64,000 bases of DNA, taken from positions 13,517 through 77,516 of the forward strand of contig JANNIY010000058.1 in the NCBI GenBank assembly GCA_031405455.1, in the 5' to 3' direction. Positions 1 through 64,000 of the stretch are shown here, piece by piece. Made by a program: the position numbers and the translations under genes. The notes under the pieces are model-generated. The model saw only the letters and a program-made list of their open reading frames with translations. It was not told the DNA's origin and ran no database searches. The stretch's first letter is position 1. Each line of letters begins with the position of its first letter. The DNA comes from Deltaproteobacteria bacterium (lineage in GTDB: Bacteria; Myxococcota_A; UBA9160; SMWR01).

Positions 1-419
1 CGGCGATGACGCTCTCGACGCGCGTCATGCACGTGCGCACGCTGCGCGGCGGCGACGCCGTCGGCTACGCCGCGCTCTGGCACGCGCGTCGTGCCACGCG
101 CATTGCCACGCTGGCGCTCGGCTACGCGGACGGCCTGCCGATCGCGGCCTCGAACCGCGGGCACGTCTGGCTGCGTGGCCGGCGGCTCCCGCTCGTCGGC
201 CGCGTCTCGATGGATTTCGTGGGCGTCGACGTCGGCGATGCGCCGGTCGAGATCGGGGATGAGGCGATCGTCTTCGGCGTCACGTCTGGCGCTGCGTTGC
301 CCGTGGAAGACCTCGCAAGCGCCGCGCAGACGCTCCCCTACGAGCTGCTCGTTCGCCTCAGCGCGCGCGTGCCGCGGGTGATCGAAGATGCGTTTGACGC
401 GGCAGCGCCTGCTCGGTAA
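1..419 (+). CDS. alr: alanine racemase, C-terminal fragment (5' end lies outside the window)
   Basis: The frame is open to the window edge. GYADGLPIAASNRGHVWLRGRRLPLVGRVSMDFVGVDVG and the following segment match the conserved C-terminal domain of PLP-dependent alanine racemases. Confidence 0.85.
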   Translation, partial: AMTLSTRVMHVRTLRGGDAVGYAALWHARRATRIATLALGYADGLPIAASNRGHVWLRGRRLPLVGRVSMDFVGVDVGDAPVEIGDEAIVFGVTSGAALPVEDLASAAQTLPYELLVRLSARVPRVIEDAFDAAAPAR

Positions 420-478
420 ACCTGCCGCCAACCATTCCTGCTTCCGGCTCGCCCAGGTGAGTGAGGAGAGAAGGCCCG

Positions 479-2050
479 ATGCCCCCCGGCCCCTCGCAGC
501 GTCCCCAACAGCGCGCGCTGCTGTCGGTTTCCGACAAGACGGGCCTCGTCGAGTTCGCGCGCGGGCTCAGCGAGCTCGGGTTCGAGCTCGTCGCCTCGGG
601 CGGCACCGCCGAGGCGCTGCGTGCGGCGGGTCTCGCCGTCGTGGACGTCGCGCAGCTCACCGGGAGCCCCGAGATGCTGGGCGGCCGCGTGAAGACGTTG
701 CACCCGCGCGTGCACGGCGGGCTGCTCGCGCGGCGCGACCACGCGGGCGACCAGCGCGACATCGCAGCCCACGGCATCGCGACGTTCGATCTGGTCGCCG
801 TGAATCTCTATCCCTTCGAGGCGACGGTTGCGCGGCCCGGCGTGAGCTTTGCCGACGCGATCGAGCAGATCGACATCGGCGGGCCGTCGATGATTCGCTC
901 CGCCGCCAAGAACCAGGCTTGGGTCGGTGTGGTGGTCGATCCGAGCGATTATTCCGCGGTGCTCTCGGAGCTGCGCGGCCCGCAGCGGGCGCTCTGCGAC
1001 GCGACACGGCGGGCACTCGCGCGCAAGGCCTTCGCCCGCACGGCGGCCTACGACGCCGCAATCCACGCCCACCTCGTGGCGCAGGCGGACGCGGAGCCCG
1101 ATGCGTTGCCCCCGCGGTTGACGCTGAACCTCGAGCGCAGCCAGACGCTGCGTTACGGCGAGAATCCGCACCAGCGCGCTGCGCTCTACGGCCGCTTCCT
1201 CGCGATCGCGGAGCCTTTGCACGGCAAGGAGCTCTCCTACAACAACCTGATCGACGTGCAGGCGGCGCTGGCTTTGATTCTCGATTTTCCGCCCGAGGAG
1301 AGCGCCACGGTCGCGATCCTCAAGCACAATACGCCCTGTGGTGTCGGGCAGGCGGAAACGCCGCTCGCGGCGTGGCAGCGCGCCTACGCGACGGATCCCG
1401 AATCGCCGTTCGGCGGCATCGTCGTCTCGAATCGCCCGTTCGATCTGGCGCTGGCGCGCGCGGTGGACGAGATCTTCACCGAGGTGTTGCTCGCGCCGGA
1501 TTTCGAGCCCGACGCCCTCGAGTGGCTCAAGCGCAAGAAGCAGCGGCGCCTGCTGCGCGTGCACCCCGAGCGCATCGACCGCAGCGAGCCCGAATGGCGC
1601 AGCGTCTTCGGCGGCGTGCTCGCGCAGGAGCCGGATGTCGCGGGCGAGGACGTCGCCGCCTCGCCGGTGGTGACGGCGCGCAAGCCCTCCGAGGAGGAGC
1701 TGCGCGCACTGCGCTTCGCCTGGCGCGTGGTGAAACACGTCAAGAGCAATGCGGTGGTCTTCGCGGCTGCGGACCGCACGCTCGCGCTCGGGGGCGGGGC
1801 CACGTCGCGAGTCGACGCCATCCATGCCGCGTGCGCCAAGGCGGCGCGGGTCGGTATCTCGCTCGCGGGCTCGGTGCTCGCGAGCGATGCGTTCTTCCCG
1901 TTTCCGGATGGCCTCGAAGCGGCGCTTTCGGCGGGTGCGGTCGCGGTCGTGCAACCGGGCGGCTCGGTGCGCGACGCGGAGGTGATCGCCGCGGCGGATC
2001 GTCTCGGCGCGGCGATGATCCTCACGGGCGTGCGGCACTTCCGCCACTGA
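479..2050 (+). CDS. purH: bifunctional AICAR formyltransferase / IMP cyclohydrolase
   Basis: RALLSVSDKTGLVEFARGL, GGTAEAL and GGRVKTLHPRVHGGLLARR are the MGS-like IMPCH domain hallmarks, followed by a full AICARFT domain. ATG at 479 is preceded by GAGGAGAGAAGG; the track ORF begins at an upstream GTG at 461. Confidence 0.95.
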   Translation: MPPGPSQRPQQRALLSVSDKTGLVEFARGLSELGFELVASGGTAEALRAAGLAVVDVAQLTGSPEMLGGRVKTLHPRVHGGLLARRDHAGDQRDIAAHGIATFDLVAVNLYPFEATVARPGVSFADAIEQIDIGGPSMIRSAAKNQAWVGVVVDPSDYSAVLSELRGPQRALCDATRRALARKAFARTAAYDAAIHAHLVAQADAEPDALPPRLTLNLERSQTLRYGENPHQRAALYGRFLAIAEPLHGKELSYNNLIDVQAALALILDFPPEESATVAILKHNTPCGVGQAETPLAAWQRAYATDPESPFGGIVVSNRPFDLALARAVDEIFTEVLLAPDFEPDALEWLKRKKQRRLLRVHPERIDRSEPEWRSVFGGVLAQEPDVAGEDVAASPVVTARKPSEEELRALRFAWRVVKHVKSNAVVFAAADRTLALGGGATSRVDAIHAACAKAARVGISLAGSVLASDAFFPFPDGLEAALSAGAVAVVQPGGSVRDAEVIAAADRLGAAMILTGVRHFRH

Positions 2051-2123
2051 GGCGAGGCCGCGGAGCGGCCGCGCGTCGAGGCGGAGCCGCGCGGAGCCAG
2101 GCGAATTTCCGGCGGGGGGGGCG

Positions 2124-3404
2124 ATGCGGGTCTTGGTCGTCGGGTCCGGTGGCAGGGAGCACGCGCTCGCGTGGAAGATTGCGCGCAGCCCGCGGGTCTC
2201 GCACGTGCTGGCGGCGCCCGGCAGCGATGCCATCGCCGGAATCGCCCGCTGCTTCGCCGCGGTGCGCTCCGACGACGGCGCTGCGCTGGTTTCGCTGTGT
2301 CGCGCCGAAGCCGCCGATCTCGTCGTGATCGGGCCCGAGGCGGCGCTCGCCGCCGGCGTCTCGGATCGCCTGCGCGATGCGGGCTTCCCGGTGTTCGGTC
2401 CCTCGGCCGCAGCGGCCCGCCTGGAATCGAGCAAGGCGTTTGCGAAGAACTTCATGGCCCGTCACCGCATCCCGACCGCGGGCTTCGAAGTCTTCGAGGA
2501 TCTCACCGCCGCGCAGCGGCATGTGCGGGAGCTGGCGGGGCCGTGCGTGGTCAAGGCCGATGGTCTCGCGGCGGGGAAGGGGGTCGCCGTGTGCGACGGT
2601 CCCGAGCCGGCCCTCGCAGCGCTCGACGAGATGATGGCGGCGCGGCGCTTCGGCGCGGCGGGCGCGCGTGTCGTGATCGAAGAGCGGCTGGTGGGCGAGG
2701 AGGTTTCCTTCTACGCCATCACCGACGGCACGACGATCACGACCCTGGCCGCCGCCCAGGACCACAAACGCGCGCTCGACGGCGATCGTGGCGAGAACAC
2801 CGGCGGCATGGGCGCCTGCTCGCCGCCGGCCGGATTCCCGGCCTCCGTCGAGAAACGCGCACTCGAGGAAATCGTCCATCCGACCGTGCGCGGCATGGCG
2901 GCGGATGGCTGCGCGTTTTCGGGCGTGCTCTACGTCGGGTTGATGATCGATGCGGCCGGTGCGCCGCGCGTCGTCGAGTACAACGCGCGCTTCGGCGATC
3001 CGGAGACGCAGCCGCTGGTGATGCGCATGCAGGGTGATCTCGTTCCGCTTCTCGAGGGCGCCGCGCATGGACGCCTGGGCAGTGCCCCTGCGCTGGACTG
3101 GGGCGACGCGGCGGTGTGTGTGGTGCTCGCCTCCGGCGGCTACCCGCGCGATTTCGCGAGCGGGCGCCCGATCGAGGGCATCGAGGCGGCGGAGCGCGAT
3201 CCGCAGGTGGTCGTGTTTCATTCGGGGACGCGGCGGGACGCTGAAGGGCGTTTCGTCAGCGCCGGCGGCCGCGTGCTCGGCGTGACGGCGCGCGCCGCCA
3301 CGCTGCGCGAGGCGCGCGAGCGCGCCTACGCCGCAGCGGATCGGATCCGCTTCGATGGCATGCAGCTCCGGCGCGACATCGCGCTGCGCGCGGCCGCGTC
3401 GTGA
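2124..3404 (+). CDS. purD: phosphoribosylamine--glycine ligase
   Basis: MRVLVVGSGGREHALAWKIARSP N-terminus and an ATP-grasp core (VVKADGLAAGKGV). It lies adjacent to purH. Confidence 0.95.
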   Translation: MRVLVVGSGGREHALAWKIARSPRVSHVLAAPGSDAIAGIARCFAAVRSDDGAALVSLCRAEAADLVVIGPEAALAAGVSDRLRDAGFPVFGPSAAAARLESSKAFAKNFMARHRIPTAGFEVFEDLTAAQRHVRELAGPCVVKADGLAAGKGVAVCDGPEPALAALDEMMAARRFGAAGARVVIEERLVGEEVSFYAITDGTTITTLAAAQDHKRALDGDRGENTGGMGACSPPAGFPASVEKRALEEIVHPTVRGMAADGCAFSGVLYVGLMIDAAGAPRVVEYNARFGDPETQPLVMRMQGDLVPLLEGAAHGRLGSAPALDWGDAAVCVVLASGGYPRDFASGRPIEGIEAAERDPQVVVFHSGTRRDAEGRFVSAGGRVLGVTARAATLREARERAYAAADRIRFDGMQLRRDIALRAAAS

Positions 3405-4039
3405 TCCCCGACCCGCTCGGAGACGCCGTGCGCTGGCTGCGCACGGGCGGCCTGATCGCCTATCCGACGGAAACCGTCTGGGGGCTCGCGGCGGACGCCA
3501 CTTCGGAAGCTGCGCTTTCGCGCCTGCTGCGCTGGAAGGGGCGCGATGCGGCGGATCCGATCGCGATCCTGGTGGAGAATGCCGCGGATCTGGCGTTGCT
3601 GGGCTTCGATCTCGGTCGCGCAGCCAGGCGGCTCGCCTCGCTATTCTGGCCCGGGCCGCTCACGCTGGTGCTTCCCTGCCGCGGAAAATTTGCGCACGGC
3701 ATCGCGCGTGCGGATGGCGCGGTCGGCGTGCGCTGCTCGTCACACCCGCTCGCCGCGGCGCTCGCGCGCCGCCTGCGCACCGATCGGGTCGGGCCGATCA
3801 CGGCCACCAGCCTCAACCGCAGCGGCGCAGCGTCGGCACGCACCCGCGCCGATGCCGCGTTGCTGTGCGGCTTCGAGCCCGATCAGCCGCGTCTGCTCGA
3901 TGTGTCGGGCACGGAGGCCGGCGGCGATGGCGCGAGCACCGTCGTCGACCTCGCCGCCGCGCGACCCGTCGTGCTGCGCTGGGGAGCGGTGACGGCGGAT
4001 GCGCTCGAACCCGTGCTCGCCGAGTTCGCCAGCGCATGA
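3401..4039 (+). CDS. tsaC: L-threonylcarbamoyladenylate synthase (YrdC/Sua5 family)
   Basis: PTETVWGLAADATSEAA, WKGRDAADPIAILV and WPGPLTLVLP are YrdC-domain motifs. GTGA start/stop overlap with purD. Confidence 0.82.
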   Translation: MIPDPLGDAVRWLRTGGLIAYPTETVWGLAADATSEAALSRLLRWKGRDAADPIAILVENAADLALLGFDLGRAARRLASLFWPGPLTLVLPCRGKFAHGIARADGAVGVRCSSHPLAAALARRLRTDRVGPITATSLNRSGAASARTRADAALLCGFEPDQPRLLDVSGTEAGGDGASTVVDLAAARPVVLRWGAVTADALEPVLAEFASA

Positions 4040-5322
4040 CACGCATCCGACCCTTTCAGGCCCTGCGCTACGACACCGCGAAGGTGTCGCTCGGCAACGT
4101 GATCGTGCCGCCCTACGACGTCATCGCGGCCGCGGATCGCGAGGGCTTCTACGCGCGCGACCCGCACAACGCGATCCGTCTCGAACTCACGCGCCGCGTC
4201 GAGGACGAGGCGCAGGCGGACTACGCCGACGTGCGTAGGACCCTCGAGGCGTGGACGCGCTCGGGCGTGCTCGTGCGCGACCCGCGCCCGGCGTTCTATG
4301 CGCTGCGCCAGTCGTTCACCGGGCCGGACGGCAAGGCCCACGTGCGCGACGGCTTCTTCGGCCTGCTCCATCTCGAAGACTACGCCCGCCGCGGCGTGCG
4401 TCCCCACGAGCGCACGCTGGCCGGGCCGAAGGCCGACCGTTTGAAGATGCTGCGCGCGACGCGTGCGAATCTTTCGATCGTGTTCCTGCTCCACGAGGAT
4501 CGCGAGGAGGAGCTGCTGCGGCGCCTGGCTCCGGCCCTGGCCGCCGAGCCCCTGGCTTCGGCGCGCGACGAGGCGGGCGCGACGCACCGGCTGGCGCGCA
4601 TCGACGATCCCGCCCAGATCGAATCCCTGCGCGCCTTCTTCGAGCCGCGGCCGCTGGTGATTGCCGACGGCCACCACCGCTACGAGACGGCGCTCGCCTA
4701 CCGCGACGAGCAGCGCGCCGCCCATCCCGACGCCGGCGAGGATGCGCCCTGGGAGTGGATTCTCGCCTACTTCGCGAACGCCTTTGCCCCCGGGAGTCTG
4801 CTGCTTCCGATCCATCGCCTGATTCTGCGCGGCGCTCCGCCGAGCGATCGCGAATGGTCCGAGCGGCTGCCGGGCTGGCGCTGTGAAAACGTTGCGCTGC
4901 GCAGCGCGGAGGAGCTGCCGGCGCTGCTCGCGTCGCAGCTCGCGCCGCTGCGGGATCAGCACGCATTTGCGGCGGACGACGCGAGCGGGCGGCTGCGCGT
5001 GTTTTCGAAACCGCACGCTGCCGGTGAATCCGTCGGTGACCTGTCGGTGCGGGTGATCCATCGCGAGGTGATCGAGGGCGTGTTCGGACTCGACGAGGGC
5101 GCGGTGCGCGGGGGCGCCATCGATTATCCGAAGTCGGCTCTCCAGACGGCGCTCGATTTGCGCGCCGGACGCGGATCCGTCGCCCTCTACCTGAACCCGC
5201 TGGTGCCCGAGGATGTCTTCCGGGTGACGGCAGCGGGCGAAGTGCTGCCCCAGAAGTCGACCTTCTTCTACCCCAAGCTACCGACGGGGCTGGTGTTCCG
5301 CGTCTTCGAGGAGGACGCGTGA
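4036..5322 (+). CDS. DUF1015 domain-containing protein
   Basis: MTRIRPFQALRYD and VIVPPYDVI N-terminus plus ADGHHRYETALAYR are characteristic of DUF1015. ATGA overlap with tsaC. The upstream part of track ORF 3355..5322 is an out-of-frame shadow of tsaC. Confidence 0.85.
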   Translation: MTRIRPFQALRYDTAKVSLGNVIVPPYDVIAAADREGFYARDPHNAIRLELTRRVEDEAQADYADVRRTLEAWTRSGVLVRDPRPAFYALRQSFTGPDGKAHVRDGFFGLLHLEDYARRGVRPHERTLAGPKADRLKMLRATRANLSIVFLLHEDREEELLRRLAPALAAEPLASARDEAGATHRLARIDDPAQIESLRAFFEPRPLVIADGHHRYETALAYRDEQRAAHPDAGEDAPWEWILAYFANAFAPGSLLLPIHRLILRGAPPSDREWSERLPGWRCENVALRSAEELPALLASQLAPLRDQHAFAADDASGRLRVFSKPHAAGESVGDLSVRVIHREVIEGVFGLDEGAVRGGAIDYPKSALQTALDLRAGRGSVALYLNPLVPEDVFRVTAAGEVLPQKSTFFYPKLPTGLVFRVFEEDA

Positions 5323-5624
5323 AGCGGGTGGTGCGACGCGCGCCGGAAGCCATCAGCAGCCTGCTGCCGTCGGTGTTGCGCGAGCTCGGCTTCGACGAGA
5401 TGGCGCGCGTGCTGCGCATTGCGGAGCGTTGGGAGGAGGCGCTGGGGCCGGAACTGGCGCCCCACTGCCATCCCGAGTCGCTGCGCGGCGACGTGCTCGA
5501 AGCGAGCGTCGCGTCGAGCGTGTGGTGCCAGCAACTCCAGCTGCGCGCACCCGAGATCCTGGCTGGCCTGCGCCGCGTGCACGGCGACGACGCCCCCTCG
5601 AAGCTCCGGCTGCGGGTGGGCTAG
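5319..5624 (+). CDS. DUF721 domain-containing protein (DciA-like)
   Basis: 101 aa. The pattern LLPSVLRELGFDE, W.EALGPELA.H and LEASVASSVWCQQLQL fits the DUF721 family. GTGA overlap with the preceding gene. Confidence 0.65.
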   Translation: MKRVVRRAPEAISSLLPSVLRELGFDEMARVLRIAERWEEALGPELAPHCHPESLRGDVLEASVASSVWCQQLQLRAPEILAGLRRVHGDDAPSKLRLRVG

Positions 5625-5634
5625 GCTCGCCCAT

Positions 5635-5883
5635 ATGGCGGGTACCCGCGGAAAAGATCAGGCCCCCCGCGCCCCCGAGGCCCCGGTTTCCCATCCGGAA
5701 GAGGGGGGCGATCCCGGCGCGCCCTTGCTGTGCGATTTCTGCGGCGAGCCGGCGCCCGTCGTGCGGCGGGTTGCGCTCGATCGTGGTTATGAGCGCCTAC
5801 AGACCCTGCATTCCGTGCGCTACGCCTGCTCCCGTTGCTCGGAAGAGAAGGAGCAGCGCCGGCTGGGTCTGCTGCGCGGTTGA
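5635..5883 (+). CDS. hypothetical small protein with CxxC...CxxC (zinc-ribbon-like)
   Basis: 82-aa ORF from ATG 5635, internal to track ORF 5419..5883. It has two Cys pairs (CDFC and CSRC) and mostly G/C at the third codon position. No family recognised. Confidence 0.4.
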   Translation: MAGTRGKDQAPRAPEAPVSHPEEGGDPGAPLLCDFCGEPAPVVRRVALDRGYERLQTLHSVRYACSRCSEEKEQRRLGLLRG

Positions 5884-6026
5884 CCCTCCCAGAGGGGTCG
5901 CCTAGCTTTCCCCGCCACGTTTTCCTCCGGTCGCCGCCTTCAGCGGTCGTACCGGCGACTCCCGACGAAAAAGGCGCCGATGGACGGGCGCCAGCGCGAC
6001 GGGAGCATTGGAGGTTTCCGCGAGAC

Positions 6027-6293
6027 ATGGTCAAGATCCGACTCTCGCGCACGGGCGGCAAGAACAGCCCCTATTACCGCATCATCGCGATCGATGAGCG
6101 CAAGAAGACCAACGGGCGATCGCTCGAGCAGCTCGGCACTTACGACCCGCGCACGGCTCCCGAAAAGCTCGTGATCAAGACCGAGCGTGTCGCGGCCTGG
6201 CAGGCGCGCGGCGCCCAGCTTTCGCCCAGCGTGAAGTCGCTGATGCGCCGGGCGCGGCGACGCGCGCCCGCGGCCGTGGCCGGGGCGCGCTAG
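6027..6293 (+). CDS. rpsP: 30S ribosomal protein S16
   Basis: MVKIRLSRTGGKNSPYYRIIAIDERKKTNGRSLEQLGTYDP is canonical S16. ATG at 6027 lies inside track ORF 5835..6293. Confidence 0.95.
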   Translation: MVKIRLSRTGGKNSPYYRIIAIDERKKTNGRSLEQLGTYDPRTAPEKLVIKTERVAAWQARGAQLSPSVKSLMRRARRRAPAAVAGAR

Positions 6294-6530
6294 ATGGCCG
6301 CGAAGGGCTCACCGGTCGATCTCGTCGAGTTCATGGTGAAGGGAATGGTTTCGACTCCCGACGCCGTGCGGGTGAACGAGCTCGAAGGCGGCAAGCTGCT
6401 CGAGCTCGAAACCGCGCCTGCCGATCGCGGGCGGGTGATCGGTCGCCAGGGACGCATGGCGAAGGCGATGCGCGCCGTGTTGGGAGCGTCGCGCCTTGGA
6501 GCGAACTGCCGCCTCGACATCGTCGATTGA
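6294..6530 (+). CDS. KH domain RNA-binding protein (YlqC family)
   Basis: 78 aa with DRGRVIGRQGRMAKAMRAVL, which contains the GxxG KH motif. It holds the conserved position between rpsP and rimM. Confidence 0.85.
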   Translation: MAAKGSPVDLVEFMVKGMVSTPDAVRVNELEGGKLLELETAPADRGRVIGRQGRMAKAMRAVLGASRLGANCRLDIVD

Positions 6531-7068
6531 ACCGCGCGCCGCGACCCCGCCCGCGCGTCTGATCGCGGGCTGGATCGCCGGCGCGCATGGCTTGCGCGGC
6601 AGCCTGCGCATCCATTGTGCCGAGGGAGGCGCCGAGGGGCTGCTCGCCGTCGAGCACCTGTTCCTGACGGTTCGCGGAGGGCCAGAGCAGCGCCACGAAG
6701 TGTTGGAGGCGCGTCCGGGCCGGCGCAGCGAGGTCTGCGTCTTTCTCGCCGGGATCGTGGATCGCGAAGCCGCCGATGCGTTGCGCGGCGCCGAAGTCTG
6801 GATCGAGTCGGCGCAGCTCGGATCGCTGCCGGCGGGCGAGTACTGGGTCTTTCAGCTGATCGGCTGCGAGGTCGAGGACGGGGCAGGGCAGAAGATCGGC
6901 CGGGTGCGGGAGATCCGGGGCACGGGCGCGCAGGATCTCCTCGTGGTGGACGCTGCGAACGGCGTGGAGCATCTGATCCCCGCCGTGCAGCAGTGGTGGC
7001 GCGAGGTCGATCTCGAGCGCCGTCGCATCGTGGTGGATCTGCCGCCGGGATTGCTCGATCCGGCGTGA
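6496..7068 (+). CDS. rimM: 16S rRNA processing protein RimM
   Basis: IAGAHGLRGSLRI (RimM N-domain) and a PRC-barrel C-terminus (EYWVFQLIGCEVED). Conserved rpsP-rimM-trmD order. The TTG start at 6496 is uncertain. Confidence 0.88.
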   Translation: MERTAASTSSIEPRAATPPARLIAGWIAGAHGLRGSLRIHCAEGGAEGLLAVEHLFLTVRGGPEQRHEVLEARPGRRSEVCVFLAGIVDREAADALRGAEVWIESAQLGSLPAGEYWVFQLIGCEVEDGAGQKIGRVREIRGTGAQDLLVVDAANGVEHLIPAVQQWWREVDLERRRIVVDLPPGLLDPA

Positions 7069-7125
7069 CGCTGGGCGCGGGGACGGACGGGCTGGGATCG
7101 AGCGGGACGGACCAGGGAGACGCGC

Positions 7126-7836
7126 GTGTTGCGCATCGACGTGATTTCGATTTTTCCGCGCCTCTTCGAGGGCTGGCTTTCGGGCTCGCTCGTGGGAGCC
7201 GCCTGCGCGCATGGCCTCGTCGATCTGCGGGTCCACGACCTGCGCGAACACACACACGATCGTCATCGCAGCGTCGATGACGCCCCTTACGGGGGCGGCC
7301 CCGGCATGGTGATGCGCCCCGAGCCGCTGGTGCAGGCGGTCGAGGCGGTCGCCGGCCCGAAGGGCGCCGGCCGCGGAGCGCACGTCGTCCTGCTCTCGCC
7401 GCAGGGGCGGCGGCTCGATCAGGCCCTGCTCGCGGAGCTCGCCGCAAAGCCGCATCTGGTGCTCGTCTGCGGCCGCTACGAGGGGGTCGATCAGCGGGCC
7501 GTCGAGCTCGCGATGGACGCCGAGATCTCGATCGGCGATTACGTGCTTTCGGGCGGCGAGGTGCCGGCCATGGTGGTCGCCGAGGGCGTCGTGCGGCTGG
7601 TTCCGGGGGCCCTCGGCAACGCCGAGTCGGTGCGTTCGGAATCGTTCCAGGCGGGACTTCTGGAAGGACCCCAGTACACTCGGCCGCCCGAATTCGGCGG
7701 CCTGGCCGTGCCCGAGGTGCTGCGATCCGGAGATCACGGGGCGGTGGCGCGTTGGCGCCACGAACAGGCGCGCGAGGCAACGCGGATCCGGCGTCCGGAT
7801 CTGCTCGCTTCAGCGTCGCGAGAGGAATCGTCATGA
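7126..7836 (+). CDS. trmD: tRNA (guanine37-N1)-methyltransferase
   Basis: [54 protein letters not shown] and GDYVLSGGE are TrmD hallmarks. GTG start follows AGGGAGA. Confidence 0.95.
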
Positions 7837-8288
7837 AGAGTTTCAATTTCTTGCAGCCGCAGCCCCTGCGTCGGGATCTGCCGCCCTTCCGTCCGGGTGA
7901 CACGGTGCGGATTCACGTGAAGATCCAGGAAGGCGAGAAGGAGCGGATCCAGATCTTCGAAGGCCTGGTGATCCGCCGCCGTGGCGGCGGTCCCGGGGCG
8001 ACCTTCACCGTGCGCAAGATCTCCTACGGCGTCGGCGTCGAGCGCGTTTTCCTGATCGAGTCGCCGGCTGTCGCGAAGGTCGAGATCAAGGGCCGGGGCC
8101 ACGTGCGCCGCGCGCGCCTCTACTATTTGCGCGACCTCGCCGGCAAGAAGGCGCGGCTGCGCTCGAAGATTCGCGATCTCGCGAGCCTGATGGGCGACAC
8201 GGGAGAGGCTCGGGATGCCGCGGCTGCAGCGGCGGCCGAGGCCGCCGCTGCGCCCGCCGATGCGGCTCCGAGTGGGAGCGACGCCTAG
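7833..8288 (+). CDS. rplS: 50S ribosomal protein L19
   Basis: [31 protein letters not shown] and [16 protein letters not shown] are canonical L19. ATGA overlap with trmD. It carries an Ala-rich C-terminal tail. Confidence 0.95.
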
Positions 8289-8353
8289 CGCGCGGTTCCC
8301 GACGCGCGGGCATCGCGCGTGCGTACTGCGCTGCGTTTCCGTCGCGCCGAGCC

Positions 8354-8722
8354 TCAGCCATTCGCGTCGAACGCGCCTTCCAGATGGCGCACGTGAAAGC
8401 CGTCGCCGCTCGCCTCGCAGCTGATCACGTCGAAGCGTATGCGGGTGGCCACTCCCGGATGCTCGCGGAGCCAGGCGGCCGCGCCGGCCACCAGACGCGC
8501 CTGCTTGCGCGCGTCGACCGCTTCCTCGGGAAGTCCGGCGCTTCGCGAGCGGCGCGTCTTCACCTCGACGAACAGGACGAGTCCGCCGCGCGCCGCGATC
8601 ACGTCGATCTCGACGCCTCCGCTGCGCAGGTTGCGCGCGAGAATGCGCAGGCCCCGGCGCTCCAGATGCGCTACGGCGCAGGCTTCGCCGGCCGCGCCGA
8701 GAGCAAGCCTCGATTGCTGCAT
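8354..8722 (-). CDS. yraN: YraN family (UPF0102) endonuclease-like protein
   Basis: GEACAVAHLERRGLRILARNLR, GEIDVIA and LVFVEVKTRRS match the UPF0102 signature. Start taken at the ATG (MQQSRL) at 8722. Confidence 0.8.
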   Translation of the reverse strand: MQQSRLALGAAGEACAVAHLERRGLRILARNLRSGGVEIDVIAARGGLVLFVEVKTRRSRSAGLPEEAVDARKQARLVAGAAAWLREHPGVATRIRFDVISCEASGDGFHVRHLEGAFDANG

Positions 8723-8766
8723 GGATGGCTCCGCGGGACCGCGGGGTGGTGCTACGGTAGCCGACC

Positions 8767-9656
<890 letters not shown>

Positions 9657-9660
<4 letters not shown>

Positions 9661-10202
9661 CGCGGGAACGCTCGGGTTTGCTGCGATCGCTGATTCGCAC
9701 GATTCCGGACCATCCGAAGCCCGGCATCCTGTTTCGCGACATCACGACGCTGCTGCTCGACGCGCGCGGCTTCCGGGAGGCGGTCGAGGGGCTGGTGCAG
9801 CCGTTTCGGGAGGTGCGCATCGACAAGGTCGCCGGCATCGAGGCGCGCGGCCTGATCCTCGGCGGCGCCGTCGCGCTCTCGCTACAGGCCGGTTTTGCTC
9901 CGATTCGCAAGCGCGGCAAGCTGCCCTGGCAGACGGTCGGCGAGGATTACGCGCTCGAATACGGCACTGATCGCATCGAGATGCACCGCGACGCCGTGGC
10001 GCCGGGTGAGCGCGTATTGTTGATCGACGATCTGGTGGCGACCGGCGGCACGGCCGAGGCGGCGATTCGCGTGATCGAGACGCTCGGCGGCGAGATCGTG
10101 GGCTGCGCCTGCATCATCGACCTCCCGGATCTCGGAGGCAGCCGCCGCATCGCCGCTCTCGGGTACCCGTTCGTATCGCTCGTCGAGTTCGCGGGCGAAT
10201 AG
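9657..10202 (+). CDS. apt: adenine phosphoribosyltransferase
   Basis: IRTIPDHPKPGILFRDITTLL, GIEARGLILGGA and the PRPP-binding loop VLLIDDLVATGGTAEA. ATGA overlap with mtnP. Confidence 0.93.
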
Positions 10203-10218
10203 CCGGAGGCGCTCGCCA

Positions 10219-11319
10219 GTGAAGGTCGCAGGCGTCTCCCAGCGTTCGATCCGCATGGCGCCCGATGGCGTTTCGGTCGAGATCATCGATCAGACGCGGC
10301 TGCCCTTCGAGCTGCGCATCGCGCGGCTCGTGAGTCTCGAGGACGCGGCCGAAGCGATCGCGAGCATGCGCGTGCGCGGTGCGCCGCTGATCGGTGTCAC
10401 TGCGGCCTACGGGGTGTGCCTGGCCCTGCGCAAAGACGCTTCGGATGCGGCGCTCGCAGCCGCCTGCGAACGGCTGCTCGCGACGCGCCCCACCGCCGTG
10501 AACCTCGCCTGGGCGCTCGCGGAAATGCGCGCAGCGCTCGCGGACGTGGCGCCCGCGGAGCGCGTGCCGCGCGCGTTTGCCCGCGCGGCCGCCCTCGCGG
10601 ATGCCGATGTCGCGACCTGCCGCGCGATCGGCGAGCACGGCGCCCGTCTGCTCGCCGGGCTCGCGGAACGCCGGCGCGGCGAGCCCGTGAACCTGCTCAC
10701 CCACTGCAACGCCGGCTGGCTCGCGGCCGTCGATTGGGGCACCGCGCTCGCGCCGGTCTACGTCGCCTTCGCGCAGGGGATTCCGCTGCACGTCTGGGTG
10801 TCCGAGACGCGTCCGCGCAATCAGGGCGCGAGCCTCACGGCCTGGGAACTCGCCGAGCATGGCGTGCCGCATACGGTCGTCGCCGACAACGCGGGCGGGC
10901 ACCTGCTTCAGCGCGGCTGCGTCGACCTGGTCGTCACGGGCAGCGACCGCACGACGGCGACCGGCGACGTCTGCAACAAGATCGGAACCTATCCGAAGGC
11001 GCTCGCGGCGCTCGACAACGGCATTCCGTTCTACGTCGCGCTGCCGCATTCGACGATCGACTGGAACCTGACGGACGGTGTGGCCCAGATTCCGATCGAG
11101 GAGCGGGACGCGAGCGAACTGCGCGTCGTTACGGGGCGGAGCGCGAATGGCGAGCGCGGCGAGCTCGTGATCCTGCCGGACGCGAGCCCGGCGAAGAACT
11201 TTGCCTTCGACGTCACGCCGGCCCGGCTGGTGACGGGGCTCATCACGGAGCGGGGCGTGTGCGCCGCGTCGGCCGAGGGGTTGCTGTCGCTGTATCCCGA
11301 ACGCCGCCGGGTTCCGTAG
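10219..11319 (+). CDS. mtnA: S-methyl-5-thioribose-1-phosphate isomerase
   Basis: IIDQTRLP, MRVRGAPLIGVTAAYG, TRPTAVNL, THCNAG, ETRPRNQGA and GSDRTTATGDVCNKIGTY are eIF-2B/MtnA family motifs. Confidence 0.9.
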   Translation: MKVAGVSQRSIRMAPDGVSVEIIDQTRLPFELRIARLVSLEDAAEAIASMRVRGAPLIGVTAAYGVCLALRKDASDAALAAACERLLATRPTAVNLAWALAEMRAALADVAPAERVPRAFARAAALADADVATCRAIGEHGARLLAGLAERRRGEPVNLLTHCNAGWLAAVDWGTALAPVYVAFAQGIPLHVWVSETRPRNQGASLTAWELAEHGVPHTVVADNAGGHLLQRGCVDLVVTGSDRTTATGDVCNKIGTYPKALAALDNGIPFYVALPHSTIDWNLTDGVAQIPIEERDASELRVVTGRSANGERGELVILPDASPAKNFAFDVTPARLVTGLITERGVCAASAEGLLSLYPERRRVP

Positions 11320-11321
11320 GC

Positions 11322-12188
11322 GTGGGCACCCTCTACGTGGTTGCGACCCCGATCGGTCATCTCGAGGACGTGACGCTGCGGGCCCTGCGCGTGCTGCGCG
11401 AAGCCGAACTCGTGCTCGCGGAGGACACACGCCGCACGCGCGTGCTGCTCGATCGCCACGGAATCTCCGCGCGGCCGCTTTCGCTGCACGCGCACAACGA
11501 GGCCGCACGCGTCGCGCGCGTGCTCGCAACGCTCGCATCGGGAGGGCGCGTCGCGCTGGTCTCGGATGCCGGGACGCCGCTGGTCTCGGATCCGGGAGAG
11601 CGGCTGGTGGCGGCGGTGATCGCAGCCGGGCATGCGGTCGAAGCCGTGCCGGGCGCCTCGGCCGTGCTCGCGGCGCTCGCCGTCGCCGGCCTGCCGACGG
11701 CGCGCTTTGCGTTCGCCGGCTTCCTGCCGCGGCGCGCCGGGGAGCGCGACGCCTGGCTCAGGGGTTTTTGCGAGCGCCCGGAAACCCTCGTGCTCTTCGA
11801 ATCGCCGCGGCGCGTGGGGGCGACCCTCGCCCGCATGGCCGAGATCCTGGGCGACCGGCCGGCCTGCGTCGCCCGCGAACTCACGAAGCTCCACGAGGAG
11901 GTCGTCCGCGGCACACTCGGCGAACTCGCCACAAAGTTCTCGACAGGCGCGCGCGGGGAGGTCACGATCGTCGTCGGCGGATGCCCGCGAGAGACCGCGG
12001 CGGGCGCTGCCCCGGATCTGGAAGCCGCCCTGGATGCAGCGATCAGCGCGCAGCTCGCCGCGGGCGAGCCGACGCGTGCGATCGCGGCGCGGCTCTCGCT
12101 CCAGTACGGCGTTGCTCGGCGCGAGGTCTATGCCCGCGCGCTGGAGCTTCGCGGGCGCGCGGATGCGCGCTCGCAACGCGGTGACTGA
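11322..12188 (+). CDS. rsmI: 16S rRNA (cytidine1402-2'-O)-methyltransferase
   Basis: GTLYVVATPIGHLEDVTLRALRVLREAELVLAEDTRRT, SDAGTPLVSDPG, VPGASA and ARELTKLHEE are RsmI hallmarks. GTG start at 11322 lies inside track ORF 10416..12188. Confidence 0.9.
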   Translation: MGTLYVVATPIGHLEDVTLRALRVLREAELVLAEDTRRTRVLLDRHGISARPLSLHAHNEAARVARVLATLASGGRVALVSDAGTPLVSDPGERLVAAVIAAGHAVEAVPGASAVLAALAVAGLPTARFAFAGFLPRRAGERDAWLRGFCERPETLVLFESPRRVGATLARMAEILGDRPACVARELTKLHEEVVRGTLGELATKFSTGARGEVTIVVGGCPRETAAGAAPDLEAALDAAISAQLAAGEPTRAIAARLSLQYGVARREVYARALELRGRADARSQRGD

Positions 12189-12352
12189 GGAGAGCCTTCG
12201 ATGGAAGCGCGGCTCGGCTGGCGGCGCAGACTGCTGTTTACCGCCGTTCTCGTGGCGTCGCAGCGGTCTCGCTCGAGGTTCCGCTCCAGTTCCATCACCG
12301 CCTGACCGCCGGCGACCGATCGTCACGGCGAACGCTCTAACGGAGATCGAGG

Positions 12353-14188
12353 ATGCGGTATCGGAGAGAAGTGGATGGCCTGCGTGCCATCGCCGTCGTG
12401 CCGGTGATGCTGTTCCACGCCGGCTTCGCCTGGTGTGGGGGCGGATTCGTCGGCGTGGATGTCTTCTTCGTCATCAGTGGCTACTTGATTACCGGGATCA
12501 TCCTCGAGGATTTGAATTCCGGAACGTTCTCGCTCGCGAAGTTCTACGAGCGCAGGGCGCGGCGCATTTTGCCGGCGCTGTTCGTGGTCATGCTGGTGTG
12601 CCTGCCGGTCGCCTGGCTTCTGATGCTTCCGGACGACCTGGAGAATTTCGGACAGAGTTTGTTCGCGACGGCTCTGTTCTCCAACAATGTGTTGTTGTGG
12701 ATGACGTCTGGCTACTTCTCGCTGGCGAGCGAGTTCAAGCCGCTGGTGCATACCTGGAGTCTCGGCGTCGAGGAGCAGTACTACATGCTGTTCCCGCTGA
12801 TGCTCGGGCTTCTGTGGCGCCTGCCGACGCGGGCCTTCGTTGGGATTCTGGGCGTTGGGGCGGCGCTGAGTCTGGGCTTGGCGCAGTGGGGAAGCGTGAA
12901 TGCACCCATGGCGTCCTTCTTCCTGCTCGGCGCGCGTTTCTGGGAGTTGCTCCTCGGGGCGCTCATTTCCGTCGCCTTCTTCTACGGGAAGTCGTCGACG
13001 GGCGCGATCATCGCCAACCCCGTCATGCGTTCGCTGCTCGGCGTGGCGGGATTTCTGATGATCGGCGTGGCGGTGTTCTTGTTCGATCGGTTCACGCCCT
13101 TCCCGAGCGTCTACACGCTGCTGCCGACCGTTGGGGCGGCGCTGCTGATCGTCTTCGCCACGCCCGAAACATTCATGGGAAAATTCCTCGGCCTTTCGCC
13201 GCTCGTCGCGATCGGCTTGATCAGCTACAGCGCGTATCTGTGGCATCAGCCGCTTCTGGCCTTTTCGCGGTTGAGCAGCTTGTCCGAGCCTCCGGCCGGT
13301 CAGCTGCTGGTCGCGATCGTCGCTGCGTTCGGGCTCGCCTGGCTTTCCTGGCGCTATGTCGAGCGCCCCTTCCGGGATCGGGGGTTGCTCTCGCGGCGAG
13401 TCGTCGTCGCTTCCATGGCCGTCGTCGGCGCGTCGCTCGCTTCCGCCGGCGTGCTCATCAATCAGAAATCGGGATTCGTCCACCAATGGTCGGAGCTGAA
13501 TACGGAGGTCCAGGAGGCTGGAAGAAGGCTCAACGCTGTCTACAACGAAGGTCCGTACCGTTACCGATACGCGCCATTCGACGACAGCAAGCCGTTGAAG
13601 CTGCTGGTCCTGGGCAATAGCTTCGCGCGGGACTTCATCAACGCGGGAATGGAAAACCTGTACTTCCGCGAGGTCAGCCTCTCCTACGTCGAAGACGTCC
13701 CGGCGTGCATTCAACGAGAAGCAGACGTGAATGACCGGCTGAAGCAGCTCCTGGCTGCAGCGGATTACGTGGTCCTCGGAAGTCCGCCCGATACGCTCGC
13801 CTGTTTTCGCCGTGATGCCGAGGTGTTCGAGAAGTTGGGAGCCACGAGGCTGGTCGTGATTGGCATCAAGAACTTCGGTTGGAACATGAACGCCGTCATG
13901 AGGCTCGACGAATCCGTTCGGTATTCGTACCGGGCGGAAGTTCTCGAGGAAGCACGCGCCGAGAATGCCGACGCGGTACGGACGCTACCGGCCGAAAGCT
14001 TCGTGAACTTGATCGCAATCCTCGCGGACGAAAACGGGCGGGTTCCCGTCTTCACGCCGGATCGGAAGATCATTTCGCAGGACAGGGAGCACCTCACCAA
14101 GGCAGGCGCCGCGTATGTCGGAAGGTTGATGTTCGAGCATCCGTTGCTGCAACCGCTGAAGGATGCAAGCCGAAACGTGGCCGAGTGA
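12353..14188 (+). CDS. acyltransferase family 3 protein (OafA/YrhL-like O-acyltransferase with C-terminal SGNH-like extension)
   Basis: REVDGLRAIAVVPVMLFHAG and VDVFFVISGYLIT N-terminus, about 10 hydrophobic segments, WSLGVEEQYY, then a roughly 250-aa soluble tail. G+C is visibly lower than in the flanks. Confidence 0.85.
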   Translation: MRYRREVDGLRAIAVVPVMLFHAGFAWCGGGFVGVDVFFVISGYLITGIILEDLNSGTFSLAKFYERRARRILPALFVVMLVCLPVAWLLMLPDDLENFGQSLFATALFSNNVLLWMTSGYFSLASEFKPLVHTWSLGVEEQYYMLFPLMLGLLWRLPTRAFVGILGVGAALSLGLAQWGSVNAPMASFFLLGARFWELLLGALISVAFFYGKSSTGAIIANPVMRSLLGVAGFLMIGVAVFLFDRFTPFPSVYTLLPTVGAALLIVFATPETFMGKFLGLSPLVAIGLISYSAYLWHQPLLAFSRLSSLSEPPAGQLLVAIVAAFGLAWLSWRYVERPFRDRGLLSRRVVVASMAVVGASLASAGVLINQKSGFVHQWSELNTEVQEAGRRLNAVYNEGPYRYRYAPFDDSKPLKLLVLGNSFARDFINAGMENLYFREVSLSYVEDVPACIQREADVNDRLKQLLAAADYVVLGSPPDTLACFRRDAEVFEKLGATRLVVIGIKNFGWNMNAVMRLDESVRYSYRAEVLEEARAENADAVRTLPAESFVNLIAILADENGRVPVFTPDRKIISQDREHLTKAGAAYVGRLMFEHPLLQPLKDASRNVAE

Positions 14189-14233
14189 CATCCCCCGTTG
14201 ACTGAGCGGGTGCGGCCGCCGGGGATCGGGGGA

Positions 14234-14251
14234 TCCGCATTCGGATGCGGA
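14234..14251. terminator. possible bidirectional hairpin between the convergent acyltransferase and ligA genes
   Basis: TCCGCAT-tcgg-ATGCGGA is a perfect 7-bp inverted repeat in the 70-bp convergent gap. There is no T-tract. Confidence 0.3.
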
Positions 14252-14258
14252 CCGCGCC

Positions 14259-16367
<2,109 letters not shown>

Positions 16368-16422
16368 TCAAGGCGCGCCCGCCGCACGCCGAAATCTCCG
16401 CTAGCGCAAGCGGGAGATCGCC

Positions 16423-16644
16423 ATGAGCCACGAGCTGTTCGAACTCTTCGGGATGCTGGGGGCCGGCATGGGCCTGACGGCGCTCTTCCAGCGGGCGCTT
16501 CAGCCGCTGCGACTGCGCCTTGCGGGCGGCAGCGTGAATCCGAAGCGATTCGCTGCGGTGACGGCCAATGCAGGCTCTGATTCGGCCGCGATTTCCCTGT
16601 CCCGGCACCGCAGCAGCCCGAGCCGTCTCGACTCAACGACCTGA
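16423..16644 (+). CDS. hypothetical small protein (weak call)
   Basis: 73-aa ORF with GGGAG 8 nt upstream of the ATG. Third-position G/C is very high in the first half only. No family recognised. Its end overlaps the 3' end of the convergent SGNH gene by 12 nt. Confidence 0.25.
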   Translation: MSHELFELFGMLGAGMGLTALFQRALQPLRLRLAGGSVNPKRFAAVTANAGSDSAAISLSRHRSSPSRLDSTT

Positions 16645-17685
16645 GTCCGGGCGCGGCGGGAGCCGCTCGTCGGGTGCGCCCCGGCCGGCCGTCCGCAGGC
16701 CTTCGACGGGCGGCAGCAGCCGTAGCTCGTCGAGCCGCGCCTCGATTGCGACCGCCGCCAGCGCATGCACTTCGCGTCCGGGATGGATTGCGTCCGCGGG
16801 AAACGGCGCTGCCGAGATCAGCCCTGCGCGCTGCAGCGGATCGTAGAGGTCGAGCAGCGGCAGCCCGGCCTCGCGCGCTGCCTGCCGGTAGATCTCGTGG
16901 AAGCGTTCGAAGCCCCACTGCTCGTACGCGGGTGCGTAGAAATACGGAAACAGAACCGCCAGGATCGGGGGACCCTCCCGGCCGAGCTCGGCGAGACGCG
17001 CGATCCCGCGTCTCACGTTCGCGATTCCCGTCTCGTCGTAATTGGCTTCGATGTAGGCCCACCCCCAGAAGCGATCGCGGGCGAGCCGCCGGTAGAGGAA
17101 GTTCCACAGCCGCGAGGGTCCGTTGGGCGTGGCCAGCGCATACGGCGTGCTCGACGGGTATGGGTCGTTCAAACACAGCTGTGCGATCACGAGATCGGGC
17201 GCGAAGCGCGCTGCGCGAACTTCGAGCGCGCGCACGCTCTGGAGCAGGCTGTAGGCGTTGACCCCGAAGTTCAGCACCTCGAAGCGGGCGCCGCCCCGGG
17301 CCTCCTGTTCGAGTCGGCTTCCCAGAACGTTCAGGTAGATCTCGGGCCGCGGGCGATGCTCGAAGTTCGCGGTGATCGAATCCCCGATGAACGCGATCCG
17401 GAACACATCGGCGGACTTCTCGAGCGCGACTTCGCGGTCGGCCATGCCGAGCGAGTTCAGCGTGAATGCCTGCTTGCTCCAGCCCGGGTTCCACTCGAAG
17501 ATCAGCTCGGGATCCGGGCTCGGAATCAGCGCCCGCTCGGCGACCGGCGGAAGCGCTCGCCATTCGCGCCAGACGCCGAACTGGTGATACACGCGCAGCG
17601 CGATCTCCAGCGCGCCGAGCGAGAGCAGCGACGAGATCATCACGCTCGCGGTGGTCAGCAGGATCGTGCGCTGGGGCGTTCGCAT
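16633..17685 (-). CDS. SGNH/GDSL hydrolase family protein with N-terminal membrane anchor
   Basis: Start taken at the ATG (MRTPQRTILLTTASVMISSLLSLGALEIAL) at 17685. It has GDSL block I (FIGDSITANF) and a late DAIHPG block. The rest of track ORF 16633..18504 is shadow. Confidence 0.75.
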   Translation of the reverse strand: MRTPQRTILLTTASVMISSLLSLGALEIALRVYHQFGVWREWRALPPVAERALIPSPDPELIFEWNPGWSKQAFTLNSLGMADREVALEKSADVFRIAFIGDSITANFEHRPRPEIYLNVLGSRLEQEARGGARFEVLNFGVNAYSLLQSVRALEVRAARFAPDLVIAQLCLNDPYPSSTPYALATPNGPSRLWNFLYRRLARDRFWGWAYIEANYDETGIANVRRGIARLAELGREGPPILAVLFPYFYAPAYEQWGFERFHEIYRQAAREAGLPLLDLYDPLQRAGLISAAPFPADAIHPGREVHALAAVAIEARLDELRLLPPVEGLRTAGRGAPDERLPPRPDSGR

Positions 17686-18004
17686 GGCCTCGGACCCGGC
17701 GGAATGGCGCGCGCGACCCGTCAGGGATCGAAGCCCGCTACGGATCCAGCCTACAACGTCGCCTGGTGCAACGGAGCGGCAACCTGCGCTTCCAGCGCTC
17801 AGGGGCAGGCGCGGGGCGTTGCCCGTCCCGGCGTTCCGGAGGCCTCCCGGCGAGCCTGGTTCGAGCGGCCCAAGAGTCTGTCCCGAAAAGGGAATCACCG
17901 TTAAAGCTGGCGCTCGGAAGCGGCGATGAGTGACGGGGATCCAGGCGGATCGCCGCGATCGAAGGGTCTCGGGCTGCGGATGGTCCGACCGCGCAGAGGG
18001 GGCG

Positions 18005-19180
18005 ATGGGCCAGGCCGCACACCGCGAAACGCCGGCGAACCGTTGCGAGGACAGCCTCGCGCGGCTGGCGCAGGCCCTGCCGGATGGCGTCGCCCTGGTG
18101 CACGACGGTTGCATCCGCTGGGTGAACCCCGCGTTCGTCCGACTCGCTGGCCGAAGCGATCCCGGCGAGCTTGCCGGAGCCTGTTTCCTCGATCTCTTCG
18201 CCGACGCCGGCCAGGGACTCCCGGATCGCGCGCGGACGCGGCCGATCGAGTGCACGTTGCGCCGCCCGACCGGCGCCGAGCACCGTGTGCTCTGCGAGCT
18301 CACCTGGCCCGAATTCGCTCCGGGCCTCGACGCCTGGCGCTGCGAAGACGTCACCCCATTGCGCTCGCTCGAACGCGAGATTCTGCGCGCGAGCCAGGAG
18401 TTGCACCGCGCAAATCGCGAGCTCGCGTCGTTGCGCGAGGAGTTGCGCGCCGAGCGCGAGAGTCGCGAGGAGTTGCTCGCGGTCGTCAGCCACGAACTGC
18501 GCACGCCGGTGACGGTGATCGGCGGCTATAGCCGCCTGTTGCTGTCGGGCGAGGCGGGACCCCTGACGGAAGAGCAGGGCCGCTTTCTGACGGAGAGCGC
18601 CAAGAGTTGTCAGCGTCTGAATGAATTCATCCAGAAACTGATCGAAGCCTCGCGCGAAAAAAAGGGCGGCGAGGTGCTCGAACTCGGCAGCCACGCGCTC
18701 GCGCCCGTGGTCGAGGCGGTGGTGGAGGGATTGCTTCCGCTCGCCGCCGAGCGCGACTCGCGGCTGTGTGTTCACATCGACTCTGCTGCCGCGCATGCGC
18801 GCTTCGATCCGCTGCGCGTCGAGCAGATCCTCACCAACCTCATCAGCAACGCCATCGAACACGGCGGTCCGAAGCTGACGATCGAAATCGGAGCGCGCCT
18901 GCTGCCGAGCTCGACGGGCGGGCGCCGTTTCATCGAGGTGTGCGTCGAAGACGACGGCGCCGGCGTTGCCGCCGCCGACCGCGAGCGGATCTTCCAACCG
19001 TGGATCCAGGCGAACGCGGGCGGACGCGCCGGCAGCCTCGGGCTCGGGCTCGCGATTTGCCGCCGGCTCGTCGAAGCGCACGGCGGCGCCATTTCTCTCG
19101 GCGAACGCCTGGGCGGCGGCTGCAAATTCACGTTCACGCTGCCCGCGGCGGACCCCGCCCGGCGCGCGTCGGAGCGTTAG
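18005..19180 (+). CDS. PAS-domain sensor histidine kinase (soluble)
   Basis: PAS-like N-terminus (GVALVHDGCIRWVNPAF), H-box VVSHELRTPVTVI, N-box NLISNAIEHG, and G-boxes DDGAGV and GLGLAICRRLVEAHGG. No obvious TM segment. Confidence 0.85.
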   Translation: MGQAAHRETPANRCEDSLARLAQALPDGVALVHDGCIRWVNPAFVRLAGRSDPGELAGACFLDLFADAGQGLPDRARTRPIECTLRRPTGAEHRVLCELTWPEFAPGLDAWRCEDVTPLRSLEREILRASQELHRANRELASLREELRAERESREELLAVVSHELRTPVTVIGGYSRLLLSGEAGPLTEEQGRFLTESAKSCQRLNEFIQKLIEASREKKGGEVLELGSHALAPVVEAVVEGLLPLAAERDSRLCVHIDSAAAHARFDPLRVEQILTNLISNAIEHGGPKLTIEIGARLLPSSTGGRRFIEVCVEDDGAGVAAADRERIFQPWIQANAGGRAGSLGLGLAICRRLVEAHGGAISLGERLGGGCKFTFTLPAADPARRASER

Positions 19181-19182
19181 CC

Positions 19183-20643
19183 GTGGCGAAGACGCGCAGC
19201 CGTGCGAACGCGAAGTCGGCCGACCGCCACGGCAGCAAGCCTGCGCAGCGCTCGCGCATTCTCGTCGTCGATGACGCGGAAGGCATCCGGACCTTCGTGG
19301 CCCATCTGCTCGAGCTGCGCGGCTTCGATGTCGACACGGCCGAGGATGGCCGCAGCGCGCTCGCGTTGCTCGAGGGTGGCGCCGCACCGGACGTCGTGCT
19401 GCTCGACGTGATGATGCCCGGGCAGGACGGTCTCGTGACGCTCGCGCGCATCCGCGAGGCGCATCCGGAAATGTCGGTCGTGATGCTCTCGGTGGTCGGC
19501 AAGACGGGAACCATCGTCGAGGCCATGCGTCTGGGCGCGGTCGACTATCTGAACAAGCCCTTCGAAGAGGAAGAGCTCGAAGCCACGCTCATGAAGGTGC
19601 TCGAGCGCCGCTCGCTCTCGCGCGAGCTGGCTGCCCTCGGCCAGGCGCAAGGTCCATCGGGGGACGCGATCCTCTGGGCGAGCGCCGCCATGCAGCGCGT
19701 GAAGAGCCTGCTCGAGCACGTGGCCGACACCAACGTCACCGTCCTGATCCAGGGCGAGAGCGGCTCGGGCAAGGAGGTCGTCGCGCGCACGCTGCACGCG
19801 GTTTCTTCGCGCTCGGACGAGCGCTTCGTCAAGGTCAACTGCGCCGCGTTGCCCGAAGACCTGCTCGAGAGCGAGCTGTTCGGCTACGAGAAGGGCGCCT
19901 TCACGGGAGCCGGCTCGCGCAAGCAGGGAAAATTCGAGCAGTCGCACGAAGGGACCATCTTCCTCGATGAGATCGGCGAGATGAGCCAGGGGCTTCAGGC
20001 GAAGCTGCTCCAGGTGCTCCAGGACGGCCGCTTCTCGCGCCTCGGCGGCAACGAAGAAATCGCAGTCGACGTGCGCGTCGTGTGCGCCACCAACCGGAAG
20101 CTCGATGCCATGGTGCGCGAAGGCACGTTCCGCGAGGACCTGTTCTTCCGGATCAACGTCGTCACCGTCATGCTTCCGCCGCTGCGCGAGCGGCGTGAGG
20201 AGATTCAGCCGCTCATCGACAACTTCCTGCGCTCCTTCGCGGCGCGCTACCGCAAGCCGCTGCCGCGCCTTTCCGAGCGCCTGACGCGCGCGCTCGATCG
20301 CTATGCCTTCCCAGGCAACGTCCGCGAACTCGAAAACATGATGAAGCGCATCATCGTGCTCGAGAGCGAGACGCAGATTCTCGACGAGGTGCTGCGCGCA
20401 GACCGCCGCGGGAAGGTTCCCGGCAGCTCGCTGCTGCGCGTGATCGAAGAGATCGAGGCCACGGCGGGACAGGTTCCCCTGCGCGAGGTGGGCCGGCGTG
20501 CCGCCCAGGAGGCGGAGCGCGAAACCATCGATCGCGTGCTCCACCACACGCAATGGAATCGCAAGCAAGCCGCCCGTCTGCTCGGCGTGAGCTACAAGAC
20601 GCTGCTCCAGAAGATCCGCGACTGCGGACTCGAGCCTCTCTGA
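19183..20643 (+). CDS. sigma-54-dependent response regulator (NtrC/bEBP family)
   Basis: REC domain (ILVVDDAEG...LLDVMMPG...KPF), AAA+ Walker A GESGSGKE, the sigma-54 contact loop GAFTGA, and a C-terminal Fis-type HTH ([21 protein letters not shown]). GTG start lies 3 nt after the kinase stop. Confidence 0.92.
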   Translation: [486 protein letters not shown]

Positions 20644-20728
20644 GACGCGCTCGACCCTGGCGGGGGTCGGCGGAATCGCGTAAGAACGGGTCTCCGAGCG
20701 GCGAGAGGACGGCACGACCGAGCCCGAG

Positions 20729-22471
20729 ATGTCGCTGGCCTTGTGGTATCACACCGTCCGGTCGCTGCGCGGCCGTCAGATCCTCGCTCAGCTCCGCGCT
20801 CGCTGGGTCCGTCGCAGCGAAGACCCGGCCGCCTTCGCCGGGCGAAACGTTCCTGCGTATCCCGGCGCGCGTCTGCGCCCGCAAGCGCCCTTCCTGCCGC
20901 CTGCCGCGCGTAAGCAGGCGCGGGCGGAGCTGCTCGCGGGCGAGTTCACGTTCCTGAATCGCCGCGAGTCGGTCGGCTTTCCGCCGCGCTGGAATGCGCG
21001 CGAACCGTCGCGGCTGTGGCAGTACAACCTCCACTACTTCGAGGTTCTCTGGGACCTGGGCTTCGACGCGGCCCGCGTCGCAACGCTCGATTGGATCGAG
21101 CAGCACCCGCTCGCACGCGGGCAGGCCGGTTGGGAGCCCTATCCGACGTCGCTGCGTATCGTGAACTGGTGCGCGTTCTTCTTCGGCGAGCACCGCGAGC
21201 GCGTGGGGGTGGATGCCGCGCTGCGCGATGCGCTCTGGCGCTCGCTCTACCTGCAGGCCGAGTGGCTTGCGTGCCATCTGGAAACCCACCTTCTCGGAAA
21301 CCACCTGCTCGAAAATGCCGCGGCGTTGCTGCTCGCCGGTCGCGCTTTCGAGGGCGCAGCGGCCGGACGTTGGGAGCGCCAGGGGCGCGAGCTGCTCGCG
21401 TCCGAGCTTCCGGAGCAGGTGCTCGCTGATGGGGGGCACGTCGAGCGTTCGCCGATGTACCAGCTGCGTGTCGCCTGGTTGCTCCTCACGCTGCGAAACG
21501 CCGATGCGGATGCGCTCGCGCCGCTGCTCGACGCGCCCCTCGCCGCGCTGCTGCGCTCGCTATCCGAACTCTGTCACCCGGATGGGGAGATCGCCTTGTT
21601 CAACGACGCCGCTCTCGGCGTCTATCCGGCGCTCGCCCCGCTGCTCGCGGCGTATACCCTCGTCACGGGGCGGCCGGCCATGGCGGCGGAGTCGGGTGCG
21701 GCGCGCTTCGCGCTCGCGGACACGGGATACTTCGGTGCGCGAAGCCGCGACGGCAGCTACGTCGTGTGCGACGCGGGCCTGATCGGGCCCGACTATCAGC
21801 CCGGGCACGCACATGGCGACCTGTTGTCCTTCGAACTCTCGTTCGCCGGGCGGCGCGTCGTGTGCGATTCCGGGGTGCACGGCTACGAAGGCGATCCGCT
21901 GCGCGCGTGGTGCCGTTCGACCCGCGCGCACAACACGGTCGAGATCGACGGCCAGAGTCAATCCGAGTTCTGGTCGGTGTTCCGCGTCGCGCGCCGCGCG
22001 CGCCCCCACGACGTGCGCTTCGAACCGCGGCCGGACGGCTTCCGGCTCTCGGCCTGGCACGATGGCTACGAGCGGCTGCCGGGGCGCCCGCGGCATGCGC
22101 GTCGCTTCGCGTGGCACGATCGCGGCGTGCTGCTCGTGAAGGACGAGATCACCAGCGCGCGCCGTGTGACGGCGCGCTCGCGTCTGCACCTGCACCCGGA
22201 TTGCGTCGTCGAACGGCGCGAGGGGCCCGTCGCGTGGATCCGCCATCCGGGCGGTGTCTTCCAGATCTGCTTCGCAGGTCCGGGCGGGCTCACGCTCGAA
22301 GCGTCGACGTTCTGTCCCGAATTCGGCGTCCAGCGCGAGCGCACCGCGCTGTGCTTCGAAGCCGCCGGCGAGCGCTTCGCTTTCGGATTCTGCATCGCCA
22401 ATACGGACGCGCGGATCGGTTACGATCTGGATTCTGGGGCCGATGTCTCCGGCGAGAAGGTTGCGTGGTGA
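20729..22471 (+). CDS. heparinase II/III family protein (alginate-lyase-like N-domain)
   Basis: LWQYNLHYFEVLWDL, GNHLLENAAALL, DGGHVERSPMYQ, GHAHGDLLSFEL and RAHNTVEIDGQSQ are typical of heparinase II/III-like proteins found in capsule/EPS loci. Confidence 0.85.
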   Translation: MSLALWYHTVRSLRGRQILAQLRARWVRRSEDPAAFAGRNVPAYPGARLRPQAPFLPPAARKQARAELLAGEFTFLNRRESVGFPPRWNAREPSRLWQYNLHYFEVLWDLGFDAARVATLDWIEQHPLARGQAGWEPYPTSLRIVNWCAFFFGEHRERVGVDAALRDALWRSLYLQAEWLACHLETHLLGNHLLENAAALLLAGRAFEGAAAGRWERQGRELLASELPEQVLADGGHVERSPMYQLRVAWLLLTLRNADADALAPLLDAPLAALLRSLSELCHPDGEIALFNDAALGVYPALAPLLAAYTLVTGRPAMAAESGAARFALADTGYFGARSRDGSYVVCDAGLIGPDYQPGHAHGDLLSFELSFAGRRVVCDSGVHGYEGDPLRAWCRSTRAHNTVEIDGQSQSEFWSVFRVARRARPHDVRFEPRPDGFRLSAWHDGYERLPGRPRHARRFAWHDRGVLLVKDEITSARRVTARSRLHLHPDCVVERREGPVAWIRHPGGVFQICFAGPGGLTLEASTFCPEFGVQRERTALCFEAAGERFAFGFCIANTDARIGYDLDSGADVSGEKVAW

Positions 22472-22514
22472 AGCTAGAAAGCCCCTGTGGCGGCGTCCTG
22501 CGCCGGCCCTGCTG

Positions 22515-23753
22515 ATGCGCATCCTCTTCCTGACCCATTACTTCCATCCCGAAGGCAACGCACCGGCGACCCGCGTGTACGAGATGAGCCGTCGTTTTGT
22601 GAAGCTCGGTTTCGAAGTGCGTGTCGTGACCGGGGCGCCGAACGTGCCGAGCGGGGTCGTCTATCCGGGCTACCGCAATCGCTGGCGCTCGCGTGAGATC
22701 GTCGAAGGCATCGAGACGCTGCGCGTCTGGACCTACGTCGCGCCCAACAAGGGAACCGTGCGTCGGATCCTCAATTATCTGTCCTTCTGCGCGACGGCCA
22801 CGCTCGCTGGGCTCGGCGGGCCGCGTCCGGATCTGGTGATTGCCACCTCACCGCAGTTCTTTTGCGGCTGGGCGGGGGTCTTCGTGAGTCGGCTGCGGCG
22901 GGTGCCGTTCGTGCTCGAGATCCGCGACCTGTGGCCCGAGTCGATCGCAGCGGTGGGCGCCATGCGCAGCTCGTGGCTGTTGCGCGGCCTCGGATGGCTC
23001 GAACGACGCATGTACGCGGCCGCGACGCGCATCGTCACCGTCGGGCGCGGCTACCAGCAGCAGCTCGAGGCGCGCGGTGTTTCGGCGCGAGACATCTCGG
23101 TGATTCCGAACGGCGTGGATCTCGGGATGTTCGATGCTTCGGCCGACGGCTCGGAGTTGCGCGCGCGCTTCGCGCCGAACGGAGAGTTCCTGTGCGCCTA
23201 CGTCGGCACGATCGGAATGGGGTGCGGCCTCGCGGTCGTGCTGCGGGCGGCGGAAAAGCTGCGCGAAATGGGGCGTCGCGACGTGGTGTTCCTGCTGGTG
23301 GGTGACGGCGCCGTGCGCGAGGATCTCGAGCGCGAGGCGCGCGCGGCGGGGCTCGATCGCGTCGTCTTCACGGGTCGCCTGCCGAAGGCCGACATGCCCC
23401 GCGTGCTCGCCGCGAGCGACGCCTGCCTGGTCCACCTCGCGCGCCGCCCCCTGTTTCGCAGCGTGATGCCCTCAAAAATATTCGAGGCGGCGGCGATGGC
23501 CAGGCCGATCGTGCTCGGCGTCGAGGGTTTTGCGGCCGACGTCGTTTCCCAGGCCGGCGCGGGGATCTGCATCGAGCCCGAGAATGCCGAGCAGCTGGTC
23601 GCTGCCGTGCTGCGCCTGGCCGCGGATCGCGGGCTCGCGGGCGCCCTCGGGCGCGCCGGCAGGGAGCGCATCGCGGCGGTTTTCGATTACTCCGAGCTGG
23701 CGCGCGAGTATGCAAAGCTGTTGCGCGGCGTAGTGGCGGAGGGGCAGGCGTGA
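22515..23753 (+). CDS. glycosyltransferase family 4 (WbuB-like)
   Basis: MRILFLTHYFHPEGNAPATRVYE, ATSPQFF, IRDLWPESI and a C-terminal GT1 core with the E..MPSKIFE motif. Confidence 0.88.
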   Translation: MRILFLTHYFHPEGNAPATRVYEMSRRFVKLGFEVRVVTGAPNVPSGVVYPGYRNRWRSREIVEGIETLRVWTYVAPNKGTVRRILNYLSFCATATLAGLGGPRPDLVIATSPQFFCGWAGVFVSRLRRVPFVLEIRDLWPESIAAVGAMRSSWLLRGLGWLERRMYAAATRIVTVGRGYQQQLEARGVSARDISVIPNGVDLGMFDASADGSELRARFAPNGEFLCAYVGTIGMGCGLAVVLRAAEKLREMGRRDVVFLLVGDGAVREDLEREARAAGLDRVVFTGRLPKADMPRVLAASDACLVHLARRPLFRSVMPSKIFEAAAMARPIVLGVEGFAADVVSQAGAGICIEPENAEQLVAAVLRLAADRGLAGALGRAGRERIAAVFDYSELAREYAKLLRGVVAEGQA

Positions 23754-24841
23754 AAATCGTGAACGTCGTGGGCGCGCGCCCGAACCTGATGAAGGTCGCT
23801 CCGTTGATGGAGGCCTTCGCGTCGCGCCCGGGCATCGAGGCGCTGCTCGTGCACACCGGCCAGCACTACGACGCGAACATGAGCGATCTCTTCTTCCGGC
23901 AGCTCGGAATTCCGGAGCCGGATTTGAACCTCGGCGTCGGCAGCGGTTCGCACGCGGCGCAGACGGCCGAGATCATGAAGGGTTTCGAGCCCGTGCTGCT
24001 CGAGCATCGGCCGGACGCCGTGCTCGTCGTGGGCGACGTGAACAGCACGATCGCCTGCGGCCTCGTCGCCGTGAAACTGGGCATCCGGCTCGTTCACGTC
24101 GAAGCCGGGCTGCGCAGCTTCGATCGCAGCATGCCCGAGGAGATCAACCGGGTCCTCACGGACGCGATCAGCGACGTGCTTTTCTGCACCGAGGAAAGCG
24201 GCGTCGTGAACCTGCGGCGCGAGGGAATCGCCGACGCGAAGATCCATCAGGTCGGCAACGTCATGATCGACACATTGATGAAGCACCGCGCGCGCGCCGA
24301 CGCATCCGGCATCCTCGCTCAGCTCGGACTCGAACCCGCCGGCTACGCCGTGCTCACCCTGCACCGGCCGGCGAACGTCGACGATCCGGAGACGCTGGCG
24401 GGCATCCTCGACGCCCTCGAAATCGTGGCGCGCGACATGCCGCTGGTGTTTCCCGCGCACCCGCGCACGCGTGAGAAGATGCGCGCCTTCGGGCTCGACG
24501 CCCGGCTGGCGCGCCTGCCGGGCCTGCGGATGATCGAGCCGGCCGGCTATCTCGACTTCTTGAAGCTGATGGCGTCGGCGCGGCTCGTGCTCACGGATTC
24601 CGGCGGCATCCAGGAGGAAACCACGATCCTCCAGGTGCCATGCCTCACGCTGCGCGAGAACACCGAGCGGCCCGTTACGGTCGAGCTCGGCACCAACCAG
24701 CTCGTCGGACGCGATCCGGAGCGGATCCTCGCGGCCTACCGCAAGCTCCAGGTGGGCGCCGGGTCGCAGGGTCGCCTGCCGCCGGGCTGGGACGGCTTTG
24801 CCGCCGGCCGCATCAGGGACGTTCTGGAGCGGGTTCTGTGA
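23750..24841 (+). CDS. wecB: UDP-N-acetylglucosamine 2-epimerase (non-hydrolysing)
   Basis: VVGARPNLMKVAPL, HTGQHYD, VVGDVNST, HVEAGLRSFDRSMPEEINR and DSGGIQEET are WecB hallmarks. GTGA overlap with the GT4 gene. Confidence 0.92.
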   Translation: MKIVNVVGARPNLMKVAPLMEAFASRPGIEALLVHTGQHYDANMSDLFFRQLGIPEPDLNLGVGSGSHAAQTAEIMKGFEPVLLEHRPDAVLVVGDVNSTIACGLVAVKLGIRLVHVEAGLRSFDRSMPEEINRVLTDAISDVLFCTEESGVVNLRREGIADAKIHQVGNVMIDTLMKHRARADASGILAQLGLEPAGYAVLTLHRPANVDDPETLAGILDALEIVARDMPLVFPAHPRTREKMRAFGLDARLARLPGLRMIEPAGYLDFLKLMASARLVLTDSGGIQEETTILQVPCLTLRENTERPVTVELGTNQLVGRDPERILAAYRKLQVGAGSQGRLPPGWDGFAAGRIRDVLERVL

Positions 24842-25379
24842 GCAGCGATTCGATGCGCTGCGCCGCTTCGCGCAGATCCGCGACGACGTGATCCGGCCTG
24901 GCTTCGCCGCGCTCGAGCGTCGCCGCTCCGTGCCCCGTGCGCACGAGCAGGGTCGTGGCGCCGACGGCGCGGCCGAGTGCGATGTCGCTCGCCATGTCGC
25001 CGACGACGAAGGCGCGGGACGGGTCGAAGCCGAGCTCCGCGGCCGCGCTCAGGACGAGGCCGGTGCGCGGCTTGCGACAGCTGCAGCGCTCGTCCGGATG
25101 GTGGGGACACACGAAGACGCCATCGAGCACGACGCCCTCGGCGCGCAGCGCGCCGAACAGACGCTCGTGGATCTCGGCCAGGCGCGCGGCGTCGAAGAAG
25201 CCGCGCCCGATGCCGCTCTGGTTGGTGACGAGCACGAGCCCGAGGCCCTGGGCGGCGAGGCGGCGCAGGCCGTCGCTCGCGCCCGCGATCAGCTCGACCT
25301 GATCGGGATCCGAGAGGTAGTGCTTTTCAACGATCAGCGTGCCGTCGCGATCGAGCAGCACGAAGCGTCGCGAGCGCAT
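24813..25379 (-). CDS. gmhB: D-glycero-D-manno-heptose 1,7-bisphosphate phosphatase (HAD-IIIA)
   Basis: LDRDGTL, VTNQSGIGRG, CPHHPDERCSCRKP (Zn-binding loop) and VGDMASDI are GmhB/histidinol-phosphatase-type motifs. Start at ATG 25379. Confidence 0.85.
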   Translation of the reverse strand: MRSRRFVLLDRDGTLIVEKHYLSDPDQVELIAGASDGLRRLAAQGLGLVLVTNQSGIGRGFFDAARLAEIHERLFGALRAEGVVLDGVFVCPHHPDERCSCRKPRTGLVLSAAAELGFDPSRAFVVGDMASDIALGRAVGATTLLVRTGHGAATLERGEARPDHVVADLREAAQRIESLLTEPAPERP

Positions 25380-25531
25380 GCGGTCGGCTCCCAGGCGTGG
25401 CGAGCGCGCAGCATACGGTCGGGTCTTGCGTGCGTCCAGCACACGCGTGCGCGCGCAACTCGGGAGCGGAGGTAGACGGGGTCGCGCGGCGAGGTGTACG
25501 CTCTCGCCCTCGCAGCAACCCCGGGAGTGTC

Positions 25532-26644
25532 ATGCGAATCCTGGTCACCGGCGGAGCCGGCTTCATCGGCTCGCATACGGTCGACGCGCTGATCGCGAGC
25601 GGCCATCAGGTGCGCATTCTCGACAGCCTCGAGAAGCCGGTGCATCTGCATGGGAAGCCCTCCTACCTGAACCCGGCGGCGGAGTTCGTACAGGGCGACG
25701 TCACGCGGCGCGAAGACTGGCTCGGGGCGCTCGCCGGCATCGAGGCCGTGTTTCATTTTGCCGCCTACCAGGACTACCTGCCGGACTTCAGCAAATTCTT
25801 CCGCGTGAACGCGGTGGGAACGGCGCTGCTCTACGAGTTGCTCGTGGAGCGAAAGCTTCCGGTACGCAAGGTGGTGGTGGCGTCTTCGCAGGCCGTCTAT
25901 GGCGAAGGCCGGCACCAGACTCCCGATGGCCGCATCGTGTACCCCGGCCTGCGTTCCGAAGAGCGCCTGCGCGCGGGGCGCTTCGAGATCCAGTGCCCGG
26001 ACGGCGCGGGTGAGACGCAATGGCTGGCCACCGACGAAGCCGTCGTGAACCCGCAGAACCAGTATGCGCTCTCGAAACACGCGCAGGAGCAGATCGCCCT
26101 CCAGCTCGGAAAGCGCTACGGCATCCCGTCGGTCGGGATGCGCTACTCGATCGTGCAGGGGCCGCGCCAGTCGTTCTACAACGCCTACTCGGGTGCGTGT
26201 CGGGTCTTCTGCCTTTCATTTCACGTGGGGCGTGTTCCGCCGATCTATGAAGACGGTCTCCAGGTGCGGGATTTCGTGAACGTGCACGACGTCGTCGCCG
26301 CGAACCTGCGCGTGCTCGAGGATCCGCGCGCCGATGGGCAGGCCTTCAACGTCGGTGGCGGCCGCGCCTACAGCGTCGCCGAGTTCGCCGGAATCGTGGC
26401 GCGCGCCTTCGGCCGCGAGTTCGAGTCGAAGCCGGCTGGCGCCTACCGCTTCGGGGATACGCGCCACATCGTCTCGGACGTCACGAAGCTCCGCGCGCTC
26501 GGCTGGGAGCCGAAGCGCACGCCCGCTGACAGCGTCGCCGAATACGTCGCCTGGCTGCGGGCGCAGGGAGACATCGAGGACATCCTCGCCTTCGCCGAGA
26601 AGCAGATGAAGGCGATGGGCGTCGTGCGGGCGGTGGCGGGATGA
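25532..26644 (+). CDS. NAD-dependent epimerase/dehydratase (extended SDR)
   Basis: MRILVTGGAGFIGSH Rossmann motif, catalytic YALSK, and length typical of sugar-nucleotide 4,6-dehydratases/epimerases. GGGAG lies upstream of the ATG. Confidence 0.88.
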   Translation: MRILVTGGAGFIGSHTVDALIASGHQVRILDSLEKPVHLHGKPSYLNPAAEFVQGDVTRREDWLGALAGIEAVFHFAAYQDYLPDFSKFFRVNAVGTALLYELLVERKLPVRKVVVASSQAVYGEGRHQTPDGRIVYPGLRSEERLRAGRFEIQCPDGAGETQWLATDEAVVNPQNQYALSKHAQEQIALQLGKRYGIPSVGMRYSIVQGPRQSFYNAYSGACRVFCLSFHVGRVPPIYEDGLQVRDFVNVHDVVAANLRVLEDPRADGQAFNVGGGRAYSVAEFAGIVARAFGREFESKPAGAYRFGDTRHIVSDVTKLRALGWEPKRTPADSVAEYVAWLRAQGDIEDILAFAEKQMKAMGVVRAVAG

Positions 26645-27630
26645 TCGTCACGCAGACACCGCTGCGGATTTCCTTCGCAGGCGGCGGCACGGATCTCGCG
26701 GCGTACTACGCGAACCACGAGGGCTACGTCGTTTCGAGCGCGATCGACAAGTTCGCCTACGTGATCGTCAAGGAACGTTTCGACGACGAGATCTATCTCA
26801 ATTACATGCGCAAGGAGATCCGGTCGGACGTCGCCTCGATCGAGCACGGGCTGATCCGCGAGGCGATGCGCATGGCGGGCGTCGAGCGCGGCGTCGAGGT
26901 GACGCTGCTCTCGGACATTCCCTCCGAGGGCTCCGGGCTCGGATCCTCGAGCAGCTTCACCGTCGGTCTGCTCAACGCGTTCTACGCCTATCGCGGCGAG
27001 CAGGTGACTCCCGAGCGCCTCGCGAGCGAGGCCTGCGAAATCGAGATCGAGCGGCTCGGCAAGCCGATCGGGAAGCAGGACCAGTACATCGCCGCCTACG
27101 GGGGCCTGCGCTGCTTCCGCTTCCGCCGCGATGGGGGCGTCGACGTGAAGGCGCTGCAATTGCCCGGCGAGAAGCTGCGCGAGCTGTCCGCCCGCCTGCA
27201 CCTGTTCTTCACGGGCAAGACGCGCCAGGCGGACGTGATCCTCTCGGAGCAGACGAGCCGGACGGCCGATCGCCTCGCGGAGCTCGACGCCATCAAGCAG
27301 CTGGCCTTCGATCTCGAGCCCGCGCTCGAGGCGCGCGATTTCGATCGCCTCGGCACGATCCTGCACGAAAACTGGGAGCTCAAGCGCAAGCTCGCGAGCG
27401 GCATCAGCAACGCCGCGATCGAGGAAATGTACGCGCGCTCGCGGGCGAGCGGCGCCCTCGGCGGTAAGATCTGCGGCGCGGGCGGTGGCGGCTTCCTGCT
27501 CGCCTATTGCGCGCCGGATCGCCAGGAGCGGCTCGCCAAGGGCATGCACGACTACCGCATGCTGCCGTTTTCACTCGAGCGCGATGGCAGCAAGGTGATC
27601 TTCAACTATCGAAGGGAAGTCTGGAAATGA
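26641..27630 (+). CDS. hddA: GHMP-family sugar kinase, D-glycero-D-manno-heptose 7-phosphate kinase-like
   Basis: TPLRISFAGGGTDL, the GHMP motif PSEGSGLGSSSSF, and GKQDQY. It sits between SDR and GmhA as in GDP-heptose clusters. ATGA overlaps on both sides. Confidence 0.78.
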   Translation: MIVTQTPLRISFAGGGTDLAAYYANHEGYVVSSAIDKFAYVIVKERFDDEIYLNYMRKEIRSDVASIEHGLIREAMRMAGVERGVEVTLLSDIPSEGSGLGSSSSFTVGLLNAFYAYRGEQVTPERLASEACEIEIERLGKPIGKQDQYIAAYGGLRCFRFRRDGGVDVKALQLPGEKLRELSARLHLFFTGKTRQADVILSEQTSRTADRLAELDAIKQLAFDLEPALEARDFDRLGTILHENWELKRKLASGISNAAIEEMYARSRASGALGGKICGAGGGGFLLAYCAPDRQERLAKGMHDYRMLPFSLERDGSKVIFNYRREVWK

Positions 27631-28220
27631 AGGGGTATCCCGAGTACGCGTCGCCGAAGGCCTACCTCGAGAAGGTGCGCGAGCTGCTCGATTCGCTCGC
27701 CGCGCCGAGCGACAGGCTGATCGAGACGCTCTTCGAGGCCTTCGAAGAGGAGCGCACGATCTTTCTCGCGGGCAACGGCGGCAGCGCGGCGGCAGCGTCC
27801 CACTTCGGTCAGGATCTCGCCAAGGGGACGCTCTCCTCGATGCAGGCGAAGCGGCGTTTCCGCGTGATTCCGCTGACCGACAACATCGGTTTCATCACGG
27901 CGCTCGCGAACGACGAGGGCTACGAGGCGATCTTCGAGCAGCAGCTGCGCAATCTCGCCCGACGCGGCGACCTGTTGATCGCGATCAGTGGTTCTGGAAA
28001 TTCGCCGAACATCTTGCGCGCCGTCGAGTATGCGCGCTCGATCGGTATGAAATCAATCGGTGTCACGGGCTTCGACGGCGGCAAGCTGCGCGCGCTCGCG
28101 GACGAGAGCGTGCACGTGCCGATCGAAGACATGGGCATGACCGAGGCGCTGCACGGCGTCGTCTTCCATCTGGTGATGGCGCAGCTGCGCACGAAGCTCG
28201 CACGAGCCGAATCGGATTGA
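27627..28220 (+). CDS. gmhA: SIS-domain sedoheptulose 7-phosphate isomerase
   Basis: IFLAGNGGSAAAASHFGQDL, ISGSGNSPNIL and GFDGGKL are GmhA/SIS motifs. Confidence 0.85.
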   Translation: MKGYPEYASPKAYLEKVRELLDSLAAPSDRLIETLFEAFEEERTIFLAGNGGSAAAASHFGQDLAKGTLSSMQAKRRFRVIPLTDNIGFITALANDEGYEAIFEQQLRNLARRGDLLIAISGSGNSPNILRAVEYARSIGMKSIGVTGFDGGKLRALADESVHVPIEDMGMTEALHGVVFHLVMAQLRTKLARAESD

Positions 28221-28335
28221 GCTTCGCCCGGCCGCGCCAGGCTGTGCGGCCGCCTGGGGAAACGGCCTGGCGGTTGTGAGCTTCGCGCGGCTTCGCCTCG
28301 CTGCGCGGCCGCTCAGGGAAGCGGCCTGGCAACGA
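28218..28335. repeat. two tandem 59-bp intergenic direct repeats
   Basis: Unit 28218-28276 against unit 28277-28335 gives 44/59 identical positions in my hand alignment. Both begin TGAGCTTCGC and contain GCGGCCGC and CGGCCTGGC. Confidence 0.7.
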
Positions 28336-28349
28336 GCGGGGGGGGACCG

Positions 28350-29618
28350 GTGTTGCGGATCACGCTGCTCGAGAACCCGATCCGGGAGTACGACTGGGGC
28401 TCGCGCAGCGCGATCGCCGAGCTGCTCGGGCGTCCGTCGCCGTCCGCCGCACCGCAGGCGGAACTCTGGATGGGCGCGCACCCGAGCGCGCCGTCGACCA
28501 TCGAGCTGGCCGGGGTGCGGCGCTCGCTGCATGCCGATATCGCAGAGCATCCGCGCGAGTGGCTCGGAGCGCGCGTGCAGGCGGACTTCGCAGGGCGGCT
28601 GCCGTTTCTGCTGAAGGTGCTCGCCGCGGATCGCCCGCTCTCGATCCAGGCCCACCCCGACGCGGCGCAGGCGCGCGAAGGCTTCGCGCGCGAGAACGCG
28701 GCCGGCGTCGTGCTCGACGCTGCCGAGCGTTGCTATCGGGATGCCAGCCACAAGCCGGAGCTGCTGTGCGCGCTCACGCCCTTCTGGGCGCTGCGCGGTT
28801 TCCGCGCGCCACGCGAGATTCTCGCGCTTTCGGAGCAGCTCGCCGTCCCGGAGCTGGCCGCCGCCGCCGCCTGCCTCCGCGCGCCAGGGGAGGGGGAGGT
28901 GCTCGACCGCTGGCTGCGCGGCCTCTTCTCGCTGACAGCGGAAGCGCGCGTGCGTCTGGTGCGCGCGGTCGCGCGAGCGGCGGTCGAGCATGCGGACGCC
29001 GATGTCGCCTTCGAATGGATCTCGCGCCTTCAGCAGCTCAATCGGGACGACGTCGGCGTGCTCGCGCCCCTCTTCCTGCACACGCTGCGGCTCGAACCCG
29101 GCGAGGCCATGTTCCTGCCGGCGCGCGAGCTGCATGCGTATCTCCAGGGGGTGGGCATCGAGTTGATGGCGAGTTCCGACAACGTGCTGCGGGGAGGGCT
29201 CACGACCAAGCCGGTTGCCGTCGACGAACTGCTGCGGGTGCTGTGCTTCGAACCGGCGCAGCCCACCCGGCTGACGGCGCAGCGCGATGCTTCGGGCTGG
29301 GAGCGCTATGCGACGCCGGCGCGCGAGTTCGAACTCGCGCGCGCAACGCTGCGCGGCGGGCCGGCGCTCGTGAGCGAGAGCGAACGCAGCATCGAGATCC
29401 TGCTGTGCACCGAGGGGGCGATCGATCTGGTGGCCGGCGCTGCGGACGAGCGCGTGCGCCTCGCGCGAGGGCAGAGCTGCGTCGTGCCCGCGAGCGCGCC
29501 GATCTATCGCGTGTCGGGCAGCGGGACGCTCTACCGCGCATCCGTCCCATCCGCAGGCGAAGCGTTCGCTGACGTGAAACCTGGCGCCGCGCGAACGCAC
29601 CCGGAGCGCCGGTCGTGA
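28350..29618 (+). CDS. manA: mannose-6-phosphate isomerase, class I
   Basis: NPIREYDWGS, ELWMGAHP, LPFLLKVLAADRPLSIQAHPD, YRDASHKPE and the late HAYL..G.IELMASSDNVLRGGLT are type I PMI signatures. GTG start. Confidence 0.88.
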   Translation: MLRITLLENPIREYDWGSRSAIAELLGRPSPSAAPQAELWMGAHPSAPSTIELAGVRRSLHADIAEHPREWLGARVQADFAGRLPFLLKVLAADRPLSIQAHPDAAQAREGFARENAAGVVLDAAERCYRDASHKPELLCALTPFWALRGFRAPREILALSEQLAVPELAAAAACLRAPGEGEVLDRWLRGLFSLTAEARVRLVRAVARAAVEHADADVAFEWISRLQQLNRDDVGVLAPLFLHTLRLEPGEAMFLPARELHAYLQGVGIELMASSDNVLRGGLTTKPVAVDELLRVLCFEPAQPTRLTAQRDASGWERYATPAREFELARATLRGGPALVSESERSIEILLCTEGAIDLVAGAADERVRLARGQSCVVPASAPIYRVSGSGTLYRASVPSAGEAFADVKPGAARTHPERRS

Positions 29619-30688
29619 ACTCCCGGAAGGGGACGCCGCGCATCCTGGTGGTCGGAGACCACTGGGAGGGCTCGAACGTCACGTCGATGGCGAATGGCTG
29701 CTCGGAACTCGGAGCGGAAGTCCATTACTTCGACACCGGATTCGGAGCGCCGCGCCCGCCGCTTCTCGAAGAGCGGTTGGCGCGCCGGCTTTCGGGCCGA
29801 CGTCGCTCGCGTGCGATCGAGGCGCACCTCGTGGAGACGGCGCGCCGTCTCGAGCCCGACCTGACGCTCGTCTACAAATGCGAGTGGCTCGGCGCGGAGG
29901 CCCTGCGCGCCGCGCACACGGCCGGCCGCGGCCTGCTCGCGCACTTCTGGCCGGACATCCCGTTCTACGACGAGCCGAGCCCGCTCGCGGAAGCGCTGCG
30001 CGAGTTCGATCTGCTGCTCACGCCGAAGACGTTCCATCTGCCCCGTCTGCTCGCGCTGGCTGGCCCTGACGTCGTCTATCTGCCCTATGGCGCTGATCCG
30101 CGCGTCCACCGGCCGGTCGAGGTGCGCGAGCGGGACCGCGAACGCTACGGCGCCACGATCGGTTTCGTCGGCACCTGGCGCGACTACCGCGAGCGCGAGA
30201 TCGAGCCGCTCGCCCGACACGGCCTCATGATCCATGGGGGCTATTGGCTCGAGCGGTGCCGCTCTCCGCAGCTGCGGGCGCGGGTTCATGGCCCCGTCTT
30301 CGGCCTCGAGATGGCGCGCGTCTTCGCAGCGAGCACGCTCGCCTTGAATCTCTTCACCCGGCACGCCGGCGTTTCCGATCTGCACACGTCGCGAAGCTTC
30401 GAGGCCCCGGCCTGCGGCAGCGCCACGCTGATGCCGCGCAGCGAGGAGCATGCCGGTTTTTTTGCCGACGACGAGGTGGTGTATTACAGCGACACGGCGG
30501 CGCTCGACGCGACCGTGGAGGCCGCGCTCTCCGATCGCGAGGCGCTCGTGCCCACCGGGCGCCGGGGCGCTGAGCGGGTTGCCCAGCAACACCTCTATCG
30601 TCACCGGATGGCCGCGCTGCTCGACTACCTGGGACTCGAACGGGCTCCCGGCCCCGCGTGGCCGCCGCTCGCATCGTCGCGGCCTTGA
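29615..30688 (+). CDS. CgeB-family / GT1-like glycosyltransferase
   Basis: The C-terminal half (FVGTWRDYRER, LNLFTRH, TSRSFEAPACG, YY and A.ERV...H.Y..R) resembles the CgeB-type glycosyltransferase domain. GTGA overlap with manA. Confidence 0.65.
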   Translation: MNSRKGTPRILVVGDHWEGSNVTSMANGCSELGAEVHYFDTGFGAPRPPLLEERLARRLSGRRRSRAIEAHLVETARRLEPDLTLVYKCEWLGAEALRAAHTAGRGLLAHFWPDIPFYDEPSPLAEALREFDLLLTPKTFHLPRLLALAGPDVVYLPYGADPRVHRPVEVRERDRERYGATIGFVGTWRDYREREIEPLARHGLMIHGGYWLERCRSPQLRARVHGPVFGLEMARVFAASTLALNLFTRHAGVSDLHTSRSFEAPACGSATLMPRSEEHAGFFADDEVVYYSDTAALDATVEAALSDREALVPTGRRGAERVAQQHLYRHRMAALLDYLGLERAPGPAWPPLASSRP

Positions 30689-32001
30689 AGCCGTTCGATC
30701 GCATCCGGAGCCTCGGCGGCCGCCGCGTCGTCCGGGAAGGCGGCTGGGTCGCTTCGGGTCAGGCCGTCGCCGTGGTCGCGAGGGTCGCGGGCCTGCGCGT
30801 GATCACCGATCGCGTGAGCCCGGAAGTGTTCGGCGAGGTCGTGTTGTTGCTCGGGCTCGCGACGCTCGGCACCAACATGTTTTGCCTGCCCCTCTTGAGC
30901 GCGCTGGTGCGCTTCTTTCCCGACGCGGCGCGCGGTCGGCGGGTCGCCGAGCTGCGCCAGCTCCTGCGCCGCCTGCTGGCGCCGCGCACGCTCGCGGTGA
31001 CGACGCTGCTCGCACTGGGTGGCGCGCTCTACGCGCAACTGGGTGGCACCGAAACGAGCGCCTGGGCGTTCGTCAGTGTCGCGCTGTTGCTGGTTCTCGA
31101 CGTGATGCGCCTGTTCGAATCCACGTTTCTCAATGCGGCGCGTCGCCAGCGAACCTTCTCGCTCTGGTACGCGGCCGATGCCGCTTCCCGGCCGGCTGTG
31201 GCCGTGGCGGCGATCGTCGTGTTTGGCCCGACGAGCGTGAGCCTGCTGCTCGGCTACGCGCTCGCGGTCGCCGTCACGAACTTCGCCTTCCGGGGAGCGC
31301 GTGTGCGCGCCGGCAGCGACGAGGCCGAGGCTTCGCCGGAGTGGGTGGCGCAGACACGGTTGGCGATGTTCCGCTACGCGGGGCCGCTGATGCCGCTCGC
31401 AATGCTCGGCTGGATCATCTCGCTCAGCGATCGTTACGTTCTCGCGGGCCTCACGAGCCCCGAACAAACCGGCATCTACGCGGCGGCCTACGGGCTTGCG
31501 AGTGCGCCCTTCATCATGCTCGGCCAGTTTCTCTCCCTCACCCTGCGGCCGGTCTACTTCGATGCCGTCGTGCAAAACGATCGGCGTCGCGAGCGGCGCA
31601 CGCTGCTCGCGTGGATCGCGGCGCTGGCCGCGGCGCTGACGGCCGGCATGGGGCTGGTGATCGCTTTCGCCGGGCCGATCGTGCGGGTGGTGCTGGGCGA
31701 GGCGTACTGGAGCGCTGCGGACCTGCTGCCATGGATTGCCGCGGCCTACGGCATCCAGGCCGTGCAGCAGCTCTTCGAGCACGTCATCCAGGCGCTCCAC
31801 TCGACACGCCGGCTGCTCGTAGTGCATTCGCTGGGAGCCGTGGCGGCGGTGGGGCTGTTCTTCTTGTTGATCCCGCGCCACGGGGCGCGCGGTGCGGCGA
31901 TGGCCGTGGTGGGTTCGATGCTCACCTCGTGTATGGCGAGCATCCTGCTGTCGGGGGCGCTACCTCGACTGTTCGCTCGGGAGCCCCTGCATGTCGCCTA
32001 G
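30658..32001 (+). CDS. oligosaccharide flippase (Wzx / MOP superfamily)
   Basis: 447 aa with about 12 hydrophobic segments. The N-terminal pattern of polysaccharide biosynthesis proteins is present (GQAVAVVARVAGLRVITDRVSPEVFGEV). GTG start overlaps the preceding gene by 31 nt. Confidence 0.78.
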   Translation: MAAARIVAALKPFDRIRSLGGRRVVREGGWVASGQAVAVVARVAGLRVITDRVSPEVFGEVVLLLGLATLGTNMFCLPLLSALVRFFPDAARGRRVAELRQLLRRLLAPRTLAVTTLLALGGALYAQLGGTETSAWAFVSVALLLVLDVMRLFESTFLNAARRQRTFSLWYAADAASRPAVAVAAIVVFGPTSVSLLLGYALAVAVTNFAFRGARVRAGSDEAEASPEWVAQTRLAMFRYAGPLMPLAMLGWIISLSDRYVLAGLTSPEQTGIYAAAYGLASAPFIMLGQFLSLTLRPVYFDAVVQNDRRRERRTLLAWIAALAAALTAGMGLVIAFAGPIVRVVLGEAYWSAADLLPWIAAAYGIQAVQQLFEHVIQALHSTRRLLVVHSLGAVAAVGLFFLLIPRHGARGAAMAVVGSMLTSCMASILLSGALPRLFAREPLHVA

Positions 32002-32352
32002 CCAGACTGTCCTTGCGGCCTCGCAGCCGGACTGCCCGGTATGCGACGCAGGCAGGCCGCTCGCGCGCCCTTATTCCTTCGACGCCGGCTACCCGACGCA
32101 TGCGGCGTCTCGACCGTCTGGCCGAATGCGAGCAACGCATCGCGCCGGGCTCGCGTGGTGAGGAAGGGGCTCATGTCCCCCCCCGACGAACAGGATGCGC
32201 AGCGGCTGCACGGCGGGACCCTTCCTGGCAGCGCTCCCGAAGCGGTCGAAGGCTGGATCCCACCGCGGGCGAAGCGCGGCCGATTCTCGCCAATCCATTG
32301 CGAGTCGGCCATATTCTGCCCGCCCCCCCCGCCGAGCCGGATCTTGGAGTCG

Positions 32353-34140
32353 ATGCCTCGCCTGCACTCTCTGACGGCGCGCAGCCGCTTCCACGTGCTG
32401 CGGGACGCGGCCCTCGTGACATGGCTCGGGAGCGGCGTCGTCGCCGCGGCGCTGGCGCTCTGGATTTCGCGCGCGAATGACTGGCCGACCGGCGGCGACA
32501 CGCTCCTGCTCGCTGGCGACCTGGTGCTCGTGTACGCGGCACTCTACGGCGTCGTCCTCGGCAGCGTTGCCGTGCTCTCCCTCGCGCTCGGCAAGCGCCC
32601 CGGGCTGCGGCTCTTCGTTGCGGCGTTCGTTGCCTTCACGGTCTTGCTGAACGGGATCGCGCGATTCATCACCGCGGTCCAGTTCGTTTCGGTGACGCCG
32701 CACATGACGGCGATCGGCCTGCTCGATCTTCCCGTGATTCTCCTGGCCAGCGCCGCCGTGGGGCTCGGCTGCGCCAGCCCGAGGCGGAAGACCGCCAGCC
32801 TGGGCGTCAGCGTGAGCGCCGCGTTGCTGCTGGCGCTCACGGCTGTGCATGCCTGGCACGAGAAGCCGCTCGTGCGCGATCTCGCGGCGTGGCTTCCACC
32901 CATTCTCGCGACGACGCAACCGCCAGCGCCGGCACCGGTGTCCGAGCGCTTCGAGGGGATGCGCGGGGTGGTGCTCGGCCTCGACGGGATCTCCTGGGAG
33001 ATCGTGGTGCCAATGCTGGCCCGCGGTGAACTGCCGCACCTGCGCGCCCTGCTCGACGGCGCCGCCTACGGATATCTCGACACGCTGTCGTTTGCGATCT
33101 CGCCGGTCGTGTGGGAGACGATTTCGACCGGCCAACCGCCGGAGCGTCATGGCATCGGCTATCACGCGCACTTCGAGTTTCCGGGTGTGAGCCGCGCGGT
33201 GCGGTTCCTGCCGAGGTATCCGCTCAGCAATAGCGTGATGTTCGCGCGGCGGTTGACGTCGCTGGCGTCGCGCCTGGGATTCGTGCGTCAGCGGCCTGCC
33301 GGCACGACGGATGCCCGCGCCGCGCGCCTCTGGGAGGTGGCCTCCCGCGCTGGAATCCGCGTGGGTGTCTACGATTGGTTGAATACGTCGCCCGTCTCGC
33401 CCGTCCGCGGATTCGTGCATGGCTATGGTCCCGTGCAGCCGCAGACGTTTCCGCTGGATCAGGAGCAGGGCCTGGCGCCGCTTCCCGAGAACCCGGACGG
33501 CATCGAGGCGGGGCTCGCCTGGGTGCTGGCGAAGGAGCCGTACGAGCGCGCGAGCTTCGAGCGCTGCCTCGGGCTGGCATTGCGCGAACGGCCCGAGCTG
33601 CTGCTCTTCTATACACACTTTCCAGACGCCGTGAACCACTTGAACTGGAAACAGGAGACCCATGGCGAGGCCTTCTTCATCAGCGGGCGGTCACACCCTG
33701 CTGTCGATCCGGGGCCTGCCGTGAGCGAAGTGATGCGCTTCCTGGATCGCATGATCGGCGACGTGCGTGCGCGCTTGCCCGCGGATGCGTGGCTCGCGAT
33801 CGTCTCGGACCACGGTTTCGATTTCCGCGGCTACGAGCACGACAACTCGCCGCCCGGTGTGATCATCCTCCGCGGCCCCGGCATCGCTCCGGGGCCGCTG
33901 GTCGGCGCCAGCGTCTTCGATGTGGCCCCGACCCTGCTCCACTGGCTCGGCCTTCCGATCGCGGACGACATGCCGGGGGGCGTACTGGCCGTGGCCGAGC
34001 CGGGGGGGCCGCTGGATCGGGTCCCCCTCCGCGTCGCCACGCATGGCCCCGCCACGCCGCCGCTGGGCAGCGGGAAGTCGGGAGCGGAGGCCCTGCGCCG
34101 ACACGAGGAATACCTGCGCTCGCTGGGCTACGTGAACTGA
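32353..34140 (+). CDS. polytopic membrane protein with alkaline-phosphatase-superfamily (type I phosphodiesterase/nucleotide pyrophosphatase) domain
   Basis: About 5 N-terminal TM segments, then VLGLDGISWE, LDTLSFAISPVVWETISTG and AIVSDHGF, which are metal-ligand blocks of the AP superfamily. Start is uncertain: ATG 32353, or 32173. Confidence 0.72.
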   Translation: MPRLHSLTARSRFHVLRDAALVTWLGSGVVAAALALWISRANDWPTGGDTLLLAGDLVLVYAALYGVVLGSVAVLSLALGKRPGLRLFVAAFVAFTVLLNGIARFITAVQFVSVTPHMTAIGLLDLPVILLASAAVGLGCASPRRKTASLGVSVSAALLLALTAVHAWHEKPLVRDLAAWLPPILATTQPPAPAPVSERFEGMRGVVLGLDGISWEIVVPMLARGELPHLRALLDGAAYGYLDTLSFAISPVVWETISTGQPPERHGIGYHAHFEFPGVSRAVRFLPRYPLSNSVMFARRLTSLASRLGFVRQRPAGTTDARAARLWEVASRAGIRVGVYDWLNTSPVSPVRGFVHGYGPVQPQTFPLDQEQGLAPLPENPDGIEAGLAWVLAKEPYERASFERCLGLALRERPELLLFYTHFPDAVNHLNWKQETHGEAFFISGRSHPAVDPGPAVSEVMRFLDRMIGDVRARLPADAWLAIVSDHGFDFRGYEHDNSPPGVIILRGPGIAPGPLVGASVFDVAPTLLHWLGLPIADDMPGGVLAVAEPGGPLDRVPLRVATHGPATPPLGSGKSGAEALRRHEEYLRSLGYVN

Positions 34141-34190
34141 GACGCGCCAGATCGCGCGCTCTGCGCGGGCGCTTCAGCCAGCCCTGCGGT

Positions 34191-35306
34191 TCAAGCGAGA
34201 TCGAGGGCGGCAAGAAGATCACGGCGGAAGCGCTCATACCCGAACTGTTCTCGCGCACGGCGGCGCCCAGCTTCGCCTTGCGCGCGGGCGTGCTCCGGAT
34301 CCGACAACAGGGCCGCCACGGCTTCGCCGGTCGCCTGCGGGTCCGCGTAGGGGACGAGGCGCCCGGTTTCGCCGTCCACGATCACCTGGCCAGAGGCATC
34401 GAGCGTCGACCCGATGCAGGGCAGGCCGTGCCACATGGCCTCGGCGTAGACGAGCCCGAAGCCTTCCTGGCGGCTCGGCATCGCGAAAACCGACGCCCGC
34501 TGATACAGGGATCCGAGCTCGCTGTCGGAGACGCGCCCGCGAAAGCGCACGGAGCCTGCGATCGCGCGCTCGCGCGTGAGGGCCTCGAGTCGCGGTACAT
34601 CGTCCCCTTCGCCGACGATCCACAGCTGTGCGTCGGGAACGCGGCGGAGCACCGCTGGCCACGCCTCGATCAGCGCATCGTGCCCCTTGCCGCGTTCCTC
34701 CGACCAGATGCGGCCGACGATCAGCGCGGCGGGCTCGCGGGCTGGCGCGGCGCCGGTCTGCGCCGTCTCCCAGCGGCGGACGCGCTCGGGATCGAGACAC
34801 AGCGGCACGACACGCACGCGGTCGGCGCGCTCCGGCAGGGCGTTGCGCAGCGCGGCGGCCGTGAACTCGGAGTTGGCGAGCAGCCGATGCGCCTCGCGCA
34901 GTGCGCGCGCGCGGGCGCCATCCGCCGCCGTGGCGAGTTCGATGCCGTGGACGAAGATCGCAAAGCGCGGCGGCGGAAAGCCGGGCAGGGGGAGCAATAC
35001 CGAACGGGCGAGACCCACCAGATCGAAGCAGACGAGCGCGTGGCGGTGGCGTCGGTAGCTGCGCCAGGTCTGCCACACGAAGCGCGGCTGGCTGCCCCGC
35101 GCGAGCTGTTGTTCGCCGCGCACGGGAGGCGGGGAGGCGTCTTCCGGCCGCTCGAGCAGGAGCACGCGATCGACCCGCTCGAGCCGGCCCGCAAGCGTCT
35201 CCTCATCGAGGGCGCGCGCGATGCAGCGGCTGACGCCGGCGATGCCGCCGTCGATCCGCAGCCCGGTGAGGCCGAGCAGGACCGAACCTACACTCGATCG
35301 AGTCAT
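34191..35306 (-). CDS. glycosyltransferase family 4
   Basis: GT-B C-terminal core with EGFGLVYAEAMWHGLPCIGS (E-x7-E region) and GRLVPY. Confidence 0.85.
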   Translation of the reverse strand: MTRSSVGSVLLGLTGLRIDGGIAGVSRCIARALDEETLAGRLERVDRVLLLERPEDASPPPVRGEQQLARGSQPRFVWQTWRSYRRHRHALVCFDLVGLARSVLLPLPGFPPPRFAIFVHGIELATAADGARARALREAHRLLANSEFTAAALRNALPERADRVRVVPLCLDPERVRRWETAQTGAAPAREPAALIVGRIWSEERGKGHDALIEAWPAVLRRVPDAQLWIVGEGDDVPRLEALTRERAIAGSVRFRGRVSDSELGSLYQRASVFAMPSRQEGFGLVYAEAMWHGLPCIGSTLDASGQVIVDGETGRLVPYADPQATGEAVAALLSDPEHARAQGEAGRRRAREQFGYERFRRDLLAALDLA

Positions 35307-35390
35307 TGCGGGCGCAGTATAGCCCAGGCGAGGAGCGCTCCCGCTGCGTTCGTCGACTTCGCGGGAAGGGGCGAGCTATGCTGCGCGCCC

Positions 35391-37244
35391 ATGTGCGGGA
35401 TCGCGGGCATCGTCGCGTACCGTGACGGTGCGCCCGTCGCGAAAGCCGACGTCGAGTCGTTGCGCGATGAGCAACGCCATCGCGGCCCGGACGACGCGGG
35501 CCTGTGGACGTCGCCCGATGGCCGCGTGGGATTCGGTCACCGACGCCTCGCGATCGTCGATCTCTCTCCCCTCGGCCATCAGCCGATGCTCACGCCGGAC
35601 GGCCGCTTCGTCATCACCTTCAACGGCGAGATCTACAACTTTCGAGCGCTGCGCAGCGAGCTGGAAGCGGCCGGGCGCCGCTTTCGCACGCAAAGCGATA
35701 CCGAGGTGCTGCTCGAAGGCTACGCCGAGTGGGGCCTCGCGCTGTTCGACCGCTTGCGCGGCATGTACGCCTTTGCGCTGTACGACGGCCAGCGCCGCGA
35801 AACGCTGCTCGTGCGCGATCCCATGGGCATCAAGCCGCTCTACGTCGCAGACGACGGGCGCCGGGTCGCATTCGCGTCCGAGATCCAGGCGCTGCGGCGG
35901 GTGGTGGGGGATGGGGGGCTGGATCCGGAGGGCCTCGCCAGCTTTTTGTCGTGGGGCGCGATCGTGCCGCCGCGCACGCTCTACCGCGGGATCCGCGCGC
36001 TGCCGCCTGCTGCGTGGCTGCGGATTCGCGACGGCGGCGTCGAAGGGCCCGTCGCGTACTGGCGCCTCGCGGACGAGCTCGGCCGGGCCGCGCCTGCCTC
36101 GGCAGACGAGGCCGCCGAGGCGTTGCGCGCGGCGCTGCTGGATTCGGTCCGACATCACATGGTGTCGGATGTGCCGGTGGGCGCCTTTCTCTCGGGTGGG
36201 GTCGATTCCTCGGCGCTCGTGGGGCTGATGTCCGAAGTGCTGTCTGCTCCCGTGCGCAGCGTGACGCTCTCCCTCGATGTGGCCGAGCTCGACGAATCGC
36301 GCCTCGCGCGCGCGGCCGCCGATCTCTATTGCACCGATCACCACGACGTTCCGATCCGGATCGAGGCCGTGCGCGAGCGCATCGCCGACGCGGTGCGGGC
36401 CCTCGATCAACCCTCGATCGACGGCATCAATACCTTTTTCGTCTCCGAAGCCGCGGCGAAGACCGGCCTCAAGGTGGCCGTCTCGGGCGTCGGCGGGGAC
36501 GAGCTCTTCGGCGGCTATCTCAGCTTCGAGCGCGTGCCGCGTATCCGGCGCCTGCATGCGGGGATCGCGCGCTGGCCGGGCGGCGGGGCATTCACCCAGG
36601 GGGCCGGGCGTGCGCTCGCGCAGCGGCCGTTCGGGCGCACGGGGGCGAAGCTCGCGCGGGCTCTCCGATTTGGCGGCGACGACACCGGCGCCTATTTCGC
36701 GGAGCGGGGGTTGTTCGCGCCTCACGAAGCGCGCGCACTGCTCGCGCCGGAGATTGCGGACGCGGTCGGCGCCTGCGATCCGCTTGCCGAGTTGCGCGCT
36801 CGCATCGGCGCGGAGCAGCTCCCCGAGGACGAGCGCGTGAGCGCCCTCGAGTTCGGTCAGTATCTGCAGGTCCAGCTCCTGCGCGACACCGATGCCATGG
36901 CGATGCGCCATTCTCTCGAGGTGCGCACGCCGCTCGTCGATCGCGACCTCTGGCGCGCGGCGGCGCGCATTCCGGCGAGCCTGCGGCGGGCGGGGCCGGC
37001 GAAACGTGCGTTGCGCGATGCGCCGCGGCCTCCGGTTCCGGCGGCCCTCTGGCAACGCCGCAAGCAGGGCTTCACGCTGCCCTTCGAGCGCTGGCTGCGG
37101 ACGGGCGGCATCGCACTGACGCTTCCGGAGCACCCGTGGCTACGGGGAGCAGGCGTCCGACGCCTGGCTGAGGATTTCCAGGCCGGCCGCGTCCACTGGT
37201 CACGGGTTTGGGCGCTGCTCGTGTTGCGCGAATTCCTGGTGTGA
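35391..37244 (+). CDS. asnB: asparagine synthase (glutamine-hydrolysing), EPS-locus amidotransferase type
   Basis: MCGIAG Ntn nucleophile, RGPD, FNGEIYN, and the PP-loop SGGVDSS in the synthetase domain. Start ATG 35391 lies inside track ORF 33375..37244. Confidence 0.93.
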   Translation: MCGIAGIVAYRDGAPVAKADVESLRDEQRHRGPDDAGLWTSPDGRVGFGHRRLAIVDLSPLGHQPMLTPDGRFVITFNGEIYNFRALRSELEAAGRRFRTQSDTEVLLEGYAEWGLALFDRLRGMYAFALYDGQRRETLLVRDPMGIKPLYVADDGRRVAFASEIQALRRVVGDGGLDPEGLASFLSWGAIVPPRTLYRGIRALPPAAWLRIRDGGVEGPVAYWRLADELGRAAPASADEAAEALRAALLDSVRHHMVSDVPVGAFLSGGVDSSALVGLMSEVLSAPVRSVTLSLDVAELDESRLARAAADLYCTDHHDVPIRIEAVRERIADAVRALDQPSIDGINTFFVSEAAAKTGLKVAVSGVGGDELFGGYLSFERVPRIRRLHAGIARWPGGGAFTQGAGRALAQRPFGRTGAKLARALRFGGDDTGAYFAERGLFAPHEARALLAPEIADAVGACDPLAELRARIGAEQLPEDERVSALEFGQYLQVQLLRDTDAMAMRHSLEVRTPLVDRDLWRAAARIPASLRRAGPAKRALRDAPRPPVPAALWQRRKQGFTLPFERWLRTGGIALTLPEHPWLRGAGVRRLAEDFQAGRVHWSRVWALLVLREFLV

Positions 37245-37263
37245 TCGGGTAGATTGACGCGCC

Positions 37264-37596
37264 ATGGCGTTCCGCGAAGACCTCTACGCGAGTTACACAC
37301 TGCATCCGAGCCACGCCACGACGGCGGACACGGCCGTCTATGATCGTGTCTACGCGCGCTATCTGCGCGGCTGGCTGCCGAGCGATCCGGCGGCCCCCGT
37401 CGCGGATCTCGGGTGCGGCGATGGCAAGCTGCTGGCATTTCTCACGGGCGCTGGATTTTGGGTGTGGAGCATGCTGGAGATCGGTTCGCCGGGCTCTGGC
37501 ATCTACACGCGTGTGATGCTGGCGCGGGCGGTGCGGGGTGGCGCATCCCAGGCGGTCGCGGTGCCGATCGAGACGACGACGCGCGCCGCGACATGA
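37264..37596 (+). pseudogene. truncated class I SAM-dependent methyltransferase (N-terminal remnant)
   Basis: The N-terminal leader and motif I (VADLGCGDGKLLAFL) are intact. After about residue 65 the sequence loses all methyltransferase character and stops at 110 aa, overlapping the FkbM gene start. Confidence 0.45.
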
Positions 37597-38522
37597 GCAC
37601 GTTCTCCGCGACACGCTTGCCCCTGCCCTTGCGTCTCGCCCTGCGCGTGCGGGCATTCCCCGAGTTTCGTGGCCGCGATCGGGTGCTGGCCGCGCTGCTT
37701 CGCTCGGGAACACGATTGGACGCCAATCTGGCTGCAACCTTCGGGGGTGGGCTGCGCTTCGAAGGCAATCCCGCCGTCGATGCCAACGTGCTCGAGATGC
37801 TGCTGCTGCGCTACGCGAAGCCGGCTCTGGCTCCGGTGCTCGACGCGGCGCTGACGGCGGGCGCCATCTTCGCGGACGTCGGCGCCAATCTCGGTCTCTA
37901 CACACTCTGGGCGGCGCGGATCGTCGGTGCAACGGGGTGCGTGCACGCCTTCGAGCCCGTTCCCGACGTGCGGACCTGTCTCGCACGCAACGTCGCCTTG
38001 AACGACCTCGCCAATGTGCGAATCGTGGCCGCCGGAGTCGGCGCACAACCTGGCCGCACCGTGCTCTACCGGCTTCCCAGTGCCTCCGGCGTGACCTCTC
38101 GCTACCGAGAGGACAAGCAACACGCGGTCGAAGTCGACGTGACGACTCTCGACGCCGAGTTCGGGGATGGCGCGGCCCCGCCGGTTCTCGTGAAGGTCGA
38201 CGTCGAGGGGATGGAGGTGGAGGTGTTGCGCGGTGCGCTGCGGCTGCTCGGCGGCCGCACCCCTCCGCTGCTCGTGCTCGAGGCGAACGCTCCGTGCCTT
38301 GCCGCCGCGGGTACGAGTTACGGCGAGCTGCGCTCGTTGCTCGCTGCGGCCGGCGGCTACGAGCTGTGGGCCCTGACGCCCGGCGGACTGCGCCTCGAGC
38401 CGCCGGCTGCCTCGGCGCCGGGGTCGTTGAACGTGCTGGCTGCGCGGCGCGATCTCCCCGCGCACGCCCGTGTGCTGGAGCGGCTGGCCTGCGTCCGCTT
38501 CGCGCGCAACATGAGCGCTTAG
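37593..38522 (+). CDS. FkbM family methyltransferase
   Basis: FADVGANLGLYTLWAA, VHAFEPVP, and VLVKVDVEGMEVEVLRGA, which contains the K.D.EG.E motif typical of FkbM. Confidence 0.85.
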   Translation: MSTFSATRLPLPLRLALRVRAFPEFRGRDRVLAALLRSGTRLDANLAATFGGGLRFEGNPAVDANVLEMLLLRYAKPALAPVLDAALTAGAIFADVGANLGLYTLWAARIVGATGCVHAFEPVPDVRTCLARNVALNDLANVRIVAAGVGAQPGRTVLYRLPSASGVTSRYREDKQHAVEVDVTTLDAEFGDGAAPPVLVKVDVEGMEVEVLRGALRLLGGRTPPLLVLEANAPCLAAAGTSYGELRSLLAAAGGYELWALTPGGLRLEPPAASAPGSLNVLAARRDLPAHARVLERLACVRFARNMSA

Positions 38523-38674
38523 TTCTGGAACTTCGCTCGCCTGCGGCTCGCTGCGCGCTTCGCTTGCGGCGTGCGCCGCCACTCGGCCGACTCGCGGGCA
38601 GGCCCGGGCCGCAGGCATCCCGCAGTGTTTCACGCGCGCGCTGTCGCGATCCCGTGCGCTAGCCTTTTGCGCCC

Positions 38675-40066
38675 GTGACACTTGCTGCACTCTCGAGACT
38701 CATCACACCAGGACGTGCCGTCGTCCTGGTCCTCGGCGTGCACCTGATCGCAAAGGTCATCTTCGTCTTCGCGTCCGTGCCGCCTGCGCAAACGGTGGCC
38801 GACATCGGGTTCGGCTTCGGGCCCTATGTAGAGAGCCTCGTGGATCGCGGACGCTTCGAAGCGTGCGGCAGCGGAGTGTGCTCGTACGCGTCGCGCATGC
38901 CGCTCCTCCCGCTCGTCTACGCCGCCCTCGCTCTCGTGTTTGGGAAGGCGTTGCTGCCGGTGGCGGCAGCCAAGGCCGTGCTGCTGTCCGTGATGCTGGG
39001 CGCGGCGGCGCTCTTTGCATGGCGCCGAAGCGAACCCTCATACGGGTTCGCGGCGCTGCTCGCGTTCGTTCTGCTCGGCCCGCAGCCGCTCAAGCACGCG
39101 GCGAATCCCCACTACGAAGAGGGGTTCCTCGTCGAGATGCTCGTCGCCGCGGCGTTGCTGGCTGCGAGCGCAGCGCGCGACAGGGACCCTGATCGTCGTG
39201 CGACGGGGACGCTGGCCGTCGCGTTGGCCGCGCTCTTCAGCGCGGCCGTGCTCGCGAAGTGGTCGATCCTACCGCTGGCGCTCTTTGGTCTCGCGTTTGC
39301 CGTTCAGCGCGCCCGGGGGTTCGTTCGTGTGGCGGTCGTACTGATTCCAGCGGCAGCCTTCGCCGGCTGGGGTTTCCACAATTGGACCACGAGCGGCGAT
39401 TTTCGTTTCGATTCCTCGATGAACGGGGAGAACTTCTGGCGCGGTTTTTCGGCGGAGGCCCGGGCCATCTATCCCGAAGTTTCTTTGGATCGTCTCTTTG
39501 ATTCCGAGGCGATCGAGTTGGCGGATGGAAGTTCGGTGCGTCCGCCGCTCGACCTGATTCGCAGCGCGCCGGTGGAGGAATGGGAGCACGACCGCTACTA
39601 CCGTTCCGCCGCGATGAAGTGGCTTCCCGCGAACCTGGGTGAGTACACCCGTTTCACGGCGGAGCGAATCTGGATCATGCTCTTCGAGATCCGCAATTTT
39701 CCGGAACGCATCTCGGCGAAACGCGACGAGAAACGAGCGGTGGGTGCGGTCGTCGCCGCAGCGGGCGTGGCGTGGATGCTGCTCGCGCGGTTGGCGCTGG
39801 CGGCGCTGATCGTCCGAAGGCTCGCCGCATGGCGTTCAGGCAGGCTCGCCCCGGCCGGACGCGCTCTCTTCCTGGGCGGCCTGGTCGCGGCGGGCTTGTA
39901 CCTCGCACCCTACGTTCTCGTTTTCGGGTACGAGCGCCACGTGGTGCCAGTGATTTGTTTCAGCCTGATCCTGCTGGCGTGGTCGCCGACGCAGGCGTCC
40001 TCGCAGCGAGACGCGGATGCGCGCAGGGGCTTGCGTGATCAGTCGGGCTTGCGGGCGAGCACGTAG
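38675..40066 (+). CDS. polytopic membrane protein (possible GT-C-fold glycosyltransferase or polymerase)
   Basis: 463 aa with about 10 hydrophobic segments, an extracytoplasmic loop after TM1 and a soluble stretch of roughly 100 aa. No definitive motif recognised. Confidence 0.6.
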   Translation: MTLAALSRLITPGRAVVLVLGVHLIAKVIFVFASVPPAQTVADIGFGFGPYVESLVDRGRFEACGSGVCSYASRMPLLPLVYAALALVFGKALLPVAAAKAVLLSVMLGAAALFAWRRSEPSYGFAALLAFVLLGPQPLKHAANPHYEEGFLVEMLVAAALLAASAARDRDPDRRATGTLAVALAALFSAAVLAKWSILPLALFGLAFAVQRARGFVRVAVVLIPAAAFAGWGFHNWTTSGDFRFDSSMNGENFWRGFSAEARAIYPEVSLDRLFDSEAIELADGSSVRPPLDLIRSAPVEEWEHDRYYRSAAMKWLPANLGEYTRFTAERIWIMLFEIRNFPERISAKRDEKRAVGAVVAAAGVAWMLLARLALAALIVRRLAAWRSGRLAPAGRALFLGGLVAAGLYLAPYVLVFGYERHVVPVICFSLILLAWSPTQASSQRDADARRGLRDQSGLRAST

Positions 40067-40932
40067 AGATCGCTGCACAAGGTGGGGAAGGGTCGCAGCG
40101 CGTGATCGATCAGCCGGGCCGCTGCCCGGCGCGGTCCGGCCGCCGGGTAGCCCGCCCAGTTGCGCCCCCAGCTGACCTGTTTCTCGAACCCGAGCTCGCG
40201 CACGAGGCGCACGAGATCTGCAAGCACCGGTTCGCGCACGTGGCCGCGGAACTGGTCCGGGTAGAACCAGTCTTCGAAGCGCGACCAGTTCGAGCGGCCG
40301 AACGGAACCGTGAGCCGCTTGCGCAGGTTGACCGCGTTGGGACCGCTGATCAGCAGCGTGCCGCCGGGCTTGAGCGCGCGATAGGCCTCGGCGAAGACCG
40401 CTCGCGGCGAGTGGTGCCAGTGCTCGAGGCTGTCGAAACAGGTCACCACATCGAGACTCTCGTCTCCGAAGGCCTCTCCCCAGCGCTGGATCGGCGTCTC
40501 GACGACGCGGACGCCGAGCGCGCGATGCAGGCCGATGTCGTCGATTCCGAAGCTGCGGCTCACGGGGTCGCCGAAATCATCGACGAGCCACGTCTCCATC
40601 CCGAGGGCGGCGCAAGCCGGCGTGAAGAGTCCGACCCCGCCTCCCAGGTCGGCCACGGAGGCCCCAGGCTGCAGGATCCGTTCGACGTGCGACGCGATCC
40701 GGGCGGCATCGGCCAGCTGCTCGCTTCGCAATGAAACCGGATAGCGCCGGGCCAGCTGCTGCACCGCGGCGAACGTCGAAGGGGCCGAATCCAGGCTCTG
40801 GATTGCCGAGGAGGCATCCGCGGGGTTCCCGAGCGGCCAGCGCCGGGCCGCCAGCGCGTGCCCGGCGGGGTCGAACCTCGGAATAGGGGTATTGAGGGAC
40901 CCCGGAATAGGGGTTTTGAGCGCTACGGCCAT
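40039..40932 (-). CDS. class I SAM-dependent methyltransferase
   Basis: Motif I VADLGGGVGLF, post-I LVDD, and DVVTCFDSLEHW with LKPGGTLLISGPN. Start at ATG 40932 is uncertain. Its 3' end overlaps the convergent membrane-protein gene by 28 nt. Confidence 0.8.
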   Translation of the reverse strand: MAVALKTPIPGSLNTPIPRFDPAGHALAARRWPLGNPADASSAIQSLDSAPSTFAAVQQLARRYPVSLRSEQLADAARIASHVERILQPGASVADLGGGVGLFTPACAALGMETWLVDDFGDPVSRSFGIDDIGLHRALGVRVVETPIQRWGEAFGDESLDVVTCFDSLEHWHHSPRAVFAEAYRALKPGGTLLISGPNAVNLRKRLTVPFGRSNWSRFEDWFYPDQFRGHVREPVLADLVRLVRELGFEKQVSWGRNWAGYPAAGPRRAAARLIDHALRPFPTLCSDLYVLARKPD

Positions 40933-41068
40933 CGGACGGTTCTCCCGAAGAGAAGGTGTCCGAACCTGTGAATAGGTGTCACGCAATGTGGCTCCCGGAA
41001 AACAGTCCCGACCCTGATTTTTCTGCTTCGGCGTGCCACGCACGCCCCCCTGACGGCCACCCCCTATT
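40879..41068. promoter_or_regulatory. cluster of AATAGGGG-type repeats spanning a divergent promoter region
   Basis: CGGAATAGGGGTATTGAG (40879-40896) and CGGAATAGGGGTTTTGAG (40903-40920) are direct repeats with a 24-bp period and 17/18 identity. GAATAGGTGT lies at 40970-40979. An inverted copy, ACCCCCTATT, lies at 41059-41068. Confidence 0.45.
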
Positions 41069-41111
41069 GCGACTTGAGTCCGCCGGGAAGGGGACTCCCC
41101 GAGGGGAAGAC

Positions 41112-42350
41112 ATGCGCAGAAGGTCGGCAATGCGAGTACTGATCGACGGCACGATGGCGCGTGGCGGTGGTGGGCATACCTACCTCGTCAATATCCTGCC
41201 GCGCCTGGCGGCCCTCGCGCGCAATACCCAGCTCCGGGTTCTCGTACGCAGCGAACGGCTGGCCGCGGCGATCCAACCCGCTCGCAACCTCGAAGTCGAC
41301 CTGCTGCCGGAAGTCGGCATGGCCGGCCGCTTGCGTTTCACGTTCCAGGAGGCGGCGCGAGTCGCTCGCGCCTGGGATGCGGATCTGTATTTCTCGGCCG
41401 GCGAGACGGCCCCGCTCTCGGCGCCGTGCCCGACGATCGCGAGCTTTCGCAACCCGAACGTGTTCTCGACGCTCGACCAGGGCTGGTCGCTGCGCGATCG
41501 CCTGCGTCTGCGGGCGCTGCGCGATCTCTCGCGGCTCTCGGCGCGCGCCTGCGACCGGATCCTCTTCGTGAGCCAGGACTCCGCCGACTGGATCGGCGAC
41601 GCGATTGGCCTCGCGCCCCAGAAGCGCGCCGTCGTGCACCACGGCATCGATCACACGGCCTGGGCGGCGACGCCGAAGCGGGCCGTGCACCCGTGGCCCT
41701 ACATCCTCTCGGTCAGTTCCATCTACCGCTACAAGAACTTCGTCAAACTGATCGAGGCCTACGCGCTGCTCGCGAAGCGCCGCCGCGACATCCCGGATCT
41801 GGTGATCGTGGGTGACGATCAGGATCCCGAATACGCGCGCAAGATGGAGGCGGCTCGCGTCGCCACGCATTCGCTCGCCGAGCACATTCACATCCTCGGC
41901 GAGATTCCGTACGCGGACGTGCCGGCCTGGTATGCGGGCGCCGAGCTCTTCGTGTTCCCGTCGTACCTCGAGACGTTTGGCCACCCGCTGCTCGAGGCGA
42001 TGGCCAGCAACGTGCCGGTCGTCGCAGCCGACATCCCGGTCTTTCGCGAGATCGGCGGCGATGCCGCGTTCTATGCCGATCCGCACAGCGCGCAGGCGCT
42101 GGCGGGAGCGATGGACGATGCCCTGTTCGCGGCGCTCTCACGCGAGATGCTGATCAAGCGCGGGCGCGAGCGCGTGCGCGAATTCAGCTGGGAGCGTTCG
42201 GCCGAGCGGCTCATCACGTTGTTCAGCGACGTGCACGAGACGAACCTGGCCGCGAAGCTCCGATCGCACGAGACTCGGGCGCGCCGCGCCGCGGGCCTCT
42301 ACCCGGCGCCCAGGACGGCCAACGCGAACGCCCGCGTGGCGCTCGGCTGA
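41112..42350 (+). CDS. glycosyltransferase family 4
   Basis: GT-B fold with SSIYRYKN, FVFPSYLETFGHPLLEAMASNVPVVAADIPVFREIGGDAAFY. Alternative ATG start at 41130. Confidence 0.88.
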   Translation: MRRRSAMRVLIDGTMARGGGGHTYLVNILPRLAALARNTQLRVLVRSERLAAAIQPARNLEVDLLPEVGMAGRLRFTFQEAARVARAWDADLYFSAGETAPLSAPCPTIASFRNPNVFSTLDQGWSLRDRLRLRALRDLSRLSARACDRILFVSQDSADWIGDAIGLAPQKRAVVHHGIDHTAWAATPKRAVHPWPYILSVSSIYRYKNFVKLIEAYALLAKRRRDIPDLVIVGDDQDPEYARKMEAARVATHSLAEHIHILGEIPYADVPAWYAGAELFVFPSYLETFGHPLLEAMASNVPVVAADIPVFREIGGDAAFYADPHSAQALAGAMDDALFAALSREMLIKRGRERVREFSWERSAERLITLFSDVHETNLAAKLRSHETRARRAAGLYPAPRTANANARVALG

Positions 42351-42430
42351 TCCCACCGCGGAGCCCGACGCGCGCGCGCGGCGTGTAGACGCGCGCTCGG
42401 GACGCCAGCGTCGCGCTATGCTGCCTGTCC

Positions 42431-43591
42431 GTGTCGCGCCGCCGGGTCCTGGTCAATACGCTTTCGCTCACCCACGGCGGTGGCCGGAGCTACGTCATCA
42501 ACCTGCTGCGTGAGCTCGACCGCGATTCCCGCGGCTTCGAATTCAGCGTGCTCGCGGCGTCTGGCCAGCTTTCGGAGGCCGAGACCCGGGGGCTGAACGT
42601 CACGAACGCGCGGCTGCCCTCGCCGCACGCCTCCGCGCGCGTCCTGTTCCGCGTGTTGTACGAGGAGACGCTGCTGCCCCTGCGAGCCGCGCGTTTCGAT
42701 CTGCTCTACTGCCTGGCCGATCTGGCGCCTGCCGTGCACCTGGTTCCGACCGTCGTCGCGCTGCGCAACCTCAACATCTATGACCGGCGCTTCTACGACA
42801 CGGCGCGGCTTCGCATTCTCGAGCGCATGGTGCGCCTGGGCCTGCGGCGCGCGGACCGTGTGGTCTTTCCCTCGCGCGCAGCGGCGGATTTGATCACGAA
42901 GCGGATTCCGATCGCCCCGGAACGCATCGCGGTGATTCCCCACGGCATCTCGCGCGATGCCTTTCGCGACGATCCGGCGCCGCTGGCAGCAGACACGCCG
43001 CCCTACTTGTTCTTGCCAGCGGCGCTCGAGCGCCACAAGAACATCCCCGTGCTTCTCGAGTGCCTCGCGCACGTCGAAGATCGGCGGCTCCAAGTGTGGA
43101 TTGCCGGCGGCTCGGAGACGGACCCCGCGTGCAAAGCCGAGCTGCTCCGGGTCGTTGAGAGTCTGCGTCTGGAGACGCGCGTGCGTTTCCTCGGCCAGGT
43201 TCCGTATGCCGAGATCCTTCGCTACTACCGCGGCGCGGTGGCGCTCGTCTTTCCCTCGTTGATCGAGACCTTTGGCCACCCGCTGCTCGAGGCGATGCTG
43301 GCGGGTACGCCGATCATTGCAGCCGACATCCCGTCGTTCCGCGAGATCGCAGGCGACGCGGCGCTCTACTTCTCGCCACGCGATCCGGTGCGGCTCGCAC
43401 AGACCGTCGACGCGATGCGCCGCGATCCGGAGGCGACGCAAGCGCGTGTCGAGCGGGGACGGCAGCGGGCGCAAGCGTTTTCCTGGTCGCGCAGCACCGA
43501 CGAACTCTGCGGCGTGTTCGAGGAAGTCCTCGGCGCGCACCGCGCCGGCGCCGCAGCGCAGCCGCCGCCGGCCGCGAACGAGCCGCTCTGA
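42431..43591 (+). CDS. glycosyltransferase family 4 (paralog of the preceding gene)
   Basis: LVFPSLIETFGHPLLEAMLAGTPIIAADIPSFREIAGDAALYF is almost the same C-terminal block as in 41112..42350. GTG start. Confidence 0.88.
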   Translation: MSRRRVLVNTLSLTHGGGRSYVINLLRELDRDSRGFEFSVLAASGQLSEAETRGLNVTNARLPSPHASARVLFRVLYEETLLPLRAARFDLLYCLADLAPAVHLVPTVVALRNLNIYDRRFYDTARLRILERMVRLGLRRADRVVFPSRAAADLITKRIPIAPERIAVIPHGISRDAFRDDPAPLAADTPPYLFLPAALERHKNIPVLLECLAHVEDRRLQVWIAGGSETDPACKAELLRVVESLRLETRVRFLGQVPYAEILRYYRGAVALVFPSLIETFGHPLLEAMLAGTPIIAADIPSFREIAGDAALYFSPRDPVRLAQTVDAMRRDPEATQARVERGRQRAQAFSWSRSTDELCGVFEEVLGAHRAGAAAQPPPAANEPL

Positions 43592-43667
43592 GGGCCCGCG
43601 TTTCCACGGCAGCCTATACTGCCACCCGGGGCGTGGGCGGGCCGTCGCGGTGCCCCGCAAGGGGCGG

Positions 43668-43889
43668 ATGAGCGAGATCTCCCGACATCTGAAGCCGACG
43701 GATCGCGAGATTCTCGCGCTCGCGCGGCGCGAGACCGACGTGCGCGAGGTCGCCCGCTTCGAGCCGATCAGCCGGGGGCCGCTGTTCGCGATGATTGCGA
43801 TCCCGCTGGTCGTCCTGGCGGCGCTGCCTGCCTGCCTGCTGAGGCTGATCCGGGGCTTGCTCGCACGCGATTCCGGCAACGCCGGGTGA
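43668..43889 (+). CDS. small single-pass membrane protein, hypothetical
   Basis: 73 aa with AAGGGGCGG ahead of the ATG and one TM segment (LFAMIAIPLVVLAALPACLL). Its stop overlaps the GTG start of the flavoprotein gene (GTGA). Confidence 0.5.
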   Translation: MSEISRHLKPTDREILALARRETDVREVARFEPISRGPLFAMIAIPLVVLAALPACLLRLIRGLLARDSGNAG

Positions 43890-45517
43890 GCGAGCGCTGG
43901 GACGTCGCCGTGGTCGGCTCGGGACCGAGCGGCAGCCTCGCGGCAGCGCGACTCGTCGAGGCCGGCGCGCGCGTGTTGATGCTCGACGTCGGCCACACGG
44001 ACGACCATTACCGTTCGCTGATTCCGGATCGCAGCTTCGAGGAGATCCGCCGCAGCGATCCCGACCAGCGCCGCTACTTCCTCGGCGAACAGATGGAAGG
44101 CGTGCCGGTGCACGGCGTGCGGGTCGGCGCCCAGCTGACGCCGCCGCGCCAGTTCGTGACCCGCGATACCGAAGCCTACCTGCCGACGAGCGGGGAGGGC
44201 TTCGAGCCGATGCAGAGCCTCGCCCTCGGCGGTCTCGGCGCCGCCTGGGGAGCCGCTGCCTTCACCTACACCGATGCCGAGCTCGAACGCATCGGCATCT
44301 TCGAGCCGGGCTTCGCGCGTCACTACGATGAAGTGGCGCGCCGCATCGGCGTGAGCGGCGATCCGGACGACGACGCCTCGCGAAACGGCTTTGCCGGCGT
44401 CGCGCAGACACAGCCGCCGCTCGAGCTCGATTCCGTCGCTCGCAGCATCTGGGAAAGCTACCAGGCGCGCCGTTCGGATTTTCTGCGGCGCGGTTTCTCG
44501 CTCGGGCGGACGCCGCTCGCGATCCTGTCGCGCGATCTCGGCGAGCGGCGCGCGAACCCCTATTTCGACATGGATTTCTGGGGAGATTCGCGCCGTTCCG
44601 TTTTCCGGCCCCGGTACCTGGTGGAGGAACTCGAGAAAGATTCGAATTTCAAGCTCGAGCGACAGCAGCTCGTGCTCGGCTTCGAAAGCGAGGCGGAGGG
44701 CGTCCGGATCGACTGTCGGAACCTGGCGAGCGGAGAGCGCGCCGCCTTCCGCGCGCGGCGACTCGTGCTCTGCGCCGGCGCCATCAATTCGGCGCGCATC
44801 GCGCTCGCCTCGCTGCGGCTCGCGGACGTCGCGGTGCCGATGCTGTGCAACCCCTACCTCTACATGCCTTGCATTGCGCTGCGCAGGCTCGGACGCAAGG
44901 CGGAGGATCGGCGTCACAGCCTCTCGCAGCTCGTCGCAATCTGCGCGCCGCAGGATGCACCCGACGACGTCGTCTCGGCCCAGTTCTACGGCTACCGCTC
45001 ACTGCTGCTCTTCAAGCTCGTCAAGGAGATTCCGCTGCCGGCCTGGGCGGGGCTCCAGATCGCGCGCCTCGTCGTGAGCAGCCTCGCGATCGTCGGCATC
45101 CATCACTCGGATGCGCCGCATCCCGGCAAGACGCTGCGAATCCTGTCGCATGCGGCGGATGCGCTGCCCGAAGTGCGGATCGACTTCCGACCGACCGACG
45201 CGGAGCGATCGGTCCGGCACCGCCGCGAGGGCGTGCTCATGCGACAGCTCCTGCGCCTCGGCGTCGTGCCCTACGCAAAGCTCTCGCCGGGTTTGGCTTC
45301 GAGCATTCACTACGCCGGGACGCTCCCCGTTCGCGCGACGCACGAACTGCCGTTCGCCAGTCGGCGAGATGGGCGCCTCTGGGCGGCGCCGCACGTTTAC
45401 GTTGGCGACAGCGCGGGTTGGTGCTTCCTGCCGGCGAAGGGGCTCACCTACACGATCATGGCCAACGCGCGGCGCGTGGCGGAACACGTCCTGCGCGATC
45501 TCGGGCTGCGCGTGTGA
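43886..45517 (+). CDS. GMC-type FAD-dependent oxidoreductase
   Basis: N-terminal dinucleotide fold WDVAVVGSGPSGSLAAARLVEAGARVLMLDVG, a second ADP-binding block RRLVLCAGAINSARI, and a C-terminal GMC-like VYVGDSAG segment. Confidence 0.78.
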   Translation: MSERWDVAVVGSGPSGSLAAARLVEAGARVLMLDVGHTDDHYRSLIPDRSFEEIRRSDPDQRRYFLGEQMEGVPVHGVRVGAQLTPPRQFVTRDTEAYLPTSGEGFEPMQSLALGGLGAAWGAAAFTYTDAELERIGIFEPGFARHYDEVARRIGVSGDPDDDASRNGFAGVAQTQPPLELDSVARSIWESYQARRSDFLRRGFSLGRTPLAILSRDLGERRANPYFDMDFWGDSRRSVFRPRYLVEELEKDSNFKLERQQLVLGFESEAEGVRIDCRNLASGERAAFRARRLVLCAGAINSARIALASLRLADVAVPMLCNPYLYMPCIALRRLGRKAEDRRHSLSQLVAICAPQDAPDDVVSAQFYGYRSLLLFKLVKEIPLPAWAGLQIARLVVSSLAIVGIHHSDAPHPGKTLRILSHAADALPEVRIDFRPTDAERSVRHRREGVLMRQLLRLGVVPYAKLSPGLASSIHYAGTLPVRATHELPFASRRDGRLWAAPHVYVGDSAGWCFLPAKGLTYTIMANARRVAEHVLRDLGLRV

Positions 45518-46410
45518 GCGCAGGCCGGACGATCGCGGTCTCCGGGGCGGGGGGCTTCCTGGGCTCGGCGCTGTGCCGGCATCTGGCGGCGCATGGCTTC
45601 ACGGTGCGGGCGCTGGCGCGGGATCCAGCCCGGCGGCCCCATGGGCTCGAGTCGCTCGCCTGGGTTCGCTGCGGGCTTCCGGACGCCATCGACCCGCGGG
45701 CCTTCGAGTCCGTCGACGTCTTCGTCCACTGCGCCTACGAGACCCGCTTCCGCAGCCAGGCGCAGGCGCGCGCGGTGAACGTGGGGGGATCCGAACGGCT
45801 GTTCCGGATCGCCCGCGAGCACGGGGTTCGCAAGCTCGTCTTCGTTTCTTCGATGTCGGCGCATGCGGACGCGCTTTCGCTCTACGGGCGCACGAAGCTC
45901 GAGGTCGAGGCGCTGCTCGATCCGGCGCGGGACCTCGCGGTGCGGCCAGGGCACATCCTGGGCGAAGGGGGCGTCTTCTGGCGGACGGCGGCCTCGATCG
46001 CCGCACTTCCGTTCATTCCGCTCTTCTCGAAGGGGGATGAGCGCGTGCAGACGATCCACGTGGACGACGTATGCGAAGGCATCCGCCGCGCGATCGAGCG
46101 CGACTGCTCGGGGACGCTTCTGCTGTCCGAGCGCGATCCGGTCGCGCTGCGGGAGTTCTACGCAGCGATTGCGCAGGCGCTCGGAAAATCGCCCCGGTTC
46201 CTGCGGGTTCCGGGCGGCCTTGCGCTCTTCCTGCTGCAGGCGGTCGAAGGGCTCGGCTTTTCTCTGCCCGTTTCGAGTGATAATTTGCTGGGTCTGAAGC
46301 GCTTGCGTGCCTTCGATGTGGCTGGGGATCTGCGCAGGATCGACCTGCGTCCCCGAACGATGCGTGAATCCCTCGCGGAGATCCGGTGGAACGGCCTCGC
46401 TCGAAAGTAA
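45514..46410 (+). CDS. NAD(P)-dependent epimerase/reductase (SDR)
   Basis: IAVSGAGGFLGSAL Rossmann motif and YGRTK, the catalytic Y-x3-K. GTGA overlap with the flavoprotein gene. Confidence 0.85.
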   Translation: MSAGRTIAVSGAGGFLGSALCRHLAAHGFTVRALARDPARRPHGLESLAWVRCGLPDAIDPRAFESVDVFVHCAYETRFRSQAQARAVNVGGSERLFRIAREHGVRKLVFVSSMSAHADALSLYGRTKLEVEALLDPARDLAVRPGHILGEGGVFWRTAASIAALPFIPLFSKGDERVQTIHVDDVCEGIRRAIERDCSGTLLLSERDPVALREFYAAIAQALGKSPRFLRVPGGLALFLLQAVEGLGFSLPVSSDNLLGLKRLRAFDVAGDLRRIDLRPRTMRESLAEIRWNGLARK

Positions 46411-47162
46411 GCGTCGTGATCCCCGTGTACAACGAGGCGCCCGCCGTCGCGGAGCTGCTTCGGCGCGTGTGCAAGGCTCCGCTGCCCGATGGTTTCGAAA
46501 TGGAAGTGGTGGTGGTCGACGATGGCTCGACCGACCGCACGATGGCGACCATCCGCGAGTTCCTCGCGGAGCACTCCGAATACGCCGGCCGCCTCAAGAT
46601 CCACGAGAACCTGATCAATCACGGCAAGGGCGCGGCGCTGCGCGCGGGCTTCAAGATCGCCGCGGGCGACATCATCCTGGTGCAGGACGGCGATCTCGAG
46701 TATTCGCCCGCCGACTACACGAACCTGCTCGAGCCGTTCCGCGATTCCGAGGTGCAGGTGGTGTACGGCTCGCGCTTTCTGCGCGGCATTCCGAAGGGCA
46801 TGAAGCTGCGTAATCTGGTCGCGAATCTCGTGCTGTCGGCGGTCGCGACGGTCCTCTACGGCCAGCGCGTCACCGACGAGGCGACCGGCTACAAGGTCTT
46901 CCGTCGCAGTGTGCTCGATCACTTCGCGCTCAGCTGCCGGCGCTTTGAATTCTGCCCCGAGTTTACCGGGAACGTGTTGAAGGCCGGCTTCCGGATCCAC
47001 GAGATTCCGATCAGCTACGAGCCCCGTGGCATCCTCGAGGGCAAGAAGATCAAGGCCTCCGATGGCTTCGTGGCGATTCGTTGGCTGTTCGCGATCTGGT
47101 TCCGCGAGACCTTCCGCGGCCGCCGCGTCCCGAAGTCTTCGACGCCTCCGGCCTCGCGCTGA
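46386..47162 (+). CDS. GT2 glycosyltransferase, polyprenyl-phosphate sugar synthase type (DPM1/GtrB-like catalytic domain)
   Basis: VSVVIPVYNE, VVVVDDGSTDRT, NHGKGAALRAGF and QDGDLEYSP (DxD). 258 aa with no C-terminal TM helices. Confidence 0.85.
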   Translation: MERPRSKVSVVIPVYNEAPAVAELLRRVCKAPLPDGFEMEVVVVDDGSTDRTMATIREFLAEHSEYAGRLKIHENLINHGKGAALRAGFKIAAGDIILVQDGDLEYSPADYTNLLEPFRDSEVQVVYGSRFLRGIPKGMKLRNLVANLVLSAVATVLYGQRVTDEATGYKVFRRSVLDHFALSCRRFEFCPEFTGNVLKAGFRIHEIPISYEPRGILEGKKIKASDGFVAIRWLFAIWFRETFRGRRVPKSSTPPASR

Positions 47163-47950
47163 TGGCGTTTCTCGAGGAGCCGCTGTTGCGCGGCGCCGTT
47201 CCCGGGACGCGCCAGTTCTTCGAGCTCCAGCATCGCATCATCGCGGAACGGCCGCTGCTGCGCGGGATCTACGAGCAGTGGTACCGCGCGCTGCTCGCAG
47301 ACGAGGCCAGCGTGCCCGGGAATCCCGACGACGGCGCGCTCCTCGAGTTGGGGAGCGGTGGCTCGCTGCTTCGCGAGGCGTGTCCGCGCGTGATCACGTC
47401 GGATCTCGTCGCCGGCGTCGCCGATCGCGTGATCGACGGCCGCCAGCTGCCGTTCCCCGACGCGTCGCTGCGCGCGCTCTTCCTGACACACGTGTTCCAC
47501 CACATCCCCGACGTCGAGCAGTTCTTGCGCGAGGCCGAGCGCGTGCTCGTGCCGGGCGGCGTGATCGCGATGATCGACGTGCCGCACACCCCGTTCGCCC
47601 GTTTCTTCTTCCAGCATTTTCATCCCGAGCCCTACGACGACTGCGCCCCGGCCTGGGCCTTCGACCAGTCCGACGCCATGCTCGACGCGAACCAGGCGCT
47701 CACCTGGATCGTCTTCTTCCGCGACCGCGATCGCTTCGAGCGCCTGTTCCCCGGACTCCAGATCGACCCGCCTGGCTTCCTGCCCTGGCTCAGCTACCTC
47801 GCTTCGGGCGGCGTCACGCGGCGCAACCTCGTGCCCAGCTTCCTGGTGCCGGTCTTTCGCGCCTTCGATCGGCTGCTCAAGCCGCTCGATCCGTGGTTGG
47901 CGTTGCACTGGCACCTGACGGTTCGCAAGCGCCCTCCCGCCGGAGGCTGA
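47162..47950 (+). CDS. class I SAM-dependent methyltransferase
   Basis: LLELGSGGSLL (motif I), ITSD, FLTHVFHHIPD and LVPGGVIAMID. The ATG overlaps the GT2 stop (TGATG). Confidence 0.8.
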   Translation: MAFLEEPLLRGAVPGTRQFFELQHRIIAERPLLRGIYEQWYRALLADEASVPGNPDDGALLELGSGGSLLREACPRVITSDLVAGVADRVIDGRQLPFPDASLRALFLTHVFHHIPDVEQFLREAERVLVPGGVIAMIDVPHTPFARFFFQHFHPEPYDDCAPAWAFDQSDAMLDANQALTWIVFFRDRDRFERLFPGLQIDPPGFLPWLSYLASGGVTRRNLVPSFLVPVFRAFDRLLKPLDPWLALHWHLTVRKRPPAGG

Positions 47951-48029
47951 CCCCATCGCACGGCCCCGCGGGTGATGCTGTGTGGGGCACTCTTGGTAGA
48001 ATGCCGCGTCTTCGCTGCCTGGGGGGCCG

Positions 48030-49541
48030 ATGCGAGCGGGCGAGTTTCGGGAGCGCATGGGGCTGGGGGAGGGCCCGGCGGACGTCCGTTTTGCCTGGCG
48101 AATCCTGCTGGTCGCGTGCTTCCTCTATGCGCTGGGTTTCGTTGCGTTCTACCCGAACGCGGTGACCAACGACGACGAATCCGGGTACATGCGCCAGACC
48201 GCCCTGGTGCTCGCGGGGACGGCCTCGATACCCAAGTTGAATGCCCTCACGGGCGAGACGGAAGACTTCTACCCGAGCAAGTACCCGTATGGGACCGCCC
48301 TGGCGATGGCCATTCCGGTGGCGCTTGCGGGCTGGCAGGGCGGTTATGTCATTCCCTGCCTGAGCCTGCTGGCGGGCGCGCTGCTCCTGGGCCGCTGGCT
48401 CCAACAGGAGGGGCGCTCGCCGCTCTTCGCCCTGTTGCTGCTCGGCTATCCGCCGAATCTCGTGATGGGACGGGTCGCGATGAGCGATGTCCCGAGCCTG
48501 TTTCTCGTGATCTTCGGGCTCTGGCTCTTCTGGCGCGGGAGCGGGCGCAGCTGGCTTTGGTGGCTCGGCTCGGGGTTCGTGGCGGGCGGCTCGATCTTGT
48601 TTCGCGAGAGCAACCCGATTCCCTTCGCTCCATTCTTCGCGGGCGCGTTGCTGCGGCGCGAGCGCAACGTCTGGGCGCTCGTCGTGGGCGGAGTGGCGGG
48701 CCTATCGCTGCGGGTCGCGGCGAACACCTATTTCTTCGGCGAGCCGCTGCAATACCGCTCCGCCTATATCCTGGCGCTCGGCACGCTGCACGAACGCCTG
48801 CCGATCTACGCCCTGGCCCTGCTCGTCTTCGTGCCTGGCGGGCTGTTGCTGGCGCTGCTCTACCGCGGACGGCGCTGGCCGGAACTCTGCATTTCGGTCG
48901 CGGGATTCGTGACGGCCTACCTGGTGCAGACGTACTACACGTTCGCGACGTCACTGCTCAAGAACATGGTGGTGACACCACGTTACGTGATCCCGATCAT
49001 TCCCGTGATCATCTTCGGCATGGCGGAATCCGTCCCCCGCCTCTGGCGGCGCGCGCTCGCTGAAGCTTCGCTCGCACACCGCGTCCGGTTCCGGGCGCTG
49101 GCGGGAGTCGTCATCGCGCTGTGGATCGCGGGAGTCAGCGTGGCGAGCTTCGCCGTGCATCCCGCATTTGCGAAGTGGAGCGCGAAACAGGGTGAGATCC
49201 GCGATGCCATCTTCGCCGAGACGGACTTCGAGTCCGTCGTACTCACGAACTTCATGGCGACGCGAAAGTTTCTGCCCGAGCTCGAGATGAAGTACCTCGC
49301 GGTCGATCGCGCCGAGATCGACGTGGAAACCGCCAGCTCGCTCGTGAGCCGTCATGGCGAGATCTACATCGTGTTCCTCGACCGCAGCGACAGCGCGCAT
49401 TGGCGGCGCGATGCCGAGGTCAATGCCAAATTCATCCGCGAAATCCAGCCGGCGCCGGCGTTGCTCTTCGACCAACAGGTCACGTCGACCGACCACGTGC
49501 GCATCTGGCGCGCGCGTCGGGATGGCGTCGCGGCGGGCTGA
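48030..49541 (+). CDS. GT-C-fold membrane glycosyltransferase (ArnT/PMT-like)
   Basis: 503 aa with about 11 TM segments. An acidic motif, NDDESGY, sits in the first extracytoplasmic loop right after TM1, as in GT-C enzymes that use polyprenyl-phosphate sugars. The C-terminal soluble domain is roughly 120 aa. Confidence 0.72.
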   Translation: MRAGEFRERMGLGEGPADVRFAWRILLVACFLYALGFVAFYPNAVTNDDESGYMRQTALVLAGTASIPKLNALTGETEDFYPSKYPYGTALAMAIPVALAGWQGGYVIPCLSLLAGALLLGRWLQQEGRSPLFALLLLGYPPNLVMGRVAMSDVPSLFLVIFGLWLFWRGSGRSWLWWLGSGFVAGGSILFRESNPIPFAPFFAGALLRRERNVWALVVGGVAGLSLRVAANTYFFGEPLQYRSAYILALGTLHERLPIYALALLVFVPGGLLLALLYRGRRWPELCISVAGFVTAYLVQTYYTFATSLLKNMVVTPRYVIPIIPVIIFGMAESVPRLWRRALAEASLAHRVRFRALAGVVIALWIAGVSVASFAVHPAFAKWSAKQGEIRDAIFAETDFESVVLTNFMATRKFLPELEMKYLAVDRAEIDVETASSLVSRHGEIYIVFLDRSDSAHWRRDAEVNAKFIREIQPAPALLFDQQVTSTDHVRIWRARRDGVAAG

Positions 49542-49549
49542 TTCTGCAC

Positions 49550-49588
49550 GCCGGCCTCGGCCGGCTTCCGCGCGTCCGCCTTGCGCGG
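49550..49588. terminator. two GC-rich hairpins in the 48-bp gap between convergent genes
   Basis: GCCGGCC-tc-GGCCGGC (49550-49565) and CCGCGC-n9-GCGCGG (49568-49588). Confidence 0.35.
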
Positions 49589-49589
49589 G

Positions 49590-51125
49590 TCAGGCGCCGA
49601 TGGGAGCGTCGCTCGTAAAGCCCTGCTGCCGGTCTGGCGTCGAGGGCGCAAGGGGAGCGCCCCCCAATATCCGCACGGCCCAATGCGCGAGCACGAGCGG
49701 CATCGCCGCGAAGAAGACGGCGTTCACGGCCCCGATCAGCGCCGCCTGAAGCGACTGCGGAAACGCGAACAACACCACGAGGGCGAGAATTTGCGTGGGC
49801 AGCGTGGCGTTCTTCGCGAAGAGCAATTCGTGCAATACCCGCATGAACACGCCCATGAGCAACATCCCGATCACGATGCCGGGCCAGCCGAAGTTGAAAT
49901 AGAGTTCGCCCACCCAGGTTGGTGCCGTGCTCGAGCGGATGTCGGGGCCGCCCGCGAAATGGTCGGTGACCCACTGCCCTGTCGTCATGTCCGGCTTGTC
50001 GGCCCAAACGATGCGTGGGACATAGGACAACGCGATGTAGCCGAGCGTCCAGCCGCCCTGGAAGGGCACCTGGCCGGGGCATTCGCGGAGGATCACGGAC
50101 AGGATCCCGAGTCCGTCGGAGCGCCGGCTCGTCGCCTCGACGCCTTGCCGGAGGTAGTCGCCGAACTGGTAGCTCCCGGCAAACTTCGTGATGCGCGAGA
50201 TCATCTCGACGGGCCGCCGCAGTGCGTAGGCGGCGCCCTTTGTATTGTCGCGCAGGATCACGCGCCGTTGGAACTCGGCGATCGGGTAGATGATGATCAC
50301 CGCGGCGAAGGCAACCATGACCCAACGGATCGCGATCCGGCGCTTGACGACGATGTACGCGACCGCCACCACGGCGGGGGGCGAGAGCAGCGCCGTCTTC
50401 GAACCGCCGAGGAAGTTGAGCGCCATCGAGGGCGGGATCAGCAGCACCATCATCCACCACGCGGCGCGCGAGCCGTGGCGTAGATAGACGAGCATCAGCA
50501 ACGCGAGTCCGACGTAGGTCGAGTTGCTGATCGTCCCGATGAAGCCGCTGCCGACGCGCGCGGGGAGGAACCCGAACGCGCTGGCGAAGAAGATGATCCA
50601 GCCGACCGGGATCATGAGGGCCGCGACGGTCAGCGCCGCGCGGTACGTCCAGTCGCGCTGCGGGACCAGGAAGCTGCCTCGAAACAGGTTCCCGATGGGC
50701 AGGCAGTAACCGGCCAGCATCACGCCCAGACCAGCGAGCGCAGCGATCTGACCGTAGATGATGTCGGCAGGCCGGATCGCCCGCAGATCGAGAACTCCGA
50801 GGTCGTCGATCTGGACGACGGAGGTGGCTGAAAAGTAGGTCGTGAAGACGGACACGGTGAAGTTCATCACGAAGCTGAGGCAGGTGAACGTGAGCAGCAG
50901 GTGCCGGCGGTCGTAGCGTCGGCCGACATCGAGAATCAGCGGGACGAGCGCGATGCTTCCCGACAGCAGGGCCAGCGCGACCAGGGTGGTGTCATTCCCG
51001 CGCACGCCGAGCGCCATCCCCAGGCCGATGCCGAACACGACCAGGAGTGGCAGCGCCACCAGCATCATGAGGGACAGCTGCGGGCGACCGAGATCCCGGC
51101 TCGGCTCGGCGATCGCTTGCGTCAC
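49590..51125 (-). CDS. Wzy / O-antigen-ligase-like polytopic membrane protein
   Basis: About 511 aa with at least 10 TM segments. A Wzy_C-like segment (YLRHGSRAAWWMMVLL) is followed by a large extracytoplasmic loop. The GTG start at 51125 overlaps the upstream stop (GTGA). The remainder of track ORF 49590..53264 is shadow. Confidence 0.75.
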   Translation of the reverse strand: MTQAIAEPSRDLGRPQLSLMMLVALPLLVVFGIGLGMALGVRGNDTTLVALALLSGSIALVPLILDVGRRYDRRHLLLTFTCLSFVMNFTVSVFTTYFSATSVVQIDDLGVLDLRAIRPADIIYGQIAALAGLGVMLAGYCLPIGNLFRGSFLVPQRDWTYRAALTVAALMIPVGWIIFFASAFGFLPARVGSGFIGTISNSTYVGLALLMLVYLRHGSRAAWWMMVLLIPPSMALNFLGGSKTALLSPPAVVAVAYIVVKRRIAIRWVMVAFAAVIIIYPIAEFQRRVILRDNTKGAAYALRRPVEMISRITKFAGSYQFGDYLRQGVEATSRRSDGLGILSVILRECPGQVPFQGGWTLGYIALSYVPRIVWADKPDMTTGQWVTDHFAGGPDIRSSTAPTWVGELYFNFGWPGIVIGMLLMGVFMRVLHELLFAKNATLPTQILALVVLFAFPQSLQAALIGAVNAVFFAAMPLVLAHWAVRILGGAPLAPSTPDRQQGFTSDAPIGA

Positions 51126-53257
51126 GCCGGGATCCGCTCCACGCGCCCGGACTCGAGCGACGCGAGCAGCGCGAAGCACGCGTGAGAAACGCCGGCGAGG
51201 TGGGCGAGCGGGAAGGGGGAGGCCTTGCCATCGCGCAGGGCTGCGAGCACTTCGTTCAGCGCCGCGACCTGCCCCTTGTCCTGATTCACGGTCCGCAGCG
51301 TCGCTGCTCCGCTCACGTGGGTGGTCTTGAAGTTCTCGCAGCGGGCCGTGCGGCCCTCCGCCGAAAGCTCGAAGCGCTCCTTCGGCAGATCGCTCGAGGC
51401 CATGGCCAGATACTCGAGGCTGGCGGTCGAGCCGTCGGCGAAGCCGAGCAGCGCCACCACGGAATCGTCGACCTCGGGGTCGCGTCCGAGCCGCCGCGCG
51501 AAGACGCTCGTGGGCGGAGCGCCGACGAAGTACGTGCACAGGTCGATGAAATGGCAGACCTCGCCGACGACGCGGCCGCCGCCGACCGCGGGGTCGAGGA
51601 TCCAGGTCCCGCGCGGGGGAGGGCCCGCTGCGATGCTGTAGCGGATGGCGAGCGGTGCGCTGCGCTTTTCGAAAGCCGCGGCGATCGCGCGCGAATGCGC
51701 CGAGAAGCGGCGGTTGTAGCCGACGGCCAGAAAGCCGTCGGTCTCGCGCGCGGCATCGATCACTTCGCCCACCTGTTCCGCATCGAGGCCCACCGGCTTC
51801 TCGAGCCACACGGCTTTGCCCGCACGCAGGGCGCGGCTCGCGAGCGCGGCGTGGCTGTCGTGGCGCGTGGCGATGACGACGAGATCGACCTCGTCCGAGC
51901 TGAACACCGCATCGGCATCGGTGCCGCAGACCGCGAAGCCGAATTTTTCGGCGCTGAGCCGGGCGGAGGCGCCGCTCGCTGTCACGAGCTGCACCCGGCG
52001 CGCCTCGGGGCGGGCCGCGAGCGCCGGCAGCAAGACGGACTTCGCATAGTTTCCGGCGCCGACGAAGGCGACGCCGACGCTCGCGCGTTTGCCGGGCCGC
52101 GGCGCTGCTACCCGTTGCTCGCGCGCGCGCGACGGCGTCGCGCTGTAGCGGAAGATCGCGGCGAGCGAGCGGCGCGTGCCCTGGGCGAGATCCTCGTAGA
52201 CCGTCACCGCTTCCTCGAACGGGAAGATCTCCGTATCGAGCGCCGCGGGCTGCACCGTGCCGGCGGCGACGAGGGCGAGGAAGGCCTGCAGGTTGCGGTT
52301 TTCCGTCCAGCGCACGTAGGCGAGCGGATAATCGAGGCCTTCTTCTTCGTAGGCGCGGTCGTAGCGGCCGGGGCCGTACGACGTGCTCATGCGCAGCTCG
52401 AGCTCCTTTTCGTAGAAGGCGCGGCGGTCGAGATCGAGCGCGGTGGCGCCGACCGATGCGATCCGACCCTTGTGGCGACACAACTCTGCGGCGAGTGCGA
52501 TCGGCGCCGAGCTCTCGGAAGCGGCGGTCACGAGCGCGAAGTCGACGCCGTGTCCGCCGGTTGCGCTGTTGCGCCAGGCGCGGTGATCGCCGCCGGGCGC
52601 CGCGCCCCAGGCGGCTCCCTGTGCGAGCGCCTGCTGCACGCGCGCCGGATCGAGATCGATGCCGAGCACGCGGCAGCCGCCCGCGCGCAACAACTGACTC
52701 GCGAGCTGCCCGATCAGCCCGAGCCCGATCACGGCGCCGATCTCGCCGAGCGTCGGGTTCGCGACGCGGATTCCCTGGAGCGCGATCGCTCCGAGCGTCG
52801 CGAACGCGGCCTGCTCGAGGGCGACGCCCTCCGGCACGCTGACGCAGAGGTTCTCGGGCACCGACACGATCTCGGCGTGATTCGCGAAACCCGCGCCCGC
52901 GCAGGCCACGCGGTCGCCGGGCGAGAAGCCGACGACGCCCGGGCCCACGGCCTCGACCACGCCCGCGCAGGAGTAGCCGAGAGGCTGCGGCGCATCCAGG
53001 CGGTTGCGCACCGCGCGATAGGTGGGGAGGGGGCCCTCCTGGCGCAGTTTGCGCGCCACCTGCTTGACGAGATCCGGCCGGCTGCGTGCCTTGCCGAGCA
53101 GCGATTTGCGCGCGAAATCGAGCGCCATCTTCTCGGTCCCCGGTGAGACGACGGAGAAGGCGTTGCGCACGATCACCTGTCCGGCGACGGGCGCGGGCGC
53201 CGGCACCTCGAGCAACTCGAGCGAGCCCGATCCGGGGATTTGCACGATCTGTTTCAC
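51122..53257 (-). CDS. bi-domain oxidoreductase (MDR zinc-type alcohol dehydrogenase fused to Gfo/Idh/MocA)
   Basis: The N-terminal half has SPGTE, GYSCAGVV, and VIGLGLIGQL as its Rossmann motif. The C-terminal half has VGVAFVGAGNYA, EKP and GYNRRF, typical of Gfo/Idh/MocA. GTG start at 53257. Confidence 0.88.
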   Translation of the reverse strand: MKQIVQIPGSGSLELLEVPAPAPVAGQVIVRNAFSVVSPGTEKMALDFARKSLLGKARSRPDLVKQVARKLRQEGPLPTYRAVRNRLDAPQPLGYSCAGVVEAVGPGVVGFSPGDRVACAGAGFANHAEIVSVPENLCVSVPEGVALEQAAFATLGAIALQGIRVANPTLGEIGAVIGLGLIGQLASQLLRAGGCRVLGIDLDPARVQQALAQGAAWGAAPGGDHRAWRNSATGGHGVDFALVTAASESSAPIALAAELCRHKGRIASVGATALDLDRRAFYEKELELRMSTSYGPGRYDRAYEEEGLDYPLAYVRWTENRNLQAFLALVAAGTVQPAALDTEIFPFEEAVTVYEDLAQGTRRSLAAIFRYSATPSRAREQRVAAPRPGKRASVGVAFVGAGNYAKSVLLPALAARPEARRVQLVTASGASARLSAEKFGFAVCGTDADAVFSSDEVDLVVIATRHDSHAALASRALRAGKAVWLEKPVGLDAEQVGEVIDAARETDGFLAVGYNRRFSAHSRAIAAAFEKRSAPLAIRYSIAAGPPPRGTWILDPAVGGGRVVGEVCHFIDLCTYFVGAPPTSVFARRLGRDPEVDDSVVALLGFADGSTASLEYLAMASSDLPKERFELSAEGRTARCENFKTTHVSGAATLRTVNQDKGQVAALNEVLAALRDGKASPFPLAHLAGVSHACFALLASLESGRVERIPA

Positions 53258-54729
53258 GCGCCACTCCGCTCGATGAAGCCGCGCCAGCCGGGATGTGGCA
53301 CGAAGGTTCGTTCGGCCGTCAGATCGCCGAGCGCACGGCGCGTCGCCGCGAAGTCGCTCGGATCGACTTCCCAGACCTCGACGTCCGCTGGCGAGCGCAC
53401 CGCCGTGATGCGCAAGCCGGTGTCGCGCATCGGCTCCCACAGCTTGGGCAGTCGCTGCTCATCGAAGCCCATCAGCCGAACGGCCGCCAGATCGAGTGCC
53501 ACGGGATCGGTCGCCGCGAGCACGACGCCGAGCGGCACGTCGATCGGCGCGAGCGGCCCCTCGCCCTCGCCGGCGATCACGCCATCGATCACGCTGAGCA
53601 CGCAGCGCACCGGAGCGGGCGCGTCGAAATGCGCGCCGTGTGCATCGCTGTAGTAGAGGCAGCGGTTCAGATCGACGCACATGCGCCAGGTGGTGCGGTT
53701 CCCATGCCAATTGCCGCTGCGGATGAAAGCGTCGCCGCGCGCGGCGGTTTCGGCGCGTCGCACGAGCCGGATCGCCCGCGCGCCGATTCCCCGCTTGAGC
53801 AAGCCGCGGGCCAGCTCCGTCGCGAAGCTGCGGGCGCGGTCCAGCACGGACCTGCCGGGGTACTCGTCCCCGCCCTCGGCCGCCGATCCGACGCAATGAT
53901 GCGGCAGCAGATTCTTGTCGCCGTTGATTCCGACGAGATTCTTGAGCGCGAGCGTCACACCCGTCTTCTTGTGGGTCTTGAGCTTCGGCAGGTTCACCAC
54001 GAGATCGGCCGAGAGCACGGTCTCCGAGATCAGATACTCGTTGCGGCCGTCCAGATGGTGATGGGCGGTCGGGCCCGGGTCGTAATCGGCGCCGCGAAAG
54101 CGGTGCGGATCGATGCCCGAGCCGGTGAACGCGCTGTGCTCCGCCAGATCGACGAGCCGGTAGCCCCTGGGATCGCCGGGCAGCTGCCGCCGCTCGACGA
54201 TCACGCCGTCGCGGTAGACGACGCATTCGCGGCGCAGGTCGATCAGCTCGAGCTCGCGCCCGAGCGTCTCCTCGTAGAAGCGCACCAGCACGTCGAGGCC
54301 TGCGAGGCGCCGGATCTCCGCCCAGTCGCAGTCGTGCTGCGGCGCCTCGGCGATCGCGACCGAACCCTCGGCGCCGGCGGCGAGGAAGGCGTAGTCGGCC
54401 ACGGCGCGCAGGATCGAGCCGTGCGTGATCACGGAGGCCAGGGTTCCGCCGGGGGCGGGATTCCAGTGGCGGATGAAATTGGGCTTCAACACGATCCGCC
54501 GGCCTCGCGACACGAGTGCGCCGAGCGGATTCCACTGAGGTGTGTCGAAGTGTTCGGCATCGAGGCCGAGACCGCGCAGCGCGGCGCGCACCGCGGCATA
54601 AATCGGGTTTGGCGTGGAACCGAAGTCCGGGAGCAGGCCAGCGAGCTCGGGAAAGAGCTTGCCGGGGCCGAACGGCGGCTCGAGGCCTGCGTAGCTCGGC
54701 TGCGTGCGCGCGAGGCCGACGCGGATCAT
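53254..54729 (-). CDS. DUF362 domain-containing protein
   Basis: VLKPNF, ITHGSILRAV, VVNLPKLKTHKKTGVTLALKNLVG and VIDGVIAGEGEGP match the DUF362 pattern. ATGA overlap upstream and GTGA downstream. Confidence 0.8.
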   Translation of the reverse strand: MIRVGLARTQPSYAGLEPPFGPGKLFPELAGLLPDFGSTPNPIYAAVRAALRGLGLDAEHFDTPQWNPLGALVSRGRRIVLKPNFIRHWNPAPGGTLASVITHGSILRAVADYAFLAAGAEGSVAIAEAPQHDCDWAEIRRLAGLDVLVRFYEETLGRELELIDLRRECVVYRDGVIVERRQLPGDPRGYRLVDLAEHSAFTGSGIDPHRFRGADYDPGPTAHHHLDGRNEYLISETVLSADLVVNLPKLKTHKKTGVTLALKNLVGINGDKNLLPHHCVGSAAEGGDEYPGRSVLDRARSFATELARGLLKRGIGARAIRLVRRAETAARGDAFIRSGNWHGNRTTWRMCVDLNRCLYYSDAHGAHFDAPAPVRCVLSVIDGVIAGEGEGPLAPIDVPLGVVLAATDPVALDLAAVRLMGFDEQRLPKLWEPMRDTGLRITAVRSPADVEVWEVDPSDFAATRRALGDLTAERTFVPHPGWRGFIERSGA

Positions 54730-56120
54730 CGCAGGCTGCGTCCGACGGCCGACTTCACGGCTCGGAACTTGCCGTTGGCCTCGCGCGGAATTGCGTCCAG
54801 GTAGACGAACTCGATGCGGATCGCGTCGCCCAGCCGCGAGCGGATCTCCTTGAGCAGCGAGCGTTCGCTCGCGTCGCTCCAGCTCCGTCTGCGCACTATG
54901 CGGACCTCCACGGCGTTCGCCGTTTCCTGGACGATCTGTGCTTCGGCGACGTCGAGCTGCTCCTTGAAGATGTGATCGAGGCGGCCGATCAGTCGTCCAT
55001 CCGGGGTCATGATGTAGTCCTCGATGCGGCCGTCGATGTCGAGGAAGACGTCGCCGGGCCGTCCGCACGGGCACGGCGCCTTCGCGCGCGTGCCGACGTC
55101 ACCGACCCGATAGCGAATCAGCGGCGTGGCGTCGTTGGCGAAGCCCGTGACGAGCAGCGGCCCGCGCTCCCAATCTTCGTTGGCTTCCTCGACCTCGACC
55201 TCGACGATGCCGAACTCCATGTCGACATGCAGCCGGCGCTCGCGGCACTCGGTCATCGAGACGCAGAATTCGCTCACGCCGTAGCGGTCGCGCACCGGCG
55301 CACCGAAGGCCTGCTCGATCGTCTCGCGCTGGAACGCGAGCAGCGATTCCGAGGAGGTGAACACCGCGGCGAGGCGACCGGGCGCGAGCGGGCGCCCTGC
55401 GTCGAGCAGCGCGCGCGCCGCCAGGTGGATCGACGAAGGATAGCCCTGCACATAGCGCGCCGGCGCCGCATGGATGCCGTCCACGTAGGCGCGCAGGTTC
55501 GCGGGTGTCATGTGGTACAGCGAAAAAAGTGTCTGACCGGCCCAATGGTTGACGCGCCAGAAGGGAGGGCGCGTCGTGCGGAAGGGGACGATGAGCTGCC
55601 CGGAAAACGTGAGGTTGGGATCGCTCGGCTCGACGCCGAAGCTGCGGCGTTGGCGCCAGAAGCTCGCGAACTCCTCCGCGAGGGCCTCTGGCGTGTACCA
55701 CAGGGGAAGCGCCATCCCCGTCGTGCCGCTGGTCTTGCCGCGGATCAGGCGATCGCGCGGCAGATCGCGCGCGATGAACTCCTCGCAGCGATCGCGGTAG
55801 CTGGCTTTTTCCAGCGTCGGCCAGGCTGCGAGTGTGCGCGCGACGGCTTCGCGCGGTTCGCGCGCCTCACACGTCGGCGGCAGGTCGCGGTAGTACGGAA
55901 CATGGCGGCGGGCGCGCTCGGCGAGCCGGAACAGGCGATCGCGCTGGATCGCGTGCAGCGCTGCGAGCGGTCCCGCTCCGCTCTTCTCCCAGGCTGCGAG
56001 CGTGCGGTGGAAATGCGGCGTGAAGCGCAGGCGCGCGCGCTGCCTCCCCGCCCAGCTGCACGCGAGATTCTGCGCGAAGACCGGCAGCACCGGGTAGATC
56101 CTGTCCTGGAAGCTGCCCAC
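54726..56120 (-). CDS. adenylate-forming enzyme, phenylacetate-CoA ligase (PaaK/CapK) family
   Basis: HVPYYR, the AMP-binding loop TSGTTGMALP, YG.SE, and the C-terminal ANGKF lysine region. Start assigned to GTG 56120; the ATG at 56216 would overlap epsI by 83 nt. Confidence 0.83.
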   Translation of the reverse strand: MGSFQDRIYPVLPVFAQNLACSWAGRQRARLRFTPHFHRTLAAWEKSGAGPLAALHAIQRDRLFRLAERARRHVPYYRDLPPTCEAREPREAVARTLAAWPTLEKASYRDRCEEFIARDLPRDRLIRGKTSGTTGMALPLWYTPEALAEEFASFWRQRRSFGVEPSDPNLTFSGQLIVPFRTTRPPFWRVNHWAGQTLFSLYHMTPANLRAYVDGIHAAPARYVQGYPSSIHLAARALLDAGRPLAPGRLAAVFTSSESLLAFQRETIEQAFGAPVRDRYGVSEFCVSMTECRERRLHVDMEFGIVEVEVEEANEDWERGPLLVTGFANDATPLIRYRVGDVGTRAKAPCPCGRPGDVFLDIDGRIEDYIMTPDGRLIGRLDHIFKEQLDVAEAQIVQETANAVEVRIVRRRSWSDASERSLLKEIRSRLGDAIRIEFVYLDAIPREANGKFRAVKSAVGRSLR

Positions 56121-56133
56121 TTCGCCCGCCGCC

Positions 56134-56796
56134 TCAGTCGGGCAGGAAGCCGGGGAATTGCGCCACGATGCGCGGAGCCAGATCCCGGAACTCTGCGTCG
56201 GCCACGGCTTCGCCATCGCGCGGGATCGGGATCGTGAAGCGCACGAGCGTGCCGTCGGTGCGGCTGCGGAGCGCGCGATCGATGCCGACGTAGAGGATCT
56301 TCTGCCAATCCTCGGAGATCACGCGGCCCTGCTGCTGATACCAGTAATAGACGAGTTGGCGCGCTTCGCCCTTTGCGATCAGCAGGCGCTTCACGCGCGC
56401 GGGGCCATGCGGCAGACCGGGCAGGTCGAGCGCAACGGTCTCGGTGTGGATCAGATCCCAGCCCGAGCCCGGAAGACAGTGCGCCGGCGGGTGGATCGAG
56501 TTCTCGCCGGATCCGCCTCCCTCTTCGCGCACCTGGCGGGCGTGATAACCGAGGTAGACGCCCACCAGCCCCCACGGCTCCTCGCGTGTGAAATCGCACA
56601 GCAGATAGTCCGTGACGCCGAGGTTGGCCTCGATGTCCGCCCCCATCGCAAGCGACTCCCTGCACGACCAGTCGCCGAATTCGCGCGGGAATGATTCGAA
56701 GGTCTGGCGCTGCGGGATCACGGCGTCCGTCGCCAGGAAGTGATAGGCGTAGAAGTTCATTGCGAGAAAGGCGAGGGCGGCGGCGAGTTTCGTCAC
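56134..56796 (-). CDS. epsI: EpsI family protein (exosortase-associated)
   Basis: 220 aa with an N-terminal anchor (LAAALAFLAMNFYAYHF), then SFPREFGDW, YLGYH, HPPAHCLPGSGW and YYWY, typical of EpsI. The GTG start overlaps the exosortase stop (GTGA). Confidence 0.8.
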   Translation of the reverse strand: MTKLAAALAFLAMNFYAYHFLATDAVIPQRQTFESFPREFGDWSCRESLAMGADIEANLGVTDYLLCDFTREEPWGLVGVYLGYHARQVREEGGGSGENSIHPPAHCLPGSGWDLIHTETVALDLPGLPHGPARVKRLLIAKGEARQLVYYWYQQQGRVISEDWQKILYVGIDRALRSRTDGTLVRFTIPIPRDGEAVADAEFRDLAPRIVAQFPGFLPD

Positions 56797-57707
56797 GCGC
56801 GGGCTCCCGCGCTCGACCGCGGTTTCCGGTAGCGCCGGAACAGCACCTGCAGCAGCGACGCCTCGACCAGCAGCAACGCGAACGCCAATCCGAAGGTGAA
56901 CAGCCCTTCCGTCTGGTGGATCACGCCCTGCGCCGCCTTCTCGCCGAGGTTGTGCGTCAGATACCCGGTGAGCGCCACCCGGAAGGCGTTCACGAGAATC
57001 GCGATCGGAATCGCCGAGAGCACGATCACGATGCGCTCGATCGCGCTCTTGCGGAAAAAGTAGGCGAATACGACCGCGAGCGTTCCGAGCGCCATCAGCG
57101 AGCGCAGTCCGCTGCATGCCTCCGCGACGAAGAGCGGCGTACTGGCCAGATGGATGATGTTGCCCTCGCGCAAGGCGGGGATCGAGAGCCAGTGCAGCCA
57201 CTCGACCGCCAGGTCGGCGGCGATCAACTGAAGCGGGAAGGCGATCACGTTCACCAGCGATTGCGGCAGCGGCACCATCAGGAACAAGAACAGCAGGGGA
57301 AAGCGCAGGATCCGGAAGATCGGCGGACCGAGCAGCAGGAGCACCAGCCCGATCAGCGTCAGCACGAATGCCGTGCGCATCGCCATCAGTTCGACGCCGA
57401 GCCGCCCGACCATCAGCGCGAGCGTTCCGAGGGCGAGCGGCAGCACTCCCCACCAGCTCGGTTCGATGCGCGCGCGGCGCAGCTTCCCGCGCCGCTCCCA
57501 GGCGAAGTAGAGCGCGAGCGGACCGACGATGAAGCCGTGCGAGTAGTCCGGTACGGCCTTCCAGTGCAGCACCATGTAATAGAGAATCGGCGCAAAAATC
57601 CCGAGCGCGAGCATGGCCGTCACAGCCATGCTCGCGAGCGAGAATCTGCGCGCCGAGGCGGCGGCTGCGACCGTGGGCGTCCCCACGTCCATGGTCAAAT
57701 CACGCAC
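56793..57707 (-). CDS. exosortase (EpsH/Xrt family transpeptidase)
   Basis: DYSHGFIVGPLALYFAW, the catalytic Cys in FVAEACSGLRSLMA, Arg in LVNAFRV, and a late His (GVIHQTEG), with about 8 TM segments. Start is GTG 57707 or ATG 57692. Confidence 0.9.
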   Translation of the reverse strand: MRDLTMDVGTPTVAAAASARRFSLASMAVTAMLALGIFAPILYYMVLHWKAVPDYSHGFIVGPLALYFAWERRGKLRRARIEPSWWGVLPLALGTLALMVGRLGVELMAMRTAFVLTLIGLVLLLLGPPIFRILRFPLLFLFLMVPLPQSLVNVIAFPLQLIAADLAVEWLHWLSIPALREGNIIHLASTPLFVAEACSGLRSLMALGTLAVVFAYFFRKSAIERIVIVLSAIPIAILVNAFRVALTGYLTHNLGEKAAQGVIHQTEGLFTFGLAFALLLVEASLLQVLFRRYRKPRSSAGARA

Positions 57708-57749
57708 CCCCCTCCGCGAAGCAGCGTGAGCGCCGCGCGATCGCGCCTC

Positions 57750-57935
57750 TCAGAAGAGCGCGTAGATGAACGGCGCTACCGCGGAGCCTTCCGTCAGCAC
57801 GATCAGGACCGAGAGCAGCAGCATCGTGACCACGATCGGCCCGAGCCACCACTTCTTCCGAATCTTCATGAACGACCAGAGCTCGTTGAAGATCGTGAAC
57901 TTGGCGAAAAAACCACTCGAAGAACGCGCCATCAT
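57750..57935 (-). CDS. small membrane protein, DUF5989-like
   Basis: 61 aa. The KIRKKWWLGPIVVTMLLLSVLIVLTEG pattern is the one I associate with the DUF5989 mini-proteins that accompany NodU-type carbamoyltransferases. Confidence 0.7.
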   Translation of the reverse strand: MMARSSSGFFAKFTIFNELWSFMKIRKKWWLGPIVVTMLLLSVLIVLTEGSAVAPFIYALF

Positions 57936-57993
57936 CTTCTCCTCGCCTCGCCGGGGGGCGGCGGGCCGTTTGCTGCGCCCCTGCGGCGCGGTT

Positions 57994-59733
57994 TCAGTCG
58001 AGCTGGTAGCGCTCGCGCCAGTCGAAGTTTTCCTCGAACTTGGGCTGCTCGGGCTTGAGCAGGATCTGGTTGCCGAGCACGAGCACGTCCAATTCCGTGC
58101 GCATGAAGCACAGATAGGCGTCCTCGGGCGAGCACACGATCGGCTCGCCGCGCACGTTGAACGACGTGTTGATGATCACGGGACAGCCCGTCTGCCGATC
58201 GAACTCGCGGATCAGGTCGTAGAACTCGGCGTGCGAGTCGCGGGTCACGGTTTGGATCCGCGCCGAGCCGTCCACGTGCGTGACCGCCGGGATCTCGCGG
58301 CCCTCCCGCACCTGGCAGACGAGCAGCATGTAGGGGCTCTCGCGGTCGATGTCGAACCACTCGGAAGCCTTCTCCGCGAGCACGGCGGGTGCAAACGGCC
58401 GGAAGCTCTCCCGGAACTTGATCTTCAGGTTCACGCGCTTCCAGTTCTCGCGATTGCGCGCGTCGGCCAGGATGCTGCGGCTGCCGAGCGAGCGCGGGCC
58501 CCACTCCATGCGCCCCTGGAACCAACCGACGACGGCCTGTTCCTCGCCCAGCTGGCGAGCGGTTTCGCGGATCATCTCGTCGCGCGACAGCGTGCGGTAG
58601 CGCGCGCCGCGGGCATCGAGGAAGCCGCGAATCGCCTCATCCGAGTAGGCCGGCCCCCAATAGGCGTGATCCATGCGGAAGGCGCGGGGCTTGCCGAGCA
58701 CCGCGTTGTGGGCGAAGAGCGCGGCGCCGAGCGCCCCGCCCGCGTCGCCGGCGGCGGGCTGCACCCAGAGATTCTCGAACGGGCCCTCACGCACGATGCG
58801 CCCGTTCGCGACGCAATTGAGCGCCACGCCGCCCGCCATGCAGAGATTCTTCATTCCGGTCTTCCGGTGGAGATCGCGGACCATGCTCAACACGATCTCT
58901 TCGGTGACGTGCTGGACGCTCGCGGCCATGTCCCAGTGGAACTCGTCCATCTTGCTCTCGCCATCGCGGCGCGGGTGGCCGAACAGCTTCGCGAAACGCG
59001 CGTTCGTCATGGTGAGGCCGTAGTCGTACGCGAAGTATTTCATGTTCAGCTTGAACGATCCGTCCGCGCGCAGATCGACGAGTTCTTCCAGGATCTTCGC
59101 TGCGTACTTCGGCTTTCCATAGGGCGCTGCGCCCATCACCTTGTATTCGGCGCTGTTGACCTTGAAGCCCAGATAGTAGGTGAAGGCGCTGTAGAGCAGC
59201 CCGAGCGAGTGGGGGAAGCGGATCTCGTTCGTCAGCTCGAAGGAGTTGCCGCGTCCGACGCCCTGGGTCGTGGTCGCCCATTCGCCGACGCCGTCGCAGG
59301 TGAGGATCGCAGCCTCTTCGAACGGCGAGGGCAGGAACGCCGAGGCAGCATGTGATTGGTGGTGTTCGGCAAAGAGCACTTCGCCCTCGAAGCCGAGCTT
59401 GTCGCGGATCTGGTTCGGGACCCAGAGCTTCTCCTTGAGCCACACCGGGATCGCCTTCGTGAAGGACGGCAGCGAGCGCGGAAAGGTCGCGAGGTAGGTG
59501 ATCAGCATGCGCTCGAGCTTGATGAACGGCTTGTCGTAGAACACGACGTAGTCGAGGTCGCCGACCGCGAGTCCGGCTGCTTCCAGGCAGTACTTTGTCG
59601 CCTGCGCCGGTAGGTCGGGATCGTGGCGCTTGCGCGTGAAACGCTCTTCGTGGGCCGCCGCGACGAGCTTGCCGTCGCACAGCAATGCGGCCGCCGAATC
59701 GTGATAGAAACCCGAGATGCCGAGGATGTTCAT
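57994..59733 (-). CDS. carbamoyltransferase (NodU/CmcH family)
   Basis: MNILGISGFYHDSAAALLCDGKLVAAAHEERFTRKRHD, FAEHHQSHAASAF, MAGGVALNCVAN and a C-terminal YrdC-like/Kae1-like carbamoyl-AMP domain (NTSFNVRGEPIVCSP). Confidence 0.93.
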   Translation of the reverse strand: MNILGISGFYHDSAAALLCDGKLVAAAHEERFTRKRHDPDLPAQATKYCLEAAGLAVGDLDYVVFYDKPFIKLERMLITYLATFPRSLPSFTKAIPVWLKEKLWVPNQIRDKLGFEGEVLFAEHHQSHAASAFLPSPFEEAAILTCDGVGEWATTTQGVGRGNSFELTNEIRFPHSLGLLYSAFTYYLGFKVNSAEYKVMGAAPYGKPKYAAKILEELVDLRADGSFKLNMKYFAYDYGLTMTNARFAKLFGHPRRDGESKMDEFHWDMAASVQHVTEEIVLSMVRDLHRKTGMKNLCMAGGVALNCVANGRIVREGPFENLWVQPAAGDAGGALGAALFAHNAVLGKPRAFRMDHAYWGPAYSDEAIRGFLDARGARYRTLSRDEMIRETARQLGEEQAVVGWFQGRMEWGPRSLGSRSILADARNRENWKRVNLKIKFRESFRPFAPAVLAEKASEWFDIDRESPYMLLVCQVREGREIPAVTHVDGSARIQTVTRDSHAEFYDLIREFDRQTGCPVIINTSFNVRGEPIVCSPEDAYLCFMRTELDVLVLGNQILLKPEQPKFEENFDWRERYQLD

Positions 59734-59761
59734 CGCTTCGCTCCGATTGCGCAGCGGCCGT

Positions 59762-60010
59762 CTAGGTGGAGAGCTTCGCGCGGTCGAGATCGGGTTTCGC
59801 AGAATCTGAAGTGACCCAGGCGCTCGAGTCCTCGCGCAAACCGCGCTTGTGGAGGAGATCCAGCCGCGCCAAGCTGCCGCCGAGCGCGATCGGTCCGATC
59901 AGGAAGAAATAGAACAGCGCCAGGATCACCAGGGTCTGCACGAAGCCAAAGCGCGCCGTGATCAGCATCCAGCCCCGGAACAAACGCTTGTGCGGCGAGA
60001 GCCGTTCCAT
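59762..60010 (-). CDS. SxtJ-family small membrane protein, copy 1
   Basis: 82 aa: MERLSPHKRLFRGWMLITARFGFVQTLVILALFYFFLIGPIAL. GAGGAAG lies upstream. The longer track ORF 59762..60520 is read-through of shadow. Confidence 0.75.
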   Translation of the reverse strand: MERLSPHKRLFRGWMLITARFGFVQTLVILALFYFFLIGPIALGGSLARLDLLHKRGLREDSSAWVTSDSAKPDLDRAKLST

Positions 60011-60021
60011 CGTCTTCCTCG

Positions 60022-60273
60022 TCAGCCTGTCGCGAGCTTCGCACGCTCGAGGTCGGGTTTCGCAGAATCTGATGTGACCCAGGCGCTCGCGCCCGCGCGC
60101 AGTCCGCGCTTGTCGAGGAAGTCGACCCTGGCGAGGGCGCTGCCGAGTGCGATGGGTCCGATCAACAATAGGTAGAACAGCGTTAGGATCACCAGGGTCT
60201 GCACGAAGCCAAAGCGCGCCGTGATCAGCATCCAGCCCCGGAACAATCGCATGTGCGGCGAGAGCCGTTCCAT
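60022..60273 (-). CDS. SxtJ-family small membrane protein, copy 2
   Basis: 83 aa, 68/82 identical to copy 1 in my hand alignment. AGGGGAAG lies upstream of the ATG. Confidence 0.75.
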   Translation of the reverse strand: MERLSPHMRLFRGWMLITARFGFVQTLVILTLFYLLLIGPIALGSALARVDFLDKRGLRAGASAWVTSDSAKPDLERAKLATG

Positions 60274-60468
60274 CGTCGCTTCCCCTTGACCTCTTGGCGC
60301 CCCGCGCTGCGTCAGCCCGGCTCGCGCATGCTCTTCTCGGCAGTCTTCCGATCCAGAGATAATGGAGGGGCGCTAGAGAGTTCCGGTTCCGTCCCGGAGA
60401 TCCTTGCTGCAGCCCTTCCGCTCTTCTGGGAGGGATCGCACCCATCCAGACCGACGAGCCCGACCAGG

Positions 60469-60484
60469 TGCGAGAAGCATGCCA
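60469..60484 (-). promoter_or_regulatory. candidate sigma-54 (-24/-12) promoter facing the sxtJ-carbamoyltransferase-exosortase operon
   Basis: The minus strand reads TGGCATGCTTCTCGCA, with GG-N10-GC spacing and 12/16 matches to TGGCACG-N4-TTGCW. It lies about 195 bp upstream of the ATG at 60273. Confidence 0.5.
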
Positions 60485-60565
60485 CGCGCCGCGATAGGGG
60501 TTTGCCAGCCTCCTCCCCACGCAGAAACCCTCGGATTATCGCGTGGTCGAAGCGAAAATGGAAGT

Positions 60566-60590
60566 TGAACGGAAAAGTCGGGTCCGTTCA
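60566..60590. promoter_or_regulatory. perfect 8-N9-8 palindrome, candidate enhancer (UAS) between the divergent sigma-54 promoters
   Basis: TGAACGGA-aaagtcggg-TCCGTTCA. It lies about 80-105 bp from the minus-strand promoter element and about 105-130 bp from the plus-strand one. Confidence 0.4.
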
Positions 60591-60694
60591 GGGAACAAAT
60601 CTTCCTATCAGTCAATCTACTTCCTATTCACGGAAGACTATTACACACTACGAAGGCGCCCCGCTCCCGGCCCGGCTGGGAAGCTTCGCAGCGC

Positions 60695-60710
60695 TGGCAA
60701 GGAAATTGCT
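60695..60710 (+). promoter_or_regulatory. candidate sigma-54 (-24/-12) promoter upstream of the second sigma-54 activator gene
   Basis: TGGCAAGGAAATTGCT gives exact GG-N10-GC spacing, TGGCA at -24 and TTGCT at -12. It lies 50-70 nt upstream of the ATG candidates at 60761 and 60779. Confidence 0.6.
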
Positions 60711-60760
60711 CAACGAGGTCCGAGTATTCCTCCTTTGGGAGGGAATCGCCTCAGCAACTG

Positions 60761-62227
60761 ATGGAGCAGGGATCGTCGATGCAAACTGAGAAAGAACAAC
60801 GGCGCGCACTGGACCGCTTCCGCGTGCTCGTGATCGACGACGACCCGGGCGTGCGCGACTACATGGAGGCCTTGGTGTCTCGCCAGGGCTACGAAGTCTT
60901 CGCCGTCGCCGATGGCGAGCAGGCGCTCGCCTCGCTCGACGAAACCAAGCCCGATCTCGTCACGCTCGACGTCGTGCTGCCCGGCATGGACGGTCTCGCG
61001 ACGCTCAGTGCGCTGAAGCAGCGCTTGCCCGAGGTGCCGGTCGTGATGCTCTCGGGCCACGGTCAGGCGCGCAACATCGTCGAGGCCATGCGCCTGGGCG
61101 CCTCGGACTTCCTGCGCAAGCCGTTCGAAGTCGAGGAACTCGAGCTGGCCTTCCAGAAGGCGCTCGAAAAGCGCGCGCTCAAACAGGAAGTCGAGCGCCT
61201 GCGCGGCCGGGCGCGCTCCGAGACCGAGCTGCTGCTGCTGTGCGGGGACAACCCGAAGATGAAGGAGGTTCGCGACATCATCGAGCAGGTCGCCGACACC
61301 GACATCACGGTGCTCGTGCGCGGCGAGAGCGGGACGGGCAAGGAACTCGTCGCCCGCACGCTGTTCCAGCTCTCGGGCCGCAACAATCAACCCTTCGTCA
61401 AGGTGAACTGTGCAGCCCTGCCGTCGGAGCTGCTCGAGAGCGAGCTATTCGGGTTCGAGAAGGGCGCGTTCACGGGAGCGCTGAAGCGCAAACTCGGCAA
61501 GTTCGAGTACGCGAACATGGGCACGATCTTCCTCGACGAGATCAGTGAGATGCACCCCGGCCTGCAAGCGAAGCTGTTGCAGGTGCTCCAGGACGGCGAA
61601 TTCTCGCGGCTGGGCGGGGAGGCCGACGTGCATGTCGACACGCGCATCATCGCCGCGACCAACCGCAACCTGGAGGAAGCCGTTGCGGACGGCAGTTTCC
61701 GCGAGGACCTCTACTACCGGCTGAACGTCGTCACCGTGCACGTCCCCCCGCTGCGCGAACGCAGCGACGAGATCCCGCTGCTGGTCGACCATTTCCTGCG
61801 CAAGAACAACGAGCAGTACCACAAGAGCCTGAAGGCCCTGACGTCGTCCACCATGAACATCTTCCTCCAGTACAGCTGGCCCGGAAACGTCCGCGAACTC
61901 GAGAACATGGTCCGGCGCATGGTGGTGCTCGGGAACGAGCAGGCGGTGCTCGAAGAAATCGCCTTGCGCGCCGGCGCCGACAGCAAGGCGGCGGCGGCCA
62001 GCCAGGAGCTCGAAGTCGACACTTTGGGCGCAGATCTCGCGAAGGGCGAAGCGATAGATCTCAAGGCGGTCTCGCGACGTGCCGCTCAAGTTGCCGAGAA
62101 GCGAGTGATCGAGCGCGTGCTCCAGCAGACCCGGTGGAACCGCAAGGAGGCCGCTGAGCGACTCAAGATCAGCTACAAGGCCCTCCTCTACAAAATGAAG
62201 GAGAACGGGCTCTCCGAAGGGCGCTAG
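60761..62227 (+). CDS. sigma-54-dependent response regulator (NtrC/bEBP family), paralog of 19183..20643
   Basis: REC domain (VLVIDDDPG...TLDVVLPG...KPF), Walker A GESGTGKE, GAFTGA, and a Fis-type HTH (NRKEAAERLKISYKALLYKMK). The second ATG, at 60779, has the better Shine-Dalgarno sequence (AGGGA). Confidence 0.92.
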   Translation: MEQGSSMQTEKEQRRALDRFRVLVIDDDPGVRDYMEALVSRQGYEVFAVADGEQALASLDETKPDLVTLDVVLPGMDGLATLSALKQRLPEVPVVMLSGHGQARNIVEAMRLGASDFLRKPFEVEELELAFQKALEKRALKQEVERLRGRARSETELLLLCGDNPKMKEVRDIIEQVADTDITVLVRGESGTGKELVARTLFQLSGRNNQPFVKVNCAALPSELLESELFGFEKGAFTGALKRKLGKFEYANMGTIFLDEISEMHPGLQAKLLQVLQDGEFSRLGGEADVHVDTRIIAATNRNLEEAVADGSFREDLYYRLNVVTVHVPPLRERSDEIPLLVDHFLRKNNEQYHKSLKALTSSTMNIFLQYSWPGNVRELENMVRRMVVLGNEQAVLEEIALRAGADSKAAAASQELEVDTLGADLAKGEAIDLKAVSRRAAQVAEKRVIERVLQQTRWNRKEAAERLKISYKALLYKMKENGLSEGR

Positions 62228-62284
62228 CGGCCGGCGTTCGGCTGTCAGGCAACCTCTAGTAGCGCTCGTCGAACGGGACCAGCG

Positions 62285-62893
62285 ATGCAGCTTCTCAAGA
62301 GATCGGCGGGTTGCCTTCTGGGGCTCGCTCTATGCGGGTCGTGGCTGGCGTGTGCAGGGCGCTCCCTTTCGCCGCCGCCGTCGGATCCGAAGCCGATGGA
62401 GCGCCCCCCGTACGTGATCGGAGCGACCGACATGCTCCAGATCGTGGTGTGGAAGAACGAGGAGCTCTCGGTGCGCGTGCCGGTGCGGCCGGATGGGAAG
62501 ATTTCCATGCCGCTGCTCGATGACGTGCAGGCGGAGGGCCTGACGCCCGTCGAGTTGAAAGAGGTGCTGACCCGCGAGCTGGCGGAGTTCGTGACCGCCC
62601 CGGACGTCGGGGTGATCGTGCTCGAAATGAACAGCCAGTTCGTTTCGGTCGTGGGCGAGGTCGGGCGCAACGCGCAGATCACGTTGACGAAGGATCTGCG
62701 GGTGCTCGAAGCCATCGCCGCGGTGGGGGGATTCAACACCTTCGCGGACAAAGGGGACATCCGAATCGTGCGGCGTCGAGCCGATGGAGGCGAAGCGGAG
62801 TTCGCCTTCGATTACACGGCCTACATCAAGGGCAAGGCTCCGGGCACCAACATCGTGCTGCAGAACGGCGACACGATCATCGTGCACGACTGA
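62285..62893 (+). CDS. polysaccharide export lipoprotein (Wza/EpsA-like, short form)
   Basis: Lipobox LALCGSWLAC, the Poly_export motif YVIGATDMLQIVVW and PVRPDGKISMPLLDDVQAEGLT, then a single SLBB-like domain. Confidence 0.85.
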   Translation: MQLLKRSAGCLLGLALCGSWLACAGRSLSPPPSDPKPMERPPYVIGATDMLQIVVWKNEELSVRVPVRPDGKISMPLLDDVQAEGLTPVELKEVLTRELAEFVTAPDVGVIVLEMNSQFVSVVGEVGRNAQITLTKDLRVLEAIAAVGGFNTFADKGDIRIVRRRADGGEAEFAFDYTAYIKGKAPGTNIVLQNGDTIIVHD

Positions 62894-62922
62894 GGAGCCG
62901 AGGCCTGATTCTGGGGGTGGGG

Positions 62923-64000
62923 ATGCGCGCGGTGCGAAAATACGTGTTGCTGGGATTGTTGTTCCCCGGGCTCGCCTGGGGGGCAGATGTGCGATTGTCG
63001 ATCGGCGGCTCGGTGGAATACGACGACAACATCACGCGCAGTGAAGACAACCGGGACGACGACGTCGTCTTCCGCGTGACGCCGCGGGTCCAGCTGGTCG
63101 AGGACCGCGAGAAGCTCAACTATTCGGTCGGCTACGCCGTGCCCTATGAAGTCGGCGTGACGAGCAGCGAGATCAACGATCTGAACCAGCTCGCGGATGC
63201 GAGCGTTCGCTACCGCATGACCCCGCAAACGGAGATCTTCGCCAATGACGCCTTCTTCTACGTCCGCGGCCTGTTCAGCCAGCAGCAGAACCTGACGGAT
63301 CCCACCCTGGGCGACGTGGGGGACGATCGCGCTCGCGTGCTCCAGAACGACGTTTCCGTGGGCGTTCGGCATCAGTTCACGCCGCGCCTGTCCGGAAGCC
63401 TGCTCGTGAACAATGGCGTCTACGACACCAACCAGTTTGCGCGTGCCAATGTTCTCAGCTTCGGGACGACCGCGAGCTCCGAGTATCAACTCACGCCGCA
63501 TCATCAGGTCGGCGGAGGCTTCAGCTTCTCGCGCCAGTCGTTCGAGGACACCTTCAACCGACCCCAGAGCGAAACCGACTACTACAACATCTTCGGATCC
63601 TGGCAGTGGTTGTTCGACGAGACTACCTCCTTCAACATCCGGGTCGGCCCGGCGCTGATCAACTCGAACCAGGATGCCGCGCCGGCGACGGTGTCGCAGC
63701 AGACGATTCCGTTCACGCAAAACGATGACGGCTCGGTCGTGGTATTCGCGAACAATCCGGGGGGGACTTGTCCGACAATGGAGGGCAAGCTCATGGGCGT
63801 GCCGACGGACTACACGGTTCTGCGCGACAACGCGGGAAACACGTGCCCGCAGATCCTGATTCCTGCGTCGAATGTCGCCGCGGTCAGTTACATCACGAGC
63901 CCGGGGACAAACCCCGTGGCGCCGATCCCGTACGTCGAGGCGCCGGAGAGCGTCGCTTCCACCCGCATCACCTACTTCGCGAGCGCGAGCTTGACCAAGC
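62923..64000 (+). CDS. outer-membrane beta-barrel protein of EPS/exosortase loci (3' end outside the window)
   Basis: Not in the ORF track. My translation from ATG 62923 is open to the window end. It has a signal peptide (MRAVRKYVLLGLLFPGLAWGADV) followed by alternating-polarity strands rich in Y/F/N/D/G (LSIGGSVEYDDNITR, YSVGYAVPYEVG and GGGFSFSRQSF). Confidence 0.7.
   Translation, partial: MRAVRKYVLLGLLFPGLAWGADVRLSIGGSVEYDDNITRSEDNRDDDVVFRVTPRVQLVEDREKLNYSVGYAVPYEVGVTSSEINDLNQLADASVRYRMTPQTEIFANDAFFYVRGLFSQQQNLTDPTLGDVGDDRARVLQNDVSVGVRHQFTPRLSGSLLVNNGVYDTNQFARANVLSFGTTASSEYQLTPHHQVGGGFSFSRQSFEDTFNRPQSETDYYNIFGSWQWLFDETTSFNIRVGPALINSNQDAAPATVSQQTIPFTQNDDGSVVVFANNPGGTCPTMEGKLMGVPTDYTVLRDNAGNTCPQILIPASNVAAVSYITSPGTNPVAPIPYVEAPESVASTRITYFASASLTK

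What the first reader, a model, noticed from the sequence alone, without database searches (positions are those of the whole stretch)
49590..60273. Non-canonical exosortase operon: ten tightly coupled genes linking carbamoylation, an adenylate-forming ligase, DUF362 and a Wzy/ligase-like protein to exosortase-EpsI
All ten minus-strand genes are contiguous, and the layout implies one translationally coupled unit.
- Gaps: 11, 28, 58, 42 and 13 bp.
- Four junctions are 4-nt start/stop overlaps: GTGA at 56793-56796, ATGA at 54726-54729, GTGA at 53254-53257 and GTGA at 51122-51125.

The exosortase has the Cys (AEACSG), Arg (NAFRV) and His signature and is followed by EpsI, as in PEP-CTERM systems. 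Its neighbours are not the ones I associate with the classical exosortase A locus (chain-length determinant, tyrosine kinase, secretion ATPase, deacetylase, FemAB-like).

Instead it sits between two groups. Upstream is a NodU-type carbamoyltransferase with its SxtJ/DUF5989 membrane partners. Downstream is a PaaK/CapK-like ligase - DUF362 - ADH::Gfo/Idh/MocA fusion - Wzy_C/O-antigen-ligase-like set.

No ORF in the window ends in a PEP-CTERM-like sorting signal. This may be a distinct exosortase subtype system in which a carbamoylated or acyl-modified glycan is made and possibly ligated to sorted proteins by the Wzy_C-like enzyme.
Basis: partly seen in the sequence, partly recalled or inferred. 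Interest (0 to 1): 0.8.

Follow-up and report, generated by a model that had tools for sequence, protein, structure and literature searches.

The report
Myxococcota XrtA-type exosortase polysaccharide operon
This is a real ten-gene operon in an uncultured myxobacterium that places an exosortase A-like protein-sorting enzyme among sugar-modifying enzymes of a large exopolysaccharide locus; it is a lineage-specific layout of a known system, not a new kind of sorting system.

Summary
Ten contiguous minus-strand genes lie at 49590-60273, with the stated gaps and four 4-nt start/stop overlaps.

- **Exosortase subtype.** The exosortase scores 203.5 bits on the XrtA model (cutoff 208). Orthologs in the same locus architecture score 210-220, so the clade straddles the XrtA threshold.
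- **Classical XrtA partners are present.** A sigma-54 response regulator, export protein, TIGR03016 outer-membrane protein, chain-length determinant, ATPase and tyrosine kinase form a divergent operon. It starts about 550 bp upstream and is cut by the window's end.
- **Conservation.** In 42 species-level MAG loci, Xrt-EpsI is nearly always followed by the CapK-like ligase, DUF362 and ADH::GFO oxidoreductase. The carbamoyltransferase module is replaceable and the Wzy-like gene is variable.
- **The trio is not exosortase-specific.** Distant DUF362 relatives sit next to CapK-like ligases in 20 of 37 metagenome loci, none with an exosortase. They also occur fused to glycosyltransferases.
- **DUF362** models as a LarA-like fold.
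- **No sorting signal.** No PEP-CTERM tail occurs in the window or in 46 related loci.

Verdict: a divergent XrtA-type EPS locus with a mosaic operon. It is a new variant of a known kind, of modest interest.

The parts
60469..60484 (-). Sigma-54-type (-24/-12) promoter-like motif TGGCATGCTTCTCGCA, about 200 nt upstream of the first gene
   Evidence: It is the only match to TGGCAYN5TYGCW in the 64-kb window on either strand (0.24 expected). The same or a near-identical motif lies in the equivalent intergenic region of about 10 of 33 related loci. Function is inferred, not shown.
60022..60273 (-). g1, small membrane protein (83 aa), weakly SxtJ-like; tandem duplicate of g2
   Evidence: Pfam SxtJ 19.8 bits, below the 24.4 threshold. 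It is 83% identical to g2 in protein. The gene caller prefers a start at 60246.
59762..60010 (-). g2, small membrane protein (82 aa), weakly SxtJ-like
   Evidence: Pfam SxtJ 17.1 bits. A single-copy ortholog is present in 24 of 31 related loci.
57994..59733 (-). g3, NodU/CmcH-family carbamoyltransferase (579 aa)
   Evidence: Carbam_trans_N 334 bits and Carbam_trans_C 242 bits. The NodU equivalog scores only 163 against a cutoff of 1000. Present in 23 of 31 related loci.
57750..57935 (-). g4, DUF5989 small membrane protein (61 aa)
   Evidence: PF19451 84 bits. Present in 26 of 31 loci, and kept next to the exosortase without a carbamoyltransferase in L012 and L023.
56793..57707 (-). g5, exosortase, XrtA-like (304 aa)
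   Evidence: PF09721 250 bits. TIGR03109 XrtA 203.5 against a cutoff of 208; TIGR02602 202 against 105.6. Cys198, Arg243 and His264 are invariant.
56134..56796 (-). g6, EpsI (DUF3485), 220 aa; GTGA overlap with the exosortase
   Evidence: TIGR02914 90.7 bits against a cutoff of 42.8; PF11984 144.5 bits. Present in 29 of 29 related loci.
54726..56120 (-). g7, PaaK/CapK-like adenylate-forming ligase (464 aa)
   Evidence: PDB sequence hits to PaaK-like ligases: 9s3l 1e-12, AjiA1 6wuq 2.5e-12. Weak NCBIfam PaaK-type hits. CapK_C is precomputed for orthologs.
53254..54729 (-). g8, DUF362 protein (491 aa) with a LarA-like fold
   Evidence: PF04015 95 bits. AF2 model pLDDT 84.5, pTM 0.90. The top 15 Foldseek PDB hits are all LarA or LarA-like racemases. 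DUF362 and LarA/DUF2088 share Pfam clan CL0471 (PMC11770544).
51122..53257 (-). g9, bi-domain oxidoreductase: MDR/ADH domain fused to a Gfo/Idh/MocA domain (711 aa)
   Evidence: ADH_N and ADH_zinc_N at residues 86-302; GFO_IDH_MocA plus its C-terminal domain at residues 395-630. PDB hits to inositol and sugar dehydrogenases.
49590..51125 (-). g10, Wzy-type polymerase-like membrane protein (511 aa); variable among relatives
   Evidence: PF14296 27.4 bits and PF01901 27.4 bits; TIGR04370 28 bits, below its cutoff of 40. Ortholog at 67% identity only in L001; 36-38% matches in 4 of 29 GTDB loci.
60824..62227 (+). Divergent gene 1: NtrC-family sigma-54-dependent response regulator (PrsR-like)
   Evidence: TIGR02915 PEP_resp_reg 401.8 bits, below its cutoff of 502.6; NtrC 444.6 bits. 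Present in 29 of 31 related loci.
62285..62893 (+). Divergent gene 2: polysaccharide export protein (Wza/Poly_export type)
   Evidence: The best hit is TIGR03027, the XrtA/PEP-CTERM system export protein, at 154.4 bits (cutoff 180). Present in 22 of 22 loci.
62917..64000 (+). Divergent gene 3 (cut by the window end): TIGR03016-like outer-membrane protein
   Evidence: The only hit is TIGR03016, the PEP-CTERM system-associated OMP, at 32.6 bits. In relatives it is followed by TIGR03007, TIGR03015 and TIGR03018 homologs.

Best explanation
The block is the central operon of a roughly 47-kb exopolysaccharide (EPS) locus in an uncultured, high-GC Myxococcota-type bacterium. It belongs to the exosortase A (XrtA)/PEP-CTERM type of system.

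**Shown**
- Ten co-oriented, tightly packed genes.
- An exosortase with the catalytic Cys/Arg/His, plus a separately encoded EpsI.
- A divergent operon whose products best match the XrtA-system export protein, outer-membrane protein, chain-length determinant, ATPase and tyrosine kinase.
- Conservation of this layout in 42 species-level genomes.

**Inferred mechanism**
- A sigma-54 promoter about 200 nt upstream of the first gene is activated by the divergently encoded NtrC-family regulator.
- The transcript supplies four things:
  - (a) An O-carbamoyltransferase with small membrane partners, which carbamoylates a sugar of the repeat unit.
  - (b) XrtA-like exosortase with EpsI, which cleaves C-terminal sorting signals of secreted proteins encoded elsewhere in the genome.
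  - (c) A general glycan-tailoring cassette that makes or attaches a carboxylate-derived substituent or modified sugar: an adenylate-forming CapK/PaaK-like ligase, a LarA-fold DUF362 protein and a two-domain NAD(P) oxidoreductase.
  - (d) A strain-variable Wzy-type polymerase.
- Flipping, further glycosyl transfer and amidation come from the upstream part of the locus (Wzx, GT4s, AsnB).
- Export comes from the divergent operon.

The operon is therefore a mosaic of exchangeable glycan modules around a conserved Xrt-EpsI core. It is not a dedicated new sorting pathway.
For: - **Gene structure:**
- **Subtype scoring.** XrtA 203.5 against 208 for the window protein. Same-architecture orthologs score 220.5 (P0064, named exosortase A by NCBI), 215.2 (L030) and 210.0 (L016).
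- **Catalytic triad** invariant.
- **Divergent operon.** The best hits are XrtA-system models:
  - TIGR03027, 154 bits.
  - TIGR03016.
  - TIGR03007, 236 bits.
  - TIGR03015, 286 bits.
  - TIGR03018, 171 bits.
  - TIGR02915, 402 bits.
- **Synteny in relatives:**
- **Counts over 42 GTDB-species loci**:
  - EpsI 29 of 29.
  - Complete trio 22 of 29, with shuffled gene order.
  - Export protein, chain-length determinant and ATPase 22 of 22.
  - Carbamoyltransferase 23 of 31.
  - Wzy 4 of 29.
- **Module swap.** A WecB-like epimerase replaces the carbamoyltransferase module in L023, L029, L030 and L040.
- **The trio is exosortase-independent.**
  - 850 clusters (at 50% identity) of about 490-aa DUF362 relatives at E<1e-30.
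  - Fusions to GT4, GT2, PGA_cap, AsnB and a methyltransferase.
  - A CapK-like ligase is adjacent in 20 of 37 metagenome loci, ADH::GFO is also present in 5, and an exosortase in 0.
  - L109 is a Wzx-GT4-PGA_cap-CapK-DUF362-ADH::GFO locus.
- **DUF362 fold:**
- **Sigma-54 motif:**
- **Rest of the window is EPS biosynthesis:**
Against: - The window's exosortase and every XrtA-system partner score below the curated equivalog cutoffs.
- The XrtD model gives a slightly higher raw score than XrtA on both halves: 224.5 plus 158.9, totalling 383 against a cutoff of 400.
- No PEP-CTERM or other TM-plus-basic C-terminal tail was found in the window or in 46 related loci, 758 kb in all. The presence of substrates in this lineage is therefore unverified.
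- No PrsK-type kinase or PrsT was seen next to the regulator.
- The sigma-54 motif is recognisable in only about a third of related loci.
- Co-transcription is inferred from spacing, not measured.
- The chemistry assigned to the trio is inference from family membership and fold only.
Confidence: 0.72

Rival explanations
1. One reading: this is a distinct exosortase subtype system. It would have its own, still unrecognised sorting signal. The carbamoylated or acylated glycan made by the co-operonic enzymes would be the acceptor to which sorted proteins are attached.
For: - The window protein passes no subtype cutoff.
- All partner proteins are consistently below their equivalog cutoffs.
- The XrtD model outscores XrtA on both the exosortase and EpsI halves.
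- The clade is known only from MAGs, with no cultured or characterised member among the top hits.
- Xrt-EpsI and the trio are linked in 22 of 29 species despite gene-order shuffling.
- No PEP-CTERM tail lies near any of the 46 loci.
Against: - Orthologs in the same architecture exceed the XrtA cutoff, and NCBI names one of them exosortase A.
- The neighbourhood is the XrtA one.
- The trio and the carbamoyl module are general or replaceable glycan modules found without an exosortase.
- The proposed ligase is Wzy-polymerase-like and mostly absent from relatives.
- PEP-CTERM genes are usually scattered in genomes, so their absence from the locus is uninformative.
Confidence: 0.15
2. The ten genes are not one operon. 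They would be two or three adjacent units that merely share orientation inside an EPS island: the carbamoyl module, Xrt-EpsI, and the ligase-to-Wzy genes.
For: - Gaps of 58 and 42 bp flank DUF5989, and a 13-bp gap precedes the ligase.
- Relatives carry insertions of 1.2-4 kb between EpsI and the trio (L016, L023, L040).
- Relatives also exchange the upstream module. This shows that the modules are separable.
Against: - No sigma-70-like promoter or intergenic terminator-like site lies inside the block.
- Four junctions are 4-nt overlaps, conserved in relatives.
- A single sigma-54-like motif lies upstream of the whole array.
Confidence: 0.1
3. The exosortase/EpsI pair is a split XrtD (VPLPA-CTERM-specific) system rather than XrtA.
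For: The XrtD model TIGR04152 is the top-scoring model for both g5 (224.5 bits, model positions 3-250) and g6 (158.9 bits, positions 280-486). The same holds in relatives.
Against: - The summed score of 383 is below the 400 cutoff.
- Every clade member examined has two genes, not a fusion.
- All neighbouring genes best match XrtA-system families.
- No VPLPA-like tail was found.
- NCBIfam has no XrtA-type EpsI model, so the XrtD C-terminal half may simply be the closest available EpsI profile.
Confidence: 0.03

Closest known systems
Exosortase A (XrtA)/PEP-CTERM exopolysaccharide loci (Haft et al. 2006, PMC1569441; NCBIfam TIGR03109 and partner models)
   Same: - An eight-TM exosortase with the Cys/Arg/His residues.
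- A separate EpsI gene, as in Geobacter and Desulfovibrio (Table 1 of PMC1569441).
- Embedded in an EPS locus.
- A divergent or adjacent set of export protein, TIGR03016 OMP, chain-length determinant, TIGR03015 ATPase, tyrosine kinase and sigma-54 regulator.
- An AsnB-type amidotransferase and GT4s elsewhere in the locus.
   Different: - Every component scores just under the curated cutoffs.
- No FemAB-like or deacetylase gene was seen within 10 kb in relatives.
- Xrt-EpsI is co-operonic with a CapK-like ligase, DUF362 and a bi-domain oxidoreductase, and usually with a carbamoyltransferase module.
- The PEP-CTERM substrates are not verified.
SxtI-SxtJ-SxtK of the saxitoxin cluster (O-carbamoyltransferase with two small ORFs of unknown function; PMC2885083)
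   Same: A NodU/CmcH-family carbamoyltransferase flanked by an SxtJ-like small membrane protein and a DUF5989 small membrane protein. That DUF5989 corresponds to SxtK is recalled from memory, not tested here.
   Different: - The context is glycan biosynthesis, not alkaloid biosynthesis.
- The SxtJ similarity is sub-threshold.
- The SxtJ-like gene is tandemly duplicated here.
- DUF5989 can stay beside the exosortase without the transferase (L012, L023).
LarA superfamily (nickel-pincer-nucleotide 2-hydroxyacid racemases/epimerases; PMC11770544)
   Same: The DUF362 protein models as the same fold: the top 15 Foldseek PDB hits are all LarA-like. It is in the same Pfam clan, CL0471.
   Different: - Sequence identity is only 8-16% and TM-scores are 0.2-0.3.
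- It belongs to a different Pfam family, which that paper used as an outgroup.
- No larB, larC or larE gene was seen in the window.
- The cofactor and reaction are unknown.
CapK/PaaK-type adenylate-forming ligases of capsule and O-antigen loci
   Same: Membership of the PaaK-like ANL subfamily (PDB 9s3l, 6wuq, 6siw) and location in a surface-polysaccharide locus.
   Different: - No substrate is known.
- It is not the TIGR03098 acyl-CoA ligase of the classical XrtA accessory set.
- Here it is paired with DUF362, a pairing seen in 20 of 37 unrelated glycan loci.

Membership tests
Exosortase A (XrtA, TIGR03109) | Score at or above the curated cutoff (208 bits) of the XrtA model | tested here: not met
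   The window protein scores 203.5 bits. Orthologs in the same locus architecture score 206.5-207.7 (L001-L003), 204.3 (L039), 210.0 (L016), 215.2 (L030) and 220.5 (P0064). The clade straddles the cutoff.
Exosortase A (XrtA, TIGR03109) | Exosortase/archaeosortase catalytic Cys, Arg and His, and the general family signature | tested here: met
   TIGR04178 signature 68 bits against a cutoff of 23; TIGR02602 202 bits against 105.6. C198, R243 and H264 are invariant in the alignment.
Exosortase A (XrtA, TIGR03109) | EpsI domain fused to, or encoded next to, the exosortase | tested here: met
   g6 scores 90.7 bits on TIGR02914 against a cutoff of 42.8 and overlaps the exosortase by 4 nt. Present in 29 of 29 relatives.
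Exosortase A (XrtA, TIGR03109) | XrtA-system partner genes nearby: TIGR03015 ATPase, TIGR03007 chain-length determinant, TIGR03018 kinase, TIGR03027 export protein, TIGR03016 OMP and TIGR02915 regulator | tested here: inconclusive
   All are present as best hits. Three lie in the window and the rest follow by synteny in L001-L003. Each is below its equivalog cutoff: 286 against 324.5; 236 against 279; 171 against 231; 154 against 180; 47 against 91; 402 against 503.
Exosortase A (XrtA, TIGR03109) | Multiple PEP-CTERM (TIGR02595) substrate proteins in the same genome | not testable with these tools
   No whole genome is available. No PEP-CTERM-like tail was found in the 64-kb window or in 46 related loci. 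This does not address the rest of the genome.
VPLPA-CTERM exosortase XrtD (TIGR04152) | A fused exosortase-EpsI protein scoring at least 400 bits | tested here: not met
   There are two separate genes. They score 224.5 plus 158.9, or 383 bits. No VPLPA tail was found.
NodU (NF041651) | Score at or above 1000 bits | tested here: not met
   163 bits. The protein is a member of the broader Carbam_trans_N/C family only.
O-antigen ligase / Wzy_C (PF04932; TIGR03097 XrtA-associated O-glycosylation ligase) | A match to the Wzy_C or TIGR03097 model | tested here: not met
   No hit at E<0.01. The only hits are the Wzy polymerase models PF14296 and PF01901, and TIGR04370 below its cutoff.
LarA superfamily (DUF2088) | Sequence membership of DUF2088/Lar_N, and NPN-cofactor residues and biosynthesis genes | tested here: not met
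   Pfam assigns DUF362, not DUF2088. Only fold-level similarity was found. Cofactor residues were not mapped, and no lar genes were seen in the window.

The most novel reading that the evidence does not exclude
Two readings remain open.

1. The uncultured Myxococcota clade could be a separate exosortase subtype with an unrecognised sorting signal.
2. Independently, the CapK-like ligase, the ~490-aa LarA-fold DUF362 protein and the bi-domain oxidoreductase could form a widespread, uncharacterised glycan-tailoring pathway. It might install a 2-hydroxyacid-derived acyl or amide substituent. In this clade its product would be the EPS feature to which exosortase substrates are attached.
Probability: 0.1. 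Interest if true: 0.7.

Novelty: new variant of a known kind. Interest (0 to 1): 0.3.

Why it matters
- **Annotation.** A whole uncultured clade of XrtA-type systems sits right at the curated model cutoffs. At least 42 species-level MAGs and thousands of metagenome proteins are involved. Pipelines therefore name its members inconsistently: 'exosortase A', 'exosortase' or 'exosortase/archaeosortase family protein'.
- **Biology.** The more useful by-product is the pairing of a CapK-like ligase with a ~490-aa LarA-fold DUF362 protein, often with a bi-domain oxidoreductase. It is a common and completely uncharacterised cassette of surface-polysaccharide loci. Working out its chemistry would annotate hundreds of gene families.
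- **Sorting.** The exosortase aspect itself adds little that is new about how protein sorting works.

Tried and rejected
- **Exact-sequence look-ups** of the window's exosortase and carbamoyltransferase found nothing. The source genome is not in the collection.
- **Plasmid tblastn** with the DUF362 protein gave no match.
- **PDB sequence searches.** The DUF362 protein, the exosortase and EpsI gave nothing meaningful.
- **Literature.**
  - No paper links exosortase with DUF362.
  - The only two texts holding both 'exosortase' and 'carbamoyltransferase' are two versions of one methanotroph study that uses the second word once. I did not read them.
  - A Geobacter paper gave no neighbourhood information.
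- **A cultured relative.** Querying with the exosortase of a 'Geobacter'-labelled MAG returned no cultured or named Geobacter protein among the 120 listed hits. Beyond its own small group, the hits overlap those of the window's own exosortase.
- **Sorting signals.** Regex and hydropathy scans for PEP-CTERM, VPLPA, PDSG or any TM-plus-basic tail returned one spurious hit in a non-coding frame of the window, and none in the related loci.
- **Split-XrtD idea:** considered and rejected; see the rival explanations.
- **Frameshift artefact.** I considered whether the Xrt/EpsI junction is a frameshifted fusion. I rejected this because the relatives with independent gene calls (L001-L004) keep two genes with the 4-nt overlap.

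Full report
**1. Observation**

The window has about 70% G+C, so raw ORF lists are crowded with spurious frames. I trained a codon log-likelihood caller on ten long genes of the window. The only difference is that it prefers 60246 to 60273 as the start of the first small gene.

- The four start/stop overlaps read GTGA, ATGA, GTGA and GTGA at the stated coordinates.
- The five gaps are 11, 28, 58, 42 and 13 bp.
- Nine of the ten starts have a Shine-Dalgarno-like motif 7-15 nt upstream.
- No sigma-70-like promoter lies inside the block. There are 3 terminator-like sites against 6.7 expected, and none lies in an intergenic gap.
- Independent gene calls on related contigs keep the same 4-nt overlaps.

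**2. What the ten genes are**

| Gene | Coordinates | Product | Key evidence |
|---|---|---|---|
| g1, g2 | 60022-60273, 59762-60010 | Small membrane proteins, weakly SxtJ-like | Pfam SxtJ 19.8 and 17.1 bits, below the 24.4 threshold |
| g3 | 57994-59733 | Carbamoyltransferase | Carbam_trans_N/C 334 and 242 bits; NodU equivalog 163 against a cutoff of 1000, so NodU family, not NodU |
| g4 | 57750-57935 | DUF5989 | 84 bits |
| g5 | 56793-57707 | Exosortase | PF09721 250 bits |
| g6 | 56134-56796 | EpsI | TIGR02914 90.7 bits against 42.8 |
| g7 | 54726-56120 | PaaK/CapK-like ligase | PDB 9s3l 1e-12, AjiA1 2.5e-12 |
| g8 | 53254-54729 | DUF362 | 95 bits |
| g9 | 51122-53257 | ADH(MDR)::Gfo/Idh/MocA fusion | Both domain sets found |
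| g10 | 49590-51125 | Membrane protein | Only Wzy-polymerase models, about 27 bits |

- g1 and g2 are tandem duplicates: 83% identical in protein and 87% in DNA. Relatives have one copy.
- g10 does not hit Wzy_C, an O-antigen ligase model, or the XrtA-associated TIGR03097.
- The exosortase Cys198, Arg243 and His264 are invariant across ten clade members.

**3. Subtype test**

Against all NCBIfam exosortase and archaeosortase models:

| Model | Score (bits) | Cutoff | Note |
|---|---|---|---|
| General exosortase | 202 | 105.6 | The only model passed |
| XrtA | 203.5 | 208 | 4.5 bits short |
| XrtD | 224.5 | 400 | Model of a fused protein |
| XrtW | 199 | 425 | |

EpsI adds 158.9 bits on the C-terminal half of XrtD, giving a sum of 383.

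Orthologs that sit in the same gene order score as follows on XrtA:

| Ortholog | XrtA score (bits) |
|---|---|
| L003 | 206.5 |
| L001 | 206.8 |
| L002 | 207.7 |
| L039 | 204.3 |
| L016 | 210.0 |
| L030 | 215.2 |
| P0064 | 220.5 |

NCBI names P0064 'exosortase A' and another clade member 'exosortase/archaeosortase family protein'. The clade therefore straddles the XrtA cutoff. It does not lie clearly outside it.

**4. The 'missing' classical neighbours are next door**

About 550 bp upstream of g1, on the other strand, an operon begins:

- An NtrC-family sigma-54 response regulator at 60824-62227. It scores 402 bits on PEP_resp_reg, below the 503 cutoff.
- An export protein at 62285-62893. Its best hit is the XrtA/PEP-CTERM export model TIGR03027 (154 bits against 180).
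- The start of a TIGR03016-like outer-membrane protein at 62917, cut by the window's end.

In relatives with 71-91% identical exosortases the same operon continues:

- The XrtA chain-length determinant TIGR03007, 236 bits against 279.
- The XrtA-associated ATPase TIGR03015, 286 bits against 324.5.
- The XrtA-associated tyrosine kinase TIGR03018, 171 bits against 231.
- A Glycos_transf_4 gene.

All are best hits to XrtA-system families and all fall a little under the cutoffs. This is the pattern of a divergent lineage, not of a different system.

The rest of the window from about 16.6 kb onward is also EPS biosynthesis. It holds the following:

- A heparinase II/III-like protein, a WcaI-like GT4 and WecB.
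- Heptose-pathway genes and ManA.
- A Wzx-type flippase, several GT4 and GT2 genes, and FkbM methyltransferases.
- An AsnB that resembles the XrtA/PEP-CTERM amidotransferase, and a second kinase/sigma-54 regulator pair.

**5. Conservation**

A scan of one genome per GTDB species gave 42 loci. All are MAGs. Their titles read Myxococcota, Myxococcales, Deltaproteobacteria or delta proteobacterium, with a few labelled Spirochaetales or Proteobacteria and two labelled Geobacter.

tblastn with the window's proteins gave these counts:

| Component | Loci with it / loci with enough flank |
|---|---|
| EpsI | 29 of 29 |
| CapK-like ligase | 27 of 29 |
| DUF362 | 25 of 29 |
| ADH::GFO | 24 of 29 |
| All three of the trio | 22 of 29 |
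| Wzy-like gene | 4 of 29 (36-38% identity) |
| Carbamoyltransferase | 23 of 31 |
| DUF5989 | 26 of 31 |
| Export protein, chain-length determinant, ATPase | 22 of 22 |

- The trio appears in two gene orders: CapK-DUF362-ADH::GFO, or DUF362-ADH::GFO-CapK. Insertions of 1-4 kb sometimes follow EpsI.
- Where the carbamoyltransferase is absent (L023, L029, L030, L040), a WecB-like UDP-GlcNAc 2-epimerase occupies the slot upstream of the exosortase.
- In L012 and L023, DUF5989 stays beside the exosortase without the transferase.

The conserved core is therefore Xrt-EpsI plus the trio. The first four genes and the last gene are exchangeable.

**6. The trio is not exosortase-specific**

- A full-library HMMER search with g8 found 850 clusters (at 50% identity) at E<1e-30. 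Most of those listed are about 490-510 aa and match over nearly their full length.
- Longer members are fusions to GT4 (one also carrying AsnB), GT2, PGA_cap or a methyltransferase.
- I fetched 80 metagenome loci encoding distant relatives, 31-44% identical to the reference sequence of the query alignment. Among the 37 loci of at least 9 kb:
  - 20 have a CapK-like ligase nearby on the same strand, mostly directly adjacent;
  - 5 also have the bi-domain oxidoreductase;
  - none has an exosortase or EpsI.
- One such locus reads Wzx - GT4 - unknown - PGA_cap - CapK-like - DUF362 - ADH::GFO - unknown - DUF354.

The cassette is thus a general glycan-locus module.

The AlphaFold model of g8 is confident (pLDDT 84.5, pTM 0.90).

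- Its 15 best PDB matches are all lactate, malate or LarA-like racemases, with probability 0.75-1.0.
- TM-scores are only 0.19-0.29, as can happen when a two-domain protein is modelled in a different hinge state.
- The result agrees with DUF362 and LarA/DUF2088 sharing Pfam clan CL0471 (PMC11770544).

I infer a tailoring route. The ligase would activate a carboxylate, either a uronic acid or a hydroxy-acid. The LarA-fold protein and the two-domain dehydrogenase would prepare the sugar or the acid. This chemistry is inference only.

**7. Regulation**

The only match in the whole window to the sigma-54 core TGGCAYN5TYGCW is TGGCATGCTTCTCGCA at 60469-60484. It lies on the operon's strand, about 200 nt upstream of g1 (0.24 matches expected per window). 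The same motif recurs in the equivalent spacer of about ten relatives. Together with the divergent NtrC-family regulator, this suggests sigma-54-dependent activation. It is not shown.

**8. Substrates**

No PEP-CTERM, VPLPA, PDSG or generic TM-plus-basic tail occurs in the window or in the 46 related loci fetched first, 758 kb in all. PEP-CTERM genes are usually dispersed in genomes (PMC1569441; 10.1101/2023.06.07.544157). This neither supports nor refutes the presence of substrates, and no whole genome was accessible.

**9. Comparison and verdict**

- **Classification.** The system works like, and almost certainly is, an XrtA-type PEP-CTERM/EPS locus. Separate xrt and epsI genes also occur in Geobacter and Desulfovibrio (Table 1 of PMC1569441).
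- **What is new.** The lineage-specific operon places Xrt-EpsI with a general CapK/DUF362/oxidoreductase cassette and usually an SxtI/J/K-like carbamoylation module. SxtJ and SxtK are uncharacterised small ORFs beside the saxitoxin carbamoyltransferase (PMC2885083).
- **Literature.** I found no paper describing this arrangement, within the limits of a keyword search.
It is nearly met: the window protein is 4.5 bits short of the XrtA cutoff, orthologs exceed it, and the XrtA neighbourhood is present.
- **Rating.** New variant of a known kind; interest 0.3.
- **Residual novel reading.** A separate subtype with its own signal, or a glycan-acceptor role for the trio's product, keeps about 10% probability.

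Noticed in passing
window 59762-60273 (-): The two small SxtJ-like genes are a recent tandem duplication: 83% identical in protein and 87% in DNA over 244 nt. Related genomes carry a single copy.
   Followed up: yes
window 60469-60484 (-): A sigma-54 -24/-12-like motif, TGGCATGCTTCTCGCA, lies in the divergent intergenic region. It is the only match in the 64-kb window and recurs in about 10 of 33 related loci.
   Followed up: partly
L012:3592-3825, L023:~9770-9913: DUF5989 stays immediately upstream of the exosortase in loci that lack the carbamoyltransferase. This hints that this small membrane protein may be tied to the exosortase as much as to carbamoylation.
   Followed up: partly
L048-L124 (metagenome loci); proteins P0256, P0264, P0268, P0292, P0380, P0384, P0388: A ~490-aa DUF362 subfamily (850 clusters at E<1e-30) lies near a CapK-like ligase, mostly directly adjacent, in 20 of 37 exosortase-free loci. 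It also occurs fused to GT4, GT2, PGA_cap, AsnB or a methyltransferase. This looks like an uncharacterised, widespread glycan-biosynthesis cassette.
   Followed up: partly
window 53254-54729 (-): The DUF362 protein models confidently (pLDDT 84.5). Its best PDB fold matches are all LarA-type nickel-pincer racemases. No larB, larC or larE gene was noticed in the window.
   Followed up: partly
window 18005-20643 (+): A second two-component pair, a histidine kinase plus a sigma-54 response regulator (PEP_resp_reg 386 bits, below cutoff), sits at the other edge of the EPS region.
   Followed up: no
window 20729-24841 (+): A heparinase II/III-like protein, a WcaI-family GT4 and WecB lie in a row, followed by heptose-pathway genes (GmhB, HddA-like kinase, GmhA) and ManA. 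These are further precursor and tailoring genes of the same locus.
   Followed up: no
window ~35391-37244 (+) and 34191-35375 (-): An AsnB-type amidotransferase resembles the XrtA/PEP-CTERM amidotransferase (TIGR03108, 398 bits against a cutoff of 817). My simple gene caller fused it with upstream sequence that overlaps a minus-strand GT4 gene.
   Followed up: partly
window 12001-14188: G+C dips to 63%, against about 70% elsewhere. The dip lies over an AT3-family acyltransferase gene (12371-14188) next to housekeeping genes (LigA at 14259-16274). This may be a horizontally acquired insert.
   Followed up: no
L038, L039: Two MAGs labelled Geobacter (51-53% G+C) carry Xrt-EpsI-CapK-DUF362 with 58-64% identity. 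Beyond their own small group, their exosortase's nearest relatives overlap the hits of the window's own exosortase rather than cultured Geobacter. This suggests lateral transfer or mislabelled bins.
   Followed up: partly

Follow-up and report, generated by a model that had tools for sequence, protein, structure and literature searches.

At the NtrC-dependent promoter glnAp2, and likewise for DctD and ZraR, the -24/-12 promoter is preceded, at about 80-150 bp, by several dyads in helical phase. The activator dimers that occupy such NtrC-family sites are believed to come together as the active oligomer, and the sites function in either orientation. Exosortase/PEP-CTERM systems provide the protein part of the floc and biofilm matrix; to our knowledge, their regulation outside the Proteobacteria is essentially unknown. 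In Proteobacteria that encode PrsK, PrsR and PrsT, a PEP-CTERM box was described in which motif 1 is a 17-mer ending in TTTACA, with a mean spacer of 63 nt counted from where motif 1 ends; the authors wrote that additional regulators and DNA motifs were still to be discovered (Haft et al., 2006; PMC1569441). The RpoN dependence of a PEP-CTERM gene was shown in Aquincola (PMC9850573).

The region analysed here lies in a window of 64,000 nucleotides (the whole stretch of DNA examined) from an uncultured Myxococcota metagenome-assembled genome (MAG) with a G+C content of 68%, and separates two divergent operons. The leftward operon comprises two sxtJ-like genes, genes for a carbamoyltransferase, an exosortase and EpsI, and others. 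The product of its first gene (60022-60273, minus strand) is an 83-aa SxtJ-like membrane protein; a 263-bp tandem duplication, 86% identical, has given rise to a second copy at 59762-60010. The rightward operon contains the gene of an orphan NtrC-type sigma-54 activator (60779-62227, plus strand), a Wza-like polysaccharide exporter gene, an outer-membrane protein gene and others. The order activator-exporter was kept in 71 of 71 loci, and a divergent sxtJ-like gene was found upstream of the activator orthologue in 37/70 loci. The first-pass annotation had delimited a low-G+C gap of 487 bp between the operons. Its location holds, as does the low G+C of its centre (0.42 at 60550-60649 vs 0.68 for the genome); its length does not. 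The likelier activator start is ATG 60779, which lies 11 nt after a GGAG and is kept in both same-genus genomes, while ATG 60761 shows no conservation in them, and the gap is thus 60274-60778 (505 bp). As a whole it is 46-70% identical in the two same-genus genomes. An rpoN gene, the presence of which had been left to be confirmed, was found on contig C157 (527-aa open frame, 210 bits with the Sigma54_DBD model). Our preferred reading, held with somewhat more confidence than doubt, is that the gap would be a bidirectional sigma-54 control region with a shared dyad enhancer, to which the local activator is the most likely protein to bind.

The arrangement resembles the Haft system in several respects: a sigma-54 -24/-12 box stands downstream of an activator motif that is repeated in some cases, with a spacer in between; the module precedes PEP-CTERM genes and adjoins exosortase and polysaccharide genes; and the locus encodes an NtrC-type response regulator with a Fis-type helix-turn-helix together with a TPR protein of the PrsT family. 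The motif itself differs: GGAA-N6-TTCC and GGAA-N5-TT[ACT]CACAC are found here, in contrast to motif 1 as described and as exemplified on plasmid pDV. On this plasmid of D. vulgaris, an organism with PrsK and PrsR, TGTCGGATAGGTTGACA occupies the matching place and is followed, after 77 nt, by TGGAACAGTCATTGCT. The distances are also counted differently, with 88-143 nt from dyad centre to box here and the Haft spacer running from the end of motif 1. Unlike those of the Haft system, the sites described here would also act as a bidirectional enhancer ahead of a regulator gene and an exosortase operon. Finally, no protein of the genome reached the PrsR or PrsK cut-off. The best PrsK match (TIGR02916) scored 124 bits vs 300, and the activator scored 401 bits with the PrsR model (TIGR02915; cut-off 502.6), tenth among the activators of the genome, of which there are roughly 21 families; membership of these families was rejected on these scores. 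With NtrC at glnAp2, DctD and ZraR, the locus shares several dyads in helical phase upstream of a -24/-12 promoter; it differs from them in its recognition sequence, in having three dyads for two divergent promoters, and in lacking an adjacent kinase.

Both sigma-54 boxes of the first-pass annotation were found where it had placed them, each with the GG-N10-GC spacing: TGGCAAGGAAATTGCT on the plus strand (60695-60710), ahead of the activator gene and its rightward operon, and TGGCATGCTTCTCGCA on the minus strand (60484-60469), facing the leftward exosortase operon. The two boxes carry 1 and 2 mismatches to TGGCACG-N4-TTGCW. A plain consensus scan of the window allowing up to two mismatches returned 9 matches, against 9.4 expected by chance; the boxes are credible only through a genome-trained matrix and through conservation. 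In genome-wide scoring with this matrix, both fell among the sense-intergenic sites: the plus box scored 15.4 bits (13.2 bits when left out of training) and the minus box 14.8 bits (12.9 bits when left out). The left-out scores are moderate when taken alone, with a local false-discovery rate of 30-40% in this band. Sites of at least 14 bits occurred at 175 per Mb in sense-intergenic sequence, 21 in antisense orientation and 5 in coding sequence, and perfect TGGCAC-N5-TTGC sites were intergenic in 29/29 cases across the genome.

The minus box is identical at 16/16 positions in the two same-genus genomes, and the plus box at 15/16. Relative to a conserved block between the boxes (described below), homologous minus boxes of the TGGYAYGCTTCTSGCA type were located 121-152 nt to the left at 10 of 50 orthologous loci (0.33 in shuffles) and rightward boxes 46-48 or 71-77 nt after it, also at 10 of the 50 (0.18 in shuffles), so that the distances are clustered; antisense sigma-54 boxes were seen on neither side of the block at these 50 loci. 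A near-copy of the minus box, CGGCATGCTTCTTGCT, sits on contig C29, and strong boxes of the TTGGCACGCTTGTCGCA type were present upstream in all 12 of the other-order homologues examined. At about 60% of the orthologous loci with the block retained, no box agreed with the consensus at 10 or more of its 12 positions, and some of these box-less loci have degenerate GG-N10-GC elements. Taken together, the matrix scores, the 94-100% identity within the genus and the sense-only recurrence at fixed distances make it very likely that both -24/-12 boxes are real, and uphold the proposed divergent pair, with one promoter directed at the exosortase operon and the other at the activator gene. The transcription starts, inferred from the boxes, would lie at about 60458-60459 for the leftward operon (with a predicted leader of about 185 nt) and at about 60720-60722 for the rightward operon.

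The enhancer shared by the two promoters had been placed at a perfect palindrome, TGAACGGA-N9-TCCGTTCA, which does exist exactly at 60566-60590. It is present as a single copy in the genome and lies at typical enhancer distances from both predicted starts (about 108-132 nt for minus and 131-155 nt for plus); in one same-genus genome, a compensatory change was seen at one arm position. However, when the gap was shuffled 300 times with its composition preserved, 46 shuffles (15%) contained a perfect inverted repeat that was equally good or better (arms of 8 bp or more, loop no longer than 20). In the same-genus genomes the palindrome retains 64% and 56% identity, which does not exceed the background of the gap, and its spacing is changed in one of them. 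Across 48 orthologous loci, inverted repeats showed no excess at its place (mean arm 4.0 vs 3.75), despite the near-invariant helix-turn-helix of the activator, and no conserved hairpin was found at this position. Genome-wide, the only further copies were weak intragenic matches, with none near any sigma-54 promoter; the single intergenic look-alike, at C55:11939, was rejected, as no sigma-54 box is nearby. The palindrome is lineage-specific and probably not the enhancer, and we regard binding of the activator to it as the shared enhancer as highly improbable.

The idea of a shared enhancer between the promoters was correct as to the region, but the element is another one: an array of three dyads about 20 bp apart (60592-60648; GGAA-N6-TTCC and GGAA-N5-TTACAC(AC)), the GGAA left half-sites of which begin 19-21 nt apart. 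The first dyad, D1 (60592-60605, GGAA-CAAATC-TTCC), is a perfect GGAA-N6-TTCC site, its centre being separated by 96 nt from the plus box and by 114 nt from the minus box, each counted to the first base of the box; its GGAA and TTCC columns carry 0.9-1.5 bits among the orthologous loci. In the second, D2 (60611-60624, GTCA-ATCTAC-TTCC), many orthologues have GGAA where the left half is degenerate here; the anchored alignment gives 1.8-1.9 bits for G at -10 and A at -7 and 1.5-2.0 bits for TTCC (e.g. GGAAATAGTCTTCC), and genome G031 has three perfect tandem dyads at the place of D2. The third, D3 (60632-60648, GGAA-GACTA-TTACAC(AC)), is a variant of GGAA-N5/6-TTCCAC.

Together with the TTCC of D2, D3 forms the 28-nt block TTCC-N7-GGAA-N5-TTACACAC (60621-60648), which is almost invariant (up to two mismatches) at 50 non-redundant orthologous loci. 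It is identical at 27/28 and 22/28 positions in the same-genus genomes, and TACACA is retained even in other-order homologues. An extra half-site, TGGAAG (60559-60564), corresponds to the conserved TGGAAYA of the orthologues (anchored alignment, 48 loci), and identity of the stretch 60550-60565 with the same-genus genomes amounts to 94% and 81%. The CTTCCTAT direct repeats at 60601 and 60620, the second of which is the right half of D2, and a CTTCC/GGAAG inverted repeat (CTTCC-N7-GGAAG at 60620-60636) had been recorded by the first-pass annotation as a secondary element; both are present and constitute the visible parts of the dyad array. The dyads are tandem, dyad-symmetric sites in helical phase at about 80-150 nt from a promoter, as is usual for enhancers of this kind, and the array, conserved across the order, is very probably the shared activator docking region of both promoters. 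In a few orthologous loci, the block is too near the start codon to serve the activator gene as an enhancer.

A different function of the array was also considered, in which it would serve the activator gene chiefly as an operator, or as a portion of a non-canonical promoter, with negative autoregulation and with the two sigma-54-like boxes being secondary or non-functional. NtrC exerts such negative autoregulation at sigma-70 promoters. Conservation of the array extends to more loci than that of recognisable sigma-54 boxes, its distance to the start codon is as short as about 46-70 nt in some loci, and TTCCCA-N17-CACACT, read from the sequence, loosely resembles -35 and -10 hexamers. Against this, no sigma-70-type promoter passed the scan in the gap or in the 50 orthologous loci, the boxes are conserved within the genus (94-100%) and recur in the sense orientation only, and dyads are linked to sigma-54 boxes genome-wide. 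We consider this alternative improbable and retain the enhancer reading.

Other signals in the gap were surveyed. Between the minus promoter and the dyads lies a conserved GGATTATCGCGTGG stretch (60533-60546), 85% identical in both same-genus genomes, at which GAGTAT or GATTAT (GAKTAT) recurs in other genera; on the minus strand the element reads GATAAT, and it could be the site of an architectural protein. No terminator was recognised in the gap. A structured RNA or riboswitch was rejected, the one Rfam match being whalefall-1 at 17.6 bits (gathering score 37), as was RNA structure in the two predicted leaders, the folding of which did not surpass that of shuffles (z = 0.36 and -0.04). No covariation was seen in the anchored alignment at positions flanking the invariant TTCC/GGAA. 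A hidden small ORF in the leftward leader of about 185 nt was likewise discarded: the ORFs are not conserved, and most of this leader is deleted in one same-genus genome.

The dyad recurs at other promoters of the genome, while the full 40-nt block is single. Of 18 intergenic GGAA-N6-TTCC dyads, 12 have a sigma-54 box 88-143 nt away, measured from the dyad centre (6% expected for random intergenic positions), and D1-type dyads stand at this distance from the boxes of 10 other promoters. GGAA-N5-6-TTnCAC was found upstream of 8 of 98 sigma-54 promoters, vs 0.1 in shuffles, and a second enrichment of the dyad motif upstream of these 98 promoters gave 12 vs 0.6. The dyad targets include five PEP-CTERM genes (C67 twice, C100, C167 and C190), an exopolysaccharide operon and a few small genes; the genome has about 23 PEP-CTERM matches in all, most of them without a dyad-plus-box module. 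Across the class, the composite dyad-plus-box pattern was present in 89 of 151 genomes, vs 0 for a reversed control pattern, and tandem dyads about 21 nt apart occurred in many genomes. In two other genomes (G031 and G068), 4 of 9 composite hits that were checked precede PEP-CTERM genes. The dyad sites would activate PEP-CTERM surface-protein genes elsewhere in the genome, and because the same dyad precedes these genes, the gap brings the operons for exosortase and export into one regulon with their substrates.

The leading candidate for the dyad-binding protein is the orphan activator (60779-62227), to which we give close to an even chance. The protein has the receiver domain, the AAA+ domain with GAFTGA and the Fis-type helix-turn-helix of an NtrC-type activator, and aligns over its full length to the NtrC (1-462 of 463), AtoC and PrsR models. 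Its orthologues are 73-96% identical, share the GAFTGA and have a nearly invariant helix-turn-helix. Autoregulation or cascade control of the activator gene had been predicted, and this prediction stands.

In the cascade version, the promoters and dyads are as described, another activator binds the dyads and the local gene is only a target. The main contender (C58:90032-91480) is encoded on the same strand, 13 kb downstream, between a soluble PAS kinase and a TPR protein, a neighbourhood with the gene order PrsK-PrsR-PrsT; a further kinase-activator pair, with an activator gene at 19258-20625, is located at 18005-20643 of the window. The TPR protein (L128:14501-17050), directly after the kinase and activator genes and thus adjoining this activator and not the local one, scored 320.6 bits with the PrsT model (TIGR02917), above the cut-off of 312.2. 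The second activator differs from the local one in its helix-turn-helix, with 39% overall identity between the two proteins, and it is therefore likely that only one of the two reads the dyad. The dyad-plus-box pattern goes somewhat better with the second activator, being found in 47 of 58 genomes with it vs 35 of 60 without (p = 0.009, related genomes being non-independent), and in 69 of 97 genomes with the orthologue of the local activator vs 13 of 21 without (p = 0.44); these presence/absence counts do not single out the local activator and are affected by MAG incompleteness, by genes truncated at contig ends and by the non-independence of relatives. In genus g39, however, none of the 23 genomes yielded the second activator, the pattern being present in 17/23 and the orthologue of the local activator in 20/23. 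Genomes without the second activator keep the dyad array ahead of the local one (G031 with its three perfect tandem dyads), no dyad is near the operon of the second activator, and its own PrsR score is also under the cut-off (403.6 vs 502.6 bits). On balance we hold the cascade to be unlikely, if considerably less so than the palindrome or operator alternatives, and keep the local activator as the first candidate.

The following mechanism is proposed from these sequence features. RpoN-polymerase would bind the two divergent -24/-12 boxes (60484-60469 leftward and 60695-60710 rightward), from which the leftward promoter would drive the sxtJ-like genes, the carbamoyltransferase, the exosortase and EpsI, and the rightward promoter the activator gene, the polysaccharide exporter and the outer-membrane protein. 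The three dyads, about two helical turns apart and with a fuller consensus probably near GTGGAA-N6-TTCCAC, together with the outlying half-site at 60559-60564, would be occupied by dimers of one enhancer-binding protein, which may assemble into an active ring and reach either promoter by DNA looping. If the binder is the local response regulator, the result would be a positive feedback loop gated by kinase phosphorylation; otherwise another activator of the locus would bind, giving a cascade.

The conspicuous perfect palindrome is not the conserved element, which corrects the earlier reading, and the GGAA-N6-TTCC box was not found in the literature searched. The kind of switch is familiar and the gain is incremental. 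More tentatively, and with a little less than even confidence, the orphan, very highly conserved activator (60779-62227) may be the exosortase/PEP-CTERM master switch of a whole uncultured Myxococcota order, reading the GGAA-N6-TTCC box, driving both its own operon and that of the exosortase from a single bidirectional enhancer in a positive feedback loop, and co-activating the PEP-CTERM substrate genes; if true, it would be a non-orthologous replacement of PrsR that follows the same regulatory logic. The gap provides a testable wiring diagram for this order, with a defined DNA site and a short list of candidate activators, in which the two promoters would tie the sorting enzyme, and with it the polysaccharide exporter, to the substrate genes.

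The window (G000:C58:13517-77516, where G000 is the source genome and C58 one of its contigs) belongs to a 4.7 Mb assembly of 208 contigs with 68% G+C. The gap between the exosortase operon and the activator gene (60274-60760) reaches a G+C minimum of 0.42 at 60550-60649. To its left, on the minus strand, are two tandem paralogous SxtJ-like genes (82/83 aa; 60022-60273 and 59762-60010), duplicated with a 263-bp period and 86% identity; a single copy aligned in each of two same-genus loci compared. They are followed on the same strand by a NodU-type carbamoyltransferase, a 61-aa ORF, an exosortase, EpsI, and an adenylate-forming ligase with further genes. On the right, the plus strand encodes an NtrC-type activator, then a Wza-like XrtA-system exporter and an outer-membrane protein like TIGR03016. 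The activator probably starts at ATG 60779, not 60761 (482 aa, not 488), because only the former of these two candidates is kept in both same-genus genomes, with GGAG 11 nt upstream.

The first-pass annotation had proposed two divergent sigma-54 promoters in this gap, sharing a palindromic enhancer at 60566-60590. Each motif that it listed was found in place, as was the G+C dip. The palindrome is perfect and occurs once in the genome. An equally good inverted repeat arose in 46/300 block-wise shuffles of the gap; identity in the two same-genus genomes was 64% and 56%, at or below background, with the arm spacing altered in one; and at the equivalent position of 48 orthologous loci, inverted repeats had a mean arm of 4.0 (3.75 when shuffled), 8% reaching p ≤ 0.1. 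The helix-turn-helix of the activator is almost invariant across orthologous loci, so its binding site should be conserved. From these comparisons we conclude that the shared enhancer is not the palindrome, which was rejected.

The most conserved stretch of the gap in the same-genus comparison was 60591-60650. In an anchored alignment of 48 loci, the block TTCC-N7-GGAA-N5-TT[A/T/C]CACAC(T) (here 60621-60648) was nearly invariant; ahead of it come GGAA-N6-TTCC and a conserved G..A, which is GGAA in many loci. Interpreted as dyads, this sequence comprises three sites, with 19-21 nt from the start of one GGAA left half-site to the next: D1 (GGAA-CAAATC-TTCC, 60592-60605), D2 (GTCA-ATCTAC-TTCC, 60611-60624) and D3 (GGAA-GACTA-TTACAC, 60632-60646). 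Two elements from the first reading fall inside this array: the CTTCCTAT direct repeats form the right-hand half-sites of D1 and D2, and the CTTCC/GGAAG inverted repeat is the D2/D3 junction. Also conserved is GGATTATCGCGTGG (60533-60546; GAKTAT in other genera, GATAAT on the minus strand), which separates the dyads from the minus promoter, at a position typical of sites for architectural proteins such as IHF.

By plain consensus count alone, the sigma-54 boxes (minus strand, 60484-60469; plus strand, 60695-60710) are indistinguishable from chance: with up to 2 mismatches, the window contained 9 matches for 9.4 expected. The genome uses sigma-54: rpoN, whose presence had been left for confirmation, was found and perfect TGGCAC-N5-TTGC sites were intergenic in 29/29 cases. 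A matrix was trained on the genome's own sense-intergenic sites; sites of at least 14 bits had densities of 175 per Mb (sense-intergenic), 21 per Mb (antisense) and 5 per Mb (coding sequence). The boxes scored 15.4 bits (plus) and 14.8 bits (minus), and 13.2 and 12.9 bits when excluded from training, a band with a local false-discovery rate of 30-40%, so the matrix evidence by itself is no more than suggestive.

Conservation settled the question: the two divergent boxes are very likely more than chance, as first proposed. In the two same-genus genomes, the minus box is identical at 16/16 positions in both and the plus box at 15/16 in both, with whole-gap identities of 70% and 46%. Fifty non-redundant loci with the block were searched for boxes that agree with the consensus at 10 or more of its 12 positions: 10/50 had one on the right, 46-48 or 71-77 nt past the block, and 10/50 on the left, 121-152 nt ahead of it. 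All were sense and none antisense (shuffles: 0.18 right, 0.33 left). Activator homologues were also examined in the class's other order, and 12/12 have a strong TTGGCACGCTTGTCGCA-type box upstream. About 60% of block-bearing loci have no canonical box, and in a few the block is too near the start codon to act as that gene's enhancer. Genus g39 keeps a degenerate GG-N10-GC element 33 nt past D3, so part of the missing-box count is due to the detection threshold. A scan of the gap and of 50 orthologous loci gave no sigma-70-type promoter. The divergent layout is common in this genome, since five other pairs, mostly high-scoring, lie 138-241 nt apart (C92:4895/5045 and 10550/10688; C94:23973/24113; C194:4295/4536; C113:10387/10534).

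The predicted plus-strand leader begins with a hairpin (UUCCUCC-UUUG-GGAGGGAA, 60727-60745), which could be an mRNA-stabilising 5' stem-loop. Its stem is kept through wobble and compensatory changes in two same-genus genomes, and GGGAGGGAA-CGCCTC was seen in other genera as well. Both leaders contain, in plus-strand reading, a stretch of about 20 nt, CTCYTYTGGGAGGGA(A)TCGC (60421-60440 and 60730-60750), so that the two divergent transcripts would be complementary there; one of the same-genus genomes does not conserve it, and the recurrence may be chance.

The full block has one copy in the genome; the dyad recurs. Among 75 GGAA-N6-TTCC dyads, 18 are intergenic. For 12 of these 18, a sigma-54 box in the sense orientation lies at 88-143 nt, measured from the centre of the dyad, as against 6% for positions drawn at random from intergenic DNA. 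Upstream of 98 sigma-54 promoters, GGAA-N5-6-TTnCAC was found at 8 (shuffles 0.1) and GGAA-N5-7-TTCC at 12 (shuffles 0.6). Besides the gap itself, in both directions, the targets comprise five PEP-CTERM genes, a glycosyltransferase/chain-length operon and a handful of small genes; at the PEP-CTERM genes, the consensus extends to roughly GTGGAA-N6-TTCCAC. At C190:2694-6165, tandem GGAA-N5/6-TTCCACT sites with a sigma-54 box stand ahead of a PEP-CTERM gene, after which comes a 788-aa TPR protein, an order resembling pepA-prsT of Aquincola. On the 1.8 kb contig C29 (829-1560), a near-copy of the minus promoter, CGGCATGCTTCTTGCT, with GGAA-N5-TTACAGAC about 125 nt upstream, is predicted to drive a 99-aa Cys-rich secreted protein. 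A composite pattern (dyad, 85-115 nt, GGCAC-N5-TTGC) occurred in 89/151 genomes of the class and its reversed control in 0; by order, it occurred in 82/118 genomes of the same order and 6/32 of the other. In two other genomes, 4/9 matches checked precede PEP-CTERM genes.

The local activator is favoured as the dyad binder, at close to an even chance, because the densest array in the genome precedes its gene, the array is conserved wherever its orthologue is found, and the exporter gene follows it in 71/71 loci. Binding instead by a second sigma-54 activator, whose gene lies 13 kb downstream in the same orientation, is distinctly less probable. That protein is 39% identical to the local activator with a different helix-turn-helix, and its neighbours speak for it: it is flanked past the window by a soluble PAS kinase and by a TPR protein that passes the PrsT-family cut-off with 320.6 bits (C58:88857-94050; L128:11858-17050), these genes ending a same-strand string headed by the local activator. 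The composite pattern was present in 47/58 genomes with this rival and 35/60 without (p 0.009), and in 69/97 with the local orthologue and 13/21 without (p 0.44), counts in which relatives are non-independent and MAGs incomplete. Two observations speak against the rival binding alone: in genus g39 it was found in 0/23 genomes, the local orthologue in 20/23 and the pattern in 17/23; and genomes lacking the rival still have the array ahead of the local orthologue's gene, in one case as three perfect tandem dyads. The remaining probability falls to some other protein.

Ahead of PEP-CTERM genes in Proteobacteria, Haft et al. described a 17-nt motif 1 ending TTTACA, a 63 ± 11 nt spacer and a sigma-54 motif 2; they assigned motif 1 to PrsR by phylogenetic profile (PMC1569441); RpoN dependence of one PEP-CTERM gene of this type was demonstrated in Aquincola (PMC9850573). 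The dyad regulon shares this logic of motif, spacer, sigma-54 box and PEP-CTERM genes, but the motif differs: plasmid pDV, with a true PrsK/PrsR system, has TGTCGGATAGGTTGACA, 77 nt and a box at the matching place. Judged by sequence, the gap is outside that system, because the motif differs, the local activator scores 401 bits against the PrsR model (cut-off 502.6), and a profile search of the genome gave no PrsK at cut-off. In the other order, activator homologues (L118-L121, L123, L124) have TGAGTAG-N~22-CTACACA, its end reading CTACCGC in L124, in place of the GGAA/TTCC dyads upstream of a strong sigma-54 box; there, the binding site and a diverged helix-turn-helix may have shifted together.
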